Positions 1 through 64,000 of a stretch of 64,000 bases of DNA are shown in pieces; positions within the stretch are counted from its first letter, which is position 1, and every line of letters starts with the position of its first letter. The DNA comes from Gordius albopunctatus (lineage: Eukaryota). The position numbers and the translations under genes are program-made. Under the pieces are notes generated by a model, which was given only the letters and a program-made list of their open reading frames with translations, ran no database searches and had not been told where the DNA came from. The DNA is taken from positions 1,984,001 to 2,048,000 of the forward strand of contig OZ193909.1 of NCBI GenBank assembly GCA_964276515.1, read 5' to 3'.

Positions 1-1325
1 TATTTGTTCATTTATATAATAGGCCTAATAAAAATGCTCTCGGATTTTATTATATATATGTACAATAGTTAAAATATGCTTAATATTACATTTAATTATA
101 CACGTGGGAACAATTCAACATTGAATTACAACATGACTTAAATTGACAACAGTGATACATAAATTGAAAGTCATTTTCTCCTTATATAAGAAATTTTGTA
201 AAGTTGACATACACTAAAAAATACATAATAAAGCGGTCGAACTAAAGTAGATAAGAAGGAATTTTATTGAAGATCCAGAAAGTTACACAGCTCAAGTTGA
301 GGATAAGCAATGGAATAGAGATAACAATCAAAATAAAAAACACAATTAGAGCGACATAGCTGTATATAATGATATTTTTAAAACCAAATGACAATAATAA
401 AGAAATTTTCATCACACACCAAATACAAGACATAGTGATCAAGTAGAAATTTTTGTTGTTTGGAAAAAGGATAATGCCTAAAGAAGCAGGAACTAAATTG
501 TTAAGGTGTAAAGAAAAGGAAAAAGAAAATAATAAAAACGGAATTGAAAATCGGAAAAAGGTATAATGACAGAATTAGTGGACATGGTAACAAAGTTGGT
601 TTGAGAATGTACAATGATTTGATTGAATTGAATGCTGCTTTGAAATATCCATCCGATAAGGAAATATATTATAACCTTTAAAGCAATTCAATAGGCCCAA
701 AATATGAAATATCAAATATTGGTACAGACGTTGGAAGTCGTGCTTAGTTATGTGTATCATTTAAGGCTATAGATTAATATTAAATATGCATGCACATATC
801 TAACTCTCCAATGTACTTATGGGGTCTAAGAAACCCCACAAAAGTTATAATTTAACACCACTAAGAGAGTTTTAGATTTAGAAATTTGATTTTTTAGAGT
901 TTTCATAATTATGCAAAAGCTACTTTTCCTGAAAATTTCATAGGATTTGCCTCAACACTTTTGGAGATATAAGCGTTTGGGGTCCTATAAACCCCATAAG
1001 GTAAATTAAGAAAGTTTTTTTTATATTTTTTATCAATTTTTTTTTATTTTTAACTTAAAAATATTAATTTAAGCATGTGTATAACATTTGGATCAATATC
1101 GCTAGTTATATTTGTTTATAGAAAACAAGATTTTCGTGCAATAGGTGTCAAAACTCTGTTTGTGTTGATCACAATATAATATTTTGCGAAAATTTCAGCG
1201 AAAAATGCGAAAATAATGACCAATTTTTAGAGTCTTCTATTTTTTTACTGTATAATCATTTTATATGAATGGATATTTTTTATATTATTCAAACCTTCTT
1301 TTAATAAAAAAACATTTGCTTTTTA

Positions 1326-1930
1326 TAATGCAATTTATGGGCTCGTTTTTGGTTGTCCGTTGTCCGTCCGTTACCCTCTAATGTATTTACACCGGCTTTC
1401 TGACTTGGAGGTTCGAGTTCAATCCCCGGAGAGGACAAAAAATTTTTTTAATACCATGGATAATATGACTTTCTGACCGTCCACTGGCTGCTGACCAATG
1501 AAGAAATGACCATTGACCAAATAAATCGAATTTTTTTTTTCGTTTTTGAATTGGGTAACATTGATAATTACCCTATGTCCTCTCCTACAAGGGCTTATGC
1601 CTCTACTGATATGGGTCCCTGTGCCCCTAGAAAAGCTTATGCCTCTATTAATGTGGGTTAGAATCCCGGTGAACGTTTTGAATTGCTGGTTCGAATCCCG
1701 GAGAAGGCAAAATTTTTATTTTTTTTTAAATTAAATTAATATATTTTTCTTGTTAATACCATTGATAATATGACTTTTTGACCATGCCCTGGCTACTGAC
1801 CAATGGAAAAAATGACCATTGGCCAAAATTTGAATCGAAATTTTTTTTTGTTTTTTTTTTGACTCGTATGTATTTATAGACCGTCTCTTGGTACTGACCA
1901 ATGGAAAAAAATGAACATTGGCCAAATTGT
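1326..1930 (+). mobile_element. Helentron/HINE-like repeat, 5' part
   Basis: Starts ATGCAATTTATGGGCTCG, then a GTCC microsatellite and a tRNA B-box-like GGTTCGAGTTC. It is the reverse complement of 20600-21566. Confidence 0.55.
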
Positions 1931-2546
1931 TATTAAGTAAAGGCTAAAATTTTAAAATGCTCCTCCCAAAATCATTATAAAATACTGAAACAAATTCTTG
2001 AATATTTGATGATCAAAAAACGCATATTGCTGAAGTGTTTTAACAGTAAGTCTTAACCTTTTTATACCCGTGGCCCCCAAATATTTTATAATTTTTTTGC
2101 GGTCCCCCATTTTTCATAATAATTTATATTTGTTAAATTATCTATAATATATTGATTTTCTATTATTGTTTCATTTTATCTTATACATGAACAATTAAAA
2201 TGAAACTATGTATGTATGTTTGTGTGTATGCCGCCACCAATTTTGGAAAACTACCAGACCGATTTGTCTTAAAATTATATAACATTATCTAGTTAAATAT
2301 TCAAAAAATTATTTTCATTATAAATAATAAATTTCACAGCTATTTTTAATCGCAGCTAACTAAAATCTCAGCACAAATATGTTAAACTAAGCGAACTACG
2401 TAGACTAAGAAAATTCTTTGTCCATATATTTATATACTTGGACGATTCTTAAGTTTAAAGCAAAGTTTTACCGAAGATATTTGATGGTCTTCTAATTTTA
2501 TTGCTTTACTGCTTTCTCCCCTTTCATCTCCCCTCTCTCCCCCAGC

Positions 2547-2749
2547 TAGAATTGTCAAATTGCTAAGTTTCTTCAAACTCCAAACGCGAGCACGCACACT
2601 GAGTTGCTTAATATGCGCGTTAACACAATATGTGCTCGCTGTTTGGTGCATTAGGCAGAACAGTAGCATATAAAAATGCTCGAGGACCGAGCAGAAACTC
2701 GAGCAGATGGTAGCTGGAATTGAAGAAATTTAGCAATTTAACAACTCTA
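2547..2749. mobile_element. hAT MITE family A (about 203 bp), copy 1
   Basis: TAGA(G/A)TTG..CAACTCTA TIRs and a perfect 8-bp TSD CCCCCAGC. Confidence 0.9.
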
Positions 2750-3640
2750 CCCCCAGCAAGTTAGCAAGTTAAGAAGCTCTTAAAACGAATTCATTGCCAA
2801 GGCCACCACACACACAACTTCCCTCACACAGTGCAGCAGCAGTACTATTCATGCCCACCCCTGGGGGGGGCATAGCTTTTCGATCGATTGCGCTCGACCC
2901 CCTTGCCCCTTACAGGAATAGATCGGCACAAAACGCGCGGGCCAACTTTCTATTTATTCTTCTATCTTATTTACTTTTGCCATCCTAGTCATCAAAGAAA
3001 ATATTATTTCAAGAATTCTAAAAAATATTTTTATTCTGAGAAATAAATTTTTTTTTAATTTTACGCTTAAATTTATGTTCCTGAATAAAATATTGTAAAT
3101 TATTTTTAATTTTAGGGTATATATATAATTATGACAAAATTAATGCAACCACATGGGTGAAAAAATCACTTTCAAGTAAGACTATATTTTCCAAATTTTA
3201 ACTTAAAATATATAAAGTCAACTTTTTTATTATCAACAATTCTCATGTTAATTTGCTCAATCTTATAATAATGGATTTATAAAATCCATCGGCGAACTGT
3301 TTGCAGATTCTGTAACAGTGTTTCGCGGTGAACATAAATATAATAAATATATTTTTATTTTTTTCCCTATACTTCAATTTTTTGAAATAATCGAAAAAAT
3401 TTTAATTTAAAAATTTTGATTTATTAAAAAAGGGGAGAGAAATGCATTATAAATTATTTTTTTCCTAGCATTAATAATTTTTGATAACTATTTAAAATTA
3501 ACTTATCTCTAAAAAACATCAACTTATATAACATTAAATTATGGTATATTGGGCTTTTTAAATTTTTACTAAATTAAAAAATTAATATTTACAATATTTT
3601 ATTTTAATTTATTTATTTTTTCAAAAATGTTTGAATGTTA

Positions 3641-3901
3641 GAATTGGATTGCGGTATTAGTAGTTATAATAGAAGACAAGCCAGAACCATAAGTGGAAGA
3701 ATAGTCCCTCAAATTGAATACTATTTTTTGGTTAAAATTTTATTAATTTCTTTAATTAAATTTCAATATTTTTTTAAATTAAATAATTTTTGTTTTTTTT
3801 AATTTTTAGGCTGTTTTTTTGAATGATCGAGATAGTCCATTTTTTCACGGTAGTTTAATTCATCCCAAATTCATTCTAACAGCAGCTCCATGTGTTACTG
3901 G
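3641..3901 (+). pseudogene. Exon fragments of a trypsin-like (S1A) serine protease or inactive homolog
   Basis: Two exons joined by a phase-0 GT-AG intron (3731-3809) read ELDCGISSYNRRQAR-TISGRIVPQIEYYFL / AVFLNDRDSPFFHGSLIHPKFILTAAPCVTG. This resembles propeptide CG..R|IVGG and CGGSLI...LTAAHC. No downstream protease exons were found. Confidence 0.7.
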
Positions 3902-4304
3902 GTAGGTTGTCTCCAAAATCTAATAATACCATTAGACTGACAAACACAGGTGATAATGATAACACAGGTCTACAAGAAAAAATATCCCGCAATTTGACAA
4001 ATATTTCTGATAGAGATTTTTACGCTGAACAATAATATGCTTTTAGTTTTATCGTTTTTTAATTAAATTTAAGTTTCTCTACACATTATCAAGGATAGTT
4101 AAAATTACCTAAACTCATTTCTCTTCGTGATTTAAAATTTTCCAAATTCACTTAAATACTCTAGAGAGCCCTTAAATCCAAATTATTTAAGAGTCTTATT
4201 AAAAAATGTAAAAAGCCTGCAAATTTAATAATACAAGTATTAGCCTAATGGGCTTAGCCAAGGGCGGAGGGCAGGAAGGGGCGGCTGCCCCCCCCCTAAA
4301 TCCA

Positions 4305-4613
4305 ATATGCAATTTACGGGCTCACTTTCCATTTTCCGATGTCTTGTCACGCTTTTCGTCGTGTTTACCACTGAAACCGCTTGGAAGTAGGTTCGATACC
4401 CGGGGACGCCAATTTTTTTTTAATTAAATGGAAAATTTGTATTAATAATTAACTAATTATTTTGCATTTAATACCCCCCCCCCTATAGGCAATCTCACCC
4501 CTTTCCAACTTTCTCGCCCATAAATTGCATAGAAAATGGGCTACTTTTATACGGAGTATAGATGAGCTTCGTTCCCCCTTCCCCTTCCCACGAGGGCCAA
4601 AGGCCCGAGTTTT
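4305..4613 (+). mobile_element. Short Helentron/HINE-like element
   Basis: ATGCAATTTACGGGCT at the 5' end, inverted GCCCATAAATTGCATAG near the 3' end, then a GGGCC-AAA-GGCCC hairpin and T-run. The same 3' end occurs at 19772-19890 on the minus strand. Confidence 0.55.
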
Positions 4614-5930
4614 CTACTAACTGTTTGGTCTCCATTACAAAAATAAAACATGTCATTTTGATTTTTATTCATTTTCTTTGTGTTTGGTAAATTGCATATA
4701 ATTTTAGAATTACTATTTATAATTAAATTATTTTTTTATAAACCTATAAGAGGCTTTAATAAACTTATATTTGAAATTTGAGAAGTGTTACTCTAATGGT
4801 TTTAAAATCATGATCATTTTAAGAATGGGGTTTTATAAACCCCATAAGTCACTTCAGGGTTGGGATTTCTATAAGTACATTGGAGCGTTAAGAAAATAAA
4901 GATGGTATTTCAATATAGGTTTTTAAGGTATAAGATAGAATTTTAAAATAAAACTTTCCCTAAAACCTTTTTGTAATAAAAATCTTAATTCTATTTAATC
5001 TTAAGGCTTTGTTACACCCTAGATATTGTTGGAAAGAAAATTAGTTTTAGCTCAAAAAAAAAGAAGTACCAAAAAAATAATCATTTCAATTGTAAAACAA
5101 ACAACTTATGTTTATCGATAAGTATTATATTCGCCATTTATTAATAATTTATAAATATTAACATAGACCTACATTTTATATTGCTTCGCTAGGTATTTTG
5201 TCTTTCTCACCTTCCCTCCTTATACCATCTCTTTTTTTATTTCTCAACAACGTAGTATAAGACCTTTTGAACATTATTTACTTCCAATCCTTTCTAATTA
5301 TTTTCATGATGATGGGCTATATTTGCCCGAAATATAACATGCCATTTGCCTCTACTTGTTTTATCAATACAACCCCACCGCTTTTATGCAACGAATTATA
5401 AGATATTGTTTTATTAATTTTCTTGACACTACCTCTTTTCTTTTACATTACACATTTCATATCTTTAATGTCCAATACTATAAATCAAAATAAAAAAAAA
5501 CCTTTAGGGGGCAGTACTTACGTTAATATATGTAATTATATGTGATTTAGAACGAAAAGCGCAAAGAAAAAGAGGATCAACATAAAAATGATAAGGTAAC
5601 ATATTCTAATATTAAATTATTTTGATAATTTTTTTATTGCAATATGTTTATACAAAAATAAAGAAATTACAGTAACGACTAAAAACCTATAATAACGCGC
5701 TAAAGCGAAACAAACGGCATTGATCCGTGAATGGAAATCATGTTGGAACACATGATTAATAGATGGCGAAGTAATAAACAAATTTTAATACTGTCTTATT
5801 TAATTTTATTTATCAAAGTTCTAAGCTTTATTAGTGAGTTTAATTACATATATAAATTTTATAAATTTACATCCCAGTCATGCAAGGACTTTTGCAAAAA
5901 AGTTTAATTGTTACTCATTAAGGCTTAGTA

Positions 5931-8900
5931 CTAAGTTTCACTCGTGTACTTTAGATTACAAGAGTTCCACCAAGTTAAGAATTTAAGCCTTTTGTTCTGA
6001 CGTTCATACTCAGTCTCTGGAAACTGAGACGTGGCCAAAGAATCTTTTGCCAAATTGCAGAGCTTAAACCATGTGTCAAGTGGGGGAAATCGCCAACTCC
6101 ACCCTTCTGACCACTTTAAATATTTTTTGTAACGAACATATGAGTTCCCTAACTTCTTTAAGAATCTAGCTAGAGAGGCAGGTCCTTTAAAACCGTCAAT
6201 GTGAATATATGAATAAGGGATTGCCCATCTTTCGTAACTTTTCTTATCCGTTCCACCTACTATTGGTATGGGCCCTTGCTTGCTGAGTCGGTACCAATAT
6301 TTCTCCGTTATGTAGCCCGGGCATGATTGACTGTTCTCAATAGCTATGAAAAATTTGTAGCGCGACGTCAAGTTTTTGGTACATGGGAAATCGTCTACCA
6401 TATTACGTGAGTTCTAACGATTAAAAAAGATGATTGTAATTTTTATAATTAATAATTAAAGATTATTAGACTGCCTAATTGCATTGAAAAATAATATAAA
6501 TATTTCTGATTGGCAAAGGAAAAACCCGATAGCCGAGTAACTACACAAATAATAATTATAGTTTATACCAACTGGGGGTAATTTTAAATTAGAAACTATG
6601 TTAAATTGGTACACACTCTTTTAATGTGTAAATTGAAAATGATAACAGATATTTAACATTTTTACCCTTGTTAGAGAATAATTAATTTGCAAGTCATATA
6701 CTAATAGAGTTAGTTATATATTTAACGAACGTATTCTTTAATATAAACTTGTCCCTAAATGACATAATTACGACGTAATTACACTGGTCTACAAAAAAAT
6801 CAACCAGGAAACGGTCAACATATTCTGATAGAGTTTTTTGTGGTAAACACAAATATGTTTTTCGTTTTTTCCCTATGCGTCAAGTTTTTTAGATATTTCG
6901 ATTCAAAGTTGCGAAAGTGACGGTTTTTGACCCTTTTCGACGCTCAATAGAGCGATATTGAATAGCTAAAAAAATTTTAAACCTCTAAGTGGTAGAACCA
7001 ACTTAGGGTAAAACATTGAAAGACCATTTTTTCCCCCTATTGTTTTTATTTTTTCCAATATATCGAATATCCAATTAGATAGGAGGTGTTTTGAGGAGCT
7101 TATTCTTACTCTTTCGAAGAAGATACCCACACCTAGAGTTGTTAAATTGCTAACTTTCTTCAACTCCAGCCACAGTCTGCTCGAGTTTCTGCTCGGTCCT
7201 CGAGCATTTTTATATGCTGCTGTTCTGCCCAATGCACCGAACAGCGAGCACATATTGTGCTAACGCGCATATTAAGCAACTCAGTGTGCGTGCTCGCGTC
7301 TGGAGTTTGAAGAAAGTTAGCAATTTAACAACTCTACCCACACTAAATAGAGAGGGAGGGAGGCTCAAAGGATGCCGCTTTGCATAGGGACTAATCGAAT
7401 ATTAATGTCTCTTATTATTTTCGAGTATCATCATAGTTAAAAAGTTAAGTAGATACTAAACCATGTTGAGCTCTAACTTAAATTTGCCAATGATTTAATT
7501 TAAGAATATTTAGTATTTGATTTGGACACTCGTATATCGGGTTTTTCTTAGCTAATTATAAAATCGACAGTCACCTCATTCAAAGTTAGACATATTTGAT
7601 TGTCGAAACAGTCCCCATACAAATCCATGTCGGGGATGTGTCGTTTCAATTGCAATACATACTCCATTCTCTCTTTCGCTTTACAATTACTGATAGTAGC
7701 TGTGCCGTAAAATATAATGCAAGCTTAGCTCATTATGAATCATTATAATAATTAGAAATATTACTAAAATTTCCGATAGATGTTTGTCACACTAACGTGA
7801 TAAGCTTCTTTATATATTCGGATGTGGGGTGACGCTCGCCTTTCCAGGCCTGACAGCCGTGTTGAGGTTGTGATATATTTTACATTTTTTTTGAAATAAA
7901 CTGCTGAGAGCGGGATTTGAACGCGCGAGCTCTTATTCAAAGAAAAAGCCTATACCAACTACCTCCACGGCCCATATAAACAATTCATTATTTAAATGTG
8001 CATTGCAAATTAATTTAAAATTATGCTGTCAAAAACCTTTTTATTAGAGAAAACAACACTTTTGGAGAGCCTATATTTCTAACATACTCTACTTAAATTT
8101 CTTTTACACTCCTTACACGATCTACCATATATAACATATAAAGTTCTACATTGCTTTAATTAGCTTAATAAATTACAAACATGAATATATTACAAGTAAA
8201 GTTGCTTGGAAGGCCCTTATTTTTAATTACCTGATTTAAAAAATAACAATTTTAAGTTGCCCAATTTTAAAAATAATAACTAATATTTCCTAAGGTTGTT
8301 TATTTTATTATAGTTTCTATAAATTTCGCTTATTTTGTTTTATAAAAGTAGATAAGTTTTACATAAATTAATGTTAATTAATTACCAAATATTTAGCTTC
8401 TTAAAACTATAAAAAGTAGCAAAATAAATTTTGTAACATTCTGCAAGGGGACAAAATAAACAAGTAACTCAAATAATCAATTAGAAACCAGAACTGAAAC
8501 CTCCAAAGTTTACAAAAATCAAGCGTTTGTTTTTGCGAATGGCTAAACGCTATTAACAATTATTTGATACAAAACACGTTATTATTTCAAGAAACGACTC
8601 AGAGCCTCTGATATTTGGTAAGAGAGTTTAAAAACTTTCATCGTTATATATCACTGTAACTTTTACATTACCTCAATTGACATTTGTTTTTTTGTCGAAA
8701 TAAGCATGTATCGAAATCGAATTGAAATTATATTGCTTTTAAAGGCGCCAATTATATATCACTCTAATACAAATTATCATACATGTTATTTATTTATTCT
8801 TATTACTAATAATAATTGTTCTATCACTAAAAAATAAAGTTTAATTAAATACCTCCAATAAGTTTTCTACTGGCGAAGTCTATGGCGTTCAGTTGAGGAC

Positions 8901-9872
8901 TATTTTTGTATCGAGGCTGATTAACACGGATTCCATAAGGTAGTTGAACGTCGCTGCGTGGATCTACGCTAATTATGTAATCGAAGTAGCTTGGCTCAAG
9001 TATTTCACTCAAATTAAGGCGTCTATCGAGCTTAGCGTTAGCCCAAAATTTAGCGGCTGACTCCCTCGTGACCAGCACTGATTTCAGATGAGGTTTTAAC
9101 AATGTCTTAATTTTAGGTGAGTTTGTGGGAAAATTTTCTATTTTAGTGAAGAAAGGGTCTATAACGACGAAGTCTGCAAAAGCTATTTGTGATTTGTTCA
9201 CTATTAAACACGGTCCACCTAATTTGGCCAAAGGTGAGTCGTTGTATCTCTTCATAGCCCTTCTAAATACGTCGTAATGGTGATTATCCCAGAAGTGAAA
9301 TTTGGGAATTTTAGTGAAGGTGGCATCATTGATTGTGGGAATTTTGATATTTATTTGGGAAACAGGGCTTAGAGAGTGTTGGGCTAATTGATTATTCCTG
9401 TCATAAGAAACCGGATCATTATCGCTTTCAACCTTTAAGATATCTGGTGACCCTTCGTAGCTAACCCATATTCCTTGATATTCTGTGTTTGGTAATAATA
9501 TTTTAGGTAAGTCAACAATAGTTTGAATCGTGCCTTCAAAAAGGGTAGTGAGTGCTAATATTTCATATAAAACTTTGGTCTACTACGACCCTATCCACTC
9601 TTTCTCGTTTAATCCACTCTTCCCTAAATCAAAAACTTGTTTTCTCTAAGAAAACTCTCATTGCCACCCGTCCTTGTTTTCGTAAAATAATTACAAAAAA
9701 AGTTAAATTTCTATTATTTTGTTGAAATTTGTGGAAATATTATTTACATTTAAATTATATATACATTTAAAATCTTACTATATACAATGAGGATCGTAAC
9801 ATATATTACAGTGAATCCTAAAAACCCTGGATTTACACGAGTATGTCTGGAAATTAAATCGAGGAAATGCAT
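5931..9872 (-). CDS. Alpha-1,3/4-fucosyltransferase (glycosyltransferase family 10), 4 exons, 467 aa
   Basis: Exons 9872-9779, 9554-8853, 7699-7575 and 6413-5931 join with GT-AG and consistent phases. N-terminal type II TM segment GFLGFTVIYVTILIVY, SNC..R..YV..L..DLYGDC motif, and GT10 motif YKFFIAIENSQSCPGYITEKYW. Confidence 0.9.
7134..7336. mobile_element. hAT MITE family A, copy 2 (FUT intron)
   Basis: Same TIRs; TSD CCCACACC/CCCACACT. Confidence 0.9.
7785..7972 (-). mobile_element. tRNA-derived SINE
   Basis: A-box-like GTGGAGGTAGTTGG and B-box GTTCAAATCC followed by a non-tRNA body. A second copy lies at 52665-52850. Confidence 0.75.
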
Positions 9873-10379
9873 AAAAGTAATCACTTTATTTTAAATTTGG
9901 TCAAGAGTTATATTAATTTTAGGAAATATCTTGATTAAAATGCATTAAGTTTGCCGTAAAAATAATCGATGTGATAGTACGCAATCTTGAAACGGCAGTG
10001 GCCTCTGTAATGTCTTTTTGTAACACGATATAATTAATCAATTTTATAGGCGTAAAAAGGCTCACTTTTCTATTTTGGATTGAAAGAATAGCCGACCTTT
10101 TTATTGTCAAAATTATCTTGTGTAGTGTCACTAAACTGGAGCACATTACAATGATGGTGGTACTATAGATCAAGAGTGGCTGCCCTATAAAATTTTGATT
10201 TAATATACTATAAGGTAGGTTCATACTTAAAAACCAAAGGCATTCTTCACTTATTCAGCTCTTTCCAATAATTAAAAGGTGAATGGCCAAAACTTTTATA
10301 ATAGCTATGTGGGTAAATGGTGACGAAATTTTATAGAGTTGTAGAAAAAATATTACAATCACATGTTTATTTTTTGTGC

Positions 10380-10530
10380 TTTTAATGTAAATATTCGATT
10401 TTTTGTTCTTCCGCCGTATGAGAAGATAGTCACTTCTATAAGTCACAATATATTCTTCGCGTTTTGAAAATAGGGTTTAGCGATCGCCATATCCTATGCT
10501 TGGGATACTTGGAGAAGTTTTTTTCTTCTT
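10380..10530 (-). mobile_element. Degenerate RTE LINE endonuclease fragment
   Basis: Clear nucleotide similarity to 36960-37110 (AIANTYFQKRE...TYRS). Confidence 0.7.
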
Positions 10531-11472
10531 TGTTTTTCAGTCAGAGTAACAAAGATAAATTTGTGGCTGCCGTCGTCCCTATAATACTAATATAATATTA
10601 TATTAAGCAAGGGAATAAATAAAGGCAAACAACATATTTCATTTAATCAAAAAAATGGAATGAATTATCGCTAAAAGTTCGTCTTTATATACACGTAAAA
10701 TAATTATTAATATGAATAATAAATTATAAGGTCTTGAAATATCTTAAATTCAATTATTGTGTATTCAAATGAGGAGCGTGAATAGAGCTCGTGAATAGAG
10801 CGATATCAAATATTTAAATTAGTAATATAAAGGATATTAATAAGTGACCATACAATTAGTGGTACCATAAATTAAATTGAGACAAATTAAAGCATAAGCT
10901 ATTAATCTCACAGTCAGTCTTGCCAGGAAAACGTGAAACGAAATTTTTTTCCTGCCGTGATGGGTATAAAATCCAATGTTAGGCTCTGTTTGAGAATTGA
11001 CTGGTCTATATATTAACACTTATTTGAACTTCTATATAATAAACCAGTAAAATTGCTCTAGGCTTTCTCTTGAGGTACTCGGATCTTACCATATAATAGG
11101 CAGTAGTTAGAAAACTAAATAATAATTTCATTATTTTATTAGACATCCAGGAATATTAAATTCATGTCAGAGCAATTCAACATTAGTTAAAACATTGCTT
11201 AAAAATGATTTAAACTGACAGCAGGGGAAAACAAAATGAACGTTAGATTGTATACAATTACTATAATATGGCCAATTTTATTGTAAAGAATTAGCCTGTG
11301 ATGTACAAACTTATTAAAAATCATTAATTATAAAATTGTTGAGAATGTCGATCACCACTTCTCTTACGCTATGCCAAAGGCCAAAAAGCATGACAAATTA
11401 CTTTTTAATTTTAATGAAAAATTTTTTAGGGTTTTCATATTCCTAAGACTTCAATTTAAACGTCCTAAGAAT

Positions 11473-14400
11473 CAGAGGTCAGATTTGTTGGGAATTTTCT
11501 GCCCGAACCCGGCCCGATTCAATTTTTTAACTTCGTTGCCCGCCCGGGCCCGCCCGAACCCATCTAAGTGTCCGCCCGGGCCCGCCCGAATCGTTAAAGC
11601 TGCCCGAATTGCCCGGCCCGAAATATTAAATTTGCCCTTTAGTCCCGAATTTATGAGGTCCCAAACAGAGGTCGGATTTGTTAAAAATTTTCTGCCCGAA
11701 CCCGGCCCGGTCCAAATTTTTAACTAAATTCCCCGCCTGAACCCTTCTAAGTGTCCGCTCAGCCATGCCCAAACTATTAGAGCTGCCCGGCCTTATAAAA
11801 TTTGCCCGTTAGACTAGAAATTATCCAATCCCAAAATCTTTTAACCACTATTACAAAATAAGCATTAAATTAATGGCATATTGATTAAAACAAAGATGAC
11901 AATATTTTATTATTTATAATTATTATGTAAAAATAACAAATCGTCGACAATTTCCGGGGATAATCTTGTGCGTCTTTCCTCTATTAATCTTCCTGCGATA
12001 GAGAAACTTCTTTCACTAGCAGCACTCGTCGCCGGGATGGCAAAGAGTATTTTTGTTAATCTTGCTAATTTAGGATACCTAAAATAGTTATAATTTTTAA
12101 TAACTTTAATGTGACTTGTTTTCTTTATTTTTCCACCATGTTAAAAGGGAAAAATTTTCATCCACGTCCTTGTCTAAAACATCATTCAAGTATGAATCGA
12201 TCTCATCTAATGCCGTATCATCTTCATCATCAGCCCATTCCGAAAATGTCGCCTTTCTTTTTTTACCTGCTTAAATAAAGTATAGGGCATCATAAATTAA
12301 TCTTACCATGAGAGATTGGATCTTTAGGAATGGTTACACTTACAACATCCATTTCTTCATAATCTTTAATTGTTTTGCGCACAAAGCTAATAACTTCGTC
12401 CCTTTCATTTTGTCCCAGCATTTTTAATTTTCGAAATCGGGGGTTTAGCATTGTTGCTGCTTTATGATATAATGTGAGCGCAAAAACCTCGTTAATTTCA
12501 TCTTTTAATCTTGTTTTGAGAGTGGAAATTTCGTCGTGGTCTTTTGGATCGTTTTTTAAAGAATCAATTATTTTAATTTTCCACAAAAATATATAAGGAA
12601 AAGTTGTATCCGAATCAGCCTGAAGCTGAGTGCTAGCTTCTTCAAATGGCATTAAAAGCTTAATAATTTCGTTGAGCAAGCTTAAATCAATATTCATTAA
12701 CTTATGAGTTTCACACTTTTGCGTCAATATTGTGCCAATATTGTCGTATTGACGTTGTATTGATTTAAGCATGGCCAATTTTGTATTCCACCTAACATCA
12801 ACGTCTTGATGCAAGGTGTACTTAAGATCTTTGTTGAGACCACTTTGTTTAAAATATTTTACTAGTATTTTTGAATCATTTAAAATATTGGAAATTTCTG
12901 GGGCAAAATCTTTTAAACAACTTTCTTTAAAGGAATGTCTTAATATTGTATTGATTAAATGTGCTGTACAGTTGTAACGGTTATACTGTTCCAGGGCCTT
13001 TTTAATATTTGCGCCTTTGTCTGTGACAAAATTAATTGATTGAAAACTTTCCTTTTTAAAGCCAAATGACATGAATTTTTTTATTAATTCAGTTTTAATA
13101 TTTTCTCCGCTTTTTTTATCGGGATTAAACTTTGTCGTGAAAAGAAGGTTATTTGATAATACCCAATCTTCATTTATATAATGCAAGGTAAATGATATAT
13201 AATTATTTTTAATATGATCGTCTACCCACATATCTGTGGTGGCAGACACGAGGCCGTTGTCCAAATAAGGAATTAACTTTTCCGCGACATCCTTTCTTAA
13301 TTTGTCGGACAAATTATTTACATTTTTTGATATTGTAGTAGGATGAGGCATTATATTATTAATATCTATGTGACCTTTGGAAGCCCCAATATCAATTAAT
13401 AATTGACAAAAAGCCTCGAAGCCTTGGCCTGCAATAGCCTCAAATGGCCTAATATCTTTTGCGCAAAATAATACTGCACTTTTTGTTAGCTTTTGTTTAA
13501 TCTCACTAATAGCATTTAAAGCGAGATTTTTATTGATGTATTGTGTTATTTTTGGATTTGAGGGAATGCATGAATGCCTATTTAAATGCGAAGTTCCATC
13601 GCTGGATTTATATTTTAAAATTTTACAACAATTTTTGCATATTATAAAGCCCGAATATGCGCCAGCGCCATTAACTATCGTTTTAAACTTCTGCCAAACA
13701 GCACTTTTTAGTTCAACATCTTTTGTTGTAAAAACACCATCATCAATACACTTCTTCACATCTACTGGGTTCAATGAGGCACACTGACTACTTTCTGACG
13801 AACAAGTTGACATGCTGCAAATGAGAAAATATATAAAATAGTTCATTTATTCAGCAAAATATAACTCAAAAGTAAATTTATCCAGGAACTAAGAGATTTT
13901 CAGAATACAGTAACAGAGTTTAAATTTAGAATAGGGAAGACCGGGGACTAAATAGCCATTAAAAATTGTGGGAAGGGGTGAAAATGCTTATAGGGGGGTA
14001 TTAAATGCAAAATGATTAGTTAATTATTTATACAAATTTTCTATGCCTACAAGAAAATTTAAAATTAAAAATTTAAAATTGGGAGGTTGATGCTAACTAA
14101 TAATAATGACTCGTCTTACCGTAGATTATTTATGATGTATATGACATTAAGTTATGAAAATATTTGAAGTGGTTTTAAGAATGTTTCATAAATAAACAAC
14201 AAAAATAAGAATGCAATATTTTGGACAATTTGCGTCAAACTTAAATTACTTATAACATATGAGAGAGTTAAAAGTATAGGGAAATTCAGCAAGCAAATAA
14301 TACAAGATATAATTACTTTTAAATAAGTCTAGTATAAAAAAATAAATATCGATATTTGAATTAATTTAGCTAATGATCATATAATCAAAGTAACTGTTAA

Positions 14401-14899
14401 CAAATAAATCATAAATCTACTCATCTCATAAATTGCATAGCAATTAATATAACTTACTTTGCCATAGAATGATAATTTAGTTGTTAAAAAATTTAAATAA
14501 TTAGAATGTAACACTTATATTCGCGCGCATTGTTAGAAAATGGCATGAGCCCTTGTTTTAAGTCTAGACGGCGACGGCACACATGTGTGTGTAAGTGTAT
14601 TGCGAACATGAAATGGCTACATAAATATAAATAATCCAATCCTTTTCTGAAACTATAAACGTACGATAAGGATTTAAGCGATGGAAAAAAATCTAGTCAA
14701 AAAATTGTTTATAAGCGAATTTTTCTTTTTTCGAGGAAAATTAATTTGAAAAAATTTTTGGCATGCCCGAATTGCCCGAATCTTATCAGCGTGCCCGCCC
14801 GGGCCCGCCCGAAAATTAAAACTTAAGACAGTTGCCCGGCCCGGCCCGGCCCATGGGCCGGGCCGGGCAGCGGGCCGGGCCGGGCATTTCTGGTCTCTG
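11473..14899 (-). mobile_element. Autonomous-looking hAT (Hermes/hobo-like) DNA transposon
   Basis: Imperfect CAGAG TIRs, a perfect 8-bp TSD CTAAGAAT on both sides, dense GCCCG subterminal repeats at both ends, and an internal duplication of the left end at 11666. Confidence 0.95.
11910..14465 (-). CDS. hAT transposase, spliced
   Basis: BED finger (VWQKF..CKNC..TSHLNRH), TTDMW, VTDKGANI, CTAH and RWNT motifs. Two introns of about 40 nt lead to C-terminal WW..YPKLA..IPATSAASERSFS with a stop at 11910. A putative 8-nt first exon ATGGCAAA|gtaag at 14465-14458 splices in frame to the acceptor near 13815. Confidence 0.9.
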
Positions 14900-15459
14900 C
14901 TAAGAATACGATTAAAAAAGATTTGAAGGAAGGGAAATCATCAGGAATATAGTTGGATTTTAGTATATTGGGAGATGCCTGGCGGGGATATATGTGGGTT
15001 ACGATGTGGGGGATAGGACCGTGGAAAATCTTTTCCCAATAAGGATATATTTAATTTTACTAAACCTTACATGGCAGGTTATTTTAGTTTATTAATTATA
15101 AAACTAAGAAGAAAAATTATAATTATCGATATCAAAATTATCAATACGATAACAGGCGTATATCAAAATCACTGATGCGTGCTGATAGAAATGACAAACA
15201 CGTATAAGCGGGGGGGGGGGGTGAGGGAAATAACACATCTACGCTATGATTGATATTAAAATCTTTACAGGAAATACAGATGTTGTACAGCGTGTAAGAT
15301 CAAAAGAATCTCGCAATCAACGAGCGTACAATTAAATATGCGTGTACATCAGTATGTATATACGACAGGGGGCATCATGGGGGAAAGAATATATATGGAT
15401 ACGATAAGGGTACAAGCAGGATTTGTCGAAAAACATAACGGGGAAAAAGGTATAGGTAA

Positions 15460-16700
15460 AGGTTTGGTCCAAATAAGGAAATATTGAAGGCAGTTTTATG
15501 GAAATTAAAAGGAAAAAGTCGAGTGAAGAGGAAACTAGACAATGTGGAATGGATAATAATAGTAGAGTTGTTATATTCGAGTTTCTGCTCGGCCCTCGAG
15601 CATTTTTATATGCTACTGCTCTGCCTAGTGTACCAAAAGCGAGCACATATTGTGCTAACGCGCATATTAAACAACTCAGTGTGCGTGCCCGCGTCTGGAG
15701 TTTGAAGAAAGTTAGCAATTTAACAACTCTAAATAAATAAAAGACCAAATTTGCATAGGAACTGATGACATGTGACAATCGAAGGCAGATCATATTGCAG
15801 GTTTAAATTAATGCGACAATGACTGCTCCTTATATACGAAACTTTGAAAAGTTGGCAATAATAAAAAAATACATATTAATGCGATTGAACTAAAGTACCT
15901 TAAGATGAGAAGGAATTTAATCGAAAATCTAGAAAGTTGTACAGCTCAAGTTGAGGATGAGAAATGGAATGAAGATAAGAACCAAAGGAAAAACATAGTG
16001 GGAGCGACATAGCTACGAATAATGATAACTTTAAAACCAATCGAAAATAATAAACAAATATTCACATTCCACCAATGTGAAAACGACAGAATTAGTTACT
16101 TTCTAACAAAGTTGGTTTAAAAATGTACAATGATTTGTTTAATTGAATGCTGCTTTAAAATATCTTGCTCAAATTTAACAGCCCTCTTGCTGTCTGTAAT
16201 CATTATGTTTAACTTGGTTTGTCTATAGATCTTTGCATTTTAAGTATTTCAAGTCATAATATTCACGTATTATTATTGCTATCCAGTGTCTAATTATCAT
16301 TATTTGAAGCTATGTCGTTTTCCCAATATCTTTTAATTTGATTGTTATCTCAATTCCCTTTTTTATCCTAGACTTTAACTCTAACATGCTAGATCTTCGA
16401 TATTATTCCTTCTTAATTTTAAGTAATTTAGATCAATCACTTTGCTATTTTTTTGGTTTGTATCAAATTTTTGGGGTATATGAGAAGTAAATTTATCTAA
16501 AAACTACATCTGGCTTCGATTGTCTCATCCATTATTTTTTGTGCTAATTTTCTCTTTTGTCATCAAGCTTTCATGACTCGCATTTTTATATTTACTCATT
16601 CCACATAATCCCGTCGTTTCCTCTTCACTTGTCTTTTTGCTTTTACTTTTAATAGATCTGCCTTTTAAGAATTTCCTTTTTTTTCAAACCTCCATTCATT
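15460..16700. repeat. Diverged inverted repeat pair (about 15460-16030 vs about 16300-16700); same family as 230-720
   Basis: For example GTGAAGAGGAAACTAGAC vs GTCGTTTCCTCTTCAC, and GCGACATAGC vs GCTATGTCG. Confidence 0.65.
15563..15731. mobile_element. hAT MITE family A, copy 3 (internally deleted)
   Basis: Same sequence as the other copies, with a deletion near one end. Confidence 0.85.
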
Positions 16701-17731
16701 GAATTATTCCTTCGAACATTTTTTCATCTATTCTTACTTTTTCGAATATAAAACTATCTCATCAAGCTCTTTTGCCTTTAATTTAGCATAAAAACGCATC
16801 ATCGCCATTTTCAATATTTTTACATTAGGAATTTACAAAATTTGTACACATCATAATTATTTTTACAATTACGTTGACAATATTAGAATAATTTGTAAGC
16901 AACTATGTCAACCAATTGTTTCTAAGCAAAACATTTATCAATTGTAAAACAGTTCTAGCATGTCATATTCCAAGTTGTTTGTATATTATAGTGAATTTTA
17001 TTTAAAATTCTTTTTCTAAATAAATATTGAAGGTTCTATTGGTAAAATTATAATATTACTTCATGAAAAAATTAAGATTATCACTCAAAGTCTTCATACC
17101 TTTATAATCTTTAAAGGAATTTAATAGGCTTAAAAACTAAAATACGAAAATTGGTATTTGGTACAGACTTTGAAAGTCATGCTAATTTTAGATTAATATT
17201 AAATATGCATGCAAACATTTAAGAGAATAAAGATGTTATACGTATTTCAATTTAGGGTTTATAAGTTACGAGATATTATTTTACAATAAAACTTTCCCCT
17301 AAAGACATTTTTAACATTATTTACTGTCAATCCTTTCTAATTATTTCCATAATGATGGGCTATATTTGCCCGAAATATAACGTGCCATTTGCCTCTACTG
17401 ATTCTATCAATCCAACCCCACGGCTTTTATACAACGAATTTTAAGATATTTTTTTATTAATTTTATTTAATATTACATTTTTTATATCTTTAATGTCAAT
17501 AAATTTTAATCAATATTATAAAACCTTGAAGAGGAAGTAGATAATTTTCTTAATATATGTAAACATTTGCCAGGTATATCACAGCTTAATAATTTATTAA
17601 TGAACATTATATGTGAATTAAAACAGCAAAGAAAAAGAGAAATAACATAACAGCGATGAGGTAACGTATTTAAATATTAAATCAGCTTTCCAACCTAAAA
17701 ACTCAAACAAATAGATAATCTTGATCCAACC

Positions 17732-18860
17732 TTAAAAATCTATATTTTCACCTTTAATTTCATCTTTCACATCGACATCCCTTTTTCTAAAGTATTTATT
17801 CTTAGAATTATTCGGATCTTCATATTGAATCCCAGCAGTAACAGCAATTAGAGGATCAAAAATCCTATTGTTGAAGTATTTATTCTCAGAATTATTCGGA
17901 TCTTCATATTGAATCCCAGCAGTAACAGCAATTAGAGGATCAAAAATCCTATTGTAAACCGGCGTAGGCCTTGGGTACAAAGGCCGCGCATTTTCGCCTA
18001 TAACTTGACAAAAATCGGGTCTGAAAGTTCTGCTCAGAACGCATTTCTGAATTTTGTCACAATAGCGTTTGTGCTGATTGCATTCCCAAACTCTGAATTT
18101 CCACACGCGTTTACTCTTGTCGTAGTTACATAGGTAATACCTTTTTAGCGATTAAATTTTTTTTGAATTAGATTAAAAAATAAAATTTAGTTAAGAAAAT
18201 GCAAAATATGATAAATTTTTGTTTATATTAGATAGATACTTGCGATTGTGAACTGGATTTGGGATGTAGTATTGTTGTTTTGAGTGGTGCAAATCAAATT
18301 TTTTCAGATATCTTTCTTGAGCCTTGCAAGCATCTGTTAAGAGTACAAAATTATCAAAAAATTTTATAAATTAAAAAAAATAATATTTTTATGAAATTCT
18401 AATAAATTAACAAAAGATTTAAAATTTAACTCGTTGTTAAGCCATCTAAAAAATTTTATAAATTCAAAAAAAAAATATTTTTATGAAATTCTAATAAATT
18501 AACAAAAAATTTAAAATTTAACTCGCTGTTAAGCCATCTACACCTTCTATAATTCAGAAGTTTTTATAAAATATAATTATATAAAGACACAAATTAACAA
18601 TAAAATAAACCGATTAGCCAATATTTCTCATTATCATCCATGGGTTTGGGAGTAACTGATTTGTAAGTCTGAGTACTGGAATAGACATTTGGAGTCGTTT
18701 TAATGATTGTTGACAATGAATATCCAGATCCGTAAATTTGTTCCGATGAATAATCGCCATTATAATTCAAATTTACTCCATTAACACTCATCGCAAAAGC
18801 TAGAATTATTAATGGTAAGGTTAAAATCAGGCATTTCGTAAATGCTGTTAGAGAATCCAT
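17732..18860 (-). CDS. Small secreted protein with an S/T-rich stretch, a Cys-containing (chitin-binding type-2-like) segment and a 28-aa tandem repeat
   Basis: Signal-peptide-like MDSLTAFTKCLILTLPLIILAFAMSVNG. The last two exons join as YYIPNPVHNRK|YYLC...ECNQHKRYCDKIQKCV...C. Splicing of the middle exons is uncertain. Confidence 0.55.
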
Positions 18861-19771
18861 CCAAAAATATCAAAGTAAGAATTTAACACTACTATTCTTT
18901 TTTTAAGATTTGAGCTTAAATTTAGGAAGAAAACAATTAAGGTGACATCACGACACAGCTAATTGTTACTTGCTTAAAGTGACAATGACCACAAGCAATA
19001 ATTGTGGTTACTCGATCAATTTAGCCTAGCCGTTGGCTAAATTACACTTATTTCTGTAAAAAGTATGGCTATTATAATTAAAATATAGTATAAATCAAGA
19101 GATATAAATCGTATTTTTGCATGAAAAATACGGTTATGATGATGTCTACACGAATTAAGATATTATTTTTATAAAATGATTAAAAAATATTTATAATTCA
19201 GACGAACTCATATATATATATAATTACTGACAAATTTATGGGTTAGTTTTTAGTTGCCAGTCATGTAATTTGTTTATAATTAATTGTGCAGCTTTTACGC
19301 GTTTTAAATGGCTAAAAACGTATGCTTCTATTTCAGATTTTTTGACTTTCGCATATATAGACCAGCTAATGACGGCTGATTCGCTTCAATGTTTTCCACC
19401 TCGCCTGAGCCAAAATTCTAAGAATTTCCTAATATTAGCTTCAATGAAAATTGCTATTATATAAATGTTAGAAGTGGCAACAATAATTATATTAAAATAG
19501 CGTGTGTCTAATTCAATAAGATTCACAGCTAATCGATTTATGTCGCTTGATTAATTTTAAGCAATAATAATTATATAAAAAATAATTTTTTCGAAGCTTA
19601 GGTAACAAGGGGTGGGGCATCAATCCCACTTAAATTGGTCAAAAATAAGACTAACACCGAATTCACATGTTAACTAAACCCCCATAATCCGCTATTTATT
19701 AAATTGAAGAATAAAATTGTTTTAAGGTCAAGCTATTTAACTTTGCAGGAGGGTAGTATAGTTAGCAACAA

Positions 19772-21566
19772 CAAAAACTCGGGCCTTCGGCCCTCGTGGG
19801 AAGGGGGAAGGGGGAAGGGGGAAGGGGAGGGAAGGGGGAACTCATCTACACTCCGTATAAATGTATCATATTTGCTATGCAATTTATGGAAATACTTACG
19901 TGAATATTGCAAAACGAAGGTTGGAAGCACTAAATAAGTGTATATGCCAAATATCATAAAGGGGGAGAGAGGGAGCGAAGGGGAAGCTTTATGGTTAGTT
20001 AAATTCAACGGGAGTTGTATTACCAAAAAGTCATAATAGCAATGGTAGGAACAGGAACAATCATAATAGTCAAAAAAACGAAAAAAAAATTTTCGAATCA
20101 CATTTTGGCCAAAGGTCATTTTTTCCATTGGTCAGCAGCCAGGACACGGTAAAAGTGGATATAAATTCATAATAGTCAAAAAAAACGAAAAAAAGTTTTC
20201 GAATCACATTTTGGCCAATGGTTATTTTATTCCATTGGTCAGCAGCCAGCGGACGGCCAAAAAGTCATAATAGCAATGGTAGGAACAGGAACAATCATAA
20301 TAGTCAAAAAAACGGAAAAAATAATTTCGATTCACATTTTGGCCAATGGTCATTTTATTCCATTGGTCAGCAGCCAGCGGACGGCCAAAAAGTCATAATA
20401 GCAATGGTAGGAACAGGAACAATCATAATATTCAAAAAAAACGAAAAAATAAACTCGGATACACATTTTGGCCAATGGTCATTTTTTTCATTGGTCAGCA
20501 GCCAGCGGACGGCCAAAAAGTCTTATTATCATTGATAGTAACAAGAACAATCATAAGAGTCAAAAAAAACTCCGGGATTCTAACCCAAAAACTAGATAAA
20601 TTGCATAGCAATTATTAAAAAGTATAGGGTAATTATCAATGTTAACCTATGCAAAAACGAACAAAAAATTTTGATTTATTTGGCCAATGGTAATTTTTTC
20701 CAATTATCAATGTAAACTTATTCAAAAAGGAAAAACGAAAAATTAGGATTTATTTGGCCAATGTTCATTTTTTCATTGGTCAGTAGCCAGCGGACGGTCA
20801 AAAAGTCATATTATCAATGGTATTAACAAGAACAAAATATTAAATTAATTAAAAAAATAAAAATTTTGCCCTCTCCGGGATTCGAACCCACATTAAATAG
20901 AGGCATAAGCCTTTGGAGGGGAACAGGGAACCATATAAATAGAGCCATAGGCCCTTGTAGGGGAGGGCATAGGGTAATTATCAATGTTAAACTATTCAAA
21001 AACGAAAAATTAAAAATTTCGATTTATCTGGCAAGTGGTCATTTTTTCATTGGTCAGTAGTCTGCGGACGGTCAAAAATTCATATTATCAATGGTATTAA
21101 CAAGAACAATATATTAATTTAATTTAAAAAAAAAATAAAAATTTTTGTCCTCTCCGGGTCTCGAACCATCAATTTAGAACGTTCGCAGGGATTCAAACCC
21201 ACATTAAATAGAGGCATAAGCCTTTGGAGGGGAACAGGGAACCATATAAATAGAGCCATAGGCCCTTGTAGGGGACGGCATAGGGTAATTATCAATGTTA
21301 AACTATTCAAAAACGAAAAATTAAAAATTTCGATTTATCTGGCCAGTGGTCATTTTTTCATTGGTCAGTAGCCTGCGGACGGTCAAAAAGTCATATTATC
21401 AATGGTATTAACAAGAAAAAAATATTAATTTAATTTAAAAAAAAAAAAAAATTTGTCCTCTCCGGGTCTCGAACCCGCAACCTCCAGGTCGGGAAGCTGG
21501 TGTAAATAACTTGGTAGACGGACGGACGGACAACCAAAAACGAGCCCATAAATTGCATAGCAATTA
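19772..21566 (-). mobile_element. Helentron/HINE-like element containing internal tandem arrays (about 128-bp and about 300-bp units)
   Basis: TTGCTATGCAATTTATGG inverted subterminal repeats, a (GTCC)n tract, a 3' GGGCC-GAA-GGCCC hairpin, and repeated CATTGGTCAG(C/T)AGCC units. Confidence 0.6.
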
Positions 21567-22453
21567 ATAGTTGTGAACAAGCATTCGACTTATAAAATGC
21601 AGATTCGAGTAGAGTTTTTCATTGCGAACTCAATATATTTTTATTTTTTACCTATACTCCAAGCTTTTGAAATATTTGCTGTCAAAGTTGCTAAAAACAG
21701 CTATTTACCCTAGCTCTATTAATTTTTGATATATATTCAAAATTAACTTATTCCTATTTTTTACATTGACAAATTGCCCCAGACTTCCTTCCATTTAACA
21801 CTAGGATTTAAGTGGTGTTTACTAATAGAGACCAATGCGCCCTGATGAAATTCTTCACGTAATGTTAGTGCTATTAATAAAAGGTGATAAATATAAATTT
21901 GTTATAATCCCATGTTTTTGTAGTAGCATTTAAATTACTTTCAAATAAATAAAAACGTCAAAATTTGAATCTCAGCTTATTTTAAACTGCTTAATATCAA
22001 ATATACCTTTTAAAAATAATTTAAGTAGGAAATAAAATTTATGTTCGAAATTGTTAAATTTCTACTAAGGCTAAAGCACAAAAGCATTGACATGTAGTTA
22101 TTGAAAAAATAATTCCCCAAGATCTGACTTTTATGGATAAACTTTTACCAAAATTTTTGTTTTATTACATACAACTATTTGTTTTTTTTTGATATTTAAC
22201 CTGATAAAACTAAATATTATAAAGTTGCCCATTTTTAGTAAATAATCCTAGGTGTTTCCCTTTGTAGAATTTAGTAAAAAATCCTTAATCTACAATTAAA
22301 ATTACACAAACCATTAATACCTTAATAATATAATTTGTTGCTGTGGAATTATACAATTAATACATATTTATTTTATCAGTGTGTTATTTAAATACACGCG
22401 CGGTTATAATAATTTATCTAGGTTTACACCGAAAAATATTTTTATTATGCAAT

Positions 22454-25400
22454 TTAATCTTCGTCTTCGTCATCTCTTGCCGTATCTTTAACATTTTTGT
22501 CCGCTTTATTTTTGATTTGTTCTTGCTGATTGTAAAAATCGGCGATCTACAATGTAATAACAAAAGCTATTGCATTAGATTCAACCAATTTTATAGTTAC
22601 CCCCAAAAGCTATAAACTAGTGATGTAAAACTCACACATAAACAGGGAAAAGGTATTTAGTCTGTTTTTCTTAATGGACCTCTGATAAATAGAGTCTCAG
22701 TTGAGCCTAGAGGTCGTCCAAATAAAGGCCAGCCGTTTTTACAGCGCCGCAAAACTTGAAAGTAAAAATATTAAACTCCGTTCATAAAACCTAACTTCTT
22801 CGTTCATAGTTAGGCCCATTTTTTAATCGCATAATAAAGGGGGGAAAATAAATGTTGAATGACGACTACATTATATAAAAATCAGGGTTAAAAATTGAGA
22901 TGAATAAAGGAAATCGTTTCTATACCTGGCTATTAGTAGTGGCATCCTCGGGTTTTTTGTCTTCGCGCAGTTTTAAATACCTGGGAAACCGGAGGGAAAT
23001 TCCCTTGTGAGCCTCAACCTTAAATAAATTAAGGATGGTCGAATTCAAAATTTTTGTTTTTCACAAACCGAAGATAATCCCTTTTTTACTGTTCATTGGA
23101 CGAAATTGCGAATTATGATAATTATAAAATCAAAAATACACAAATAAAAGAAAACCAAATGAGTTAAATGTTAAAAAATGGCTCTTCCCGATAAAAAATT
23201 ACAAAGATGATTTTCAAGGAAAAATTAATTTCTCCCTGAAATCAAGATTAAACAGAAATTAATTTGCAAAATAAATTATATAATGTTCTAACATTCATGG
23301 ACAACCTCTAATTAAATAAATTCAAAATAAATAAAATAAGCAATAACACAGGTCTACAAAAAAATTATCTGTGCCTGGATAGATATGGGGGCGGAAGAGA
23401 AGGAAAGAGTGATTTGTTAGTAAACATCGAATGTATAGTATGTACTCTAACTAATGCACTCCGTTTTCAGACATATTGGGACGAATTCTGGTAAACACGA
23501 ATAAATTTGTGAAACAAAAAATTAGGATGGATTTATAGATGAAACATTTAATCTACGAGAATAAATTAATATTTTTACGTATAAATTAAAAATGCCGTGG
23601 AAGAAAGAGTGATTTGTTAGTAAACATCGAATGTATAGTATGTACTCTAACTAATGCACTCCGTTTTCAGACATATTGGGACGAATTCTGGTAAACACGA
23701 ATAAATTTGTGAAACAAAAAATTAAGATGGATTTATAGATGAAACATTTAATCTACGAGAATAAATTAATATTTTTACGTATAAATTAAAAATGCCGTGG
23801 AAATATAACCTAAAAAAGGTTGAAATGGGCATTTTTTTACAACCTTAACCTCGTTTTCCTAAAAAATTGGAAGTTTTGAAGGAAAAAAACAACGAAAAAC
23901 ATACTTTTATTCAGCGCATCATTCTCTATCGGAATTATTAATCCGATTGCGAAATGCAATTACAAAGTCAATATTTGCACACCTGGGTAATTATATTATT
24001 TAAAAACAACAACAGATAGGGGCATATATACCAAGCCAATAGCTGCCCTGTGAACGGGTGAAATAGAAAGATCGGCAGCTTTCACTTCACATACGTACTG
24101 AGGTTCAAACCAATCGTTGGGTTGGTCCAGGCAACTATCGAAGGCGTAATATGATTTTGGACCTTTGATTTTGATTTGTGACAATTTTTGATTCAGTTCT
24201 TCCAAATCTTCATCTTTGAATCCGGTTCCCAACTTCGTATCAATCCCATATAAAGATATTTTATTGAATTGTCGGGAAAAAAGGTTAAAAGAAAACTGTG
24301 GGATAATTTACGTTTCATGTCATCCAAATGTGTGTGTGTTTTTTTTTTATCTATTTTTAAACATGAGATTTAACTTTTTTAAATAGCTAAGAAGGCACTG
24401 CTAAACAAAGGCCACACTAGTAATAAACTTATACAAAATAGAGCGGGGTCTCCATCAACGCTTTAAAGTATGCAAACCCATCGAGCAATTTTATACTTTG
24501 CGATATAATTTGATAATGATTCATATGAAAGTACGGCAATTTCATAAATTGACCACAAATACTCATAGACTGCTCATCAGCGTTAAATAAGTGAACCATT
24601 TTCCGCCATTCTTAAATGTGCACAATCAAGGGAAGGTTATTATAGATTATAGTGATTTTGGTTCATTAAAGTGCTTTTAAAACGTAAAGCAAAAGATCTT
24701 TGAACTAGCACTTTAACGCAATCTGAATTTTTTAAATATCCATTTATAAACATTCTTTTTTATTTATTAACTAACGAGGAAGGTAAATTGACTTTTTATG
24801 TTTAAACAATCGGGGACAGCGTAAAAACATGGGTGATTGTCAAATTCAAAATGGTGCATCATATTTTACCATATGAAACATATTAGGTGAGCAGTCTATG
24901 TAGTCTATACAAATACCAAAGAAACCTACCTTGGAACAACAAAATTTTAAAAGCATTAAACGAAGGCAAAAGGCACATTCTACTAGAGTTGTTAAATTGC
25001 TAACTTTCTTCAACTCCAGCTACCATCTGCTCGAGTTTCTGCTCGGTCCTCGAGCATTTTTATATGCTAATGTTCTACCCAGTGCACAGAACAGAGAGCG
25101 CATATTGTGCTAACGCGCATATTAAGCAACTCAGTGTGCGTGCTTGCGTCTGGAGTTTGAAGAAAGTTAGCAATTTAACAACTCTACATACTACGAACCT
25201 TGCGCAACCTTTATAATAATTAATCGATAAATATATTTAAGTAAAAGCTGAAACAGTCTAAATTCAAATCCTCTACGGTGTTTTACAAATCAATAATCAA
25301 TTGAAATAAGCCGATTTAAGAGTATGAAGATAGCAAAACAAGGCATTTAAATTGACCAAAATTTACAAAAAAATTACCCCAAAAACACTTTAAAATCCCG

Positions 25401-28400
25401 GTCAAAACAAGAAATATTTTAGTTACTTTACAAATGCTTTGATATTCTTCGTTTTCGGGGTCGTAGCAAGCTAATAGGAGTCCACCATAAACACCAGTTC
25501 TTTTTCCCTTCCCCGAATAACCGCCGATTATAACGAGGTCCATGGTATCGCCCAAATTATCGAGGTAATCTTTTTTGAGCTACAAATCACACCCAAAATG
25601 ATTCAATGAATATACCTTTAAAGATTTATAAACTAATGTTTATTTCAAATTTGTAATCTCAAAATTTGTGTCAGTTTTGATGTTGAATTTCTCTAAAAAA
25701 CTAGGAATAGGAGCTAAAAGCTGTAGACATGGGCCTAGCGTAGCCGGGATCGGAGAGGGGGTCAATTTGAAATTTTACTTAATAATTTAAATTTTGGATA
25801 GCCCTCTGGCTACCACCAAGTTTATAAGGGACATAATAGTAAAGCATAAAAAAATCAAGTATACCACCTAATACAAATATCGAATGGTTGCTGCATGACT
25901 TAATCATTTAGATAACACGACAGCCCCTTTAAAAAAGTGACTTTAGAATCACTACCCCTGCAAACATGTAAACTAGTGTAAAGCGACTCGTCGGTTTCGT
26001 TTGGTGAACCTTTATCCAATTTTGACTAAGCCGAGAGGTGGTTGACTAAGAAATGCCGAGGAAAAAGGCTTCGACTAAAACCAAAGCTCGACCAAATGAA
26101 ACCCAGCCAGCCGTTCCATCTGGAATGAAACTGATTCGCGTGATAAAAATACACCTCCTTTAAAGCGGAGAAGGTTGGTGAGATCGGAAACAGTGACTTC
26201 CACTTGGTTATTATAAACATCATTTTTTTGTTAGTAATTAGTTATAATATACCCGAGAACACTCAGATAATAATAATTAATTTGTACGCGTAATATTTCA
26301 ACTTCCATACGCTTGACTAATACTATTATATTAATTTCATCGTTTGTTGTAGTGATTATATAATTTAAAATACAAATATCTAAAATGGCCCCCAAATTAT
26401 TTCAGTGTTTTAGAGAAAAATAATTGTCGATGCACCAAGGTTAAGAAATGGTTTGATGTACAATTAAATTAATCCACTTGGTATAAAAAGGAGCAAAATA
26501 TAAATTGTATAGCAATCAGTATTCCAAAACTTATTATTTAGAGGGAAAAAGTGATTGAAAATTGGGGCAACCTTTAACCAGTTATTGGATCGCTTGGCAA
26601 TTTCGTAAGTTGAATTGGCGTTCAATGTTTTCACCATTAATCCTTCGCAATTGCCTATATAGAAATAATTTAAAAACCCCTATATAAAAGACACATTTAA
26701 GTATTCATTAACCTCTAAATCACTATACAGTGTCGGTCATTAAAACTCAAGCATAAAATTTAGTGCTAAATTAAGCAATTTTATCGACTTGATTACTAAT
26801 CTTTTTGACAAAGACGTATAGGAGTTCAAAAATTGTTGTTGTCATGTATTTATCAATTTAAAAATTTTTTTTTATTATAATGACTTTAAAATTTTTATTT
26901 TAATTAAATCAATATATGTTTGAAACAAATAATTATAATTATGATATAAAAAAATTTACATACACGACTAAAAAATATTAAAAACGCGCTATAACTAAAC
27001 GGATGGCATTGATCCGTGTATGGAAATCGTGTTGGATTTAACGATTTCCATTGTGATCTTTTGCCCAATAAAAAAGTATTCTTTGGGATCGTGTGTAATG
27101 GAGGTTATATATTTTGAAATTATTAACTTTTAATTATAACTTTATAAATTAGGAAGATAAAACGAAAACGAATTTTGGCAAAGCAAAAAAATTGTCTGCC
27201 TTTAACGGCTTCCTCCAAAAACTCCGTCACACAATCAGGGTCAGGTGGATTGTCCACGTGACGAGCGAATTCGAAACAACCGCGCGACGGGACAAAATGG
27301 TTCAACATCAACTTTCGCCTTTCCACCAGCGGTATCTTGACCAAAGACTTCCCATTCAAGTATAACAAATCGAATGCAAACACGCAAACCTGAATTTTTA
27401 TTTCCGACTGAACAGCGTCCTACACAAGTATAATTTTCGTTTGTTTTTTAAACAATGTTGCTGAAAGATAGTTATTAATTGATTGCATTACTATCGAAAG
27501 TAGGTTTACAACTATTATTAGGTTTGAAAAATAACGGAGTTCTAGCTATAAATTCGTTCGCAATTGGTTATTGCATGTTTAGAGTAGTGTTGTAAAAAGG
27601 CCTGGGTTTCACTCTCTTTTTCGAATTTTTACTAAGCCTAGAGGTAACCAAGGGTTGATCAAACAAAACAATGGTCTTTTTACAACACTAGTATACGGCA
27701 TAAAATGCGGAAATAATAATCTAGTATATTAATTGGCAAGCTATATATTGTATATAACTTAAATTGGCGTATGCATCTGCGGCCAATTAGGTATATTTTC
27801 AAAAAAATTTACGCACATTTCGTATAAATCTTAAATAAAATATATTAAAACCTTAATTTTTCACATACATATGCTATCAATCAATACAGTCAAAATTAGG
27901 GAAATTTCTATATTAGGTGGTGCACTAAAGCCAAAAATTCAAATCCGAAATTCAAATCATAGCATAATCAGACCTATGATCAAATCTAGGACACAATAAA
28001 CATGACAAAGACTTAAAAAAATCACACTTTGTCCTCCTCACCTCATAATAAAAAACGCTTGGATAAAATTATAGCAATGATTTTCAACCATGGCCGTAGC
28101 CGGAAAGTGGCAAGGAGGGGCGCCTGCCCCCCCCCTCTAAACTCAAATCTTAATAAAATTATGACTAAAATTCCCTCAAGATACAATCCTGGCTAATCCC
28201 ATGCTTTTAGCAACCGATCTCCTTCCTTCCTACCTTTGTTTTATCAATATTAATCGCCATATTCATATTAACTCGTTTTAACATTGAATATTACATGCAA
28301 AGTGCAGATTTATTAAAAAGTAGGCAAAACTTAGCTCAGTAATAACAATTTTTTTAGGAATTTACTCATCATAACCATGAAAGTAGCCAGCATTGGAATT

Positions 28401-31366
28401 AGAGGGGGGAGGCAATAATGATTTAGAGAAGGGGAGAAAAATCATCATTTTTTGAAATATCCGCCATAATTTTAATATCTAAATCTCAAAAAATTTTTGG
28501 ATTTAGAGGGGAGCAGCCCACACTCATCAAAAGAAAGAGAAAAAGTTTATGACCTTCCTTTTGCGGGTACTGAGAACTTGAAAGGGTAAAATTTGTTGTT
28601 TAACAGGATCCCAAGCCACGGTTTCCGTATCTAACACGAAGGACTTCACTTCACTTTCATCGTATACGCCGCTCTTCATCCTAGCTACCAGGTCAGGGTA
28701 TTTACTCGTGGTGTTCTCTTGGTTTCTACTGTACACATACATTTCACCCGATTCACTTAAATGTATCTTTAAGTTTGCAACACAAAAAATTTGCAAATTA
28801 AGGCATAATTTTAGTAGTAAAGATATTTAATTCATTTCAAAAATCATTCATTCTAGCAAATATAAAAGGTTATAATGAGCAATACGACATTCATCTTACA
28901 AGGAATATTTAAAAACTTGGGTTTATTATAGCATGAGGGGGGGGGGTTTGTGTTGCAAAAACGAAAGGTCTTGATTGGTCGACGTTTGGTCTGGTTTTCA
29001 AATTTGGACTAAGCCTAAAGGTCGAGCAAACAAAGTCAACCCGTTTTTACAACACTACTACTGTGAACAACTTAAATATCTAATTGAATATGAGAATATT
29101 AATCTTGTAAAATATCACAAGAGATTGAAAAAATTTAGGGCTAAATTGTTTCTATGACGTCCTCTAAGATATGAATAAATTTAGATAGTTAGTCTAACTA
29201 AGCCTATGATTTAGTAAAATTTATTAAATATTTAAGATGGCGAACCTGGGCCCTTTCACCATCGTATTTCCATTCGAATGTTAATTCGGTGTTGTCAAAT
29301 TTCTTAAAAAGTTCTTGAATACCCTTTGTTGGTTGGGCTAGCATAGGCTCCACCGGAATTCCTCAAAAATATTTACAAAAGATTTTTAGCATAAAAAGGC
29401 ATTTGAAATTTAAAAAAAATAAATAAATTGCATATATTAGATAATGCGCAAACCAGGTTGAATTTTGCAAAGGTCAGGTAAATTGGCTATTCCATCTTTT
29501 AAGATGTGTGGTATGATTAAATCAAAGGAGGGGCATTCTCTGCATATAAATATTTAAAAATATATATGTATGTTAAAAATTGTAAAATATAAAAAGAATA
29601 AAAAATTTATGGAAAACATGAATTTTAGATATTACGAAAAAGCTGATTTAAGGATTTGTGTGTTTTCGTCAACCTTCTTTTTGATAGCGTCTGCAGTCCC
29701 TGTTATCACATAGATTTAAAAAAAAGTCCATGAACAAACAATATAATAATATTAACACTAAAAATAAATTAATTTTAAACATTTATCTATAAAATTCATT
29801 CATGTTAATAAAGTCTGCCTAATTTTTAAAATTAATTTAATTTAATAAAAAAAAAGTTTGTAATCATTTGTAAAAATTACCCTTTTCATTAGGTGTAAAA
29901 GCCTGAGCCAAAGCAGCTATTACACTTTGCTGAGCCAAACCAATCCTCATTTTACCCAGGACAAATCTTATCATATATCTGGCTTCTGAATTTTGGCATG
30001 CTATAAACAATGATTTCACTTTCTGTAATTTAAGTGTTGTACTCTAAAAGTAATATGTAAATTAAGCTATAATTAATTTGAAAGTCATTTGACAACAACA
30101 TTTTATGTCAAAAAGATTTATTTTACAAGTTATTAGCTGAAATCTTGTGTATTCTAATCATATGAAAAATATATTTAAGGCATATTCATATAATTCAAAT
30201 TTTTATAAATTAGGTGAATAGTTTAAATATTAAAAAAATAAAAAATACATTACAAATGTCAATATTATTGTATAATACATACTGAATTGCCACTAATTTG
30301 TGAAATTTCTTTAAAGGTTTTGAAAACTTTGTCAACTGTAAGCCTGGGTGGTTTAACCATTGTGCTTTGATTAGATTTACTACTTTCAGCAACCAAGCCT
30401 AGATCACCTTTTACATTCAAATCTTGTTTGATTGCATTTATATTTCTCCCTTAATAAAGTATAAAAAGTTTTATTAGCATTATTTAATCATAAACCAAGT
30501 CCATGAATTATAATTTTCACTACTGGTGATATTCCAAATTGTTTTAAAAAAATTGAAAAGTCACTAAACAATATTTTAAAGAAAGCTGATTTATTATATG
30601 CATTGATTTATTTTGAATTTTAAAATAATAAAGCTAATAATTTAAAATGTTCAAATACCTGTTGCCTCTCCTATCATTTTGATAATAACAGATTCACCTA
30701 TGCCTAACTCTTTGCCTTCATATGCCGGAGCTATTATGTTTAAGCATAAGTACAAAGAAGGCAGAAGATCAAATGGAGAAAGAGCTATAGTGGACTTAAA
30801 ATAATTGCTTAGGATTGATATGATCTTTAACCTATTATTAAAATAATTCTTTAAATAAAAGTGATATTACCTAGAAGATTCTTTTTCAATCTCCTCTAAT
30901 GTTCTAGCTAAAGCAGCATAGGGAATTCTGAATAGTTTTATTCAAAATAAGATAAAAAATTGATGTAAATGCTAACTTTTGTCCTGATTCCCACACAGCA
31001 TCTGAAATTATATCATAATTTGAAACATTTGGATTATACTCATCAATGTTTTTAATGTATCTTCACTATTTATTTGTCAAAACATAATTTATTTTACTTA
31101 GTGCTCAATGAAGAGGAGTTTTCACCTATAATGGAATGTATTTTAATGCCATTTTTATCCTCGACAACATCCTTTTTTAGCTTTGATTATATATGATAAT
31201 TACAGATCTTTTAATAATATATACTTTTTTTACAGGACTACTTCTAGTAGAGCTTATGGCTCGATCATTATCATTTTCCGATAGAATCTTCTTGCTAAAA
31301 AAAGCCCTTAAAACAAAGTAAATAAATTAAGTGCAAATATAATTACGTTATTTTATTTTGAGCCAT
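22454..31366 (-). CDS. LIG1: DNA ligase 1, multi-exon
   Basis: N-terminal PIP box [78 protein letters not shown] and [16 protein letters not shown]. The last exon ends DEDED* at 22454. Confidence 0.97.
23403..23802. repeat. Near-perfect 200-bp tandem duplication in a LIG1 intron, inside a CACAGGTCTACAAAAAA-ended element (related ends at 3963, 6782, 38780)
   Basis: 23403-23601 repeats at +200 with one visible mismatch. Confidence 0.9.
24564..24900. mobile_element. MITE with CATAGACTGCTCA TIRs (P-like terminus)
   Basis: 13-bp perfect inverted termini. Confidence 0.55.
24984..25186. mobile_element. hAT MITE family A, copy 4
   Basis: Same TIRs; TSD CATTCTAC/CATACTAC. Confidence 0.9.
27585..27690. 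mobile_element. Short MITE with TAGTGTTGTAAAAAG TIRs (related copies near 22618 and 28950)
   Basis: 15-bp inverted termini; copies share an ACTAAGCCTA(G/A)AGGT core. Confidence 0.55.
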
Positions 31367-31508
31367 CGTTTTACAGAGATTAGATTTAGGAATCAATAAA
31401 ATGGTAAGGTATTTAATTTGAAAAACCGCGAGTGATTTCAAAATCATATGCTGGCCGCATTTTGTTTAATACGTGACAAATACCAATAGACTTATTCTTT
31501 GCTAGAGC

Positions 31509-32590
31509 TATGGTTACCTAGGCAATTTGAATAAAGCAACTCGAACATCGGTTACCTAGGAAAAACTTAACCTTTATTATTCGAGCATTCACAACTCTCA
31601 CTATTCATAAATCTTAACCTTGTATTTGACCACTCATTATAATTTAAATCTCTCGTTATTATTCACACAAGTAAACTTACTAGATGTATATAAACACAAT
31701 ATGTTACATAAAAGAATTCATTCTCTTGAATCATTTGGGTTATATTAAAAGTAGAAACTTATTTCTCTAAAAATGGTGACCCCGACGTTTCAGGGGAGCC
31801 GAATTTTTTTAAATTCCTCCCCCTATAAATCTATAACTCAGGTAAACATTAACCCGACTGTCGGAGGTGACATAATTTTTCTGCCCCATAACAGTCCATT
31901 TAGTAATGGTGTTTGGTTTTCTTAGTTAAAATAAAACAATTCAGATATGGGGCATTATCTTCTAAATTCGGCATCCATATTTGTCCGACTGCTGGGAAAT
32001 ATACAATCTACCTACCTATCTAATTGTTAATACGAAGAAAACCAGGTTACCATACTACTCCGCTACACAAGCAACAACACCGTCTACTGAACGTCCTATT
32101 TGTCCACTGCTCTGCCAATGAACTTATTTGCAAAACACATCGCAGGACCGCTTGCAACGAGCAAAGATGACGTTCGGCAACGCAAAAACACTTACTAACT
32201 ACTACCTACCACTATCAAGTTTTTAACCAATACTGACCGATTTAACTGAGGGAAGAATGCGATTCTAAAATAGATATGTCTGCTCCGACAAATCTAATTA
32301 TATATTGGATAGCACATCAACTTCCAGGGTCCTCGGTCACAACACCAGCAAACACTAGTGCAAACAATAAACCTTTGATAAACTAAGCTAACTGAGTATT
32401 TTTACTTTCATTTTTTGCACTCCTTGCAAATAGGAGGGGAATTATATGGTTACCTAGGCAATTTGAATAAAGCAACTCGAACATGGGTTACCTAGGAAAA
32501 ACTTAACCTTTATTATTCGAGCATTCACAACTCTCACTATTCATAAATCTTAACCTTGTATTTGACCACTCATTATAATTTAAATCTCTC
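31509..32590 (+). mobile_element. Small non-autonomous LTR retrotransposon
   Basis: Direct repeats 31509-31653 and 32445-32590 (one visible mismatch). PBS TGGTGACCCCGACGT (31774-31788) is complementary to the tRNA-Trp 3' end. PPT AGGAGGGGAA (32432-32441) lies directly before the second LTR, which is cut off by an RTE fragment. Confidence 0.8.
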
Positions 32591-32855
32591 ATGGTGGTCA
32601 GTCCTTTCAGCATTCGTTTCCAATTGTCTATATATTTACAAAGACCTTTCTTTATCTTGTGGACTTTCATATCGTGCCGTATTTTATGTGTCCAGGTAAG
32701 CTTGGGTCTTCCTCTCCTTCGTTTTCCTGCGAAATTTACCATCTCAATTTTCTTTCCGACGTAGGTATCGTCTCTTCTTTCGACATGGCCAAACTATCTT
32801 AGTCTGTTTGTTATAAGCTTTGTCGTAATAGATGTAGTATCCAAAATTCTTCTTC
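32591..32855 (-). mobile_element. RTE LINE 3' fragment
   Basis: FGHVERR...GKRRRGRPKLTW motif typical of the RTE ORF C-terminus. Confidence 0.8.
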
Positions 32856-32990
32856 TATTTTAATCAAAGTCGAAACAATCCATAGGGAAAACTTACAACA
32901 CAATCTTCAAACATTTCCTAAAATTTCCTGAAATTTAGCCCAAAAATTAATATAACTTTTTGTCTGACATCTAGTGCCAGCTTCCTCCCT

Positions 32991-33111
32991 TTGCCCTCGG
33001 ATCGACTGATTCATGGACAACGGATTTAATCGATGAAATCCCGCACTGTGAATCAGCGATAAAAGGGTGCGTCATGGCTAACATCCCGGCTCTGTGACGC
33101 ACCGAGCAACA
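32991..33111 (+). ncRNA. Candidate structured RNA (two hairpins; possibly H/ACA-like)
   Basis: Hairpin 33001-33060 (15-bp lower stem, internal loop, GGATTT/AAATCC upper stem) and hairpin 33066-33103 (12 bp). G-U pairs work only on the + strand. ATAAAA hinge and ACA at 33109. Confidence 0.35.
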
Positions 33112-33362
33112 GACTCGAAAAATGTAAATAATTAATTTATACTAAATTAACCCAAAGGCTTTTATTTTATACCTAATACACTGTAAATTGCCATTGCACA
33201 TTCTATCATTTCTCGCGCCGCCCCTTCCTAATTTTATAAAAGCAAATCATGTGCAGACCACCAAATTATAGTAACAGAAAACGCGATGAGGGGTTGAATA
33301 TAGGTTAGCCACATAAAAACATATATTTTCAAGTTGTTACAACTAAGGCAATAATGTTTTAA

Positions 33363-33968
33363 CCCTCGAGAGTATTCCTCAAAATCCCGAACGCGAGAGT
33401 ATTCGTGGGGTATAACTCTACCCCACTTCTTAACTTCTTATAACTTTTAAAGTATTCCTTTAAAACCTTTAAAATTTAAACATATGTTTATAAAGGTGTT
33501 AAGATTGATGGTATAAATTTTGATATAAATCTAATCAACATTACAAAACTTATTAACAATTTTCTGCACCCCCATTTTTTTGGTTGTTTTAGAGCTTCCC
33601 CTCATTTTACCTCTTGACATCATATACCTTAAAATAAATCAAAATAAACGTGATTTTTTATTAAAAGAATGTTCAAAATATATTAAAAACACAAATTGTA
33701 AAAGATATCATTAAACAAATAAATATACATATATTTTCTAAAACAGAAAAAAACTTACGCGAGAGCATTCGTGGGGTATAATCATACCCCACGAGTCTAT
33801 ATCTTAAAAAGTATTAGGCCAACCAAAACCTATGAAATTTTCACCTAACCTAGTCTTGATAAAATATTAAGCTACTGAAAAACCAAATTTATTAGACTTA
33901 AATTGCTTTTATATTTTAATTTATAATTTGCGTGGGGTATAGAAATACCCCACGAATACTCTCAAGGG
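33363..33968. mobile_element. piggyBac MITE
   Basis: TTAA TSDs, CCCT(C/T)GAGAGTATTC TIRs and three GTGGGGTATA..TACCCCAC subterminal palindromes. Confidence 0.9.
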
Positions 33969-34823
33969 TTAAATAATTTATAGTATGTGCATAATTCAAG
34001 TGGTTTACATTTATATTTTTGTTTACTGAATCCTACTTTGTTTTCGATGGGTTTAAATATTTTTTATTCGTTGAGTATTGCCATCTGTTCGGAATATTGA
34101 GGAATGCCGAATTGTTTTTCATGGAATTAACGGCGTGATTTTAGATCCCACTTCTGACAAGTGTTGTGACGGGCGCGCTAGTCTTAAGAAAAAGAGCCAC
34201 ACCCACACTGTTAGTCTCCTTTTCTGGTGAAGACATTGAGTGTGAATGTGTTAAATACCGACCATTAGCTAGTCTATTATTTTTTCATAAGGACCCGATG
34301 GACACTTTGATATATGCTAAGGGGGTGTTATTAGCTAGTTGTTATTGTCATCACAACATCATCATCAACACGATGTGTGCTGTTGTTGTGCCTGCAGTGA
34401 AGTCAAACTTGTTAACCTCTAAGATATCCAATATTAAATTAAAGACTTTGCTAAGCTAGTACGAAACCATTACCGGACAGGACATTCAACATTTATTATA
34501 ACAATTAGGCCAGGGGCGTACGCAGGGTTGTATAATTTTTTTTTTTGGGGGGGGGGGTATAAGGGGAAGGGAAGGATCATAACAGACATTTTATTAAAAA
34601 AAAATATTAACTAATTAAATTATTTACAGAATGTTCCAGCTATTTAAACATACTCTATATTTTAAATTAGCAGACGACAATTTATTTATTTTATTAGTCA
34701 GGGTATTGACGGCGGACGAGAATATTCTTTCGTTAGGGACTGACCTAGGGGCTTGTCTCAAATAATCCTGTGTGGTATTTATTTTTTAAACTTCTTTTTT
34801 TAACGCCAAATTATCCTTGTTTC

Positions 34824-37800
34824 TTCTTCTTCTTCTTTATCAGTTATTTGGTCCCACATTGGTGGGGTTTGTTTTGATGAGTCTCTTCCATCTTGACCGG
34901 GTTAGTGCCATGTCTTGACTAATCTCTTTAGTTTCCATAACTTTATCGACTTGCCCTTTCCACGTGACACGGGGTCGTCCTCTTCCTCTCTTCCCCGGTA
35001 TTTCCATGTCTAGCACTTTTTGATTTACGTCATCCGTGTTCCTTCTTAGTATATGCCCATACCACCTTAGCCGATTTTCGTTAATCATGTCCGCCTAAGG
35101 TTGAATACCCATTTTTGTCATGAGAAAGTCATTCGTCATATGGTCGAGCTTAGTATACCCCAAGCTCCACCGTATCATTCTCATCTCCGTGGCTTGTAAT
35201 AGCTTTCCTTCCGTGCTGTTTAATGCCCATGTTTCACTTACATAGAGTAACACCGGTCTTACGATGGATTTGTAAGCTTTGCTCTTCAACCATATTAGCA
35301 TTTTCTTGTCGCACATTACACCGGATATACTTCGCCATTTAAGCCATCCTTTTTGAATCCGGGCATTGATTTCAGTTGCGCAACCTCCCTCTTGATGTAG
35401 CATAGAGCTGAGGTAAGTAAACCTGTCTACTTTTGGGTACTTTAGGTGGTCATTCAGCGATGGGGTGCTTGTACCGTTCATTTCCATGTATACCGTTTTT
35501 CGATCGTTGACCTTTAAACCATATCCAGCTAAGCGCTTTGATCACTTTTCTGCTTCTTCGAATACCTTCTCCCTTGTTTCCTCGCATAGTACTATATCAT
35601 CGGCATATAGCATACACCATGGTGATGGCTTTTGAAAGTCCCTCGTTATCGTGTCTATAATTATATTAAATAAAAAGGGACTTAAAGCGGAGCCTTGATG
35701 TAATCCAATATTAACCCGAAAAGGTTTAGAGTCTCCAACTGTCGTCCTAACGCAAGAGTTTGAAGCTTCATAGATATTTTTCATAAGCCGTATATATGCG
35801 TCAGGGATATTTTGTTTCCTCAGGCACCACCATATTAAATCGCGGGGGACCGTGTCATAAGCTTTCTCCAAGTCGATAAAAACCATATGTAGGTCTTTCC
35901 TCTTTTCACCATACTTATCCATCATTTGTCTTAGGGCGAAGATTGGGTCGATTGTGGATTTGCCGGCCACGAATTCGAATTGATTAGCCGATATTTCCAC
36001 CTCGTTTTTCAGCCTTGTTACTAAGATTCTTTCCATAAGCTTCAAGGAGTGGCAAGTTAGCTTGATACCTCTGTAATTGCCGCAGTCCTGAGGGTCTCCT
36101 TTGCCTTTGAATAAGGGTATAATCGTGCTTGCTCTCCATTGATTAGGGATTCGCTCTTTTTCCATAGGTATTCCATCTGGGCCATTTGCTTTTCCTTTTC
36201 TGCATCTTCTTCATTTGTGTCCTAACTTCATCCTTCTGAAAGAGTTCGACCCTATTTATATTTGGCTCAATTTCGGGAAGGGAATCCTTGTCATTTGCAA
36301 TATTCATAAGTTTCTTAAAATATACTTTCCACCTTTCCATCACTTCCTTCGGCTTGAATAAGGTTTGACCCTTCTCGCTTCTGACTATTTTAAGAACTCC
36401 GACATCTCGACTTTTCTTCTCCCTTATCTTGGCCAATTTGTACATAAGCCTATCGCCCCCTTTATGATCCAGTTTGTTTGCCATCTCGGTGTACGCAGCA
36501 TTCTTCGCTTTTGCAACGGCCTTTTTTGCGACCCTCTTTGGGTCCCCGTACTTTTGATAATCCTCCGACTTTTTTGATTTATGCCACCGTCTATATAGAT
36601 TTTTCTTTATTTCGATGAAATCTTTAACCGATTGATCCCACCACCATAGTTCCCTATTCATAGCTTTGCCTCCTTTGGTCTGTCCTAGAACACGAATCGC
36701 TGTTTCCTTAATGTCCTTAGATAGCGTCTCCCAATCGTCGTCTACGTCCCTTTGCAACTTCCTTGCACCCAATAGTGAGCAGGTTTTTTGATGGTATTCT
36801 TTGTTCGTCGACGTATCCTTTAGCCTTTTGTATCGAATTCGAGGTTCATAGACCTTTCTTCTTTCGGGAAATACTCTTCTGTCAAGATCCATAACAAGGT
36901 AACGATGTTGTCTGGCGATTTCTTCTCCCGGTATTACTTTGCAATCCTTGATACTCCATAAGTCCTTTCGCCGTATAAGCAAATACTCGATTTGACTAAA
37001 ATGCTTCCCACTTCTATAAGTCACAATATTATCTTCGCGCTTTTGAAAATAGGTGTTAACGATCGCCATGTCATATGCTTGGGATACTTGGAGAAGTTTT
37101 TCCCCTTCTTTGTTCTTCAGACCATGCCCATAGCCTCCATGATTGCGTTCATACCCAAGGCGATCTTTCCCTACGTGAGCGTTGAAATCGGCCCCAATAA
37201 CTAGCCTTTCTTCCTGTCGGATTCCTTGTATTTCCTTTTCCAATGAATCGAAGAATATGTCTTTCTCTGATTCTGAACACCCAATTTGGGGAGCATACGG
37301 GCACATAACGGTTAGGAGGCCCCCTTGATCCGCAATCTTCAACCACATTAGCCTGTCGGAACAACACTTGACTTCCACCACCTTGTCGTTGAACGATTCG
37401 CTTAGAACGATACCCACCCCGTTTCTACGATTTCGTGACCTGCTGTAGAAAAGCTTGTATCCCTCTCCTAATTCCCGAGCTTTCGTTCCGTTCCACCTCG
37501 TCTCTTGTAGGCAGGCGATGTGTACCTTTCTTCTTTTTAACATCTATGCGACCTCGATGCTCTTCCCCGTCAACGTTCCCACATTCCAGCACGTAATTCG
37601 CATTCTTTCCACAACTAGTTTCCTTAACCGCCTTCGTTGTGAGTTAGGCAGTAACCCTAGTGTATTTTTCACATTGCACGGGCGGGGTATGCAGTGCGCG
37701 TCGTTTGTGGAGGACGCCCTAGCCTTTTCTTGTAAAATCTCGTTTGAAACTATCATAAATTTTGGAGTTGATTTTTATAGCCGGTTTCCGACCTGACGCC

Positions 37801-37848
37801 AACCCTCCACTTTTTGCACACGGACTTGGGACCGTCGTAGGTAGTGTT
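34824..37848 (-). mobile_element. Full-length RTE-clade LINE (APE endonuclease + RT), disabled by stops and a frameshift
   Basis: TCWNVGTL, ACLQET, GADFNAHVG, FIDLEKAYD, GLHQGSALSP and YADD motifs, and a (GAA)n tail. 17-bp TSD CAAATTATCCTT(G/T)TTTC at 34807 and 37849. In-frame stops at 37544, 35542 and 35095; frameshift near 36170. Confidence 0.95.
37797..37848 (-). ncRNA. Twister ribozyme (P1 type, 3' cleavage product) forming the RTE 5' end
   Basis: AACACUACCUACGACGGUCCCAAGUCCGUGUGCAAAAAGUGGAGGGUUGGCG aligns almost base for base with the rice Osa-1-4 twister as recalled. P2 CACU/AGUG, P4 ACGG/CCGU, T1 CCC/GGG and T2 AC/GU are intact, and the catalytic A and G are present. Confidence 0.85.
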
Positions 37849-40438
37849 CAAATTATCCTTTTTTCATTTCCGATAAATTAATTGTAAATATTCGTGGCAT
37901 AGGTTAGGGAATATAAAATTTTTTATTACATTCTATTTGTTATTAAAAATAAAAATTAAACAACCAACAATTCGGGCTCGCTGCTGGGCCCAATCGGTTA
38001 AGGGGCAGGCTACCGTAAGAAAAATCGTTTTTATCCGATAAAATAGTTACAAAAAAAATTAATTATGAAAATTTTATTACCCCCTACTTCAAAAAATCCT
38101 TCTTATGTTTCTAGGTTTTTATAAGTATCTTGAAGCCTTTGATGTAACTAAACTATAATATTTTAACCTATTTAATTTAGTTATTAATAAAAACACTTTT
38201 CAGGAATTTTCCGCCCCCCCTCTCATTTAAGCCACTGATTTATCGACAATGTTGCTATGTTAGAAAAAAGTAAATAGTACTTTCTACTATTTACCCCCTT
38301 ATGCCTTATTTGTTTCATCAATGTGATGGTAAATGTAACTAATTTAATGGCACATATGGCCGTTCTATTTTCTACAATTTAGGACCATGGGGGAGGGAAT
38401 TAGTAAAAAAAGGGACCTTACACTAGGCAAGCGCGTATTACGAGGTACCTTTATATGGGTGTGGCTTCGTAGTCTCTTTCTTCCCATTAAGGCATGGGTG
38501 TAAAATGGCGCGCTGCATAGCAACACTAATTCTGACACAAATTGTCAAATTCGGAATTTGTGGAATTCGACGTTGTGATATTGCAAATTGTACATATAAA
38601 CTAAGTTATTTATTATATTTATTAACCGCGACAAAAATAATCCGCGAATATCTATATATTTTGATATTTCGTTTCATATCTTTTTCGATTTATAATTATA
38701 GTGTACAAGCGAAATTATTGATATGTTTATAACGGTTTTGGATCAAAAATGATTCCTATTTTTATTTTCCCTCTGATTACACAGGTCTACAAAAAAACAT
38801 GCCGAAATCCGACCAATAATTCTGATAGAGAATTGTGCGCTGAAAAATATTATGCTTTTAGTTATTTTCTAAAATTAACAGTTTTTTATTAAATATATAT
38901 ATATTTGTTAAATCAAATTTTATAGCTTGTCTTGTATAATAACATATGAGTGTCCCTTGGGGCATGTAATATTTTTTTAATATGTTTATTTGCAATCCTT
39001 AGCTTTAATATATATTATAAACATACATACTTAATATGAGTTCTGATTATGTAGTTATAACTAAAGCAACTTCAAATTTTGCAATAACGTATCCTTTCTG
39101 ATCCGATAATATTTTAAGTCGGTGCCTAATTAACCAAAATACCTACATAAATTTGGCTACAATGGCTGAAAATTTTTTCAACCACAGCGATTTGTGTGTC
39201 CGCCGAATATTCGAAAATACTGTAATAGATTTATCATGATTCTGCCAGGAGTTACCCTTGAACACAAGCTACACCCCCTTCTTAAGCAATAAGTCATATT
39301 ATGCTTTTTTTGACATTTATGATATCTTTGACGCTATAAAGGTAGGGTTCTGAGATGCATTCTAATCCACTAAATTTTTTGTAAATGTATTAATTTGGCA
39401 AGATTGGTACATATATGAGCATAAGGTTCAATAATAAATGAATATTTTGTGGGAAAATTATTTTAAAACTGGATCAAGTGAATATTTCAGGGCATAATAT
39501 TAGGTCTTACACTATAACGGAATAGCTTCTTATTTGAATGTAAGAGTATTTGTTATAAAATTATATATGTGTAATTTATTAAAAACTTAACTCCTATAAT
39601 CTTTTTCTAGTAACAACGCTACTTTTATTGATGTTTTTACAACATTGTAAGTGTGCCATTAATTATCTATGTTATGAATAATAAGAAATATCCACTCGCA
39701 CCCTTATGGTTTATAATTTAAAAAACATGTATTAATGAATTGATAATAATTATAGTAGAGGAAAATTCTTGTCTTATTTATCCAAAGGCATTACTTGTTT
39801 TGTTGTTGCCAATGCTAGCAAAGGGTCCCCGCTAATCCAAATATGTAACTAAGCTAAATACAAGTGTAAATGTATATCTAGTAGACCAGATAGCTATAAT
39901 ACAAATGCAAGTTGATATTTTTATACAAAATTGTCTTTTTAATAGGAAGGTTATATTTATTAACTATCTTTATACTGTGAAGTGAAGTAGTGTACAAGCG
40001 ATATTAATTACATGTTTATAAAGGTTTTAGATAAAAAGAGATTCGCCATATTTATATTCCCCTGAATTATTTAGATTAAAAAAACTTATATAGTATAAAA
40101 AAATTCTAAAGTCGAGACGAGATTTTCTATGACGAGACTAGATCGAAACACTAGCGAGTGGCGATAATAGTTAGACAAAAAAATTTGAGAGAAAAACAAA
40201 AAATCTTTACAAATAGTAATTTTTTATAATGATAAATTGCAAAATGTTATTTTGGTAGAATTACATTTAAACTTGATTTTGCATAGATGTTCAACAAATT
40301 TAATTTTAACCGGTATATTTATATCAAGTGCATAAGGAATGATAACACAAAATGGTTTTGTAAATGAAACTTAAATTTACAATTTGCAAATATGGTATCA
40401 AATATAAAGTAATAACAAATATATGGGCAAAGCATGAT

Positions 40439-43400
40439 TCAATTTAGCCTGGCAATGCGTTGTTGAAGGAGAGCCCAAGCTTTAGCTATCTAAATTTAAT
40501 AATAAATATATCGTTATAATTAATTTTAAACGTCACGGTAAATATAATTTGTGAGTTTCAAAAATTAATTCTTAGTCTCAAAATATTTTTGTTAATAAAC
40601 TCATTATAAATGCGTTTTTAATTTCCTCATTATGCGAAATTTAGTATAAAAGTTGAAATTTAAAACGACAAGTTCAGTTAATTATTATTTTCTTCATTTT
40701 AAACAAATGAGTAACTTTAAAATTTATATTAATAAATTGTAAGATAATAATTACTAAAAAGCGAGAAAAATCAGGTCCGTATTGAGTTGTAAGTAAAACG
40801 TCGGCATAAGGAATTCTACTTTCGGGCCTTGGTTGAGCGTCAACTCTAAATTCTGCTTTTTCTTTCGATATTTTATTCCTCTCCATCAATCTTTCAATCG
40901 CCTAAAATCATTTCATATGTTGACTAATTCGGTCGTATTTTAAAATAAATTTAAGCGGTTAAAGTGAAATTGCGATGTTAAAAATTGGTATTTACGGTTT
41001 AATTAATATTAAATTCGCTAGAAATCCACGATTTCATATAAGTTAATATTTTAAAATCTAATATAGTAATTTATTTAGATGGAGAGAGAGAAACACGGTG
41101 GAATAAGTAGTCCATGTAGTAAAGGACAATATATAAGTCTACGTTCTTATTAGAGCTCATGACAGAGCTTCGAGATGGATGTTATAAACAACTTAAGATG
41201 TTATGCTACCGTGGCAAATAATCAATTTGTTTAGAAGTTAAATGCAAACGATTCCATTTTTCTGGCTATAAAATTCCATATAAATCCTTAATGATCTTAT
41301 ATATTTCCTATAGAACGAAGAGCGGGTGGTTGGTATTTCGCCATCAACAATTTCTGATAGAAATTATATCACAAAGCCAGGTTCAAATAGCCGAGCGTGC
41401 CGCGAATCATTTTTAAGATGGGGGAAGAACTTAGGCGTCCTCTTGTTAGTGTAATTAATTCACAAGGTTCAATATAATGCAAACAAATGTTTTTAAAAAG
41501 GCAGTTTCGCAACGACAAAACATAGAATGGGCTCAAGTTGTATTGTAATTAATAATGACCTTAAAATGACGAGAAGTTGCCTAAGGATGTTTGGAGACGG
41601 ATATAAATAGTAGTTTAGTAGACAAGAAAAGCACAAAAACGGAATTAAATTAAACAAGCTTCTCATTTCTGGAAAAAGTGGGCGACTCATGACATTGAAA
41701 CTCAGCATAGAAGGTCAACTAATCAATGAGGTGTCGGGATTTACTCTTCAAACTGATTGAACCGATGAAGAAAAGGAAGATTTGGGGAAAGAGTTGAACG
41801 AAAATGTGTAATATACACATAGTAGTGGTGTAAAGGGCGCGCATTATGGTGCGCATAAAATAGCCACACCCATATTGAAAGTGTCCTTTTCTTTTGAGGA
41901 CTTACCATGTGGGTGTGTGCAAACCGACGACTAGTATATTGTTTTGTTATAGCGAGTCGGATGTGCTAGAGATATGCAATGGGCCTGCTTAGGTCAGTCA
42001 GCCCGCCAGTTATAAAAATTTACGAGCCCGGACCCGGCCCGTATGATTTTTTTTGTATTTTTTTAAATTTTAATTTTTTTTACAGAAATGATAAACTATA
42101 AGTATGTATTACAAATTTAATAATCAATATGTAAAAATAATAAAGTATCAATAAATCCGGTCAGACGAGTTCTCATCTGTTAAAAGGCAACATACAAGAA
42201 AAATATTTTTTTACTAGCGGCACTTGTAGCCGGGTTACATAAAACCATATATACCAAAGTAACCTTTGAAACCTTGCTTAAGGTCAACATATTTTTAATA
42301 TGGCTTCTTGGCTTTACGGCCAAAATCTTTTAGGTACCCACCAAATGCAAAATCGGTTTTAAATCTTCTTCTACCCATCACTGGCAATTCTAGAAACTTT
42401 CAAAAAAGGTGAATAAAGCTTAACAATTTGTTGATTTTATTGTCTTTTGAAATAATTGTCGAGCCTTTGTTAACATAATTTTTAATTTATATCTAGGAAT
42501 TTTATAATAAAATATATTGTTTTTAACAGAATTAGTGACTACTTGCTTCTCAATTATTCCGTGGCGGGCCTATTTAATAAATAATAGGGTAGGCCCGACC
42601 CGAGGCTCAGAATTCTGGGGCCGGTTCTAGGGTCACACCTGCAGGTCTCTAGTTGAGGCCAGAGGATTAATCGGAGCTCAAAATCTATAAACTTTTTTGC
42701 CCCCTCCCCAATCTAAATCCTGGCTATGCCCGTGCTCGCCCGATTGTAATATTTATTTCCTTTAACAGTGGAGGTTTTAAAAGACGCGCTATATAATAAC
42801 ACTAATACCTAAAGTAGATGGATGGAATATCTTACATTTTTTATCAACACTTGCACACGGAATGAAAAAATCTATAAAGCAGACGAAAATATCATTTACC
42901 ATGTCACGTGGTACGAAGGAAAGCCAAACCTCGTGACACATTTTTGACCAATCGGCTTCGATTAATAGTGATGCCTCTACAAACACCACGCGCTCGCGTC
43001 GTACGATCGCTTCATTAATTTTTCGAGAAACCATCTTAGCTAATTTCGGCCAAACCTTACGATTCAAAATTTGTCTCTTCTCCTGAACATAATTTAAATA
43101 TTTTTCATTTCAAACTTGACATATTTTCTTACCATTCGGCTGTATATCATTAATCGTTTGGACAGTATATTTTACTTTTATGATTCTTGCTAATTTTAAT
43201 CTTATATAATATAACCTCGATACTTTTAGGCTTATAAAATATAAATGTTAATTTAATATTATTTATGTAAAATGCTATAACAGTTCATTTTTGCAATATC
43301 AATCTTTAAAAAAACCTATGCTTATCCACGAGGGTTGGGAGCAAATGGTGTAGTAATGATTAAGGTACGGGCAAAAATAGGATGATCCAGAAATATAACA

Positions 43401-46118
43401 AATTAACATTAAGGGGAGGGGAAAATTACCTCTCCTTGCCCCCCCCCCACCTCTTTTAAACACACGTTCTCATTTATTTTTTCCAAATTAAAAGGTTTAT
43501 CGATTCAATAACACGAAAATATAAAAAAAGGTGGAAAACCTTTTAAATGTAACGCGTCAATTAAGCATGTAAAAATCGCAAAAAAACAAAAAACATCAAA
43601 AAAATTAAAATTGAAATTTAAAGAAAAAACTTCGTTTTCAAACACGACCGCAGCCAGCTTCCATCGATCTGTTTTGCCTCTAGGATTCAGAATATCGGAT
43701 CCGAAAAGCTTGACCAACTCCGTGGTCACCCCGGTGAGGAATTGGCCAGAGTCTTCGTATAGGCCGTGGGTTAAGTGATCGCAATCCACACAACAGACGT
43801 CTTTATTTTGTTGCGCTAAGAGATGCGCTAACGTAGATTTACCGCTACATATCCCACCGGTCAGACCAATTATGTAGGGTGGGTATCTGAGGGTCGTTAA
43901 TCTTTCCATTTTGGGATTTGCTCTTTCTTCCTCGACCTACTAAAATGATTGGTCTTTTGCTTACTTTACTTATAAATCCCTATAAGAGACCATAAAAGCC
44001 CGGCCCGGCCAAATGTCTTAAATTTTAATTTTTGGACAGGACCTCGAGGAAAAGAACTTATGAACAAATTTAAATGTTAAAAGGGAGTGCAGTGTAGTTG
44101 CTATATTTAATCAAACACACTACGGTGATAAGATTCGGGCGATTCGGGCATAATAAAATTAAAAACATATTATATTATTTTGTTACCTTTTTATTAGATT
44201 GTATATCGAGAATGCTTAAAATTTTAAAAAAATATAATTTTGCCACCCCTTCCAAAATTATTTTTCCAATCTTTGCACGACTCCATTTCTTTAAGATCCT
44301 TAGCTACGTTGAAAGAATTGAAATATTTATATTTATGTAGCCTTTTCATTGTTCGCAATAATCATGTTTGTCATCTAAACTTAAAACATAGAGTTGTTAA
44401 ATTGCTAACTTTATTCAAAATGTGAGATGGGAAAAATTTACTTTACGATCAATGAAGGTTCCCAGCAACGCTTTTCTGATGTGGGACGAGCTGAGCTTGT
44501 TCTTAAGCCTGTCTTCTTCGCTTAAACTCTGAAAATTAAATAATTTTTCTCCACCTTCAAGTATATAATCTACAACCTCCAAATGAAGTGGCTTCATATT
44601 CTAGTTAAAGATAAAATAAATTCAGTAATTTAATGAAAAAAACCAAAAGCATTGCTATGTTGAAGTTTATTTTTAAGGTTTTTTTGGGAAGACAATTAAG
44701 ATTCTGAGACATATTTTGTATTTATAATATTTTAGTTAGAGATTAAGTTTATATGGTACTAAAATTAAAGATTATGAATGTTAATTAACCTGGGCAAAGA
44801 TTAAAATAAAAATTGATTTAGATTAAATTCATGTTTAATATCAAGGCCAAAGAACAAGATTCCCTTTGAATATTAAAGCAATAGATATGTGTTTAGAGAT
44901 TTAAATTTGAAGTTCATATAGATTCAAGATACGTTTTTTATTCTCTCTTCATTAATCTTTTTGCCTCCTTTAATGGTCTCGTTTGTTACAACACAACACT
45001 CAACTTCAGGCATAAAAATGGCAGGACCATAAGTATCATACAATGGCACAATTAAATACCTTAAAATCCATCACAAAATAATTAAATTTATGTAAGTCAT
45101 TTACAGCTAAACACATTTATATTATAAATTATACTAATAAAACTCTACAAATAAAAAAACTATTTTTGCATTCAGTTATAAATTTCTTATCTACCTCAAT
45201 TTTTTCAACCATTTATTTTAAAGCACAAAATTTAATTTGATAACAGGCTAAGCATAAAATATAATTTTATTTCTGAGCTTCTTTATAACAATGTGAAGAT
45301 ACTATTTCTTTACAATTATAAGATACCTTAAGGATGGGTTGACACTTTGCAAATAGTTGCGCACAGCATCAATCCTATAATCAATTGGCTGAATTAGTTC
45401 ACGTAATTCTTTTTCTTCAAATATATTATATATTAGGAGAATAATTATTTTACTTTTAATCATTGGCCCATCACTAACACCACAGACAACTAAACCTTTT
45501 GCAATTGATGATGCATAGGTTAATAAATGTTTATGACCCTCGTGCAATCTATCAAAAGTACCACCAAGTGCCACTCCTTCATATTTTGGAAAATTTTTGG
45601 CATCTTTGCTACTACATGTAAAACAGAGAAATTCTTGTTGTTACATTCACCAGAAGTGTTCATTCAATGACAGTGAGTTAAGTGAAAATATTTAAAAAAA
45701 TTTAACAAGCTTAAGAAATTTATGTAAATCCTAACTTTTGTCCTGTTTCCCACACAGTATTTGAAATTATATCATAATTTGAAACATTTGGATTATATTG
45801 ATAAATGTTTTTAATGTATCTTAACTATATATTTGTTTAAACATTATTTATTTTACTTAGTGCTCAATGGAGAAGAGTTTTCACATATAATTGAAAATGT
45901 CTTAATGTCATTTTTCTCCTCTACAACATTCTTTTTTAGCTTTATTTTACTTTATAATTACATATCTTTTACAAATAAAATACTTTTTTACAGGACTACT
46001 TTTAGTAAAGCTTATGGCTCGATCATTATCATTTTCCGAAAGAATCTTTTTGGCACTTAAACAAAGTAAGTAAACAAATTAAATACAAATATAATTACGT
46101 TCTTTTATTTTGCGCCAT
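40439..46118 (-). CDS. COASY: Bifunctional CoA synthase (PPAT + dephospho-CoA kinase), copy A, with LIG1-derived 5' exons
   Basis: GGTFDRLHEGH, DTYGP, VTNET..G..IN, LSSSHIR, IGLTGGICSGKST, EASLLIEADW..CHEVW and final exon IAKAWALLQQRIARLN*. Exons from 45611 downward are open. 45725-46197 is a copy of LIG1 30965-31445. The 5' structure is inferred. Confidence 0.85.
41967..42651 (-). mobile_element. Deleted hAT derivative in a COASY-A intron (orthologous copy in COASY-B at about 53690-57144)
   Basis: TAGAGATATGCA / TGCAGGTCTCTA termini, GCCCG repeats, and a degenerate transposase tail LCNPATSAAS. Confidence 0.7.
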
Positions 46119-46196
46119 CGTTTTGCACAGATGTGATCTAGGAATTAATAAATTGCAAAGGTTTTTTATTTAAAAAACCGCGAGTGATCTCAAAAT

Positions 46197-46400
46197 CGGT
46201 GACCCGTCAACTTGCCGAAAACCATCTCGCTGAATTTAATGTCCCCCGGTTAAAAAAGGTCCCCCATTTTGTGATTGGTTGAATAAGGGACGATTTTAAA
46301 TTAGGGGATTGAATAAGGGACGATTTTAAATTAGGGGATCATTTTTAACCGGGGGACATTAAATTCGGCGAGATGTTTTTCGGCGAGTTGATAGGGCACC
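46197..46400. mobile_element. Foldback MITE with about 65-bp TIRs (CGGTG...CACCG); related partial copy at 46792-47045
   Basis: Long inverted termini with AT dinucleotides on both sides. It sits exactly where LIG1 homology stops. Confidence 0.75.
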
Positions 46401-47046
46401 GATCGAGATTGTGGAGAGGTTGAAGGGTTTCTTGTTAAGTCTCGATCCTTTCATTAGTGTCATTTGGTGACGAATATAGTGCCCAATTTATCCAGTTGAG
46501 TTATAACCTTGACTCCGGTACTACAGGGTTTAGGGGGAGGAAAAAAATTCGCCTCCCTTGAAATTCGAAGTCACCAGTTTTAGTGAAAGGTGTTGGAATA
46601 TAATTTATTAAGGGGAAATAATAACAATGATAACGAATCTATAAATGGCGAGTTTATATATCGATAGATAACAATAACATTCAAATGAAAGTTAATTCTG
46701 TGTGTGTATTCTTTCTATTTTCACCTTGTGCGTATTACAACCAAATCTCTTTCAAGATAACTGTAATTTGTTTCCCTACAGACTAATAAAACGGTGCCTT
46801 ATCAACTCGCCGAAAACAATCTTCTCGAATTCACCCTGGGATGGGATATTAACGAATATTTCCCCATTATCATAAAGAAGCCCCTAAATTGAGTAACTTT
46901 TATACTAATTATCAATTTTATTATAAAAAACACCTAAATAATAACTTTAATCCAGAATTGAATGATTAATATGCTTTTGGGGGGGGGGGGACATTTTCTA
47001 ATTGGGGGAAATTTTTTAACATTGGGACATTCAATTCGGCGACTTA

Positions 47047-48060
47047 ATATGGTGGTCCCTTAGAGCCAGAAATATACCCGAAGGATATGTTCGACTTATC
47101 AAGGAAATGTATAATGGCGCGGTTGTATCTGTTAGGACTACCGTAGGAGTAACGAAACCCTTCCGAATAATGATCGGACTACATCAAGGATCAGCGTTAA
47201 GCCCATTCTTGTTTAATCTAATTATGGATACAATAACAAAGGACTTGCACAAGCCAGCCCCTTGGACTATGCTATATGCCGACGATATTGTCCTATGCGA
47301 TGAAACAAGAGAAGGGGTTTTTCATCAGGCGAAAAAATGGTCAGAACGTTTTTCGGAATTCGGGTTAAAGGTCAGCGAGAAGAAAACGGTTTACATGCAA
47401 ACGATGGGCGGTAGTCCGCGAATGCACAAAAATGACGGTCCAATGTACACGGAGGTTGATAAGTTCATATATCTTGGCTCGCTATTACATCAAGAGGGAG
47501 GATGTACCGCCGAAGTCCATTCTCGGATCAAGAAAGCATGGCTCAAGTGGCGCAGCATCTCCGGTGTCATGTGTGACAAGAAGATACCAATTTGGTTGAA
47601 AAGCAAGGCGTACAAAACCATCGTGCTACCGGTCTTGCTTTACGGGAGCGAAACATGGTCTGTAACCACCGCGGAGGAGAAACTCTTGCAAGTCACGGAA
47701 ATGAGAATGGTGCGATGGAGCTTAGGCTACACCAAGCTGGATCGCATGACGAACGAATCCTTGATAACAAAGATGGGTATACAAGCGACTAAGGACTTCT
47801 TAAGAGAAAATCGACTGCGGTGGTACGGCTATGTATTACGAAGAGACCAATACAATGTCACACGCCGACCGCTGGAGATGGACGTGCCTGGAAGAAGAGA
47901 AAGGGGCAGACCACGTGCCACCTGGAAACGACTGGTCGAAAAGGATATGGACGTCAAACAGATGGAAATTGGCATGGCATTTACGCGACTCAGATGAAAG
48001 AGGCTGCTGAGAACGTACCCCACGTCCGTGGGATTTTCAACAGGATAAAGAAGAAGAAGA
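47047..48060 (+). mobile_element. 5'-truncated RTE LINE (RT C-terminal half)
   Basis: ORF 47107-47997 with GLHQGSALSP, YADD, LLYGSETW and RGRPR; (GAA)n tail; clearly related to 34824-37848. Confidence 0.93.
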
Positions 48061-48355
48061 TATACAATAATGAAGTCATACATGCAAGGCTGAAGTTTTC
48101 TCGAATTAGATATTTAAAAGTATAATAAAAATGTTACAGTATACGGTCAAAAGTATAGGTGTTTAACAAAATATTTAAATTAAATAAATAATATTTAAAT
48201 TATTATCACGTGGTCGATCATAGAAGCATATTTTTAATAATTATCCATCCTTCAATTAATTATTTTATTATATTAAAGAAAATTGTATTTCAAATAAATC
48301 AGCTAACTAGAATTAGTCGGATTTGATGACTAAAACAGAATTCGCATTTGGTTTG

Positions 48356-48562
48356 TCTTATTATATATATACTAAAAATAGTGGGTTCATAAAATCCATG
48401 ACGTGATAAAATTCGTGCTCTAAATAAATATTATGGATATTTTATTTATTTGAATTATTATTTCATATACGACCACATTTTAGATAAGTCTTATTAATAG
48501 GTTATACTTATTGAACCACTTAAGGACTGAGCCAAAGCAACGCTTGGCCTGTCACAGCTAGT
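48356..48562 (+). mobile_element. Short Helitron-like element
   Basis: 3' hairpin GCCAA..TTGGC followed by CTAG|T, and a TC start followed by a (TA)n tract. Confidence 0.4.
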
Positions 48563-49769
48563 ATATAATATAATAACGTGGACTACGATAGTTTTTCCTT
48601 TATCATATCGACTAGGACTAGACGCCACGCTTTCTCACCGGAGGGGAACACCCCCTTCCTTATTTTTTACCCTCTTTCTCACCACAGGGGAGGGGGGAGG
48701 ACCCTCTCCCACCCCCGGTTAAGAAAGAGGGTAAAAAATAAGGAGGAGAGTAAGAGGGTAAAAAATAGGACCCCACCTCCCCTCTGGTAAGAAAGAGGGT
48801 AAAAAATAAGAGGGAGGGCACCAGTGAAGAAGAGGGTAAAAAATAGGGGGGGGGCAAAAAAACGGGACAAATAAAGGGAGGGGGCAAAGTTCTTTATAAT
48901 ATATTTTAATTTTTTTATCACCATTTTTGGATTAATATATGATTGAAAAATATTGATTGCCATTATATGTCAGCTGCCAACTCTAATAGTAAGCTAAAAT
49001 TAAATTTGCTAAAACCCATGTTTAGTTTAAAACAAACGAGCCTGCTCGATACCACGGTTTATATCAATCCAATCTGCTAAATGCCCGATTAGTTACATCT
49101 CTCTTAACCAGCAACCATGCCAACTTTAATCTGCCACGCTAGTAGCCGGGTGATTAAGCAGCGTGGGCTGGTTATGATGATGGTAATGGTAAGAAGGAGA
49201 TATGTGCCTATTACCAGGTTTAGCACTCTACAAGCAGAACCAATTGGAGCATATTAACAACACTACGTAAGTTAATTGTTAATTGCTATGTTTAAACTCT
49301 TTTTTAATAATACATTGATTAAAATATATTTATTTTTAACCTTATATGTTTTGTGTATATATTTGATTATTTATTTACATTCCTATTTCATATTATATTA
49401 ATTAAGTAATTACAAATACTATCAAGTGTTATTGTGACATCATGATGTTTTAATAACTTATACGCAGTTATAAGTTACTTTATTTCTCGACGAATATATA
49501 AAACTGGGGAATAATTATCAGGAGTAATATTACACAACTCTCCTTTAACATGTGCGTAAATTCAGTTTTTATAGTTATTATAAAATACATAATCATTATT
49601 ATTGGAAAATCGATAATATTCTTGGAAGATCTAAACTAATCGATGAGTTTCCATAAATATCGATTATTTTCTGGGAAATAGAATTAAGTTTCCCAGAAGT
49701 AATATTGATTGACGTCATTGACTTCCGTCACTACAATGTAAGGTGTTAAATTATTTTAAATATAATAGG

Positions 49770-51290
49770 AATAACTCCATTAGGCTTACTGTGCAACTTT
49801 TGGATGTAATAATAATAACTAGACCTAAAAATAGGGATCTTTCATCCCACAGGTAAATTTAAAAACATATTAAACCATCATACATCTTAATTATATTTAC
49901 CCTTTTTATATATTTTTGTTTTATTTTATATATATATATTTTTTCTCATCAAATACCCAATCAGCAACTTAGATAAGGTGCAATACCTACAATTTTAAAT
50001 TTACCAGAGCATCTTCAAAAAGTATTATTAAATCACAATTATAATTGTAAATTTTAGAAACCTGCACCAACAAGGAGGACTAACAATTCTTTAGCAAATT
50101 CACTCAAATCAATAGCTTCTCAAAATTTAAAAGGACTATTAAACGACTAAAAATAATGACCCCCTATTACTCGTGGATACTCATATGAAGGCTGGAGGCA
50201 TCAACAATCCTAAGAAAGTCCAATTTACCTAATCACTCAAACAATTAGCCCTCACATTGCACTATTATTCAACAAGTGAATACAGGCACCTTAGGAATAT
50301 TATTTGCCTCCCTTCAGAATCATGATTAAGAAGGTGGAGCATTTTTCTCGATGTTAATCCTGGTAAATTCTATATTGATTTGATGATATTTTTAGGGTTC
50401 TTAAAATGTTCTATTGAGAAAATCAAAAATCTTATTTTGAAATTCAAATCACCTGTATATGTAGCGCTATCTTTAGATGAAATGGCTATCTGAAAGAATA
50501 TCCGATGGGATGGCAACCAATATCATGGGTATTTTTTTGCTAGAATTAGTCTATGCTTAATATAATTGGCACCTCTCTTATGATTTGTCTCAACATATAT
50601 TGGAGCAAGATAATTTGTCATCCCATTTTTATATATTAATTAAACTTATTATACGTAAATACCTTTAAATTTTATTTCACAACAATTTGCAATAAAACAT
50701 TAAAATTAAATATTCGTAATAGGGCCATAATATATTTTACTATGTGATTATTTACGATCTTCTATTAATTAGGTTATATATTTTAAATAAAACAATATAT
50801 GAATGTGTATTATAATATTAAACGAAGAGGCGAGTAGCCAGGATTTTTCCAAGGGGGTAGAGAATTTCTAATTTTTCAAAAACATTTTTATTGCAATAAA
50901 TTATTTATAAGGCCCCCCAATTTTCCTATTCACTGATATAATTAATAATGCTTTTCATTTTTTACTGATATAGTTGCAGGCTTATTAAATCTTTAAAATA
51001 TATTTTAGTAGCTTAAGCTCCTAACGATTCATCGGGAGTTAGCCCCAACTCCTGATGGAATTCTTGATACCTTATCTTTTGGCAAAATAAAAAATACACA
51101 CCGCTTTTGTATTTATATTTATCAATAGATCAACGAATTACTAGGTTTAGATGTAAAAGGATCGGATAATTTCATAGGGAAATAATGCTCCAAATTTCTA
51201 TTTTCCATTGTAATGCGGGGAATAAACGATATCGGAAAAAGTGAATAATGGTTAATTGGCTTTTTGTCGAAATTCAATTCAAAGATAAAA
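49770..51290 (+). pseudogene. P-element/THAP9-like transposase relic
   Basis: THAP-like AYCATFGCNN..SHR|gt, LALTLHYYSTSEYRHLRNIICLPSES*LRRW, and YVALSLDEMAI*KNIRWD. Contains in-frame stops. Confidence 0.75.
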
Positions 51291-51918
51291 AAGTATATAT
51301 CGGTATTTATTTATAAATGTCATTTTGAGTCAATTACTCAGCTATAGAATAAAAACTTTAAATCTAAAAATAAGTTACTTTTAATAAAAAAATTATTAAT
51401 TTTTGCTAAGGTGGTAAACTTTCCCTTTTTCTACCCCCTTCTGTACGCCTATGAACTAAGTATTGGCGGCGCTTAAACTAAAGTTACTTAATTTCATTAA
51501 ATTAGTGTTTTTTATCGGCAATTTCTTAGTGTTTTTATCATTAAATTATGACTAAAGATATGTTATTAATAAATAATATTTTGTTTTAATTATATATTAC
51601 AATTTCTGTGGTAAAATCATAAAAAATATATAATAAATTTCATATGTTAATAGAGGGTATATCTCATTACCATTCGCTAACAGTATAACAGTCTCATCAT
51701 TCACTTATTAAAATGGCGGTAAAAAGGCGACGCAGTCTATTTAGTCTAGTCTATGGATTTTCCACATTTTGCGTATGATTCAAAAAAACCATAACACAAA
51801 ATGGTTTTTTTCATGAAACTTGAATTATTAATTTCCAAATATGGTATCAAATATAAAGTAATAACAAATACAAGAACCAAAAAGCATGATTAAATCCCGC
51901 GGATTTTCAAATATTTCC

Positions 51919-54900
51919 TCAATTTAGTCTGGCAATGCGTTTTTGCAGGAGGGCCCAAGCTTTAGATATCTAAATTTAATAATAAATATTTTCGTTATGG
52001 TTAATTATAAATGTTATGATTTATAAATTCAACCTATAAAATTCAAAAATTATACTTTGCTGATAAAATATTTTTATAAATAAACTCATTATAAATGCGC
52101 TTTTAATTTCCTCAATATGCTAAATATAATAAAAGTTGAGATTTGTAATAACAAGTTTTTTTTCGTTTTAATGGAATATTAACTTTAAAATTTATATGGA
52201 TGTATTGTAAGATAATAATTACTAATTCGCGAGAAAAATCAGGTCCGTATTCGGTCGTAAGTAAAACGTCAGCATAAGGAATTCTACTTTCGGCCCTTGG
52301 TTGAGCGTCAACTCTCAATTCTGCTTCTTCTTTCGAAATTTTATTCCTTTCCATCAATCTTTCAATCGCCTAAAATTATTTCATAATTTGACTAATTCGG
52401 TCGTATTAAAAAATAAATTTAATCAGTTAAACTGAAGTTGCGAAGTTTAAAATTAATGTCTAATTTGGTCCTTCTATATAAAAATGACTTGTGGGACAAA
52501 AAAATAATTAATTTTAAACTGGTCAGAAGTCCATGAATCCATATAAGTTTATTACTTTTAAAAATAATAACTATTTATATTAATTTATTTAGAGAGAGAG
52601 AGAAACAAGGTGGAATATGTGCACAATGTAGTGTAAGACAAATATAAAATTTTTGGTTCATATTGGCTTGTCAAAGGCGTTGGTATAGCCTTTGTCTTTG
52701 AACAAGAGCTAGCGGGTTCAAATCCCGCTTTCTCAACTTTCCTTTAAAATATATCACATCGTCAACACGGCTAACAGGCCTGGATAGCCGAGCATCACCC
52801 CTCATCCAAATATTTAAAGAAGCTGATCACCTTAGTGTAACAAACAGCTATTGCAAATATAGGCTCATCAGTAAGACAGAGCTTCGAGATGGATGTTTAT
52901 AAAAACTAAATTAACTTATAAACAATTTAAGGTGTTATACTACTGTGGTAAATAATCAATTTGTTTAGAAATTAAATGCAAACGATTCCCTTTTCTGGAT
53001 ATAAAATTCTAAATCCGTGGTGATCTTGTATATATATTTCATTATAACGAAGAGCGGGCGGATGAAATTTCGCTAACAACAATTTCTAATGGAAATTATA
53101 CACAAAGCCAGGTCTAAATAGCCGAGCGCTACGGCAAATGGCATGGTAGTCGTCAGTGCAATTAAGTCACATGGTTGAACATACTGCAAACAAAAAAGGC
53201 AGTTTCTTAACAACAAAACTTAGAATGGGCTCGAGTAGTATAGTAATAATGACCATAAAATAACGAAAAGTTGCCTATACAGCATGTATTCTTAAATCTA
53301 AACGGAAGAACATAATCAAGAATGTTTTGAGACAAATATGCATAGTAATTTAGTGGACAAGAAAATTACAAAAACGGAATGGAATTAGACCAGCTTCTCG
53401 TCTCTGAGCAAAAGTGGCCAACTCATACATTGAAACTCAGCATAGAAGGTACACTAATCAATGAAGTGACGGAATTTACTCTTCAAACTGATTGAACCTA
53501 CGAAGAAAATGAAGATTTGCGGAAATAGTTGAACGAAACAATGTGCAATATACATAATTGTGACGTAAAGGGAGCGCCGAAAGTCTGCGAGAGTGATATT
53601 ATTGTGCGCATAAAATAGCCCCGCCCACGTCGAAAGTGTCCTTTCCTTTTGAAGACTTTCTTTTGTCATAGAGAGTGGGATATGTTGAAGACCCGCAACG
53701 GGCCTGTTTAGGTCAGTCAGCCGCCCGTTTAAAAATTTAAAAGCCCGGACCCGTTAAAATATTAAATTATACACCCGGGCCCGGCTCAATAATTTTATAG
53801 AAAGCCCAGGTCAAGTCCGTATAATTTTTTTCTTCTTTTTTTAGATTTTATTTTTTTTACAGAAATGATAAACTATATGTATGTGTTACAAATTTTAATA
53901 ATCAATATGTGAAAATAATAAATTATCAATAAAATCCGGTCAGACGAGTTCTCTGACTGATAAATGGCGACCTAATTGATAGCGATTAAGAAGCCAGACA
54001 ATTTACTAAGACCTATCGCTATTGGGGGAGTTTTTAGGAGGATTATTTCTAAAATAATATGATATAAAATCAAACCGATCCTTTCCACTAACCTAAGTCC
54101 ACATCAATTAGGTTTTGGAATAAAGGGTGGCTGCGAAGCTGCTAGTCATGCCGCTAGGCTAGCCCTCGAAGGCATACCATCGGATCATTGCATGGTCAAA
54201 CTAGACTTTGCCAACGCTTTTAATAGCCTTCGTAGAGATGTCCTTATCGAAAATTTTCTCGAGAAATTTCCGGAGTTCCATAACTACATCTTATTAAGTT
54301 ATGGCTCAACATCCTTTTTAAGATTTGGGGATTTTAAAATAAATTCATCTGAAGGTATCCAACAAGGTGACCCATTGGGTCCGCCATTATTTTGCTCAGG
54401 CATCCAATGTTTAGTGGAAAAAATATCGCACGAATGCGACCTAACACTAAATATTTGGTACTTAGACGATGCCACCCTTTGTGGTCATCCTCGCGAAGTT
54501 TTTAAAGCCATCAAAATTATAAAGGAGTTCGAACCAATTTTAAAACTAAAACTAAACGAGACCAAATGTGAGATCTTTCAATCCCCTGATTACTCCTTAT
54601 ATCCACACATTACCCCTTTTTTTAGCAATCGAGAAAGACGCTATGTGCCATCTTGGATCGCCTATAGGTGGTAGAGTTGGACTCGCAACTTATTTGGAGA
54701 AAAATCTCTCTATTTTAAACTCAAAATTAGATCTCTTAAAGTGTTTGCCTTCACACCACGGTTTTTACATAATGAAAAACTATTTTAATATTTCAAAAAT
54801 TCAAGACTGTTTTCGCTCTTCAAGTGCTTTTTTACACTCGGAAATTTTAAACCTCTTCGAACAGAATATTAAATCTATTTTATAATCTATTTTAAATATA

Positions 54901-57900
54901 AAGTTCAATACTTATAGCTGGTTACAAGCTTCCCTACCAAACAAATCGGGTGGTTTAAGGATTCGCTCACCTGCCGCAATATCTCTAGTCTCGTTTATTT
55001 CATCTTACAAATCGGTACAAGATACCATTTTTAAGTTGTATCCTGTTAAAGAAGACCCGCTTTTACCCATTGCTTTAGCTATTAGGGAAAACAATACCAA
55101 TCCCGGAACACCTTTGCCACAAACCTCACGACAAAAAGATTGGGATGCCGGACTTGTGTTGCACTCCGTTGATTATCTAATTTCGAGTAGCGATGCAAGT
55201 CAGTGTTCTAATTTAAGGTCGTTTTTGTTTGATGGCTCAGGTCACGAATGGCTAGACGTCTACCCAAGCTGTCTCACCGGGATGATGCTGGAGGACTCGG
55301 AACTTTTGTACTCCATAGCTCTCAGGCCAGGGGTAAAATTTTCGAAGCCATTTATTTGCCGAAATTGCAGCATACTTGTAGACGAACAAGCCAGGCATCC
55401 CTTACACTGCCTGGCAAACAAATTCAAATATGTTAGACACAATAAGGCCAATACCTTAATTCAAAGTGCACTGAAGAGAGCAAATATCCCATCCATCTTG
55501 GAGCCATCGGACCCCTCCTTGGAGGGACGTATGCGTCCTGATGGATCTTCTTTAGTCCCATGGAGCAATGGTCTTCACCTTAAATGGGACTTCACGTGTA
55601 TTGACCTATTTGCCCCCTCTAACTACAACAATGATTCTTTAGCTGTCGCAGAGGGGCGGAAAACTAATAAATACAAAGCCCTAGCATCTTCAAACATTTT
55701 TATTCCATTGGTTGCTTCGTGTTCAGGCACCTTTGGCAAACAGGCCTTAGCCTTTTTTAAAGAGGTAGGAAGACGTTCTCCCCCGTCTAAACATTCGGTA
55801 TCCTTTTAACTTAAACAACGACTTGGTATTCTTATAGCCAAGTACAATTTTAAATCGTTCGCGGATCCTTGGCCAATTTTGGAAGATCCCCTCGATGATG
55901 ATATATTAGAATAGTGTATTATTTTATTTGACGCATTTTGTCTTTTATATTTTATGTATTTATATTATATTACTGTCAACGGATTTTTAACAAATAAACT
56001 TTTAAAATAAATAAAAAAAAAATTCTTTTACTAGTGGCACTTGTAGCCGGGATACATAAAACCATATATGCCAAATAAACCTTTGAAACCTTAAAGGTCA
56101 AAATATTTTTAATATGGCTTTTTGGCTTTACGGCCAAAATCTGTTAGGTATACCCACCCAATGCAAAATCGGTTTTAAATCTGCTTCTACCAATCACTGG
56201 CAAATCTAGAAACTTTTAAAAAGGTGAATGGACCCTTAACAATTTGGTGATCTTATTTAGAGGCCTGCAAATTCCCTTTTTTTCAACCCGACCCGACCCG
56301 AAAGCGTTTTTATATTTTCAGCCCGAACCCGACCCGACCCAAAAGCGTTTTTTTTATATAAATTTTGCAAATAAAATAAGTATAAAATTTTAGATCCACA
56401 TAATAATAAAACTTACTTTTTTGTTGATTCATGAATATTTAGTTATATCTTTATGTAGTTAAATTTATGATTTACTCTATAGACTATAAACAATAATAAA
56501 TAATCATTTGTTAATATTTTACCTTTCGTGATTCAACTTTGAATTGAATATTTAATTGTATCTTTATGTAGTTAAATTTATAATCTACTCTATAGACTAT
56601 AAACAATAATAAATACTCATTTGTTAATATTTTACCTTTCGTGATTCAGCTTTAAATTTAAATTTTCCTCCAAATTAAACGAATTAAGAAATTGAAAAGG
56701 AAATTGATTCTATGAATGAATGAATATAATTAGTTATACAATTCGATATTGTATAACTAAAATTATAGATAATAGCATTAATTTAACAAATACGTTTCGT
56801 TCATTTTGTAATGTAAGATTCATATCCTTTGACCTGACTCTATAAATCTAACCCGACCCGACCCGAATGCATTCTAAAATTTTCAACCCGAACCCAAAAA
56901 TTTTTAACCCTAACCCGACCCGAGGTCGGGTCCGATCGGGTCGGGTGACCCGTGCAGGCCTCTAATCTTATTGCCTTTTAAAATAAGTGTCGAACCTTGG
57001 TGAACATAATTATTAATTGTTATCTAAATATTTTATAATATGATATATTTATAGGTCCGGCCCGCCCCGGATTTATGATATTTAAGGCCGGAGATTGGCC
57101 CAGAATTCTCAGGCCAGGTCTCGGGTGACACCTGCAGGTCTCTAGTTGAGCATTAATCGGAGCGCATAATCTATAAACCTTTTTGCCCCCCCCCCCCCAA
57201 ATCTAAATCCTGGCTACGCCCGTGCTCGCCCCATAGTAATTTATATTCCTTTTATCAGCGGAGGAGGTCTTAAAGGATGCGCTATATAACAAACAACATT
57301 AATACCTAAGATAGATAGATGGAATATTTTCCATTGCTTATCAACAACGAAGTGGAAAAATACCTATAAAAAGCAGACGAAAATATCATTTACCATGTCA
57401 CGTGGTACGAAGGAAAGCCAAACCTCGTGACACATTTTCGACCAATCGGCTTCGATTAAAAGTGACGCCTCTACAACCACTACGCGCTCGCGTCGTTCGA
57501 TCGCTTCATTAATTTTTCCCATAACCATCTTAGCTAATTTCGGCCAAACCAAACGATTCAAAATTTGTCTCTTCTCCTAAACATATTTCAAATATTTTTC
57601 ATTTCAAATTTAACATATTTTTCTACCATTCGGGTGTATATGGATTAATCGTTTGGACAGTATATTTTACTTTTATGATACTTGATAATTCAAGGCTTAT
57701 ATAATATAAACTCGATAATTTTAGGCTTACATATTACAAATGTTAATTTAATATGATTTGTGTAAAATGCTATAACAGTTCATTTTCGCAATATCAATCT
57801 CGGAAAAATCATATGCTCATCAATGAGGGGTAGGGAGCAAAAGGTATAGTAAAAATTTAAGGACGGGCAAAAACATGATGATTCAAAAATGTAACAAATT

Positions 57901-60900
57901 AATAATATTAAGGAGGAGGGGGGACAGTTACCTCTCCTTGCCCCAACTCCATGTTTACACAGTTCTCAATGAATTTTTCCAAATTAAAAGGTTTATTGAT
58001 TCAATAACACGGGAGCAGAAAAAAGAGCGCAAAACCTGTTAAAAGGATAACGCTTCAATCAAGCACGTTAAAATCGCGAAAAAACGAAAAAACAATAAAA
58101 AAAACGAATTAAAATTGAAACTTAAAGGAAAAACTTCGTTTTCAAACACGACACCAGCCAGCTTCCTTCGATCTATTCTGCCTCTAGGATTCAAAATGGC
58201 GGGCCCGCAGAGCTTAACCAACTCCGTGGTCACTCCGGTCTCGTATTGGCCTGAGTCAGTGTATAGGCCGTGGGTTAAGAGATCGCAATCCACACAACAG
58301 ACGTCATGATTTTGTTGCACCAAGAGATTGGATAACGTAGATTTACCGCTACATATGCCCCCGGTCAGGCCAATTATGTAGGGTGGACATTTAAAGCTGG
58401 GTAATCTTTCCATTTTGGGATTCTCTCTTTCTTCCTTGACGTTCTAAAATGATTATTTTAACTGGTTTTTCGTTTACTTATAGGTACACAACCCGAGAAA
58501 AATCTCGGGACGAGAATTTGAAAAATGGAGTCGAGATCGAGACGAGATTTTTTGGGCGAGATCTCGACTTTTTATTGATCGTTAGATTTAGGTTAATTAT
58601 TGTGTATTTTAATTTGCAAGATTTACATTTAAGGTATTAAGTGTAAATCAATATGTATGGAATATATTTGATATTAAAAAAATTCCTAAGTGTGCTGTCC
58701 TTGCACCCGAGAATTTATATATATGCTACGATTTTTATTATATGCATCTTTATTGCGTTCACCCTATGCTACGTTTATTATTAGCCATCCTTATCGTTTT
58801 TTATCACCATGATTTAGCGATTATTAATATTATATTACCTCGCGATCACTCGTAATTAATTAATTTTTTTTTGTGTAGAAAAGAAATAAATGGAGCCATT
58901 TTATCGCGTATAATTCCGTCGCGTCGTTGAAATAAATAAATAAATTCTATTATTAATAATTAATTGGAGGATGTATTACTAAGTGTAGTAAATATTGTAT
59001 ATTTTTGCAAAAATCTTTAAATTTACCTAAGTATAGTTGACCCTTAGGGTATGTGAATAATTTTATAATATCTTTATCACATATTTGTATTAATAGCATT
59101 ATTAAGTTTTACAAAATTTTGGGCGCTTAGAATGAGTTCTGGTGGAATAGTAAATATTAGGTCCTAAAGCATATTTGAATTTTCTAGTTACTCATCCTGC
59201 ATGATGCGGCAATTATAAATTGATGGTCAATCAGTTTGAATAATAAGTATACAAGCTAAACTAAGGTGGCTCTAGGCTGCTCAACTCCCTCAAGACTCTC
59301 ACTGCTCACAGCTATGACTGCATTACCTCTAAATCCAACATTTTTTTGAAGTTTATTCTGGCCCTAAATTTTAAAAAATGTTCCTTTTGCCCCCCCCCCC
59401 TTGCCCTTCAATTCCAATTCTGGCTACACCCATGGCTGTATCTAGAGTTGTTAAATTGCTAACTTTCTTCAAACTCCAGACGCGGGCACGCACACTGAGT
59501 TGTTTAATATGCGCGTTAGCACAATATGTGCTCGCTTTTGGTACACTAGGCAGAGCAGTAGCATATAAAAATGCTCGAGGGCCGAGCAGAAACTCGAGCA
59601 GGTGGTAGCTGGAGTTGAAGAAAGTTAGCAATATAACAACTCTAGTTGTATCTTTCATATTAATTGCTATGCAATTTATGTTTATTTACTTACATATTTT
59701 TCGAAGCCCATTTTACGGTTCATATATTTTAGAGGAGTCCTTAAAAAGAATGTGAATTAATTTCACGTAAATCAAGTCAGGTGTAGGATGCACATTGCTT
59801 GCTTATCAACTTTAAATAAGTGAATACCGTTTTTCAATATTGATTTGTCGAATGTGTTATGTTTGTTATATATAGGTAATTCAGTTAAAATATATAACCA
59901 TAACACGGGCAGAGCCAGCATTGGGATTAGAGAGGGGCAAAATGATCCTTTTTTATAATTTTTGTCATAATTATAATATTTAAACAAATTTTTGGATTTA
60001 GAGGGGGGACAGCCGATCTTCCCTGCCCCCCCCCCCCGGCTACGCACATGAACTATAAAGCCGAGTCAAACATCCTTTATAGAATATTTTTAAAAGTAAT
60101 AAATGTAAACATGGTTAAAAATGAAAAAATGATGATCGTCATTGAAGATCTCGGTACACATGCTTTCCTTAAATTCGAAAAAACCCTTATTTAGTGCTAA
60201 ATTATGTTGTAATCTAATCACACATTATTAGCTAATTCGTGATAATCTCTGTCATAAGTGATAGAACACAAGATGTTAGATATTTTTAGGCTACAAAAGT
60301 CGGATTTTACTATTAGCGAGGATTTGAATCTCAAGGGTACGATGCCTGATAGAAAGTAAATTGTTTCACATGTTTGAGATATTGAAAAAGTATAATTTGA
60401 ATCATAAATTTCGTATGTGGAAGCAAGGAGGGGTTAATACCTCACTATGTTTAAATAATTTACTTCTCATAATTTTTAAAACTTTGCTAATTTTTATTTT
60501 ATGTAGGATGGAAAAAAAATTACTTTATGATTAATGAAGGTTCCCAGCAACGCTTTTCTGATGTGGGACGAGCTGAGCTTGTTCTTAAGCTTATCTTCTT
60601 CGCTTAAACTCTGCAAATTACCAACTTTATCTCCACCTTCAAGTATATAACCTACAACTTCCAAATGAAGTGGCTTCATATTCTAGTTTATGATATAATA
60701 AATTCAGTAATTTAATAAAATATTTAAGTGAAAGTATGCATGTTGGGTTGAAGTTTTTTTAAAATTCTTTTGGTGTATTTATAATATTTTAGTTAAGGAT
60801 CATTTTATGTGATGCTAAAATTAAAGATTTTGGGTGTTGATAAATGTTGACAAAAATTAAATATTTGCATCTAAATTCAATTCATGTTTAATGCCAAGGC

Positions 60901-61726
60901 TAAGGAACATGGTTATTTTTGGAATATTAAAGCAATACTTATTTACATATTTGAAAGATTTCAATTTGATAATCCTATAAATTTAAATTACTCTTTTTAT
61001 TCTCTCTTCATTAATCTTTTTGCCTCCTTTAATGGTCTCGTTTGTTACAACACAACACTCAACTTCAGGCATAAAAATGGCAGGACCATAAGTATCATAC
61101 AATGGCACAATTAAATACCTTAAAATCCATCACAAAATAATTAAATTTATGTAAGTCATTTACAGCTAAACACATTTATATTATAAATTATACTAATAAA
61201 ACTCTACAAATAAAAAAACTATTTTTGCATTCAGTTATAAATTTCTTATCTACCTCAATTTTTTCAACCATTTATTTTAAAGCACAAAATTTAATTTGAT
61301 AAGAGGCTAAGCATAAAATATAATTTTATTTCTGAGTTTCTTTATAACAATGTGAAGATACTATTTCTTTACAATTATAAGATACCTTAAGGATGGGTTG
61401 ACACTTTGCAAATAGTTGCGCACAGCATCAATCCTGCAATCGATTGGTTGAATTAGTTCACGTAGTTCTTTTTCTTCAAATTTATTAAATCCTAAGAGAA
61501 TAATTATTTTACTTTTAATCATTGGCCCATCACTAACGCCACAGACAACTAAACCTTTTGCAATTGATGATGCATAGGTTAATAAATGTTTATGACCCTC
61601 GTGCAATCTATCAAAAGTACCACCAAGTGCCACTGCTTCATATATTGGAAATGTTTTGGCATGATCTTTGTTAGTGCCATGTAAAACAGAGAAATTCTTG
61701 TTGTTACATTCACCAGAAGTGTTCAT
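51919..61726 (-). CDS. COASY: Bifunctional CoA synthase, copy B
   Basis: Same exon set as copy A, all open. In-frame ATG (MNTSGEC) at 61726; ends ISKAWALLQKRIARLN*. Confidence 0.92.
52665..52850 (+). mobile_element. tRNA-derived SINE (absent from the paralogous COASY-A intron)
   Basis: B-box GGTTCAAATCC; matches 7785-7972; empty site near 41150. Confidence 0.75.
53973..56022 (+). mobile_element. 5'-truncated CRE-like non-LTR retrotransposon (RT + restriction-like endonuclease), disabled
   Basis: LRPIAIG, KLDFANAFNS, GIQQGDPLGPPLF and WYLDD motifs; CxxC..HPLHC, RHN, RPDG..WDFT and E.RK..KY; polyA tail; contains a frameshift and stops. Confidence 0.88.
56258..56964. mobile_element. hAT MITE family B
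   Basis: TAGAGGCCTGCA TIRs, a perfect 8-bp TSD ATCTTATT, ACCCG repeats, and an empty site near 42434. Confidence 0.92.
59443..59644. mobile_element. hAT MITE family A, copy 5
   Basis: Same TIRs; TSD GCTGTATC/GTTGTATC. Confidence 0.9.
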
Positions 61727-62351
61727 TTTAGGTTGATGAATGGGAATGAAAAGTGAAAATATTAAAGAAATTTTGTCTGAATAAAAAGAAAATAGCATAA
61801 ATTTTGCATTGATTGGGTTAAATTTTAAGGAGTACATTAATGGTCACAATGAGGCAGGATAAATTATATTAATCCTTCTAATAATTTTAGATTACAAAAT
61901 ATAGACAATACTTCTATTTGTTAGCATATTATGAATAACTAATTAAATGGCTTAGATTTATACAAAATTATGGACTATATTTTAGGATTTACCTAGAAGA
62001 TTATAAATATGAATCCATGAGAAGCCTGTTAAAAATCAACAAATTTAAACCATCGCTGCATGTGTTAGTGTTACAACAGCTGATGCGTTCAACAAGATTA
62101 AAAAGCCATCACTTAACCTGTAAAACTAAGGACTAGGACTAATAATTATTTATATGTCATCTTAAGGACGCTTATCAAATCTTAACTTATATTTTACCAA
62201 AATCTATTACTTTTCCCTAATTATATCATTGCAGAAAAATTTAATTGAAAGTGCCTGCCGAAAATTGACGAGTTGGATGGTCCTATAAATACATTAAAAT
62301 TTAAAATCAATTTATATTTTTTAATAGCAAGATACTTATTATTTTTCTCAA

Positions 62352-63836
62352 ATGACGATTGGAGTAGAAAATTTAGATAAAAATTTTAACCCTCCGAACC
62401 CCCATTATTTTGAATCTACCTTAAATGAAATAAAGTTGCATAAAACAAATAAAACAAAGCCTATTGAATCATGTTGCCTTCAAGGCAATCTATGGCTCTT
62501 GGAATTGAGAAAGTATAACAGAAACATTCAAATAAGGTAACTATATTAAGTAATTTTTTGACCCTTTAGAAATAAAAAGGTTAAAGATCTCACCTGCGAA
62601 TATAAACTAAAAGTTGATCAGAAATTTTTAACTTTGCAAAATTTATTATATCAAGTTAAATATCTGAAACAAGAGGTAATTCTTATTCACAAAATATATC
62701 AATCCAGTTAGATAAAAAAATGCTATGATTATCAAACCCAATATGATGATATATACTGGATACCACTTCAACAATTTTTAAAAATCAAACCTGAGTTTGC
62801 CAACAATGCAGAAGATCTTGGGATAGAGGGTGATATATTTATATTGCTTTAATAAGGATATTGACTCTTATGTAATTAATAGTAATCACTTTATGATTGT
62901 TTAGAGGATTGTGATGATGTTAATGGTATAAAAATCCAATTGAACTTGTCAGAAGATGCAAAAATTGATAATGAGCATTGTTTAATGATTGCTCGAATGG
63001 AATGGGAATTAGAACAAAGAAAAAGGTTTGATATAATAGAATTAAATGAATATTATTTTATAAATTTTTATTTTATTTACCACAATTTATATGTATAGCT
63101 TGAATCTAAAGTATACTGAAATGTTAAAGAAAAAATTGTTGATTGAAAGTGACATAAGAGATAAAAGAAAATTATTGGCTAGTATATATCCTACTTTAAC
63201 AAATGCATTGAAGGCTTCTCAGCCCCTTCAAAAGTTATTTAAACTCAATTTCGAAAAAGTAATATATCTAAAATCAAAATATTTATATACAATCAAATTT
63301 AGATTGTTTTTTAAAATAAATTTTACATGTATATAAAATTTTTTAGGATTACAAATATACAGATCTGATATACACTATCCCTCTACCTCTTTACCTTATC
63401 TACACTAAATGGCAGGCCTACATAAATTTGTTTGATGATAATAGTGTTGATTTGGAGATTATTGAAGGTTTTTTTCAATTATATATTGTATGTTCAATCC
63501 ATTATTGTGTTTTTACTAAATTATCATTTTTGTCACTCATGACTAGGAGATGAAGTCAAAATGGAAGAAATTACCTCTAATATGGTTTCAAACCTAGAAA
63601 AGATTATAAAAGTATCAAGGGAACAATCATTGCAAAAATCTGATGCTCATCATAATATAGACGATATTATGTCAGAAGAAATTTTATTAAATTACGAGGA
63701 TGATTATACTATTCATAATAAATCCAGAACTGCTCTGAGTACAAATGATCAAAGATATGGAGATTTTAATGAAGTGTATGGCACCATTTTGGACTGTGAC
63801 CTGCAGTACAATACTATTCAAACCATTTTTGTTTAA
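62352..63836 (+). CDS. THOC5: THO complex subunit 5 (FMIP) homolog, multi-exon
   Basis: LRKYNR, KVD...LQNLLYQV.YLKQE.KKC, H..M.ARMEWELEQRK, L.AS.PLQ and P.PLYLIY match the THOC5 N-terminal half. Short GT-AG introns. The 3' end is uncertain. Confidence 0.88.
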
Positions 63837-64000
63837 ATATGTTTTAAGTCAAGTTACAATCTTTCAATTTTTTTATTTTTGGTGATCAAATTGTTTTTTT
63901 ATAAAATGTACCTTATTTGGGCCATTGAATGGGCGTACCCAAAGCAAAATTTTGGCGATTTATTAAATTACGGCTAAAATTTCTAAAAAAAATTATCACA

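Follow-up and report, generated by a model that had tools for sequence, protein, structure and literature searches.

The question raised by this locus is what fixes the 5' end of an RTE LINE copy on the minus strand of the window, i.e., the whole 64,000-nt stretch of Gordius albopunctatus DNA that was analysed (contig OZ193909.1, positions 1,984,001 to 2,048,000). A first-pass annotation had attributed this end to a twister ribozyme, as in Schistosoma, with activity gated by the insertion site. According to the analysis it is highly probable that the element is a broken RTE copy whose first base coincides with the position at which a twister is predicted to cut, this twister likely trimming the element's RNA from host transcripts, and RNA processing by self-cleavage is regarded as likely.

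Features and boundaries of the element

The RTE LINE copy comprises 3,030 bp, starts at 37848 on the minus strand and is bounded by a 12-bp TSD. Its features are as follows.

37849..37860, minus: 5' TSD, host DNA, ending in the -1 base (G); bases -2 to -5 would provide the 5' strand of P1
37799..37848, minus: predicted type-P1 twister without a P1 5' strand of its own (match to Rfam RF03160)
37848-47, minus: A+1/A+2 of the twister
37846-43 with 37811-08, minus: P2, 4 of 4 pairs
37842-41 with 37825-24, minus: T2, 2 of 2 pairs, one compensatory change
37835-32 with 37823-20, minus: P4, 4 of 4 pairs
37831-24, minus: L4 of the twister
37807-03, minus: GAGGG, with the catalytic (general-base) G at 37807
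37802-799, minus: UUGG, the P1 3' strand
37772..37797, minus: conserved 5' UTR segment, a predicted hairpin with a bulged A followed by UAUAAAA
36143..37756, minus: 5' part of the RTE ORF (APE endonuclease), ATG at 37756, in-frame stop at 37546-37544
near 36200-36160, minus: frameshift in the 5' part of the RTE ORF, about 22 codons missing
34840..36210, minus: 3' part of the RTE ORF (reverse transcriptase with intact YADD, C-terminus), stops at 35544-35542 and 35097-35095
34819..34839, minus: very short 3' UTR (21 nt) with a (GAA)n tail at its end
34807..34818, minus: 3' TSD, second copy of the 12-mer

The 12-mer occurs exactly twice in the window (37860-37849 and 34818-34807), and its upstream copy directly adjoins 37848, which is both the first A of AAC and the A+1 of the twister; the probability of a TSD abutting this base by chance is about 1e-5 (50-base search range). 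The first base of the element is, as had been claimed, the nucleotide 3' of the scissile position, with the TSD ending at -1. The copy described as full-length has an ORF broken by three stops and a frameshift. The span originally given for the ribozyme (37797..37865) is corrected to 37848-37799 (from 37853 if the host P1 bases are counted).

In the RTE clade the 3' UTR is short and closes with AT-rich short tandem repeats (PMC1291365), and the 3' end features of the clade are present here (21-nt UTR, (GAA)n and 12-bp TSD). Regarding the coding region, Pfam RVT_1 was matched with 100.6 bits (E 1.3e-28), and Exo_endo_phos with 19.8 bits, under the cut-off of 24.5. The ORF is collinear with homologues of 969-991 aa (39-46%) and has a single APE-then-RT layout; proteins from fish, nematodes, moths and plants are among the homologues at 33-41% identity, and no Schistosoma name occurs among the matches listed in either homologue search. 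The three internal stops and the frameshift mean that the window copy is dead and cannot be autonomous. The stop at 37546 is not family-wide, most family contigs having a different base at that position.

In a tree of 40 rows the window reverse transcriptase and a truncated sister located at 47 kb form a pair (100/100), and both fall within a 16-row set (96/90) alongside fish, plant and moth proteins. The neighbours are fish, plant, lepidopteran and nematode endonuclease-RT proteins, which we take to be RTE elements, and none of the rows is a Repbase-named RTE. The RTE label is suggested by the architecture together with this presumed identity of the homologues, in a tree without a named Repbase element.

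The predicted twister

The covariance-model search proposed in the first-pass annotation yielded a match to Rfam twister-P1 (RF03160) at 37853-37799 on the minus strand, which extends over all 68 model positions with 33.2 bits and E 1.6e-5 (401 bases searched) and remains below the gathering score of 67.2. Because of this low score, a scan of the whole window at the gathering cut-off returned no match. A second twister was not found in the window.

P2 and the T1 strands are intact, as are A+1/A+2 and the catalytic G (37807); the pseudoknots T1 and T2 are seen as complementarity only, in T1 between CCC of L4 and GGG of GAGGG. The two covarying pairs reported previously were confirmed, one in T2 (G-C to A-U) and one in P4 (C-G to A-U), each altered on both sides, although the comparison was made with the Rfam consensus and not with Osa-1-4 itself. 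P3 is shrunk to one pair. The P1 5' strand is indeed left to the host and lies in the TSD, where it makes 1 of 4 pairs with UUGG, with G as the -1 base, in agreement with the earlier remark that the flank pairs poorly with the P1 3' strand. Judged from its sequence, the ribozyme is filed as a P1-less T-variant and not as a canonical four-stem twister, since tolerance of a defective P1 is what defines the T-variant class and P1 is reported to be dispensable for activity.

Nested folding, a method unable to model pseudoknots, recovered P2 and P4 both in the 50-nt core and in the 95-nt UTR, with a z-score that was not significant; for a 75-nt fragment the minimum-energy fold was non-native and paired L4 (CCAA) with UUGG, a pairing which might act as an off-switch.

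The 5' junction across the family

Family copies were counted through assembled contigs of six public runs, which may include the source of the window itself. Loose ends behind 37848 were seen in at least 100, 89, 111 and 113 contigs (four runs, two studies); the flanks of these contigs were AT-rich and unrelated to each other (agreement 0.44-0.45). When a narrower stretch was considered, at least 110, 124, 3 and 1 contigs ended at 37848 (four runs from four studies). Neighbouring positions listed (37849, 37847, 37845 and 37839) were represented by 11-18 contigs, so that 37848 is the commonest 5' junction of the family among the positions listed, with at least 89-124 contigs per deep run. The summed depth fell several hundred-fold across the junction; in run X1 it was 3.4 million before and about 4,900 past it. 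The family is high-copy.

In two deep runs the differences listed inside the ribozyme occurred at about 3% or less, except at 37816 (about 30%), which lies in the variable J4/2 linker; in the UTR and ORF several subfamily-level differences among contigs were found. The junction at 37848 and the small number of core variants indicate that the copies do not extend further 5', a point which had been named as a check and in which the other copies stop at the same base, and that the core looks conserved.

These data also bear on the idea that the twister is a relic which does not cleave, the 5' boundary now being set by an internal promoter or by a stop of reverse transcription at a structured end. 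The low Rfam score (33.2 vs 67.2), the predicted competing non-native folds and a metagenome relative which retains the downstream UTR segment without a twister (L085) would fit such a relic. All catalytic and pseudoknot positions are kept, however, with two compensatory pair changes, the frequent family variants spare the core and fall in the linker, and the boundary coincides with the scissile bond to the base; a relic is accordingly considered very improbable.

Proposed processing and genomic setting

The preferred reading, i.e., self-cleavage, is drawn in all its steps from Perere-3 and from the chemistry of twisters. Source copies would be transcribed by read-through from host promoters. 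The twister would cut after the host base at -1, directly before A+1, and release a 5'-OH RNA starting with AAC; target-primed reverse transcription would copy the RNA up to that end, and full-length insertions would begin at A+1. With its TSD, each insertion would gain a new -1 base and a new 5' strand of P1. The flank probably has little bearing on whether cleavage occurs; it may tune the rate and not switch it. If transcribed, the window copy would probably still cleave, yet it cannot make its own protein.

The element is flanked by CoA-synthase exons, which reach down to about 40.7 kb, and by DNA-ligase exons from 30.9 kb onward, all on one strand with it, in host DNA of 32% GC with intron-containing genes. 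Lying about 2.8 kb upstream of the element, the CoA-synthase exons are a possible source of read-through. A search with a fucosyltransferase exon of the host returned no match.

Comparison with known ribozyme-headed elements

HDV-like ribozymes lie entirely 3' of their cut, whereas the twister, a different ribozyme class, has a P1 strand 5' of it. HDV-like ribozymes head R2, L1Tc, Baggins and some RTE elements (PMC6765202). They share with the arrangement predicted for the window that an element lacking a promoter is released from a co-transcript by a self-cleaving RNA, which sets the element's 5' end (PMC6765202).

The parallel with Schistosoma drawn in the first-pass annotation was borne out. 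Perere-3 of Schistosoma mansoni, which belongs to the RTE clade, is headed by twister T-variants for which cleavage was reported in vitro and in yeast, and a model was proposed in which the TSD supplies P1 (Liu 2021, PMC8501958). The anatomy is the same in both elements, i.e., a type-P1 twister at the 5' end (predicted in the window) with the TSD adjoining the AA of the cleavage site, a P1 5' strand taken from the TSD, a single APE-RT ORF and a tail of short tandem repeats. UUGG as the P1 3' strand is common to the window and to five of the seven rows of Table 1 of that paper (PMC8501958). In contrast to the long P3 of Perere-3, the window twister has a minimal P3 (one C-G pair closing three bases); T2 and P4 pairs are altered, the tail is (GAA)n, and the distance from the ribozyme to the ATG is about 40 nt, compared with 112-147 nt in Perere-3. 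In the tree the window protein falls together with RTEs of fish, plants and Lepidoptera, and a match to DUF6451 was not found in it; Perere-3 is absent from the tree.

According to a review from 2020, RTE-superfamily elements have conserved, truncated but competent twisters at their 5' ends for 5' processing (PMC7761336), which predicts exactly the arrangement of the window; in the part of the text available the statement is cited as in preparation and comes without data. A later full survey of twisters in retroelements was not found among the papers searched, and the supplement of PMC11662667, with the contexts of about 2,600 twisters, may record RTE contexts. The mechanism is already published, and the arrangement is known from Schistosoma and stated for the RTE superfamily. 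The window adds a clean case of a twister at an RTE 5' end outside Schistosoma, base-exact in roughly a hundred junctions of each run. The RTE branch concerned has relatives in fish, plants and moths. The case supports a claim so far printed only as "in preparation".

Twister-headed elements in metagenome loci

A search of metagenomes with a twister pattern ending in UUGG (L4 CCAA and UUGG fixed) gave 79 loci, many of them redundant, and none in viral_contigs. An RTE-like ORF was found downstream on the same strand in 23 of the 79 loci (23 of the 62 having at least 600 nt downstream), and matches located elsewhere in two of the 79. Among 39 same-family locus pairs, identity was 0.23-0.46 at -15..-1 vs 0.74-1.0 from +1 onward, where two A positions are forced by the filter. 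TSDs were sought in seven near-complete metagenome elements, with a single candidate (L004, 8 bp, 3 nt off); the 60 distinct flanks (window included) contained three short elements with TSD candidates of 10-11 bp at -1, +1 and +3.

In the tree, six metagenome loci fall in a DUF6451-bearing branch and are 27-33% identical to the window reverse transcriptase, while L029 and the window belong to the other RTE branch; the branch supports of 84/69 and 88/88 are below the starred level. No metagenome locus matched the Perere-3 start-codon motif of Liu 2021 above background, so the DUF6451 branch is tied to Perere-3 only via the (TAAG)n-like tail of L004.

An independent protein-based search gave 47 loci, of which 10 were scanned and seven were RTE-like. 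Two of these seven have a twister upstream (L083, 63.9 bits; L084, 55.3 bits), with a longer P3 than the window and UUG after GAGGG. No twister was found in the other five, two of which (L086 and L126) appear 5'-truncated by eye; at the head of L085 Rfam finds no ribozyme, and L089 gave a weak, non-significant HDV-like match (E 2.4). The sequences point to two deep RTE branches with twister-headed members, and this, together with an apparently conserved UTR module after the ribozyme which occurs once without it, is what is newly added here.

Proposed role of the insertion site

It had been proposed that the window copy may cleave weakly and that activity is gated by the insertion site; the latter is already the published model of Liu 2021 (PMC8501958). 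In its strong form, the activity of a copy would depend on the pairing of its TSD with UUGG, and the window copy, with just 1 of 4 P1 pairs, would cleave poorly. Reduced rates of some T-variants led to the gating proposal in the first place (PMC8501958), but imperfections of P1 or changes at -1 left cleavage unreduced among about 1,900 natural twisters (McKinley 2024, PMC11662667), mini-twisters without P1 cleave at a near wild-type rate (PMC5408937) and a G at -1 is compatible with cleavage (Liu 2021, PMC8501958). The expectation of weak cleavage finds no support in these reports, in which P1 is dispensable and G at -1 cleaves.

Natural flanks likewise speak against gating. A cleavage site was called in 78 loci (window included); in 41 of them the core was intact and the flank at least 25 nt long, and these comprised 27 independent flanks, with T (12), C (7), A (5) or G (3) at -1. 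Enrichment of P1 pairing was not detected, the 27 flanks having a mean of 2.00 pairs with UUGG vs 2.00 in 432 control windows, and duplex energies did not distinguish flanks from controls (p = 0.27). The majority flank of the family (AAUU before A+1) pairs poorly as well. Genomic copies are products and not parents, and such flank statistics would miss selection acting on a few source copies. Taken together, strong gating appears unlikely, and largely flank-independent cleavage is preferred. With many natural flanks on one ribozyme, the family offers an easy test of Liu's model.

A conserved segment downstream of the ribozyme

The segment downstream of the ribozyme is conserved as far as about 37772. 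In the window and seven relatives, GAGGG is followed by GGUUG, then by a predicted hairpin containing a bulged A, and then by UAAAA; the pairs of the hairpin hold in 85% of cells, with covariation not above that of shuffles (219/500). The same segment is present in L085, in which a twister was not detectable.

For 25 distinct elements folded with a constrained core, downstream pairing of the two Gs in UUGG was predicted with mean probabilities of 0.63 and 0.67, compared with 0.44 and 0.45 after shuffling (p = 0.03, for elements that are related, the window itself being little above its own shuffles) and with 0.15 and 0.18 for pairing with the host flank. In the full-UTR fold of the window copy, 37805-37799 is paired to 37771-37765 (3% of the ensemble). 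Downstream pairing of UUGG, as modelled, is a lead and not a result. A tentative and rather doubtful extension would be that in RTE elements the twister serves as an exchangeable cap for an older 5' UTR module (GGUUG, hairpin, UAAAA), UUG(G), usually taken for the P1 3' strand, forming the start of this module and pairing downstream in place of the host P1. If true, cleavage would be independent of the insertion site in at least two deep RTE branches, and the TSD-gating model would be overturned.

Genomic context of the main RTE element

The other mobile elements and the host gene exons that were annotated in the window are listed below.

Features around the main RTE element (window coordinates)
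5931-6413, minus strand: fucosyltransferase (GT10) exon
10431-10540: small RTE fragment
12290-13846, minus strand: Hermes-type transposase ORF
23999-30866, minus strand: ATP-dependent DNA ligase gene, exons (Pfam N, M and C domains)
32635-32832: small RTE fragment
~40680-45700, minus strand: CoA-synthase gene, tandem copy (cytidylyltransferase-like PPAT exon and CoaE exons)
47039-48069, plus strand: 5'-truncated RTE, sister of the main element
~52100-61850, minus strand: CoA-synthase gene, tandem copy (same exon types)
54063-55809, plus strand: unrelated RT element
63064-63333, plus strand: Thoc5-like exon

The sister RTE showed a DNA identity of 69% with the main element and is likewise terminated by a GAA-repeat tail; the ribozyme is absent from this truncated copy. 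Regarding the two small fragments, one was 89% identical to the endonuclease region of the main element, and the other matched a C-terminal region. The identity between the tandem CoA-synthase copies was 70-87%, in blocks. Seven nucleotides of the main element's UUGG region (P1 3' strand of the twister) recur, probably by chance, in host bases around the end of the 3' TSD (34807-34800, minus strand).

RTE relatives outside the window

RTE-like LINE sequences were found in prokaryotic genome records (loci L080-L113), which probably reflects eukaryotic contamination of the bins. One RTE relative (L085:100-224) kept the conserved post-twister segment in its 5' UTR, with a different, possibly structured head; this head yielded no Rfam match and may stem from exchange of the ribozyme, from chimerism or from decay. 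At another locus a weak match to drz-agam-1 (HDV-like; 15.2 bits, E 2.4) was located 5' of an RTE-like ORF (L089:1502-1552). Stretches of 175-306 bp headed by a twister, with candidate TSDs of 10-11 bp close to the cleavage site, occurred at three loci (L025, L055 and L062) and are possibly short non-autonomous derivatives.

What the first reader, a model, noticed from the sequence alone, without database searches (positions are those of the whole stretch)
45611..46197. Chimeric gene: duplicated LIG1 5' region and first four exons placed in front of CoA synthase copy A
Seen: 45725-46197 is a diverged copy of LIG1 30965-31445 (upstream region, ATG, exons 1-4, splice sites kept). Similarity between COASY-A and COASY-B stops one base upstream of the COASY ATG. 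In copy A that ATG (45663) is out of frame with the PPAT domain because of an indel. The same changes create a pyrimidine-tract-plus-AG acceptor (TTTCTCTGTTTTACATGTAG|TAG, exon from 45611) that copy B lacks. LIG1-like exon 4 (45819-45736, phase 2) splices into it in frame: ..VWETGQN-SKDAKNFPKYEGVALGGTFDRLHEGH. Exon 2 is one A short relative to LIG1. Frame is restored by skipping exon 3, or by a new AG at 45951-45950 (34-nt intron), or the missing A is a homopolymer error. All downstream COASY-A exons stay open despite strongly diverged introns. Inference: a young, possibly expressed fusion gene that puts CoA synthesis under LIG1-type (replication-linked) control and gives it a new N-terminus.
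Basis: partly seen in the sequence, partly recalled or inferred. Interest (0 to 1): 0.88.

Follow-up and report, generated by a model that had tools for sequence, protein, structure and literature searches.

The report
Ligase-headed CoA synthase from tandem duplication
A duplicated piece of an animal chromosome placed the start of the DNA ligase I gene in front of a spare copy of the coenzyme A synthase gene, creating a hybrid gene that likely worked for a long time but now carries a one-letter deletion that has probably disabled or weakened it.

Summary
The chimera is real DNA. Read-derived contigs from two runs match the assembly letter for letter at the missing A; one listed contig bridges the LIG1/COASY junction. 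Gene order (COASY-B, LIG1 head + COASY-A, LIG1, all minus strand) and equal non-coding identity (85.6% vs 84.5%) point to one tandem duplication, a known route to chimeric genes. COASY-A was under purifying selection: dN/dS 0.42 against B, no indels in exons 2-8.

The exon-2 deletion is not an error. With the best-scoring splice sites the frame ends after 31 codons, and the rescue routes look weak or unusual. No RNA was available, so expression is untested. Most likely a once-working fusion, now disabled or attenuated (0.42); a live fusion 0.25. New member of a known kind; interest 0.5.

The parts
46119..46197 (-). Copy of the LIG1 upstream region (likely core promoter/5' UTR), 66/79 identical to 31367-31445
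   Evidence: promoter function inferred
46195..46403 (.). Inverted-repeat (MITE-like) element abutting the copied upstream region; arms 46195-46270 and 46328-46403, 87% complementary
46099..46118 (-). LIG1-derived exon 1 with ATG; Ile to Arg change in the PIP motif
45984..46055 (-). LIG1-derived exon 2; 9-nt in-frame deletion removing the PIP Phe-Phe; 1-nt deletion in the terminal A run (45984-45989)
   Evidence: deletion present in contigs of both runs
45857..45939 (-). LIG1-derived exon 3; out of frame under ancestral splicing; in frame from alternative acceptor (exon start 45949) or alternative exon-2 donor (exon end 45992)
45736..45819 (-). LIG1-derived exon 4, phase-2 donor
45703..45712 (-). 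Duplication junction: LIG1 intron 4 joined to sequence about 45 nt upstream of the COASY ATG; an 8-nt sequence shared by the two parents lies near both breakpoints
   Evidence: bridged by a contig
45615..45664 (-). Former COASY start (ATG 45663) in a block identical to B; out of frame through a 1-nt deletion at about 45615; intronic in the fusion model
45454..45611 (-). COASY-A exon 1 behind new tandem acceptors (exon start 45611 or 45608, both in frame); holds the PPAT motif GGTFDxxHxGH
44933..45414 (-). COASY-A exons 2 (45414-45327) and 3 (45059-44933); 45376-44935 is a near-identical tract with B that includes intron 2
44442..44600 (-). COASY-A exon 4 (end of PPAT and linker)
43631..43939 (-). 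COASY-A exon 5 (start of DPCK); first triplet TAG, bypassed by the distal acceptor (exon start 43936)
40439..43082 (-). COASY-A exons 6-8 (43082-42900, 40901-40755, 40489-40439), open to the same stop as B
51919..61726 (-). COASY-B, intact, 425 aa from ATG 61726 (true start not proven); head-to-head with THOC5
22454..31366 (-). LIG1, intact, 18 exons, 717 aa, N-terminal PIP motif QNKITAFF

Best explanation
A copy of the LIG1 upstream region and exons 1-4 sits in front of a second CoA synthase gene, likely made by one tandem duplication, and this hybrid was likely translated as a LIG1-leader/COASY fusion for most of its history but is now probably disabled or strongly reduced by a one-base deletion in exon 2. 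Steps: (1) Shown: gene order COASY-B, LIG1 head + COASY-A, full LIG1 on one strand, with equal non-coding divergence. Inferred: the ancestor had COASY just upstream of LIG1, and the unit from just before the COASY ATG to LIG1 intron 4 was duplicated. (2) Shown: COASY-A lacks the upstream region that B shares with THOC5. Inferred: it depends on the LIG1-derived promoter. (3) Shown: from the exon-4 donor, every AG at 37 nt or more lies beyond the old ATG, and there is no other usable in-frame ATG before the PPAT motif. Inferred: the productive route was the new in-frame acceptor at 45612, using the LIG1 ATG. (4) Shown: the PIP motif is destroyed. Inferred: this avoided dragging the enzyme onto PCNA. 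(5) Shown: exon 2 lost one base. Inferred: the main mRNA now encodes 31 residues, and full-length enzyme would need a weak or unusual splice.
For: Structure matches read-derived contigs. Non-coding identity 190/222 for LIG1 vs copy and 913/1081 for COASY introns 3, 5, 7, Fisher p=0.76. dN/dS A vs B is 0.42 over 402 codons (p=7e-5) and 0.37 for exons 5-8. No indel in exons 2-8 against 10-13 per 250-560-nt intron; in neutral simulations of exons 4-8, P(no frameshift, at most 1 stop) was 0 to 0.04 with indels allowed. Of the exon 5-8 differences that could be polarised with 15 outgroups, 11 fall on A and 9 on B, giving omega_A about 0.45, P=7e-6 against neutrality. Acceptor 45611 scores 3.3, equal best among the AGs 37 nt or more from the donor. 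The 40-nt patch holding it stayed different from B while both flanks are near-identical. For recent decay: ancestral sites outscore rescue sites. A carries radical changes at conserved DPCK columns (I286T, R289W, L308K, V333F, P211T; B numbering) against mainly one in B (F to C at 275). Neutrality over the last 5-20% of A's branch is compatible with the lesion count (P 0.13-0.85).
Against: No transcript evidence either way. The splice matrices rest on only 24 introns, and real acceptors score as low as -4.3 in leave-one-out, so a -3.3 rescue acceptor is not excluded. The LIG1-derived exons show no significant constraint (p=0.12; neutral P 0.09-0.35), so past translation as a fusion is inferred, not shown. 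If all amino-acid changes are put on A, neutrality is not rejected on substitutions alone (P=0.10), and without indels the simulation gives P=0.26. The two intergenic stretches keep almost no collinear similarity (best 36 nt, E=0.001), so the single-duplication model needs turnover by mobile elements. The perfect identity that begins at the old ATG also fits long use of that ATG.
Confidence: 0.42

Rival explanations
1. Live fusion gene. The LIG1 promoter drives an mRNA in which exon-3 skipping, the 45949 acceptor, the 45862 acceptor or the upstream donor at 45992 restores the frame. The distal exon-5 acceptor removes the stop, giving a 463-495 aa enzyme with a PIP-less LIG1 leader.
For: 16 enumerated splice combinations give more than 150 codons; 8 of them are full length. 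The distal exon-5 acceptor outscores the proximal (3.6 vs -1.1), and a pyrimidine at -4 favoured distal use in human minigenes (PMC3250501, passages). A UAG removed by a tandem acceptor is documented for CFTR E831X (PMC2951375, abstract). Three lesions, each with a nearby bypass. A keeps 79 of 100 near-invariant columns vs 81 for B.
Against: Rescue sites score below the ancestral ones. A 34-nt intron is below the local minimum of 37. Exon skipping between 44- and 37-nt introns is unusual where short introns define splicing (general knowledge). AT-rich DNA with tiny introns offers chance bypasses easily.
Confidence: 0.25
2. Promoter or leader capture only. COASY-A was translated from its own ATG 45663, with the LIG1 piece as promoter and untranslated leader (or a cryptic promoter near the junction). 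It was killed recently by the 1-nt deletion at 45615, and the new AG is a coincidence.
For: Identity with B starts at the ATG and runs 49-50 nt. Apart from the indels, the changes beside the deletion are single-base codon changes. Pairwise dN/dS of 0.5 in the LIG1 exons is what a neutral copy of a constrained gene would give. If the LIG1 exons had joined at B's upstream AG, their ORF would have stopped 1 nt before the COASY ATG.
Against: Eight ATGs precede 45663 in a leader from the LIG1 promoter. The kept exon-4 donor would splice the ATG out unless a 26-nt intron is used. Gene conversion, evident nearby, can explain the identical block.
Confidence: 0.22
3. Pseudogene since birth, kept looking intact by gene conversion from COASY-B.
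For: Conversion is evident in exons 1-3 (intron 2 265/267; P=4e-17 at background divergence). At birth no in-frame acceptor existed in the B-like sequence. Exon 4 has dN/dS 0.98.
Against: Exons 5-8 are not homogenised (dS 0.23, as high as the introns), yet they have no indel and dN/dS 0.37.
Confidence: 0.08
4. Assembly artefact: mis-join or homopolymer errors.
For: Two of the lesions are single-base losses in homopolymers. The runs may be the sample behind the assembly. The contig expected over the 45615 deletion (45546-45644) is not among the 16 of 1,391 pieces shown.
Against: The junction, the A run and the exon-5 TAG are covered by contigs with 0 differences, and no indel row is listed. The copy is 15% diverged from LIG1. 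LIG1 and COASY-B read open over 3,429 coding nt.
Confidence: 0.02

Closest known systems
Chimeric genes formed by tandem duplication (Drosophila yakuba; PMC5460883, passages read)
   Same: A duplication that does not respect gene boundaries joins the 5' part of one gene to the 3' part of a neighbour and leaves both parents intact. That paper counts 76 chimeras among 1,116 duplications, 24 of them with raised expression, and calls loss the prevailing fate.
   Different: Those are young segregating variants. This one is about 15% diverged, shows long purifying selection, captures nearly the whole downstream coding region, and needed a newly made acceptor to be in frame.
Animal bifunctional CoA synthase (COASY; Pfam PF01467 + PF01121)
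   Same: PPAT then DPCK domains in both copies.
   Different: No support for the usual N-terminal domain in B (best model 50.4 vs 50.0 bits). A would carry a LIG1 leader. None of 204 COASY/DPCK hits matched the LIG1 N-terminus.
DNA ligase I N-terminal PIP box (yeast Cdc9; PMC1865074, passages read)
   Same: Window LIG1 has QNKITAFF at residues 3-10; 12 of 19 long homologues have such a motif.
   Different: The copy reads QNKRTAKK, so the hydrophobic anchor is gone. That paper notes that instability from Cdc9 overexpression needs the PIP box but not catalysis, which gives a reason for selection to remove it (inference).
Stop codon bypassed at a NAGNAG acceptor (CFTR E831X; PMC2951375, abstract only)
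   Same: A TAG as first triplet of an exon forms a second acceptor.
   Different: There it is a disease allele shown by RNA; here it is an untested prediction at the PPAT/DPCK boundary.

Membership tests
Tandem-duplication chimeric gene | 5' part of one gene joined to 3' part of another at a real genomic junction | tested here: met
Tandem-duplication chimeric gene | Both parents intact, flanking the chimera, same strand, in the predicted order | tested here: met
   COASY-B 61726-51919 and LIG1 31366-22454
Tandem-duplication chimeric gene | Both halves of equal age | tested here: met
   85.6% vs 84.5% non-coding identity, p=0.76
Tandem-duplication chimeric gene | Collinear similarity of the duplicated intergenic DNA | tested here: inconclusive
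   Only the ends match; the middles hold mobile elements; best collinear hit 36 nt
Tandem-duplication chimeric gene | Ancestral single-copy arrangement in a sister species | not testable with these tools
   No close relative found: best identities 54% and 59% in protein searches; 9 distant LIG1 loci
Expressed fusion gene | Spliced transcript joining the two parts | not testable with these tools
   No RNA holder listed
Expressed fusion gene | Open frame under the ancestral, best-scoring splice sites | tested here: not met
   Stop after 31 codons
Expressed fusion gene | Purifying selection on the LIG1-derived exons | tested here: inconclusive
   dN/dS 0.50 over 83 codons, p=0.12
Bifunctional COASY | PPAT and DPCK domains with core motifs | tested here: met
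   Pfam hits for A and B; 79 and 81 of 100 near-invariant columns kept
Bifunctional COASY | Enzyme activity of the A product | not testable with these tools
   needs assay
Dead-on-arrival pseudogene | Neutral evolution of the coding region since duplication | tested here: not met
PIP-box protein (copy) | Q-x-x-hydrophobic-x-x-aromatic-aromatic (pattern recalled, checked on homologues) | tested here: not met
   Present in LIG1, absent in the copy

The most novel reading that the evidence does not exclude
A living fusion gene in which a replication-gene promoter drives a second CoA synthase. Selection rebuilt it after duplication: it deleted the PCNA anchor, made an in-frame acceptor that resists ongoing gene conversion, and placed a stop-containing tandem acceptor exactly between PPAT and DPCK. 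One 3-nt splice choice would then switch between a PPAT-only and a bifunctional enzyme in dividing cells.
Probability: 0.2. Interest if true: 0.75.

Novelty: new member of a known kind. Interest (0 to 1): 0.5.

Why it matters
Most tandem-duplication chimeras are seen young and are lost. This one is old enough to show the later steps in one 40-kb locus: a new acceptor, loss of a potentially harmful motif, conversion that spares the junction, and possible decay. If it is expressed, it would tie the last two steps of CoA synthesis to a replication gene's promoter. That is of interest because COASY is reported to act in mitosis (PMC5847545, search listing only). One RT-PCR settles it. If it is dead, it is a clean record of how a working chimera is built and lost, mainly of interest to gene-evolution specialists.

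Tried and rejected
No whole genome is held. RNA search: no RNA holder listed; two runs of unknown kind from one study. Their contigs cover introns like exons and show no exon-exon joints, so they serve as DNA checks only. Contigs were laid on 43700-46200 only; exons 6-8 of A, COASY-B and LIG1 were not checked against reads. No close outgroup for branch-specific dN/dS, so polarisation used amino acids of 15 distant homologues: 42 of 48 differing sites could be scored, and 6 were dropped for too few aligned outgroups. An N-terminal domain for COASY-B in exon-like pieces at 61776-62282 got no profile support; they may be untranslated leader exons. The TCGCGG motif shared by both upstream regions occurs 10 times in the window against 6.9 expected (18 of 100 shuffles reach 10), so it is no evidence of cell-cycle control. 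The 64-nt match 46531-46588 / 31762-31825 is inverted, so it is not a collinear remnant. The 8-nt sequence shared near both breakpoints occurs in 2% of random window pairs: suggestive only. Earlier scan notes: nothing listed. Literature searches listed no LIG1-COASY chimera; only the top 7-15 rows of each were seen, and none of the 15 rows mentions COASY. One search listed nothing clearly on LIG1 promoter control. No supplements were read. No structure was predicted.

Full report
Setting. The window is AT-rich eukaryotic DNA with short introns and many mobile elements. The best named protein matches are mostly animals at no more than 59% identity, and the organism was not identified. Three genes matter, all on the minus strand. 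From high to low coordinate they are COASY-B (61726-51919, 8 exons, 425 aa), the chimera (46197-40439) and LIG1 (31366-22454, 18 exons, 717 aa); both parents read open. THOC5 lies head-to-head with COASY-B on the plus strand (Pfam PF09766 hits below the curated cut-off).

Observation. Self-BLAST gives 45712-46197 vs 30953-31445 at 85.1%, and 44402-45703 vs 60484-61773 at 86.8%. The two matches end about 8 nt apart, so the junction is at 45703-45712: inside LIG1 intron 4 and about 45 nt upstream of the COASY ATG, not at the ATG.

Is it real? Two public runs of one study hold the stretch. On 43700-46200, a contig of X1 spans 45635-45791 across the junction. Contigs of both runs span 45768-46038 across the A run and 43700-44200 across the start of exon 5. 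All have 0 other letters and 0 gaps, and no indel row is listed. The contig ends 45347-45466, 45635-45791 and 45768-46038 are exactly those predicted from the assembly by 31-mer sharing. Only 16 of 1,391 pieces were shown, and the piece over the 45615 deletion is not among them, so that deletion is supported only indirectly. The runs may be the assembly's own sample, and contigs drop rare alleles.

Origin. Duplicating in tandem the segment from just upstream of the COASY ATG to LIG1 intron 4 yields exactly the observed order, with both parents intact. Non-coding identity is 190/222 for the LIG1 part and 913/1081 for COASY introns 3, 5 and 7 (p=0.76), as expected for one event. Against this, the two intergenic stretches (5.6 and 8.9 kb) share almost nothing collinear. 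Both contain retroelement sequence, and COASY intron 4 shows the same turnover. An 8-nt sequence shared by the parents near both breakpoints may have seeded the event (2% by chance). I put the tandem origin at about 0.85. This is the known route described for Drosophila (PMC5460883, passages).

Was COASY-A functional? Pairwise dN/dS is 0.42 over 402 codons and 0.37 for exons 5-8, where dS (0.23) shows no homogenisation; exon 4 is 0.98. Exons 2-8 have no indel, while introns 3, 5 and 7 have 11, 13 and 10. Neutral simulation of exons 4-8 gives P of 0 to 0.04 for the observed state when indels are allowed, and 0.26 when they are not. With 15 homologues, 13 differences deviate in A and 10 in B of 42 scored; in exons 5-8 it is 11 vs 9, implying omega_A near 0.45 (P=7e-6). 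If every change is put on A, P is 0.10. A was therefore very likely translated for most of its life. Its deviations hit more conserved columns than B's, which hints at recent relaxation.

How could it be translated? With intron 4 retained, eight ATGs precede ATG 45663. Every AG 37 nt or more from the exon-4 donor lies beyond that ATG; the only usable one before it would need a 26-nt intron. No other in-frame ATG reaches the PPAT motif. The acceptor at 45612 is in frame and equal best in score (3.3), and a second one 3 nt on is also in frame. Both lie in a 40-nt patch with 7 substitutions and 2 indels, between blocks near-identical to B, as if conversion across it was not tolerated (inference). 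In the copy the PIP motif QNKITAFF has become QNKRTAKK through a substitution and a 9-nt in-frame deletion. In yeast the PIP box, not catalysis, is needed for the instability caused by ligase overexpression (PMC1865074, passages), so its loss would be favoured if the leader was translated (inference). Still, the 83 LIG1-derived codons show no significant constraint.

Is it alive? The exon-2 deletion is real. The ancestral sites give a 31-codon ORF and score best. The routes round it are a donor 8 nt upstream (0.2 vs 7.3), an acceptor 10 nt upstream (-3.3 vs 3.2; 34-nt intron, local minimum 37), a far acceptor in exon 3, or exon skipping. The matrices come from 24 introns and are noisy. Exon 5 begins with TAG; the distal acceptor scores better (3.6 vs -1.1), and bypass of a stop at such a site is documented (PMC2951375, abstract; PMC3250501, passages). 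The proximal choice would give a PPAT-only protein. The lesion count fits neutrality over the last 5-20% of A's branch. The sequence alone therefore cannot separate a live gene from a recently dead one, and I lean to disabled or attenuated.

Gene conversion. Intron 2 is 265/267 identical between A and B. In X1 the contig over exon 3 has 1.97 times single-copy depth, as expected for two identical copies. The contig 45039-45376 has 1.36 times, against 1.80 expected from the assembly and 1.40 if only half of the B alleles carry the tract; there is also an unpredicted break at 45068. This hints at a polymorphic A-to-B conversion tract. It is weak: contig depth is not a copy number, and X2 shows about single-copy depth there, which fits neither expectation.

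Verdict. A real, old, selected chimera of a known kind. The pairing LIG1/COASY did not appear in the search listings seen or among 204 COASY/DPCK hits. Disabled or attenuated fusion 0.42, live fusion 0.25, own-ATG gene recently killed 0.22, dead from birth 0.08, artefact 0.02. Replication-linked expression is untested. Interest 0.5.

Noticed in passing
window 44935-45376 vs 60994-61435: Near-identical tract between COASY-A and B including intron 2; contig depth and break points in run X1 hint that only part of the B alleles carry it.
   Followed up: partly
window 61776-62282, minus strand: High-scoring splice sites between THOC5 and the COASY-B ATG (donor after 61993, acceptors at 62282 and 62025); possibly untranslated leader exons of COASY-B. 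No support for the usual N-terminal COASY domain, so this animal's COASY may lack it.
   Followed up: partly
window 62328-64000, plus strand: THOC5-like gene head-to-head with COASY-B; its start was not fixed.
   Followed up: partly
window 22454-31366: LIG1 has a very short N-terminal region (about 65 aa before the conserved domain; 717 aa in all vs 814-1012 in the 12 homologues used) and a GC-AG intron after exon 13.
   Followed up: partly
window 23403-23802: 200-bp tandem duplication, 99.5% identical, in LIG1 intron 16.
   Followed up: no
window 31509-31654 and 32445-32590: 146-bp direct repeat, 99.3% identical, just upstream of LIG1; it may mark a recent insertion next to the LIG1 promoter.
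   Followed up: no
window 12290-13846: Open 518-aa hAT-type transposase with a Hermes DNA-binding domain.
   Followed up: partly
window 5931-6413 and 8845-9579: Fucosyltransferase (GT10) C-terminal exon; the upstream 244-aa ORF has no Pfam hit and may be its N-terminal part.
   Followed up: partly
window 34800-37800, 47020-48060, 54063-55809: Retroelement copies: one with endonuclease and in-frame stops between COASY-A and LIG1, a fragment upstream of the chimera, and a different one in COASY-B intron 6.
   Followed up: partly
window 2546-2749, 7133-7337, 15577-15735, 24983-25187, 59442-59646: A roughly 205-bp MITE-like family with terminal inverted repeats, five copies at 91-99% identity.
   Followed up: no
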